From Candidatus Cryosericum sp. (GTDB lineage: Bacteria; Caldisericota; Caldisericia; Cryosericales; Cryosericaceae): 21,709 bases of DNA. The stretch covers positions 1-21,709 of the forward strand of contig JBNAWM010000002.1 of assembly GCA_049699855.1 (NCBI GenBank), in the 5' to 3' direction. A model generated the notes under the pieces. That model did no database searches. It was not told the DNA's origin and saw only the letters and a list, made by a program, of their open reading frames with translations. This document shows positions 1-21,709 of this stretch, piece after piece. Made by a program: the position numbers and the translations under genes. Position 1 is the stretch's first letter; each line of letters starts with the position of its first letter.

Positions 1-153
1 AAGGCGGAGGAGATGACGATCAAGCTTTACAAGGAGATCATCACGCTGGCTTTGAAAGAAGGAGATCCAACAACGGCACACATTTTCACAGAAATCCTTG
101 AAGATGAGGAAGAGCACCACGACACATTCCAGGGGCTGACCGAAGAAGTCTGA
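1..153 (+). CDS. Ferritin/bacterioferritin/Dps-like protein, C-terminal part (5' end outside window)
   Basis: Not in the ORF track. Frame 1 reads KAEEMTIKLYKEIITLALKEGDPTTAHIFTEILEDEEEHHDTFQGLTEEV*, with TGA at 151-153. The AE..I..Y, GDxTT and E-x-x-H (EEEH) motifs match the last helices of ferritin-like di-iron bundles. Confidence 0.85.
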   Translation, partial: KAEEMTIKLYKEIITLALKEGDPTTAHIFTEILEDEEEHHDTFQGLTEEV

Positions 154-179
154 CAGTCTCTTTCTCGGAAGCGAATGGT

Positions 180-205
180 GGCGCCGGGCGTTCCGGCGCC
201 TTTTT
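180..205 (+). terminator. Rho-independent terminator after the ferritin-like gene
   Basis: Stem GGCGCCGG (180-187)/CCGGCGCC (193-200), followed by TTTTT (201-205). Confidence 0.85.
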
Positions 206-328
206 CATATCCACCCTGGGAGTGGAAGGGTGTCAAAAGCGCCTTCTGAAACGAGAAAACACCTTTCCGGATGAGAGCTCCACCTGATTGAAGAGCTGTG
301 TCCGGCGGACGAGCAGGAGTTGGGGGTA

Positions 329-356
329 TTGACAGAAAAATAGATCCAACAATACT
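329..356 (+). promoter_or_regulatory. Putative sigma70 promoter of the fabH-like operon
   Basis: Perfect TTGACA at 329-334, 16-nt spacer and AATACT at 351-356, about 60 nt upstream of the first start codon. Confidence 0.55.
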
Positions 357-389
357 GACAGAAGTGAGAGATGATTCATGTTTGCCAGT
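354..389. promoter_or_regulatory. Candidate operator (extended imperfect palindrome), probably for the operon-encoded TetR
   Basis: Outer arms ACTGACA (354-360)/TGCCAGT (383-389) and inner TGA (365-367)/TCA (376-378) share one dyad centre (371/372). The element overlaps the -10 and the expected transcription start. Confidence 0.45.
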
Positions 390-418
390 TTGGTATCTTT
401 GTTGCAATGGGGGAAGGA

Positions 419-1393
419 ATGTCAAAGATTACAGGGATGGGATTTGAGGTTCCAGAGAGGGTTTTAACAAATGCGTACTTCAGTGGTTATTTCAAGGAAG
501 ACCTGAACGGGTTTCTTGAGGGGATAGTCGGCCAGCGCGAGCGCCATTGGCTTGGCGATAACGAATCGGTCATCGATCTCTGCATTCCAGCAGCACAAGA
601 GGCCATGCAGGAGGCGGGCATTACGGCCGCAGACCTTTCAATGGTCGTTGTCTCATCTGACACCCACGAGTACATTTCGCCACCGACGTCGGTTGTTGTG
701 CAGGGCAAGCTGGGGGCGGCCAATGCCATGATCTTCGACCTTTCTGCATCGTGCGCATCCTTTGTCACTGCGCTTGCGGTCGTGGATTCATGGTTCAAGA
801 CTCACCCAGAGTTCAGGTACGCTTTGCTGATTGGCGAATACGGCATGACGAAGTATTTGGACAAGGACGACAAGTATACCGTTTCGCTCTTTGCTGATGG
901 AGCGGCGGCATTCATCCTTGAGAATACGGGTGACAGCATCATCGCATCCAAATTCATTGCGGACGGAAGCTATCACGATTACCTCGGCGTGTTTGGCGGG
1001 GGAACCAAGTATCCCATCAACGACGAGACGCTTGCAAAGGGACTGCACAGACTGCGCATTCTCAAGAAGTACGATCAGAATCCGAATCTGGTCGCGTGGC
1101 CCGGTCTGGTGAAGAGTTTGATGCAGGATGCGGGACAACCGCTTGAGGCAATTGACCTGATTTTGTTCACACAGATCAATCTAGCGGTCATCAAACAAGT
1201 GCTCGGAATTCTTGGCATTCCGGAGTCGAAGTCGCATTGGATCATGGACCGGTACGGCTACACTGGCTCTGCATGCATCCCGATGGCTCTCTATGATGCG
1301 CGCAGACAGAACAAGGTCAAGACGGGAGATCTGGTTGTACTTGTGGCATCCGGAGCGGGGCAGGCAATGGGTGCCATTGCCCTTCGTTTCTAG
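419..1393 (+). CDS. FabH/KAS III-fold enzyme 1 with non-canonical active site (Cys112, Thr251, Tyr281)
   Basis: Start re-set to ATG 419 after GGGGAAGGA. It has the KAS III signatures ITGMG..VPERVLTN, FDLSASCASF and LFADGAAA. FTQIN replaces PHQAN and GYTGSACIP replaces GNTSAASIP. 324 aa. Confidence 0.9.
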   Translation: MSKITGMGFEVPERVLTNAYFSGYFKEDLNGFLEGIVGQRERHWLGDNESVIDLCIPAAQEAMQEAGITAADLSMVVVSSDTHEYISPPTSVVVQGKLGAANAMIFDLSASCASFVTALAVVDSWFKTHPEFRYALLIGEYGMTKYLDKDDKYTVSLFADGAAAFILENTGDSIIASKFIADGSYHDYLGVFGGGTKYPINDETLAKGLHRLRILKKYDQNPNLVAWPGLVKSLMQDAGQPLEAIDLILFTQINLAVIKQVLGILGIPESKSHWIMDRYGYTGSACIPMALYDARRQNKVKTGDLVVLVASGAGQAMGAIALRF

Positions 1394-1415
1394 ACGGCTG
1401 ACTGTGGAGGGGAAC

Positions 1416-2405
1416 ATGAGGACAGTGAGGATTGCTGGAACCGGGCTGTATACACCGGCACATTCAATGCCGACCGAGGAGGTTGGCAAGCTGCTGGGAC
1501 TTGATCTCACACAGCAAATACAGGCGGGGGGTATCAAAGTCAAGAAGATCCTTGCAGACGATGAAGAAGCGTCAGACATGGCTGTTTACGCGGGGATGCA
1601 GGCTCTCAAGAACGCTGGGGTCAAACCCTCCGAGCTGGATCTGATCATCGTCAGCACAGACACGCCTGACTACATTTCACCTTGCACTGCCTCGATCGTG
1701 CAGCACCGCCTTCTGGCCAAGAATGCCGGGATCTTTGACACGAATGTCGCCTGCGCCGGCTGGGTTACTGCTTTGAACACTGCGACAAAGTATATCATGG
1801 CGGATCAGCACTATCATAAGGCGCTGGTCATCGGAACCTATGCAATGACAAGGTTCCTCAATTGGCATGACAAGGTGACTGCTCCAACATTTTCGGATGG
1901 TGCCGGTGCAGCGGTCCTTGTAGAGGATGAATCAGAGACGGGCGGCTACCTTGGATCGATGCTTTATGCCGATGGTTACTACTGGGATTATCTGGGTGTC
2001 TACCTCGGGTCGGCAAAACTGCCGACTGCCGAGTCGATTGCGAATGGCGAGCACAAGGTGCAATACAACCCCAACAAGAGGTTTCCCGATGTGAATTCGG
2101 TGCACTGGCCACGTCTCGTGCGGGAAACGCTTGAACAGGTCAAGTTGACACCTCAGGATGCGGATATGCTCTTGTTCACGCAAGTTCGCAGGAATACGAT
2201 TGAAGGAGTCATGAACACATTGGGTCTGCCAATGTCAAAGACGCACACCGTTATGGATAAATTCGGCTATACGGGCTCGGCGTGCGTGCCAATGGCTCTG
2301 CATGATGCACTTGAGAATGATCTGATTCACAAGGGCGATGTTGTCGTCATGGTAGCCTCTGGAGGCGGTTATGCCATGGCGAGCTATGCGATGCGCTGGT
2401 TGTAG
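1416..2405 (+). CDS. FabH/KAS III-fold enzyme 2 with non-canonical active site (Cys113, Thr255, Tyr285)
   Basis: Start re-set to ATG 1416 after GGAGGGG. Motifs IAGTGLYTP, FDTNVACAGW, FSDGAGA, FTQVR, GYTGSACVP and ASGGG. 329 aa. Confidence 0.9.
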   Translation: MRTVRIAGTGLYTPAHSMPTEEVGKLLGLDLTQQIQAGGIKVKKILADDEEASDMAVYAGMQALKNAGVKPSELDLIIVSTDTPDYISPCTASIVQHRLLAKNAGIFDTNVACAGWVTALNTATKYIMADQHYHKALVIGTYAMTRFLNWHDKVTAPTFSDGAGAAVLVEDESETGGYLGSMLYADGYYWDYLGVYLGSAKLPTAESIANGEHKVQYNPNKRFPDVNSVHWPRLVRETLEQVKLTPQDADMLLFTQVRRNTIEGVMNTLGLPMSKTHTVMDKFGYTGSACVPMALHDALENDLIHKGDVVVMVASGGGYAMASYAMRWL

Positions 2406-2416
2406 GGGAGGCTGAA

Positions 2417-3175
2417 ATGGCGTATGCGTTGTTCGAAGGGAAGCGGGTCTACTCTGAACGATTGGGAAATGGCGACAAGACAGTGATATTCGGTCATGGA
2501 AATCTCTCGTCAGCGAACTCCTGGCGCCTCATGATGCCTTACCTTCCCCTTGACCGGAAGAATGTCTTCGTGGACTTTCCTGGATTTGGCAAGTCAGACA
2601 ACATTCCTCCTGCCACCGTGGAGCATTGTGCTGACGCCCTCATTGCCTGGCAGAAGTATTGGCATTTAGAGCCGGCGGTTTATGTGGGGCACTCGATGGG
2701 TGCCGTGATTGGTCTCATGGCCGCACTGAAGGGAGCCCAGTTCTCCAAGATGATCCTGATTGGCTGCGGTCCGGCGGATGGGTATCCCATGACCGATGAG
2801 ATGAGAGCATCGTTTGAAATGCTCACAAAGAACCCAATGCTGATTGAGGCCATGACTCGCAAGAACAATGAACCATTCGGTTTGGCTGAGGACATTCTGG
2901 CAGAGATCGTGGCGGATGCTGTTCGTTGTATCCCTCAGGGCTACACGGAGATGGCTGATTCACTGGCTGGGGTTCGCATGGCGAATCGGCTGGACAGCCT
3001 TGACATTCCGATTACGTTTCTGCATGGCGACCGGGACACTGTGGTTCCTCTGGACTGGATACGGCCGACGGTGGCTGCAGCCCATGGAAAGCTTGTTGTT
3101 CTTGAGGGCCATGTTCACCTTCCCATGCTGGTCGAGCCAGAGCAGTTTGCTGCCGCGCTTGAAAGGGAGATATAA
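2417..3175 (+). CDS. Alpha/beta-fold serine hydrolase (esterase/lactonase/depolymerase-like)
   Basis: HGN oxyanion motif, DFPGFGKS, nucleophile elbow GHSMG, HGDRD (acid) and GHVH (His). RBS GGGGAGG. No signal peptide. Confidence 0.9.
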   Translation: MAYALFEGKRVYSERLGNGDKTVIFGHGNLSSANSWRLMMPYLPLDRKNVFVDFPGFGKSDNIPPATVEHCADALIAWQKYWHLEPAVYVGHSMGAVIGLMAALKGAQFSKMILIGCGPADGYPMTDEMRASFEMLTKNPMLIEAMTRKNNEPFGLAEDILAEIVADAVRCIPQGYTEMADSLAGVRMANRLDSLDIPITFLHGDRDTVVPLDWIRPTVAAAHGKLVVLEGHVHLPMLVEPEQFAAALEREI

Positions 3176-3181
3176 GGCATC

Positions 3182-4549
3182 ATGAGCCAGCGTCGCGCGG
3201 AGAATCCTGCAGTTCAGTCACAGAAGGCACCCGGTTCCATGGGAAGGTCGACTTCTCAGCGGATCCTTGACTCTGCACTGGACCTGTTCTTCGCGCGCGG
3301 GTATTCGCAGACATCGGTGGCGATGATTGCCCGGGAGGTTGGTATTTCAAACTCCGCCTTTTACAAGCACTTTGCGTCGAAGGAGGAGGTGCTGCTCGGT
3401 GTGCTGAAGACATTTGCCGATGACTTCACCGAAGCACTGGCCCAGGGCATGGAGCAGGCTGCCGGCCTGGAGGGCAAACTCCGCGCCTTCTATTCTACCA
3501 TTCTCGGGGTTGTTGGCCGTGACACCCACTTGTACCGTGTGTTCACCGAGACGGAGTTCAACGGATATGTTTTTGTCCGTGACTTCTATGCTAGGGTCGT
3601 TTCAATTGTTCATAGCCAACTCGAAGGACTGGTGGCTGCTGATCTGGACCTGGACAACGTGGGCTACTACCTTTTGGGATCCGTCTATTTCGTTGCCGTT
3701 AAGAAGACGCTGTGGGAAAACCTGTTTGCGCTCGACGGATTCTGCACGCAGCTGGTGGACTTTGCGTTGCATGGTATCGATGCACCCGGCGATGCCAGAG
3801 AGGACTTGATTCCGATTCCTGTTCCCAGCCTTCCCCTTGAACCCGTCGTGCGACTATCAAAGGGTGAAAGGACCCAGAAGAAGCTGCTTGCGTCCGCAGA
3901 ACGTATCTTCGGGAAGCAGGGCTATTGGAATTCGGATGTCTATAGCATCGCACGCGCTGCAGGAGTGGCACCGGGCACAACATATCTCTATTTTGAATCC
4001 AAGCTGGAACTGCTGTCACGATTGGTTGTCGAAGTGAATGATGGCTTGCGGCGCCATACTGCTCAGGCCGTGCACGGTCTGACGGATCGGCGTCTGATCG
4101 AAGTTGCAGCATTGGAGTCGTTCTGCAACTACATTCGGGAGCACAAGGACGCCTATCGCGTGGTTCGTGAAGCCGAGTTCGTCGACAAGGACCTTGGCCG
4201 ATGGTATTACACGCGACTGTCGGACCCTTATTCTGTTGCACTGGAGCGTGCAATGGTCGCAGGCATTATCCGGCCGGGCAACCCTGAGATCACTGCACTT
4301 GCTCTCATGGGAATTGGTCACTGGCTTGGACTGCGTTGGGTCCTGTGGAGTGACCAACCTGACGCCCGGGTATCGCCGTCGGCGCTGATGACTTCTATCT
4401 GTCTTATGTTGCACGGTCTGCAGGGAGCTGCGTCGAGAGCTGCCTTGAGACCAGGAGATAGCGATCACAAGGAGGTGAGATCAAGGGGCAAGCACAGACA
4501 GTCGCAAACAGCTCGTGGTACCGCCGCAGCAGGAGAACAGAATGGCTGA
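3182..4549 (+). CDS. Tandem (two-domain) TetR/AcrR-family transcriptional regulator
   Basis: Two complete HTH units: ILDSALDLFFARGY..IAREVGIS..FYKHFASKEE and LLASAERIFGKQGY..IARAAGVAPGTTYLYFESKLE. Each is followed by a helical ligand-binding domain, and the two are joined by a Pro-rich linker. Confidence 0.9.
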   Translation: MSQRRAENPAVQSQKAPGSMGRSTSQRILDSALDLFFARGYSQTSVAMIAREVGISNSAFYKHFASKEEVLLGVLKTFADDFTEALAQGMEQAAGLEGKLRAFYSTILGVVGRDTHLYRVFTETEFNGYVFVRDFYARVVSIVHSQLEGLVAADLDLDNVGYYLLGSVYFVAVKKTLWENLFALDGFCTQLVDFALHGIDAPGDAREDLIPIPVPSLPLEPVVRLSKGERTQKKLLASAERIFGKQGYWNSDVYSIARAAGVAPGTTYLYFESKLELLSRLVVEVNDGLRRHTAQAVHGLTDRRLIEVAALESFCNYIREHKDAYRVVREAEFVDKDLGRWYYTRLSDPYSVALERAMVAGIIRPGNPEITALALMGIGHWLGLRWVLWSDQPDARVSPSALMTSICLMLHGLQGAASRAALRPGDSDHKEVRSRGKHRQSQTARGTAAAGEQNG

Positions 4550-4591
4550 ACGTGAAGCGTCCTACTTTGAAAGACCAGGGGAGGTATGGCA

Positions 4592-6169
4592 ATGAAGAAG
4601 GTACTATCGCTTGTATTGGCAGTTGCACTGATCTTTGCTTCGTTTGCTGGCGTACGCTCAGCAAGTGCCCAAACAAAGGATTTCTTTATGGTTCTTCAGG
4701 TTGGCTTCAAGCAATATGCTCTGAATGGACTGCCCCGCACCTCGGATGTCGCTCCCGAAATCGTGGGCGGGCGCACTTTTGTGCCGGTTCGCCTTATCAC
4801 GGAGACGTATGGGGCTACCGTTGACTGGAATCCAGCAGTGCGCACGGTGACCATTAAGCTCGGCGACGTATCGGTCATGCTGACGATAGGCGTGAAGCAG
4901 GCGGCCATCGGCACTGACACGAAAGCCCTTGAGGCGGCTCCGTACATCAAGGATGGCCGTACCATGGTACCTGTGCGTCTCATCAGTGAAGCCTTTGGCC
5001 TGTCCGTTTACTACGATCCGCAGGCAAAGACCATTTCGATCAAATCAGCAACCACTGGTGCTGTTCCAGGTATCACGGGCAATCAGATCCTCATCGGATC
5101 GTTCTCGGTTCAGACTGGACCGTATGCCGTTGTCGGCGTTCCATTCTCACAGGGTATGCAGGCATACTTCGACATGGTCAATGATGCTGGTGGCGTCAAT
5201 GGCCGCAAGATCAAACTTGAGGTCGTGGACGATCAGTTCAACCCAGCCAACACCGTGACGGTGGTTAAGAAGTTCGTGAACGAAGACAAGGTATTTGCCG
5301 TGGTTGGCGGCGTCGGCAGCCCTGGATGTGCTGCTGTTGTGGATTACTTGAATGATCAGAAGGTGCCGTTCATCTACCAGGCGTCTGGGCTGTCTTCGTT
5401 GTCCATTCCGGCAAAGCAGTATGTGTTTGCCGTCCAGCCCAACTACATCAACGAAGGCCAGGTCATAGCCAAGTACGCAGCCAGCAACCTTGGTCTCAAG
5501 AACATCGCCGTTCTGTACAGCGATGACCAGGCAGGAAACGAGTGGCTCAGCGGAACCAAGCAGGGTGCAGCGAAATTCGGCGGCACGGTCGTCCTGGAAT
5601 CTCCATTCCCGGTCACCGAAACCGATTTCACACCGTATCTGCTCAAGATCAAGGCCAGCAATGCTACTGCCCTTGTCATCTATACAAGTTCTGTTGCAAC
5701 GGCGGGCCTTGCCGTCAAGACCGCGAAGTCATTGGGACTTACCCAGAAGATCATCCTTTCGTACGTGGCCGCCAGTATTGCTTCAACTGCTGGAGCAGAT
5801 GCAGCTGAAGGCGTTTATGTACCCGGCTGGGTGGACTTCTCGAATCCCAAGGATCCGGATGTCATCAAGTTCTTCTCGGTTTGGAACAAGTATTTCCCCA
5901 ATGCGAACCAGGCTCTCTATTCCTACGCCTGTGCCGGTTGGGTTGCCGCCGAGGTCTTCACCGAAGCAGTTCGCAGAGCCGGACCTTATCCAACGCGTGA
6001 TGCACTTGTCTGGGCTCTTGAGACGTTCAATGGCTGGTCAGGCGTTTTGGCAAAAGATATCAGCTACAGCCCGACGCAGCATTCTGGAAAGTACTCCCTG
6101 TTCTTCATGCAGGTTCAGAAGGGAGCGCTGGTCAAGGTTAGCGACTGGGTAAGCGTTCTGAAGCCGTAG
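4592..6169 (+). CDS. LivJ/LivK-type ABC substrate-binding protein with signal peptide and N-terminal copper-amine-oxidase-like (stalk) domain
   Basis: Start placed at ATG 4592 because GGGGAGG sits only 1 nt from ATG 4586. Signal peptide MKKVL...ASA|Q, two GRTxVPVRLI repeats of the stalk domain, then PGIT..ILIG..QTGP, GGVNGRKIKLEVVDDQFNP (type I binding fold). Confidence 0.9.
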   Translation: MKKVLSLVLAVALIFASFAGVRSASAQTKDFFMVLQVGFKQYALNGLPRTSDVAPEIVGGRTFVPVRLITETYGATVDWNPAVRTVTIKLGDVSVMLTIGVKQAAIGTDTKALEAAPYIKDGRTMVPVRLISEAFGLSVYYDPQAKTISIKSATTGAVPGITGNQILIGSFSVQTGPYAVVGVPFSQGMQAYFDMVNDAGGVNGRKIKLEVVDDQFNPANTVTVVKKFVNEDKVFAVVGGVGSPGCAAVVDYLNDQKVPFIYQASGLSSLSIPAKQYVFAVQPNYINEGQVIAKYAASNLGLKNIAVLYSDDQAGNEWLSGTKQGAAKFGGTVVLESPFPVTETDFTPYLLKIKASNATALVIYTSSVATAGLAVKTAKSLGLTQKIILSYVAASIASTAGADAAEGVYVPGWVDFSNPKDPDVIKFFSVWNKYFPNANQALYSYACAGWVAAEVFTEAVRRAGPYPTRDALVWALETFNGWSGVLAKDISYSPTQHSGKYSLFFMQVQKGALVKVSDWVSVLKP

Positions 6170-6207
6170 CGCTATTCGAGGAAGGGTCATCATCGACGAT
6201 GACAGTC

Positions 6208-6235
6208 TGCTCCGGGGGCGCCAGCCCCCGGAGCA
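6208..6235 (+). promoter_or_regulatory. Strong intercistronic stem-loop (mRNA stabiliser or attenuator) between the binding-protein and ATPase genes
   Basis: Perfect 12-bp stem TGCTCCGGGGGC (6208-6219)/GCCCCCGGAGCA (6224-6235), loop GCCA, no U-tract. Confidence 0.65.
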
Positions 6236-6250
6236 CAAAGAGGGGATATC

Positions 6251-6997
6251 ATGCTGACAATCAAGAACCTGACTGTACGCTTTGGGGGAGTGGTCGCCGT
6301 CAAATCTCTTGACCTGACGGTGAGCGATGGGGAGATTCACGCTCTGATCGGTCCCAATGGTGCAGGCAAGACAACCGTTTTCAACGCTATCTATCAACTG
6401 GTGCCGTATTCGGGCGATATCCAGTTTTCCGGAAGGGAATTGCGCGGCGTGCCGCGTCATCGCCTTGCGGGAATCGGGGTAACCCGGACGTTTCAGAACC
6501 TGAGCATCTTTCCCAGTATGACAGTACGCGAAAACATCCTTGTGGGACTGCACAGCAAATCCCGAAGTAACCTTCTCAGCGAGCTCCTGGGTATTGCTAG
6601 AGAACCAACGCAGCAGTTGGCGCGCACACTGGATTTCTTCGGCCTGACAGCCATTGCTTCCGCCTATGCGGCTATCCTTCCTTATGGTACCCTCAAGGTG
6701 ATCGAGCTGGCCCGCGCCTTCATCAGCAGCCCTCGTCTGGTACTGCTTGACGAGCCTGCTGCAGGGATTCCAACATCCGAGAAGGGAGCGCTCAAGTCTG
6801 TCATCCGCAAGATGCGCGACGCGGGAACCACCGTGCTTCTGGTTGAGCATGACATGGAACTGGTCATGGATATCTCGGACTCCGTAAGCGTCATGGACTT
6901 CGGGGAGAAGATTGCGGAGGGTACCCCGTCCGAGGTCTCGTCGGATAGGCACGTCATTGAGGCATACCTAGGGGAGGAGACCCATGCTGCGAGTTGA
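6251..6997 (+). CDS. livG: Branched-chain amino acid-type ABC transporter ATPase, LivG-like
   Basis: Walker A GPNGAGKT, RTFQN, LPYG signature, LLDEPAAG, VEHDM, C-terminal VIEAYLG. Confidence 0.92.
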   Translation: MLTIKNLTVRFGGVVAVKSLDLTVSDGEIHALIGPNGAGKTTVFNAIYQLVPYSGDIQFSGRELRGVPRHRLAGIGVTRTFQNLSIFPSMTVRENILVGLHSKSRSNLLSELLGIAREPTQQLARTLDFFGLTAIASAYAAILPYGTLKVIELARAFISSPRLVLLDEPAAGIPTSEKGALKSVIRKMRDAGTTVLLVEHDMELVMDISDSVSVMDFGEKIAEGTPSEVSSDRHVIEAYLGEETHAAS

Positions 6998-7691
6998 CAA
7001 GATTGTATCTGGGTATGGGCCCATCGATGTTTTGAACCATGTGTCCATAGGCCTGGATGAGGGGGAGATTGTAGCAGTGCTGGGAGCGAATGGCGCCGGG
7101 AAGACAACGCTCCTGCGGACAATTACTGGCCTCATCCATGTGCGCAAGGGCTCGGTGACGTTCGGTGACGAACTGCTGAATGGTCTGACGCCCGCCGAGA
7201 TTGTCAGAAAAGGGATTGCGCATGTCCCCGAAGGTCGGCACATTTTTCCCGATCTTAGCGTGGAACAGAACTTGCTGCTAGGCGCGTACAGCATGCCGCG
7301 CGCTGGGCAGAAAAGCAGGCTTGAGGCGATGTATGCCATGTTCGGTATTCTGGCTGAACGCCGCACTCAGGCCGGAGGAACACTCTCGGGTGGGGAACAG
7401 CAGATGCTGGCTCTCGCTCGCGGTCTGATGTCTAATCCGCGCTTGATACTGCTGGACGAGCCATCGCTGGGACTTGCCCCGAAGATCATCAGCAGTGTCT
7501 TTGAGACGCTGGCACAACTCCGCAGCTCAGGTGTGTCGATTCTGCTGGTTGAGCAGAATGCAAAGCGATCTCTCGAGCTTGCAGACAGGGCCTACATCCT
7601 TGTGACAGGCCAGGTGGCTTTGGAAGGTACTGCACAGGAGCTCAGCGGAAACGAGTTGGTGCAACAGCTTTATCTTGGAGGAACTCGATGA
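6984..7691 (+). CDS. livF: Branched-chain amino acid-type ABC transporter ATPase, LivF-like
   Basis: GANGAGKT, VPEGR, LSGGEQQM, LLDEPSLGLAP, VEQN. Confidence 0.92.
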   Translation: MLRVDKIVSGYGPIDVLNHVSIGLDEGEIVAVLGANGAGKTTLLRTITGLIHVRKGSVTFGDELLNGLTPAEIVRKGIAHVPEGRHIFPDLSVEQNLLLGAYSMPRAGQKSRLEAMYAMFGILAERRTQAGGTLSGGEQQMLALARGLMSNPRLILLDEPSLGLAPKIISSVFETLAQLRSSGVSILLVEQNAKRSLELADRAYILVTGQVALEGTAQELSGNELVQQLYLGGTR

Positions 7692-8566
7692 ATGCCAGTA
7701 TTCTGCTCAACCTTACATTGCGAGGACTTACAACAGGGGCTGTGTACGCGCTGGTTGGCATGGGCATAGTCCTGATCCTCCAGACAACCAACGTGATGAA
7801 CTTTGCTCAGGGTGACACGGGCATGTTCATTACCTATCTTGCCTTTTTCATGATTACGACGGCAAGGGTGCCGTATTCGCTGGTCCTGATATTGACGATC
7901 GCAGCTGGGGCTGTTGTCGGCTTGATTATCGAGCGTTTTCTGATGCGGTCGGTACGCTCCCGGTCGCACCTGTCACTGATCATGCTGACACTTGGAGTGT
8001 CGATGGTCTTTCAGGGACTTGCGGCATTTCTTTTCAACACTGAGCCACGGCTGTTTCCTCCGCTTGTGTCGGGGGACCCTGTTCAGCTGGGACCAGTCGT
8101 CCTGAGCAGGCAGGATATTGTTGTGCTCCTGGCGACCATCGTTGTCTTTGGAATTCTCTATCTCTTCTTGTATCGATCCAAACAGGGAGCAGCGGCGCGA
8201 AGCATATCACAGGACGAGTATGCCGCCCGGGTTCTGGGGATTCCTACGCCGTCGATCTACATGCTGGTCTGGGCTATCGGGAGTGCTCTTGCAGGTCTGG
8301 CTGCCCTGCTCACTGTTCCGCGTTTTTCTCTAGAACCATCATTCATGGGCCTCATCCAGGTAAAAGCATTTTCGGCTATTGTTCTCGGAGGGATGGATTC
8401 GGTGTTTGGAGCGGCGGTGGGAGGTCTCATTATTGGCGTCGTCGAGAATCTCGTCGCCTATCAATTCCCGGCCATCAAGGATAGTTTCATGTTGATCATC
8501 GTGGTCATCGTGCTGCTCGTTCTGCCCCAGGGCCTGTTTGGCAAACGGCAGCAGAGGAGGTTCTAG
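7688..8566 (+). CDS. livH: LIV-type ABC permease, LivH-like
   Basis: GAVYAL..G, MNFAQG, VLGG.DS..GA..GG motifs and multiple hydrophobic helices. ATGA overlap with livF. Confidence 0.9.
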   Translation: MNASILLNLTLRGLTTGAVYALVGMGIVLILQTTNVMNFAQGDTGMFITYLAFFMITTARVPYSLVLILTIAAGAVVGLIIERFLMRSVRSRSHLSLIMLTLGVSMVFQGLAAFLFNTEPRLFPPLVSGDPVQLGPVVLSRQDIVVLLATIVVFGILYLFLYRSKQGAAARSISQDEYAARVLGIPTPSIYMLVWAIGSALAGLAALLTVPRFSLEPSFMGLIQVKAFSAIVLGGMDSVFGAAVGGLIIGVVENLVAYQFPAIKDSFMLIIVVIVLLVLPQGLFGKRQQRRF

Positions 8567-9516
8567 TGGTTTCGTCGAAGAGCAGGCGGGCGGGTGTAAA
8601 CAGCGCATTGATTGCACTTGTCCTTCTGATGCCGCTGATCTTCCGGACGAAGTCGTCCATTATTGGCTATTTGAACATTGCCATGCTGTACGCCCTGGCA
8701 ACGCAGGGGCTCAACCTGCTCATGGGCTATGGGGGTCTTGTCTCACTCGGGCATGCCGCATTTATGGCTATTGGTGGCTACACGGCTGCTGTGCTGGTCA
8801 TGACGTATCACGTGAACATGTTCCTGGCGATTCTGGCGGGCGTGGCTGGCGCCGGTGTCTTTGGTCTGATCATTGGCTTTCCCTCTCTGCGTCTATCGGG
8901 ATTCTATCTCGCAGTCGCGACCATGGCACTGGGTAGTTCGACAGCCGATGTCATCGAGAGACTCAGCATCACTGGAGGGGATTACGGATTGTCCAACATC
9001 CCTTCACTGAGGCTCGGTCCGTGGACGCTTGCCTCTGATGCATCGCGCTACTATTTCTTCGTCGTTGTTCTTGCCCTTGTGTTTCTGGCCGTGCGCAATT
9101 TCCTGAACAGCAGGAGCGGGCGCGCCGTGCGTGCAGTTCGGGATTCAGAGATGACCGCCGCAGCCATGGGGGTCAACGTCGCGGCTTACAAGCTGATCAC
9201 TTTTGTCTTTGCCGCCTGTATTGCCGGGCTGTCCGGGGCCTTGTACGCCTTCACGATCTCGTACCTTCACCCGACGAATTTTGGGCTGACGTTTTCCATC
9301 GGGCTCCTTTCCATGAGTATCATAGGTGGTCTTGGAACCATTATTGGCCCGATTCTCGGAGCTCTTTTCTGGGTGCTGCTTCCCCTGATCATTGGTGGAA
9401 AACTGACCTATCTTGCAACAGTTGTCTTCGGTCTCAGCATCATCGGTTCTGTCGTGTTCTTGCCCAGAGGCCTGTCAGAGCTTGTAACGCGTCTGCAGGC
9501 CCGGCTAAAAATCTAA
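8566..9516 (+). CDS. livM: LIV-type ABC permease, LivM-like
   Basis: GLNLLMGYGGLVSLGHAAF, LRLSGFYLAVAT, GRAVRAVRDSE, IIGGLGT. GTG start overlaps the livH TAG. Confidence 0.9.
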   Translation: MVSSKSRRAGVNSALIALVLLMPLIFRTKSSIIGYLNIAMLYALATQGLNLLMGYGGLVSLGHAAFMAIGGYTAAVLVMTYHVNMFLAILAGVAGAGVFGLIIGFPSLRLSGFYLAVATMALGSSTADVIERLSITGGDYGLSNIPSLRLGPWTLASDASRYYFFVVVLALVFLAVRNFLNSRSGRAVRAVRDSEMTAAAMGVNVAAYKLITFVFAACIAGLSGALYAFTISYLHPTNFGLTFSIGLLSMSIIGGLGTIIGPILGALFWVLLPLIIGGKLTYLATVVFGLSIIGSVVFLPRGLSELVTRLQARLKI

Positions 9517-9534
9517 GGAGAAGGAGGACGTCAC

Positions 9535-10725
9535 ATGAATGTTGGTATTCTTGGCAGTTACAGTTCAAAGTGCGGCAAGCTGGAGGCAAAGAGCATCTAC
9601 GATCTCATCATCGAGGCTGGGAGAGGTGCGATAGCCGATGCCCAGATTGACCCCAGAGAGATCGACGGGGTGTGGGTCGGCAATTTCAATTCAGGCTCGT
9701 TCAACAACCAGGAGCACCTGGCCCCGTGGGCGGTTGAGATTGATCCAGCTCTGCTCTACAAGCCATGTGTGAAGGAGGAGGCTGCCTGCGCCTCGGGTTC
9801 TGCGGCTATCCGTGCGGCTCGTCTTGCCATTCAGGCAGGCGAAGCGCGGTTTGCACTTGTCATCGGCGTAGAAAAGATGACGTCGCTTGACAGGGATGGT
9901 GTCACGCGTGCTCTAGCCATGGCATCTTACTGGCCCGACGAGGGCGGCCAGGGCGTAAGTTTTCCAGCGCTGTTCGCAATGTGGTCAAAGAGTTATCGTG
10001 AGCACTATGGGTATACCGATGAGCAGATGGACCTGTGGCAGGGTATGGTGCATGCAAAGAATCGCGACAACGCGATGCACAATGAGCTTGCTCAGATGTA
10101 TGGCAAGCCAAGCAGCCTCGAATTCGCACTGCACGTTTCGGAGAAGAACCCCTTGATCGCTGACCCACTAAAGCTTACTGACTGCTCTCTGGTCAGCGAT
10201 GGAGCGGCTGCTCTTGTTCTCGGATCCGTCGAAGACGTGAAGGCCCTCAAACAGACGGTCGTCGAAATCAGTTCGCAAGTCCTTGTCAGCGATCACATGC
10301 AGTCCAGCAAACGTGAACTGTGGCACAACGTGGCAGGTCGCATGGCACTTGAGGCAGCCTACAAGAAGGCCGGCGTGACTGTTGCCGACATTGATTGCGC
10401 GGAGATCCATGACTGTTTCACGATTAATGAGCTTCTTACCTATGAAGCCATGGGATTGTGCCCGGAGGGAGAAGGAGGTCGGCTCATTGAGCGCGGCGGC
10501 GTTGTCCAGGCAGATGGCACGTGCCCCATCAATCTCAGTGGCGGTCTCATTGGAAAAGGACATCCGGTTGGAGCTTCAGGGACAGCCATGCACGTCTACG
10601 TTGCCAGGCAGCTCGAAGGTCGGCCACTCGGCCTTGGAACCAAAGACCCGGAGGTGGGAGCAGTCTTCAACGTAGGTGGTTCCAACGTAAGCAACTTTGC
10701 ATCCATACTCAAGCGAGTGAAATAG
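9535..10725 (+). CDS. Thiolase, SCP2/archaeal-type (acetyl-CoA C-acyltransferase family)
   Basis: EAACASG (nucleophilic Cys), GVEKM, DCSLVSDGAAA, EIHDCF, GHPVGASG and FNVGG, with no C-terminal CxG. RBS AAGGAGG. Confidence 0.9.
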   Translation: MNVGILGSYSSKCGKLEAKSIYDLIIEAGRGAIADAQIDPREIDGVWVGNFNSGSFNNQEHLAPWAVEIDPALLYKPCVKEEAACASGSAAIRAARLAIQAGEARFALVIGVEKMTSLDRDGVTRALAMASYWPDEGGQGVSFPALFAMWSKSYREHYGYTDEQMDLWQGMVHAKNRDNAMHNELAQMYGKPSSLEFALHVSEKNPLIADPLKLTDCSLVSDGAAALVLGSVEDVKALKQTVVEISSQVLVSDHMQSSKRELWHNVAGRMALEAAYKKAGVTVADIDCAEIHDCFTINELLTYEAMGLCPEGEGGRLIERGGVVQADGTCPINLSGGLIGKGHPVGASGTAMHVYVARQLEGRPLGLGTKDPEVGAVFNVGGSNVSNFASILKRVK

Positions 10726-10734
10726 GAGGAAACC

Positions 10735-11520
10735 ATGTCAAAGGAATACGGTCTGAAAGGCAAGGTTGTCATTGTCACTGGTGGAGCGGCAGGAATTGGC
10801 CGTGCCACTGCAAAGCGCTTCGCCGAGGAAGGAGCACGCGTTGCCATCTGGGACATGAACGCAGAGGCAGGTGCCGCGACGCTGGCCGAACTGAAACAGA
10901 TGGACATTGATGCAATGTTCCAGCAGGTGAACGTTGCGGATGCCGAGGCCGTCGAAAAGGCGGTCTCCGATATTGTGGCAGTGTGGGAGCATATCGATGT
11001 CCTGATCAACAACGCGGGAATCACGCGTGATGGTCAGTTGGTCAAATACAAGGACGGCGTTCTCGCGGGGACCATGACCGATGCCAACTTCGACGCAGTG
11101 ATCAATGTGAACCTCAAGGGGGTCTTTGTCGTCACGCGCGCTGTTGCTCCCCGCATGATCGACCAGCGGCACGGCGTCATTTTGAGCGCGAGCTCTGTCG
11201 TTGCGGCCTATGGTAACTTTGGTCAGACCAACTACGCCGCTACCAAGGCTGGACTCATCGCCATGACGAAGACGTGGTCACGCGAGTTGGGAAAATACGG
11301 TATCCGCGTGAACGCGGTTGCGCCCGGCTTTACAATGACAGATATGGTCGCCGCAATGCCCGAGAAAGTGCTGGAAGGCATGGTAGCTCATACGCCTGTG
11401 GGTCGCATGGGCGCTCCCGAGGATATTGCGAACGCATATGTATGGCTTGCCTCTGATCAGGCTGCATTTGTTCATGGCACCACGCTGGCTGTGGACGGGG
11501 GTCTTGTTCTGGGAACGTGA
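10735..11520 (+). CDS. Classical SDR, FabG/PhaB-like 3-oxoacyl-CoA reductase / 3-hydroxyacyl-CoA dehydrogenase
   Basis: TGGAAGIG, NNAGITRD, GNFGQTNYAATK (YxxxK), VAPGF. Asp at the end of beta-2 (AIWD). Confidence 0.9.
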   Translation: MSKEYGLKGKVVIVTGGAAGIGRATAKRFAEEGARVAIWDMNAEAGAATLAELKQMDIDAMFQQVNVADAEAVEKAVSDIVAVWEHIDVLINNAGITRDGQLVKYKDGVLAGTMTDANFDAVINVNLKGVFVVTRAVAPRMIDQRHGVILSASSVVAAYGNFGQTNYAATKAGLIAMTKTWSRELGKYGIRVNAVAPGFTMTDMVAAMPEKVLEGMVAHTPVGRMGAPEDIANAYVWLASDQAAFVHGTTLAVDGGLVLGT

Positions 11521-11582
11521 TCGAGGCTGTAGCCAGGAAAAACTTGACTGAGCGACGGCGAATTTGACTCTGGGAGGAACGC

Positions 11583-12881
11583 ATGCAGTCGGAATCGTGG
11601 ACAAACAAGCTTGTTTCAATGGAAGAGGCGGTCGGAAGAATCGAGTCCGATGATACCATTGTGGTCGGAATGGCAGCGGCACAGCCACAAGGCTTTCTGT
11701 CGTCGCTTCACGGCGTCCGCCAGGGCGTTCACAACGTCAAGGTGGTGTCATGTCTGCTGCTGAAGGATTATTCCTTTCTGGCTGGCGTGGGAACTGGCCC
11801 CGATGCTGTCTTTCGGGCAGAAAGCTGGTACTTTGGGACTCCCGAACGAGAGCTCTACAAGAAAGGACTCATTTCCTTCATTCCCAACAATCTGCACAAT
11901 GCAGGAAGAGAGAAGATTCAAGCCGAACATATCAACGTTTTCGTGGGTACCGCCACGCCTCCGGACAGCCACGGTTTCATGTCTCTGTCTCTGTCACTGG
12001 TGTACGAGAAGGAGATGATCGAATGCGCTGACCTTGTCATTCTGGAGATCAACGAGAACCTCCCCAGGACATTTGGAGATACCCAGATCCATGTCGATGA
12101 TGTTGACCTCCTCGTCAGGAATGATACATCCCTGCTGACGGTCCCCTCGATCGAGGCAAGTGAGGTGGAACAGCGTATAGGAGAGAATATTGCAGAGCTT
12201 ATCGATGATGGAGCAACCCTGCAGATTGGCATCGGCGGCATTCCCAACGCGATCATGAAGTTTCTTTCAGGCAAGAAGCATCTGGGCATTCATACGGAAA
12301 TGATCACCGATGGTATCGTGGATCTCGTGGAAGCTGGCATCATTGACAATACGCAGAAGACTCTGCACAAGGGAAAGATTGTCGGTACGTTTGCCATGGG
12401 CGGCCAGCGCCTCTACGATTTCATCGATCAGAACGTCAGCGTCGAGATTCTTCGAGGTGCCTACGTGAACGACCCCTATGTGGTGGCGCAGAACGATCAC
12501 ATGGTGAGCATCAACACGTCGCTCCAGGTGGACCTCACAGGGCAGGTATGCAGTGAATCCATTGGATACCGGCACTATACGGGAACGGGTGGACAGCTCG
12601 ATATGCACCGAGGCGCAACCTTGTCACGGGGAGGCAAAGGCATCATCGCGCTACGCTCGTCGGTAAAGAGTGATGAGATTTCGACCATTGTGCCGATGTT
12701 GAGCCCGGGCAGTTTCGTCTCTGTACCACGGCAAGACACAGACTGTGTCGTCACGGAATATGGCTTGGCGCATCTGAAAGGAAAGAGTGTGCATGAGCGC
12801 GCGCTTGCTCTCATCGCGATAGCGCACCCGAAGTTCAGGGAAAGCCTGATGTCGGAGGCAAAGAAGCTCGGCGTGCTATAG
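11583..12881 (+). CDS. Acetyl-CoA hydrolase/transferase family, 4-hydroxybutyrate CoA-transferase (AbfT/Cat2)-like
   Basis: TLQIGIGGIPNA, LGIHTEM (catalytic Glu), VDLTGQVCSE, GTGGQLD, VVTEYG.A.L.GK, IAIAHPKFR. Confidence 0.9.
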   Translation: MQSESWTNKLVSMEEAVGRIESDDTIVVGMAAAQPQGFLSSLHGVRQGVHNVKVVSCLLLKDYSFLAGVGTGPDAVFRAESWYFGTPERELYKKGLISFIPNNLHNAGREKIQAEHINVFVGTATPPDSHGFMSLSLSLVYEKEMIECADLVILEINENLPRTFGDTQIHVDDVDLLVRNDTSLLTVPSIEASEVEQRIGENIAELIDDGATLQIGIGGIPNAIMKFLSGKKHLGIHTEMITDGIVDLVEAGIIDNTQKTLHKGKIVGTFAMGGQRLYDFIDQNVSVEILRGAYVNDPYVVAQNDHMVSINTSLQVDLTGQVCSESIGYRHYTGTGGQLDMHRGATLSRGGKGIIALRSSVKSDEISTIVPMLSPGSFVSVPRQDTDCVVTEYGLAHLKGKSVHERALALIAIAHPKFRESLMSEAKKLGVL

Positions 12882-12934
12882 CAAGCCGGCAGCGACAAAG
12901 GGGGCGATATTGTCACCCCTCCTCCCCGCAGTAC

Positions 12935-12971
12935 GAGGATGGCGGCCCACCGGGCCGCCATCCTCCTTTCT
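12935..12971 (+). terminator. Terminator-like hairpin ending the operon
   Basis: Perfect 14-bp stem GAGGATGGCGGCCC (12935-12948)/GGGCCGCCATCCTC (12952-12965), 3-nt loop, followed by CTTTCT. Confidence 0.7.
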
Positions 12972-13042
12972 ATGCTGTTGTTGGAGTTCTCCATCGGTGC
13001 GCTATACTGAAAAACAATACATCTTAAATTGGGAGACAACGC

Positions 13043-13900
13043 GTGAACAAGGCAGTGATACTGGAAGGAGCGGCATTCGGTGCTCTTGTGGGAGGAGCCG
13101 CTGTTGAGGGATTTCTTCGTGAGCCATTTCAACTTGATGTAGAGCGGTTGTCGATAGTTTTGCCATCGCTGCCGCCTGAATTTGGCGGGCTGAAGGTGGC
13201 ACAGCTGTCAGATCTCCACATTCACAGCGTTTCGAGGGCATATCGCATGGCAGTCGATGTCATCCGCAAGGAACAGCCGAACCTTGTCGTCATTACGGGC
13301 GATCTGGTGGATCGTGCCGAGGAAACGTCGGCATGCATTGCATTCCTAAGCCAGCTGCGCGCTGCAACGAGAGCGCCAGTGATCGTCGTGCCCGGGAACT
13401 GGGATCATCGGGCTTTTCCGACGAAGCAGAGCATTGCTGCATGGCACAGGCGCCTGCAGGCCGAGACGGGGATTCGAGTTCTCGCAAATCAGAATGTCGT
13501 CCTGCATCGGCATGGAGGCCAGATATGGCTGGTTGGCACGGACGACCCGTACTTTGGGCATGCTGACCTGGATGCCAGCTTCAAGGGTGTCCCCGACAGC
13601 GCATTTGCGCTTGTGCTGACCCATGCTCCTGAGGCGTTCGAAGAACTGGCACAGCGCCCTGCCGCGCGGGTGGTCCTTGTAGGCCACACTCACGGAGGCC
13701 AGGTCCGCCTGCCATTCATTGGCGCGTTGCGGGTTCCCTCGCGATATGGCACACGCTTCGCGCAAGGGTTGTACAAGTTGGGCGACACGTTCTTCTACGT
13801 CAACGCCGGGATGGGCACGAGCCACCTTCCCGTGCGGTTCCTGTGCAGGCCGGAACTGACGTTCATTACGCTGTATAACAGGGCACGATCCCTGTCATAG
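13043..13900 (+). CDS. Calcineurin-like metallophosphoesterase (YkuE/YaeI-like)
   Basis: DLH, GDLVD, GNWD, THAP and GHTHGGQ motifs. GTG start after GGGAG. Confidence 0.88.
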   Translation: MNKAVILEGAAFGALVGGAAVEGFLREPFQLDVERLSIVLPSLPPEFGGLKVAQLSDLHIHSVSRAYRMAVDVIRKEQPNLVVITGDLVDRAEETSACIAFLSQLRAATRAPVIVVPGNWDHRAFPTKQSIAAWHRRLQAETGIRVLANQNVVLHRHGGQIWLVGTDDPYFGHADLDASFKGVPDSAFALVLTHAPEAFEELAQRPAARVVLVGHTHGGQVRLPFIGALRVPSRYGTRFAQGLYKLGDTFFYVNAGMGTSHLPVRFLCRPELTFITLYNRARSLS

Positions 13901-13903
13901 GCA

Positions 13904-14362
13904 TTATCGCTTCTGCAAAGATCGCTCGTCCAGGATGAACTCTGTCTGATATCCGAAGCTGTTAGCGACTTCTACTGCGAAGTCTTTGACTTCATTCCAG
14001 TTGAACTTGTAGGTATATTCTTTTCCAAATAGGGCAGATTGTTCTTCTATTGTCCCCCTTCTAGTGCCATTCCTGGTGTTGTATTTCTCTACCTTGAATC
14101 CAAATCCGGGCGTGGAAAGAACCTCATCATCTCCACTTCCAGTGGTTAAGCCAGAACCTCGCTCATCCAGGATTTCAAAGAAATAGACCTTCATTTCAAC
14201 ATCATTGATCTTGATCCTGCACCTGTAGGCCAGAACCTTCTTCGACAGGAACGTCTTTCCCTCGCCTATGATACTGTTGAATAGGAGACTTCCGTCTCTC
14301 TGCTCCAAGAAGTTGCCAGAAAAACTGAACCTCCTGCCAAGAAATTGTTCCTTTATTCCCAT
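13904..14362 (-). CDS. Hypothetical protein (152 aa)
   Basis: Open frame with protein-like composition. ATG 14362 follows AAAGGGG; an alternative start is at 14386. No motif recognised. Confidence 0.7.
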   Translation of the reverse strand: MGIKEQFLGRRFSFSGNFLEQRDGSLLFNSIIGEGKTFLSKKVLAYRCRIKINDVEMKVYFFEILDERGSGLTTGSGDDEVLSTPGFGFKVEKYNTRNGTRRGTIEEQSALFGKEYTYKFNWNEVKDFAVEVANSFGYQTEFILDERSLQKR

Positions 14363-14673
14363 GGAGCACCCCTTTGCCAGTTTCATTAGTAGTCACAATA
14401 TTGCGGCTTCATTCAACAGGGATCCCGTCACGAGAGAGATAATGTCTTGTGAGCTGTTTGGAGACATTTCACTACGAGGTTGGCGCAGAGATACGATGCT
14501 GGGTAATCTTGAAAATGGTGATCTTTGAAATTGGTAACGCTGGCTGTCTGCTTGCTGACCTGATAGCAGAGTGGCCATCTGTGCAGTAGAGCGTGCCTAT
14601 GATTTTATCGGTTTCTGCATGCCTGCGTGCACTCTTGCCTGCGATGAATCTTTGCAGCACGCAGAGAGCAACC

Positions 14674-17058
14674 CTACGGGGTATATGTTATCGTTATCGT
14701 CTGGGTTGCTGCATCCCATTGGACGTCCAGTGAGAGCGACTCCGCAACAAACCGGAGAGGAAGAAGTGTCCTCCCGTTCCGGATGATGGGCACGACGCCG
14801 GGATTGCTGTCGATACTGACCGACTGACCGTTCAAGGTCGCCATGTTCTTGCCGATCCACAACTCCAGCGTCGTTTCCTTCCGTACAATAGTGACTTTCT
14901 GTGCCGAAGGGTCCCAGGCGACGGTTCCTCCGACCGACTCCACCACTGCCCGTATGGGGAGAAGGGTGCGCGAATTCAGGATGATGGGAGCTGCCTCCAG
15001 AGAGGTGGGTTTCCCATCGACGTACAACATTGTGCCACCAACTACCAGTTGAACGGTACCTTTCGCAGAGGAGTCGGGTGCATAGCGGAACATACCGCCG
15101 CCAGCCGTTCCAGCGTAGAGGATGTCGGGAGACAACGGGTCGATCGCCAGAGAGACAACGTCCTGGTTGGTGAGTCCAGCGTTCAGAGCGGTCCAAGTGG
15201 CGCCGCTGTCGGTAGAGCAGTGAACGCCACCGGGTGCGGTTCCGGCATAGAGGGTCGTGGGCGTGACGGGGTTGATGCTGAGAGTATGGATGTTTCCATC
15301 GGCGAGTTCGGTCACGGTCCACGTGTCCCCACTGTCGGTCGAATGAAACAGCCCACCCCTCCTGCCGTCTGCTCCAATGCTGCCGTACCTGCTGACATAG
15401 ACGTTCTCGGGGGTGAGTGGATCAACGATAAGTGAAGACACCTGGTCGCCCGTCATGCCTGCGTTCACTGCTGTCCAGTGACCGCCGCTGTCCGTGGACC
15501 GAAAGGCACCGGCATTGCTGCCCACGTACAAGGTAGAGGGCGTGACGGGGTTGATGGCAAGGCAGGAGAACGCCATCCTCCACGTGGTCAGCCCCGTGTT
15601 CACCGGCGTCCATGTCGTGCCACTGTTCGTCGATCGATAGACGCAGCCGCTCGCAGTGCCGGCGTCTGTACCGACATATACGACACCGGAGGTATGAGGA
15701 TCGACGGCACAACACAGGACCCTCTTGTCCGTGAGACCTGTGGAGCAGTTCTTCCAGCTCGTCCCGCCATCGGTGGATCGGAAGATCCCGTCATCCGTGC
15801 CGACGTACAAGCTTGTGGGCGTGATGGGATCGACAGCGATGGTCAGGATGTTGCCATTAGTAAGACCAGTACTTGCTCCTGTCCAGGTCGCACCGCTGTT
15901 GGTGGAACGGAAGACGCCGACGTTCGTTCCGGCGTAGAGTGTCGCAGGTGTCCTGGGGTCAATCGCGACCTGCTGCACCTGTATACCGGTGAGACCGATG
16001 CTTGCCGCCTGCCAGGAGCCACCGCTGTTTGTGGTACGGAAGACGCCCCCGTTGGTGCCGACATACAGTTTTCCTGAAGTCTTTGGGTCAGGGACGAAGC
16101 AACTGCCTACTTGGCAGGCGAGCCCGGTGTTCACCGCTTTCCAGGAGCCACCGCTGTTGGTCGAACGGAAGACCCCAAGGGCGGTGGCAGCATAGACGGT
16201 ACTGGACGTGTGTGGGTCGACGACAACAGCGCGGACGGCTTTGCCTGTGAGGCCCGTATTTACCGGTGTCCAGACCGCTCCGCTGTTCACAGACCGGAGA
16301 ACGCCGTGCGTGCCGGTACCAGCATAGAGCGTGGAAGGGGTCATGGGGTCGATCGCAAGAGCAGACACATCCCCGCCCTGAAGTCCCTTGTTCACCGCCG
16401 TCCAGTGCACGCCGCTGTCGGTGGAACGGCAGACGCCACCTCCATTGGTGTTGGCGTATAGCGTGGCAGGCGTCCTGGGATTGATCACGAGAGAGAAAAT
16501 GTAGCTTGTGGCGATGCTCGACTTCAGCAGCGTCCAGTGGTCGCCACCATCCGTCGAACGGAAGACGCCGTTTCCACCCGCATACAGCGTAGAGGGGGTC
16601 TTCGGATTGATGGCAAGAGAGATGATACCCAGTTGACCTGCCGATTCAGGATTGGTAATGCCTGTGTTGATCGCGGTCCAAGTGTCACCACTGTTGACGG
16701 ACCGGAAAACGCCGTTACCGGTTCCTGCATATAGCGTGGAAGGAGTTATGGGGTTGACCGCCAGACAGGTCACACTGAGATTGGTGAGCCCCACGTTGAT
16801 GGCTCTCCAGGTGGTGCCGCTGTCGGTCGAACGGTAGATGCCGTTCCCGCCCGCGTACAGTGTGGAAGGAACCTTCGGATCGATGGCAAGGCACTGAATG
16901 TTGCTCCCATATAAGGGAAGCCAGGTCCAGGCGCTTGCGTCCACCGCGCGTGCAGCGGGGGCGTCGACCAGCACGCTCGAAACGCTCAGGGCCAGACACA
17001 AGATCAGGATCATCATAGTGGCAGTACGCACACTGCCTCGTACTTTCGTCATCCTCAT
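14674..17058 (-). CDS. Secreted Asp-box (BNR) double beta-propeller protein with C-terminal copper-amine-oxidase-like stalk domain
   Basis: Start re-set to ATG 17058, 6 nt after GAGGAG. It has a signal peptide, 14 repeats of AIDP.TPSTLYAG..GVFRSTDSG.TW (13 with a full S/T-x-D/N-x-G-x-x-W box), and C-terminal RTLLPIR/GRTLLPLR repeats. Confidence 0.88.
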   Translation of the reverse strand: MRMTKVRGSVRTATMMILILCLALSVSSVLVDAPAARAVDASAWTWLPLYGSNIQCLAIDPKVPSTLYAGGNGIYRSTDSGTTWRAINVGLTNLSVTCLAVNPITPSTLYAGTGNGVFRSVNSGDTWTAINTGITNPESAGQLGIISLAINPKTPSTLYAGGNGVFRSTDGGDHWTLLKSSIATSYIFSLVINPRTPATLYANTNGGGVCRSTDSGVHWTAVNKGLQGGDVSALAIDPMTPSTLYAGTGTHGVLRSVNSGAVWTPVNTGLTGKAVRAVVVDPHTSSTVYAATALGVFRSTNSGGSWKAVNTGLACQVGSCFVPDPKTSGKLYVGTNGGVFRTTNSGGSWQAASIGLTGIQVQQVAIDPRTPATLYAGTNVGVFRSTNSGATWTGASTGLTNGNILTIAVDPITPTSLYVGTDDGIFRSTDGGTSWKNCSTGLTDKRVLCCAVDPHTSGVVYVGTDAGTASGCVYRSTNSGTTWTPVNTGLTTWRMAFSCLAINPVTPSTLYVGSNAGAFRSTDSGGHWTAVNAGMTGDQVSSLIVDPLTPENVYVSRYGSIGADGRRGGLFHSTDSGDTWTVTELADGNIHTLSINPVTPTTLYAGTAPGGVHCSTDSGATWTALNAGLTNQDVVSLAIDPLSPDILYAGTAGGGMFRYAPDSSAKGTVQLVVGGTMLYVDGKPTSLEAAPIILNSRTLLPIRAVVESVGGTVAWDPSAQKVTIVRKETTLELWIGKNMATLNGQSVSIDSNPGVVPIIRNGRTLLPLRFVAESLSLDVQWDAATQTITITYTP

Positions 17059-17340
17059 GCCATGCTCCTCTCGTGAATCTTGATCCACAAATGGTGGATC
17101 CATGCCCGGTCACCGGGGGCGGTCATCGTGCCATATCGGCGTCTCTCAAGAACATAGAATACACTTCCTGCAATAAAGTGTAACGGGGGGGGCTTGTCAA
17201 CTTGTGGGCAGAGTAATGCCCAGACGCTTCCTGAACGAACTTGCTGTGATGTCGCGGCAGGCGTTGATATCATCTACTGCGCCGAAGTGACTGGACTCTG
17301 ACATATCTGACTGCAGACATTGCGTGTTCCCAGTCAACTC

Positions 17341-17368
17341 TTGACAGCCTTGCACATTGTACTATCGT
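17341..17368 (+). promoter_or_regulatory. Putative sigma70 promoter of the gntR-ABC operon
   Basis: TTGACA (17341-17346), 16-nt spacer, TATCGT (17363-17368). Confidence 0.6.
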
Positions 17369-17379
17369 AATAGTACAAT
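17356..17379. promoter_or_regulatory. YtrA-type GntR operator
   Basis: Perfect inverted repeat ATTGTACTAT-cgta-ATAGTACAAT overlapping the -10, directly upstream of a short GntR gene. It fits the TGTA...TACA pattern of YtrA-subfamily sites. Confidence 0.85.
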
Positions 17380-17390
17380 AAGGGGTGATG

Positions 17391-17783
17391 ATGGAATTCT
17401 ATGTGAACCCATATGACGGTGTGCCGGTGTACCTGCAGATCATTCAGCTGGTCCGGAATGGTGTGGCTCTGGGTACTTTGCACCCAGGTGATCAGCTGCC
17501 GACAGTACGCGAACTTGCTGTCAAGCTGGCTGTCAACCCGAATACGGTCGCCAAGGCATACAGGGACCTGGAGCGCGAGGGAATGGTCGAGACAGTCAGT
17601 GGCAAAGGGACATTTGTACGGGAAGGCAGGATCGGCGTGGAGACAGAACGCCTTGAACACATGCTGGAAATGCTGGTCGTCGAGGCTCGCAACGCCGGCC
17701 TCACGATCGATGACCTTATTGAGCGGTTGGAGAGGCGCAAGCAGGCTTCTGCGAAAGATCGTGATCAAGGAGGAAGTTCATGA
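17391..17783 (+). CDS. GntR family regulator, YtrA subfamily
   Basis: PVYLQI, LPTVRELA..L.VNPNTVAKAYRDLE, GKGTFV, and a short C-terminus. The start may be 17385, 17388 or 17391. Confidence 0.92.
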   Translation: MEFYVNPYDGVPVYLQIIQLVRNGVALGTLHPGDQLPTVRELAVKLAVNPNTVAKAYRDLEREGMVETVSGKGTFVREGRIGVETERLEHMLEMLVVEARNAGLTIDDLIERLERRKQASAKDRDQGGSS

Positions 17784-18661
17784 ATGCAATAGAAATGCGT
17801 GGCGTCAGCAAGTCGTATGGACAGGTGCAGGCGCTGCAGGACATGTGTCTGACGGTCCCGACGGGCAGCATCTTTGGTCTCATGGGGCCAAATGGCGCGG
17901 GCAAGACGACCAACATCAAGCTGATGCTTGGCCTGATGGAGCCTACGGCTGGTTCGCTGACAGTCCTCGGTGTCGTCCCGTCAGGAGATGGAACGGTCCT
18001 CCGGCGGCGCATCGGGTTTGTTCCCGAGGACTTCTCGCTCTATCCACAGATGACGGGCCACGAGATCCTGGATTTCAACGCGCGACTGTACAGCTGCTCC
18101 GTCGACGAGAGCGTGCGGAGGCTGCAGACGGTCTTCGAACTGCCGCTCGCACGCAAGATTGCTACGTATTCCAAGGGCATGCGCAAGCTGCTTGGGCTCT
18201 ATATTGCTCTCTCGACAGAACCGGAGTTGCTCATTCTCGACGAGCCCACCGATGGTCTGGACCCCGTAGTCCGGTCGCATTTCCTGGGCGTGCTGGCAGA
18301 CGAGACGTCCCGCCGCAACCTGACGGTGTTCTTCTCGTCGCACATACTAAGTGAGGTCGAAAAGATCTGCGATACGGTGGCGTTCATGCGCGCCGGTCAC
18401 ACGGTCCTTCAGGACGAAGTAGAATCTATCAAGGCACAGTACCGGGTCTACACGGTCCGGTTTGGCGCCGGGCATGGCCTGCGCGATGTCAAGGGCATCA
18501 CCATCCAGCGGGAGCGGGCTCTGGGCCAGGATACCTGGGACGTCGAAGTGCTCGCCGATCAGGAACAAGCCCGTACAGCGCTTACCGATGCTGGCGGAAC
18601 TGTGCTCAACGTACAATCGTTGCCATTCGACGAGATCTTCCTGCGATTTGTGGAGGCATGA
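17780..18661 (+). CDS. ABC-2 type exporter ATP-binding protein (YtrB-like)
   Basis: GPNGAGKT, YSKGM, ILDEPTDGLDP, SSH. ATGA overlap with gntR. Confidence 0.92.
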   Translation: MNAIEMRGVSKSYGQVQALQDMCLTVPTGSIFGLMGPNGAGKTTNIKLMLGLMEPTAGSLTVLGVVPSGDGTVLRRRIGFVPEDFSLYPQMTGHEILDFNARLYSCSVDESVRRLQTVFELPLARKIATYSKGMRKLLGLYIALSTEPELLILDEPTDGLDPVVRSHFLGVLADETSRRNLTVFFSSHILSEVEKICDTVAFMRAGHTVLQDEVESIKAQYRVYTVRFGAGHGLRDVKGITIQRERALGQDTWDVEVLADQEQARTALTDAGGTVLNVQSLPFDEIFLRFVEA

Positions 18662-18662
18662 C

Positions 18663-19427
18663 GTGAAAGCATTGATGTGGAAAGAGCTACGGGAAAACCG
18701 CCTGAAGATCGTCATAGGATGCGTGCTGTTGACCGTGATAGGACTGGCCGTCTCCATTGCGTATCGTTTCCTCGAGGGTGGCATTCCCGGAATGGGTCAG
18801 ATCCCGCCAGAGTATGCGGATCTGATCAAGAGACTGATGCCGGACTTCAGCGATGTGAATGCGTATCTTTATTCCCAGTGGTTCAGCAAGAACCTGCAGC
18901 AGGTTGGTGGTATCCTGGCAGTCATTCTGCTGAGCGGTGCGATTTCGGGAGAGCGGGAGCTGCACACAGCCATCTTCCTGTTCTCGCGGCCGGTCAGCCG
19001 AGGCATGATCCTGGCATCCAAGGTCATCGTCCTGTTTGCAGGGCTTGTGCTGGCGGTGCTGGTTTCAACGGGAGGGGCCGTCCTAGGTGCCGTCATTGTC
19101 GGAAAGGTGCCCCAGGCCGGATTTGTGCTGACCGCGACGCTGCACAGCCTCATCGCGCTGCTCACCTTTGCATCTCTTGCAACATTGCTCTCCGTGCTCG
19201 TGTCGGACCGTATGAAGGCGATGCTCTTCACGGGCGGCATCATTATCGTTCTTTCAGTCGCCGGCCAGTTCAAGCCTCTTCACTGGCTCAATCCACTGGC
19301 ACTGTTTGGGAGTTCCAACCTCATCCAGGACCCCGCACCACAGCTCGTGCCCCTTGCCGTCGGCCTGGTTCTGAGTGTCTGCATGTTATGGATCTCGTAC
19401 CGCGTGCTGGAGCGGCAGGAATTCTAA
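18663..19427 (+). CDS. ABC-2 type permease
   Basis: Start re-set to GTG 18663 after GGAGG (MKALMWKELRE). Motif ISGERE..T..FLFSRPVSR..IL.SK and about six hydrophobic helices. Confidence 0.88.
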   Translation: MKALMWKELRENRLKIVIGCVLLTVIGLAVSIAYRFLEGGIPGMGQIPPEYADLIKRLMPDFSDVNAYLYSQWFSKNLQQVGGILAVILLSGAISGERELHTAIFLFSRPVSRGMILASKVIVLFAGLVLAVLVSTGGAVLGAVIVGKVPQAGFVLTATLHSLIALLTFASLATLLSVLVSDRMKAMLFTGGIIIVLSVAGQFKPLHWLNPLALFGSSNLIQDPAPQLVPLAVGLVLSVCMLWISYRVLERQEF

Positions 19428-19452
19428 CGCGACTCCCGGTCACCTTCAGATT

Positions 19453-19480
19453 GCCCCGGTCATGTGTGCCGGGGCTTTTT
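19453..19480 (+). terminator. Rho-independent terminator of the gntR-ABC operon
   Basis: GCCCCGG (19453-19459)/CCGGGGC (19469-19475), followed by TTTTT. Confidence 0.8.
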
Positions 19481-19588
19481 CGGTTTCCGCTATACCTGCA
19501 GCCATTTTTGCCTACAATGAATCTGGAAATATGTGGTTGGTCATCGGTATCTGACCCGATTGCAAACAAACGGACAACGGAGGCACTC

Positions 19589-21649
19589 ATGGCAGAATCG
19601 AAGCGGGCGCTGCGTCCCATCTCGGCACAGGATCTTTATGCACTTCAACTTATCACCGACGTTCGGCTGTCGCCGGATGGAAAACACGCCGTCTATGGCG
19701 TTCAGCGCGTGGACAGGAAGACTGAGAAGAAATACGCGAACTTTTGGATGGCGGGTACGGATGGTTCCAGCGAGTTCCAGTTTACACAGGGAGAACAGAC
19801 GGATGCAATGCCACGCTGGTCGCCGGACGGAAGACAGATTGCATTCCTGTCGTCGCGCAAAGAGGGTGAGAGCGCGCAGGTATACATCATCAATGTGGAT
19901 GGTGGCGAAGCACGGCGCCTGACAGATGTCAAAGGCGAGATCTCCAACTTGGCTTGGTCTCCTGACGGGACGAAGCTTCTGTTGGAATTCACGAAGAAGG
20001 ACCAGGAAGCCGTTGACCGTGAGGCGGACGAGGCGAAGAAGAAGCTGGGAGTTGTCGCGCGTCACTATTCACGCCTGTTCTATCGGGGAGACGGTCAAGG
20101 CTGGTTTGGCCGTGAGCGGGCCCACCTGTGGACTGTGGACATCACGAAGGGCAAGATGAAACAGCTCACCTCGGGCGACGTGTACGACGAATACAATGCA
20201 TCATGGTCTCCGGATGGAAAGTCCATCGTCTTCTGCAGCAATCGCAGCGAAGATCCGGACCTTCAGCCCGACATGATTGACCTGTACGTCATCCCGGCGG
20301 TCGGGGGCGACATAAAACTCATCAAGACACCTGCAGGTGCCAAGGGCATGCCAGTATTCTCCCCCGACGGGTCACAGATTAGCTACGTCGGGCCACGTGA
20401 CCCCAATGAATGGTGGCAGAACATTGAACTCTGGGTTGTCCCTTCTGATGGCAGAGGAACTGCACGCAGTTTGACCAGGTCCTATGACATTTCTCTCACA
20501 TGCTCTACCCTTAACGACGTGGGGGCTGGATTCCAGATGCCTCCAGTCTGGTCAGCGGATGGGAAGGTCCTGTACTTCCAGATCTCGGAACATGGTAATA
20601 CGAAGCTCATGGCGATCGTGGTGGACAGCTCCGAGCTCTACACGGTCATCGATGTTCCGGGCAGTGTTGGATCATTTACCATGGACCGACGGCAGGAAAC
20701 GATGGCGTATTTCCTGGGAACAATGACTGATCCAGGTCAAGTGTGGGTCCGTGAAATGGAAACAGGTGCAACGCGCCAGCTAACTCATCTAAACAGGGCA
20801 CTGCTCCAAGAGATTGACCTTGGTCAAGTCGAAGAGGTGTGGTTCAAAGCGCGTGACGGGCACGATCTTCAGGGCTGGATCATGACGCCTCCAGGATTTG
20901 ATTCCAAGAAAAAGTATCCATCCATTCTGGAGATTCATGGTGGCCCGCAGGACCAATATGGCAACCTCTTCATGCACGAGTTCTACTTCCTGGCAGCGGC
21001 AGGGTATGTCGTCTATTTCAGCAATCCCCGGGGTGGAACGGGCTACGGTGAACAGCATGAAAAGGCCATCTGGGGACAATGGGGCACTGTCGACTACGAT
21101 GATCTCATGGATTGGGCGGATTTCGTCGAGAAGAAGCCATACATTGACCGCAAGCACATGGGTGTCACCGGAGGCAGTTATGGTGGCTACATGACCAACT
21201 GGATTATCGGTCATACGCATCGCTTTGCCGCGGCAGTGACGCAGAGAAGTGTCAGCAACTTCATCAGCATGTGGGGCACCAGTGACCTCAACTGGGTCTT
21301 CCAGTTTCCCTGTGGCAATAAATCACCGCAGGAGAGTATCGACGTACTTTGGGATAGGTCGCCAGTAAAGTATCTAGGCAATGCTGTGACGCCCACGATG
21401 GTCATTCATAGCGAAATGGATTTCCGCTGTGCCATCGAACAGGGGCAACAAGTCTTCACGGCCCTGAAGGTAAACCGGGTGCCCAGCGAGTTTGTAGTTT
21501 TTCCCGACGAGCCTCATGGACTCTCGCGCACTGGTCGCACGGATCGTCGCATCGAGCGGCTGAACAGCATCCGCAGGTGGATGGACAACTATCTGAAACC
21601 AGCCGGCACGAAGCAGGTCGCCCGAAGCAGAACCACAAAGGCTTCCTGA
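19589..21649 (+). CDS. S9 family (S9C, acylaminoacyl-peptidase-like) serine peptidase
   Basis: Start re-set to ATG 19589 after GGAGG. PD40-like WSPDG repeats, IHGGP, NPRGGTGYG, GGSYGG (Ser), HSEMD (Asp), EPHG (His). 686 aa. Confidence 0.93.
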   Translation: MAESKRALRPISAQDLYALQLITDVRLSPDGKHAVYGVQRVDRKTEKKYANFWMAGTDGSSEFQFTQGEQTDAMPRWSPDGRQIAFLSSRKEGESAQVYIINVDGGEARRLTDVKGEISNLAWSPDGTKLLLEFTKKDQEAVDREADEAKKKLGVVARHYSRLFYRGDGQGWFGRERAHLWTVDITKGKMKQLTSGDVYDEYNASWSPDGKSIVFCSNRSEDPDLQPDMIDLYVIPAVGGDIKLIKTPAGAKGMPVFSPDGSQISYVGPRDPNEWWQNIELWVVPSDGRGTARSLTRSYDISLTCSTLNDVGAGFQMPPVWSADGKVLYFQISEHGNTKLMAIVVDSSELYTVIDVPGSVGSFTMDRRQETMAYFLGTMTDPGQVWVREMETGATRQLTHLNRALLQEIDLGQVEEVWFKARDGHDLQGWIMTPPGFDSKKKYPSILEIHGGPQDQYGNLFMHEFYFLAAAGYVVYFSNPRGGTGYGEQHEKAIWGQWGTVDYDDLMDWADFVEKKPYIDRKHMGVTGGSYGGYMTNWIIGHTHRFAAAVTQRSVSNFISMWGTSDLNWVFQFPCGNKSPQESIDVLWDRSPVKYLGNAVTPTMVIHSEMDFRCAIEQGQQVFTALKVNRVPSEFVVFPDEPHGLSRTGRTDRRIERLNSIRRWMDNYLKPAGTKQVARSRTTKAS

Positions 21650-21668
21650 CACGAAACGATTGTTTTGG

Positions 21669-21695
21669 AGGCGCCCCGGGTGTTCCGGGGCGCCT
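21669..21695 (+). terminator. GC-rich hairpin after the peptidase gene (terminator-like)
   Basis: AGGCGCCCCGG (21669-21679)/CCGGGGCGCCT (21685-21695). The U-tract is weak. Confidence 0.6.
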
Positions 21696-21709
21696 ATGCA
21701 TGTGTCAAT

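Follow-up and report, generated by a model that had tools for sequence, protein, structure and literature searches.

Known enzymes of the KAS III fold

Decarboxylation by FabH (KAS III) depends on the residue pair His244 and Asn274, as stated in the available part of one study (PMC4807248), and residues Trp32, Arg36, and Arg151 of FabH are its CoA-adenine residues (PMC4606726). In HMG-CoA synthase, a glutamate belongs to the Glu-Cys-His-Asn tetrad (PMC12960953) and acts as the general base (PMC13412983), according to the accessible sections of both papers. CerJ and ChlB3 have the KAS III fold and transfer acyl groups via the cysteine without decarboxylation, as described in an excerpt of their report (PMC9573744). 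In polyester metabolism, PhaZ1 thiolyses PHB to 3HB-CoA, again as given in an excerpt (PMC3430594).

The window analysed here, the whole stretch of 21,709 nucleotides from Candidatus Cryosericum sp., encodes two KAS III-fold proteins (enzymes A and B, Table 1) with Cys-Thr-Tyr (C-T-Y) at the positions of the Cys-His-Asn (C-H-N) triad. On this well-studied fold, such an arrangement of catalytic residues is new. The C-T-Y family is a real and widespread form of the KAS III fold that apparently has not been characterised, and the pair in the window probably helps to break down imported hydroxy-acid esters, for example pieces of bacterial polyesters, not to make fatty acids. No literature on the triad or the operon was found in a search that excluded supplements and left most subscription journals uncovered, and in the literature searched the terms "Cys-Thr-Tyr" and "ketoacyl" occurred together in 0 publications.

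Active site and fold of the two window proteins

The preliminary description of this locus had placed Cys-Thr-Tyr in both paralogues, and the codons confirmed it. The cysteine codon is TGC in both genes, at 752 for Cys112 of enzyme A and at 1752 for Cys113 of enzyme B. The threonine of the FTQ motif is encoded by ACA at 1169 (Thr251, enzyme A) and ACG at 2178 (Thr255, enzyme B), and the tyrosine of the GYTGSAC motif by TAC at 1259 (Tyr281, enzyme A) and TAT at 2268 (Tyr285, enzyme B). The claimed correspondence with E. coli FabH (PDB code 1ebl) was reproduced in a HMMER alignment, which was colinear, with FTQ over PHQ and GYT over GNT. Both residues of the decarboxylation pair were lost in A (Thr251 and Tyr281) and in B (Thr255 and Tyr285). 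The full signature of enzyme A in the alignment comprised Asp81, Cys112, Tyr141, Asn223, Trp227, Thr251, Tyr281, and Ser311.

Enzymes A and B shared 37–38% identity, and each matched both Pfam KAS III domains. Their scores were below the cut-offs of the fabH models, with 174 and 196 bits for TIGR00747 (cut-off 292) and 191 and 221 bits for PRK09352 (cut-off 249), respectively. The AlphaFold model of enzyme A, a check proposed earlier, had a pLDDT of 96 and was FabH-like. It superposed on FabH structures with TM values of 0.88–0.93, and on A. aeolicus FabH (PDB code 2ebd) with a Z score of 44.2 and an r.m.s.d. of 1.5 Å over 304 residues. FabH enzymes were the nearest solved structures, and identity to any solved relative was at most about 30%. 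The thiolase fold and the nucleophile position of Cys112 are present in enzyme A. None of the structure and PDB-sequence matches listed had a Cys-Thr-Tyr triad.

Extent and phylogeny of the C-T-Y family

The homologue search gave 4461 matches among 8000 scored candidates, and the 119 listed ones were aligned with both window proteins. Cys, Thr, and Tyr were found in 121 of 121 aligned sequences (the 119 listed homologues and the window pair), and the cysteine was invariant across the C-T-Y homologues. As judged from this alignment, Cys-Thr-Tyr is a family trait, with chance excluded. A representative set of 152 rows (150 cluster representatives and the window pair) contained 24 C-T-Y rows, 103 C-H-N rows, and 25 fragments or other rows. 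Residues Asp81, Tyr141, Asn223, Trp227, Cys286, and Ser311 occurred in 79, 83, 92, 88, 96, and 92% of the 24 C-T-Y rows, respectively, and in 0% of the 103 C-H-N rows. Of the 20 Bacteroidota loci, 11 had Ala at position 286, which indicates that Cys286 is not essential. By these conserved columns, the rewiring of the active site extends past the Thr/Tyr pair, and the pocket was further rebuilt. Residue Asp81 aligned with the Glu of HMG-CoA synthases (L095 and L096) and of the PRK06840 family. A and B are members of a separate clade of the KAS III fold, in which Asp-Cys-Thr-Tyr takes the place of the Glu-Cys-His-Asn of HMG-CoA synthase. The CoA-adenine residues Trp32, Arg36, and Arg151 of FabH were poorly conserved in the alignments of the C-T-Y family, a point against the reaction preferred below.

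A tree of 85 rows was obtained by a quick search, with SH-aLRT support only and with the triad columns retained; its C-H-N rows were 22 drawn out of 91 and two genomic ones. In this quick tree, 53 of 54 C-T-Y rows formed a single clade (SH-aLRT 97), with P0143 as the one row placed outside, and the PRK06840 family was its sister (SH-aLRT 84). Enzymes A and B were placed in different subclades. Independent convergence of A and B was rejected on the shared clade in the quick tree, and a recent duplication was rejected on the separate subclades. The Cys-Thr-Tyr change was, as this tree suggests, inherited from one old clade and not repeated. The preliminary description had taken the presence of this double change in both copies, divergent as they are, for independent evidence; that argument was not supported, as both copies inherit the change from one clade.

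A genome scan by pattern gave at least 600 matches, at least 586 of which were relatives. The best 80 of these relatives covered numerous phyla of bacteria, with two or three archaea among them, and included Acidobacteriota, Bdellovibrionota, Myxococcota, Chloroflexota, Bacillota, Caldisericota, and Thorarchaeota. In an even sample of Bacteroidota, the phylum of Maribacter, 43 of 301 genomes carried a C-T-Y gene, and the motif was found in all 20 of the 43 carriers that were fetched, with a GYIG variant in one. The cultured carriers Maribacter thermophilus, Pyrinomonas methylaliphatogenes, Archangium gephyra, and Sporomusa malonica make the family testable.

Relation to fatty-acid synthesis

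Relatives of A and B are named "3-oxoacyl-ACP synthase III" in databases, much as had been foreseen for automatic annotation, and a FabH annotation makes metabolic models place the family in fatty-acid synthesis. The genome of the window has an ordinary FabH with PHQ and GNS motifs at G000:C97, adjoining fabZ, and a fabD-fabG-acpP-fabF cluster on C4. The acpP, fabD, and fabF genes were present in none of the 103 C-T-Y loci and were absent from the window, whereas three of three control loci were positive. A housekeeping FabH was made unlikely by the ordinary enzyme elsewhere and by these 0 of 103 fab-linked loci.

There is a very slim chance that A and B are atypical FabH enzymes priming fatty-acid synthesis. 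The closeness to solved FabH structures is in favour of this role, as are the genomes of three relatives, G019, G023, and G027 (99–100% complete), in which fabD and fabF are present and the C-T-Y gene is the sole full KAS III-fold match. However, the Thermotoga maritima control likewise had fabD and fabF and no PF08541 match, so a missing C-H-N FabH does not force a FabH role on the C-T-Y gene, and the loss of the decarboxylation pair, the ordinary FabH in the same genome, and the locus counts argue against it. A decarboxylative FabH is very unlikely, and by the tested features the C-T-Y family is not FabH. The earlier view of a selected subfamily other than a decarboxylative FabH was supported by the clade, the lost His/Asn pair, and the scores below the fabH cut-offs, and the neighbourhood analysis, which gave catabolic loci, agreed with it.

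Organization of the operon and its relatives

The features of the window operon are given in Table 1.

Table 1. Features of the C-T-Y operon in the window
Feature	Position	Strand	Basis and remarks
Sigma-70-type promoter candidate, TTGACA-16-AATACT	329..356	+	Best of 10 matches
Motif GTGAGAG(A/G)TGATTCA, just 3' of the promoter	367..381	+	Conserved in window, L005, L010, L012, L013
KAS III-fold enzyme A	419..1393	+	324 aa; ORF, profile matches, alignment, AlphaFold model
KAS III-fold enzyme B	1416..2405	+	329 aa; Cys113, Thr255, Tyr285; signature as in A
Alpha/beta hydrolase, GHSMG serine motif	2417..3175	+	Without obvious signal peptide
Double TetR-domain regulator	3182..4549	+	PF00440 over two stretches
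LIV-type ABC importer, five genes	4586..9516	+	
ABC binding protein	4586-6169	+	Profile match
ABC ATPases	6251-6997, 6984-7691	+	ORF sequences and clustering
ABC permeases	7688-8566, 8566-9516	+	ORF sequences and clustering
Thiolase-domain protein	9535..10725	+	PRK07516 above cut-off
FabG/PhaB-like reductase, GNFGQTNY group	10735..11520	+	Profile match, clustering
Acetyl-CoA hydrolase/transferase-family CoA transferase	11583..12881	+	Replaces acyl-CoA ligase of other loci
Terminator-like hairpin at operon end	12935..12975	+	

The promoter candidate was kept in four relatives with the correct orientation; the alignment had eight rows, and L004, L006, and L008, which were in the wrong orientation, were left out. 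The conserved motif downstream of it may be a TetR operator. The hydrolase had a weak likeness to PcaD and intracellular PHA depolymerase models, under every cut-off. With a cytoplasmic esterase encoded alongside, ester thiolysis might be redundant. In the class relatives, the gene set of the window was reordered, with a single C-T-Y gene; a classical thiolase in place of the PRK07516-type protein occurs in relatives. A single C-T-Y copy was also present at most other loci.

The 77 loci outside the lineage of the window, many of them cut by contig ends and one (L043) from the unpublished genome G056, contained a CoA ligase in 70, a serine hydrolase in 55, and a transporter in 52 cases. The importer type was variable (TonB receptor, sodium symporter, MFS, or ABC). 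The ligases, which belonged to at least two subfamilies, had their nearest models among long-chain or generic acyl-CoA ligases. A CoA transferase without a ligase was found in the window and five other loci. A GNFGQ-type reductase was present in 35 and MaoC in 17 of the 77 loci, and both together in none, a pattern confounded with lineage in this set. In the 20 separately drawn Bacteroidota loci, the ligase, hydrolase, reductase, and MaoC were found in 19, 19, 17, and 3 loci, respectively, and all three MaoC-bearing loci also had the reductase. Strict exclusivity of reductase and MaoC was therefore rejected, as it was true of the 77 loci but violated in these 3 of 20.

The gene context is catabolic, with an importer, esterases, a CoA ligase or transferase, and a reductase or MaoC hydratase. 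FabG/PhaB reductases and MaoC/PhaJ hydratases both use (R)-3-hydroxyacyl thioesters, which suggests a product of that class.

The co-occurrence of four broad classes (a KAS III-fold enzyme, a hydrolase, an AMP ligase, and a reductase) also resembles an OleABCD-like cassette, in which the C-T-Y enzyme would be a biosynthetic non-decarboxylative condensing enzyme. Such a role is improbable in view of the importers in 52 of 77 loci, the repressors in the operon, and the CoA transferase that can replace the ligase. OleA was distant (E value 1e-12; Z score 35.5 versus 44.2 for FabH), and the reductase is of the 247-aa FabG type, whereas OleD is an extended SDR.

Proposed reaction and its alternatives

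Enzymes A and B are most plausibly acyl-Cys transferases, as predicted from the residues and the gene context. In the preferred reading, to which we assign a probability of about 0.4, they would be CoA-dependent ester thiolases that split (R)-3-hydroxyacyl oligomer-CoA via acyl-Cys. The acyl-Cys transferase acting in ester thiolysis that the preliminary description suggested fits the gene context, while the chemistry is inferred.

Enzymes A and B would act as ping-pong acyl-cysteine transferases in the salvage of (R)-3-hydroxyacyl esters. First, the importer would bring in short oligomers of 3-hydroxyalkanoates, or 3-acyloxyacyl compounds related to them, and the hydrolases encoded in the operon may trim the imported esters. 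Second, the CoA ligase, or the CoA transferase in the window, would activate the free carboxyl end. Third, Cys112 would attack the internal ester of the oligomer-CoA, the alkoxide leaving group would be protonated by Asp81 or Tyr281, and (R)-3-hydroxyacyl-CoA would be freed. Fourth, the acyl group on Cys112 would move to CoA, giving a second 3-hydroxyacyl-CoA with no extra ATP. Fifth, the PhaB/FabG-like reductase or the MaoC hydratase, followed by a thiolase, would drain the product. Transfer from ester to thioester is uphill or near equilibrium and needs pulling, and the product removal could pull the thiolysis forward. The two copies in the window probably prefer different chain lengths or oligomers.

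Because His and Asn were lost, the site that stabilizes the thioester enolate is gone, and this site would be needed by decarboxylative condensation and thiolase-type cleavage alike. The retained Cys and the gained Asp appear suited to attacking an ester and protonating the alcohol leaving group, with an acid/base role for Asp81 predicted, like the roles of the other residues, from the alignment.

A FabH-fold 3-ketoacyl-CoA thiolase or retro-aldol C–C cleaving enzyme is an unlikely alternative that would complete a simple four-step pathway, in which the esterase frees the hydroxy acid, the ligase couples this acid to CoA, oxidation by the reductase follows, and the C-T-Y enzyme cleaves the resulting 3-oxoacyl-CoA. 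In such an enzyme, Tyr281, Thr251, and Asn223 would form a new oxyanion site, and Asp81, at the position of the HMG-CoA synthase Glu, would act as in that enzyme. A thiolase match was found nearby in just 7 of the 77 loci, and its absence nearby in the other 70 fits a thiolase role for the C-T-Y enzyme. However, a separate thiolase, of two types, lies in the same operon in the window and in four of six class relatives, the other two regions being cut or incomplete. The thiolase step is already covered in the window and in 11 of 103 loci, each of which has a thiolase besides the C-T-Y enzyme. The 17 MaoC loci were without the reductase needed for a 3-oxo substrate, and the C–C forming relatives compared retain His at these positions, as far as the available parts of their sources describe. 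CorB has a Cys-His-Asn triad.

A catabolic acyl-Cys transferase for another substrate class is likewise unlikely, if slightly less so. Long-chain acyloxyacyl or amide lipids, oligomers of 4-hydroxybutyrate or other polyesters, and acyl-CoA thioester exchange would be the candidates. The ligases nearest to long-chain or generic models, in at least two subfamilies, are consistent with such substrates, as is Ser87 in place of Phe87 in the alignment with E. coli FabH, where we take Phe87 to limit the chain length. Most carriers also have no known PHB depolymerase. Where diagnostic neighbours are present, however, they are PHA-related (depolymerases and PhaC), and no different pathway-specific gene recurred among the annotated neighbour clusters.

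A PHB-depolymerase-like gene was found in 9 of the 77 loci, distributed over Acidobacteriota, Myxococcota, Bdellovibrionota, and Bacteroidota; several of these loci are kin, and they represent about four or five independent events. Two depolymerase families with no relation to each other were involved. Three loci had a TIGR01840 esterase, and one of these esterases also passed the cut-off of the model for extracellular PHB depolymerase type 1. Six loci had a PhaZ7-like gene, with PhaZ7 as the best PDB match (E value 2e-19), but with about 97 bits against an equivalog cut-off of 450, and these genes may be other lipases. The lipase-like neighbour c123 did not prove to be PhaZ7-like. With expected counts derived from locus and genome sizes, 3 of the 23 TIGR01840 genes above the cut-off in 77 genomes were inside the loci (0.05 expected), as were 6 of the 13 PhaZ7-like genes in 76 genomes (0.02 expected), which gave 9 of 36 for the pooled depolymerase-like genes (about 0.07 expected). 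PhaC-like synthases were found in 2 of the 77 loci.

Among the 43 Bacteroidota carriers, none had a TIGR01840 gene above the cut-off or a PhaZ7-like gene, with at most nine candidates scored per genome, and the sole TIGR01840 match of the even sample was in a non-carrier genome. Genome-level co-occurrence with PHB depolymerases was thus not found in these carriers; the NF050060 search matched nowhere, controls included. In the genome of the window, PhaC_N and Esterase_PHB (PF10503) had no match. The available part of a paper on a Bdellovibrio depolymerase contained no link to the C-T-Y enzyme (PMC4834554). PHB is therefore at least one substrate source in some lineages and, by these data, not demonstrably the general one.

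We tentatively propose that the C-T-Y clade is an "ester thiolase" that saves the energy of polyester bonds by yielding, from imported (R)-3-hydroxyalkanoate oligomers, several CoA thioesters per single activation. It would provide a so far unrecognised, ATP-saving route for the use of PHA from other cells, and of related hydroxy-acid esters, in decomposers, predators, fermenters, and some archaea. If ester thiolysis is true, organisms without a PHA system of their own could use polyester fragments cheaply, with a bearing on carbon turnover and the fate of PHA bioplastics, and the enzymes could serve as biocatalysts for the conversion of esters to CoA thioesters.

Comparison with known systems

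FabH (E. coli, PDB codes 1hn9 and 1ebl; A. aeolicus, PDB code 2ebd) shared the fold, length, Cys112, FxDG and GxG motifs, and about 30% identity with the C-T-Y enzymes. With numbering partly read off the alignment, the differences from E. coli FabH were His244 to Thr, Asn274 to Tyr, Thr81 to Asp, Phe87 to Ser, Ala216 to Asn, Leu220 to Trp, Phe304 to Ser, and the loss of Arg249. The C-T-Y genes also differed in their position outside fab clusters and in their scores under the TIGR00747 cut-off.

The PRK06840 family (NF005308, "3-oxoacyl-ACP synthase") shares Tyr141 and an acidic side chain at position 81 with the C-T-Y enzymes, and its genes lie in the same operons as C-T-Y genes in L037, L079, and L086 and nearby in L093. 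However, it has His/His at the triad positions, and the window proteins scored 144 and 173 bits against its cut-off of 315. No solved structure close to PRK06840 was found. In HMG-CoA synthase and the C-T-Y enzymes alike, an acidic residue lies 31–33 positions before the Cys, and the non-decarboxylative acyl-Cys chemistry of the synthase resembles the predicted C-T-Y role. In contrast, its His and Asn are replaced in the C-T-Y enzymes, identity was 17–22%, the family score was 44 bits against a cut-off of 353, and no mevalonate genes were present among the annotated neighbour clusters.

CerJ and ChlB3, at 17–18% identity, are biosynthetic and have a Cys-His-Asp triad, the His of which falls close to Tyr281 if residue numbers are compared. 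By motif and numbering, the GYTGSAC segment differs from this triad in having neither His nor Asp. The catalytic His of OleA was lost in the window proteins. Compared with the OleABCD cassette, the window carries a CoA transferase but lacks an AMP ligase, and no Ole model that would mark OleB, OleC, or OleD was among the NCBIfam rows listed (at most 25 per list). PqsBC, like the window pair, is the product of neighbouring FabH-fold genes whose triads are altered, but PqsB has none of the catalytic residues and PqsC keeps the His (PMC4807248), whereas both window copies keep the full signature.

In the proposed type of reaction, the C-T-Y enzymes would resemble Ralstonia PhaZ1, which converts polyester and CoA to 3HB-CoA, as given in the excerpt cited above (PMC3430594). 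PhaZ1 belongs to a different enzyme family, whereas the C-T-Y enzyme is a thiolase-fold enzyme behind an importer. PhaZ1 works on granules within the PHB producer.

Neighbours of the C-T-Y enzymes

In loci of the L058 type, a secreted protein of 520 aa and a lipoprotein of 170–190 aa occupied the place of the TonB receptor of other loci. This pair was present in 13 of the 80 loci, and in 8 of the 20 separately drawn Bacteroidota loci. Neither protein had a Pfam match, and the two are a candidate new outer-membrane uptake pair. The stretch directly 3' of the C-T-Y gene in L020 and L035 contained a ligase and two PhaC-like synthase genes, together with two MaoC genes in L035 only. The genome of L020 also encoded a PhaZ7 near the cut-off (430 bits against 450).

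The near-complete genomes G019, G023, and G027 carried fabZ-fabD-fabG-acpP-fabF and one more SDR, and no C-H-N FabH was found anywhere in them. In some class relatives, a thiolase adjoined an HMG-CoA-synthase-like gene.

Outside the operon, the 809-aa secreted protein of the window contained about 15 copies of the repeat 'A.DP.TPSTLYAG', its C-terminal domain resembled that of the ABC binding protein, and GC was raised at its gene (0.60).

Coordinates of the neighbouring and flanking features
Feature	Location	Strand
Ferritin-like gene, end part	window 1-153	
Terminator after ferritin-like gene	window 180-200	
Metallophosphoesterase, 3' of operon	window 13043-13900	
Secreted repeat protein	window 14674-17103	-
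Putative GntR-like regulator, ABC ATPase, permease, then S9-type peptidase ORF	window 17385-19427 and about 19600-21649	+
Secreted protein and lipoprotein	L058:10417-12802	
PhaC-like synthase stretch	L020:9960-15311; L035:2244-7122	
fabZ-fabD-fabG-acpP-fabF and further SDR	G019, L137:5699-10153; G027, L136; G023	
HMG-CoA-synthase-like gene and thiolase	L108:180-2436 (G024); G004:C38; G012:C47	
PRK06840-family gene	L037:3873-4985; L079:2953-3978; L086:3060-4136; L093:1-798; L105	

Clade outliers and the PRK06840 family

Three alignment rows were outliers of the C-T-Y clade: P0231 had S-P-Y and had lost the nucleophile, P0126 had C-N-Y, and P0143 kept C-T-Y without Asp81, Asn223, and Trp227. The PRK06840 family, with Glu at position 81 and His/His at the triad positions, shared operons with the C-T-Y enzyme in the five tabulated loci, accompanied by a second ligase in L037, L086, and L093. 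The PRK06840 protein is possibly a parallel enzyme to the C-T-Y enzyme, acting on a different substrate.
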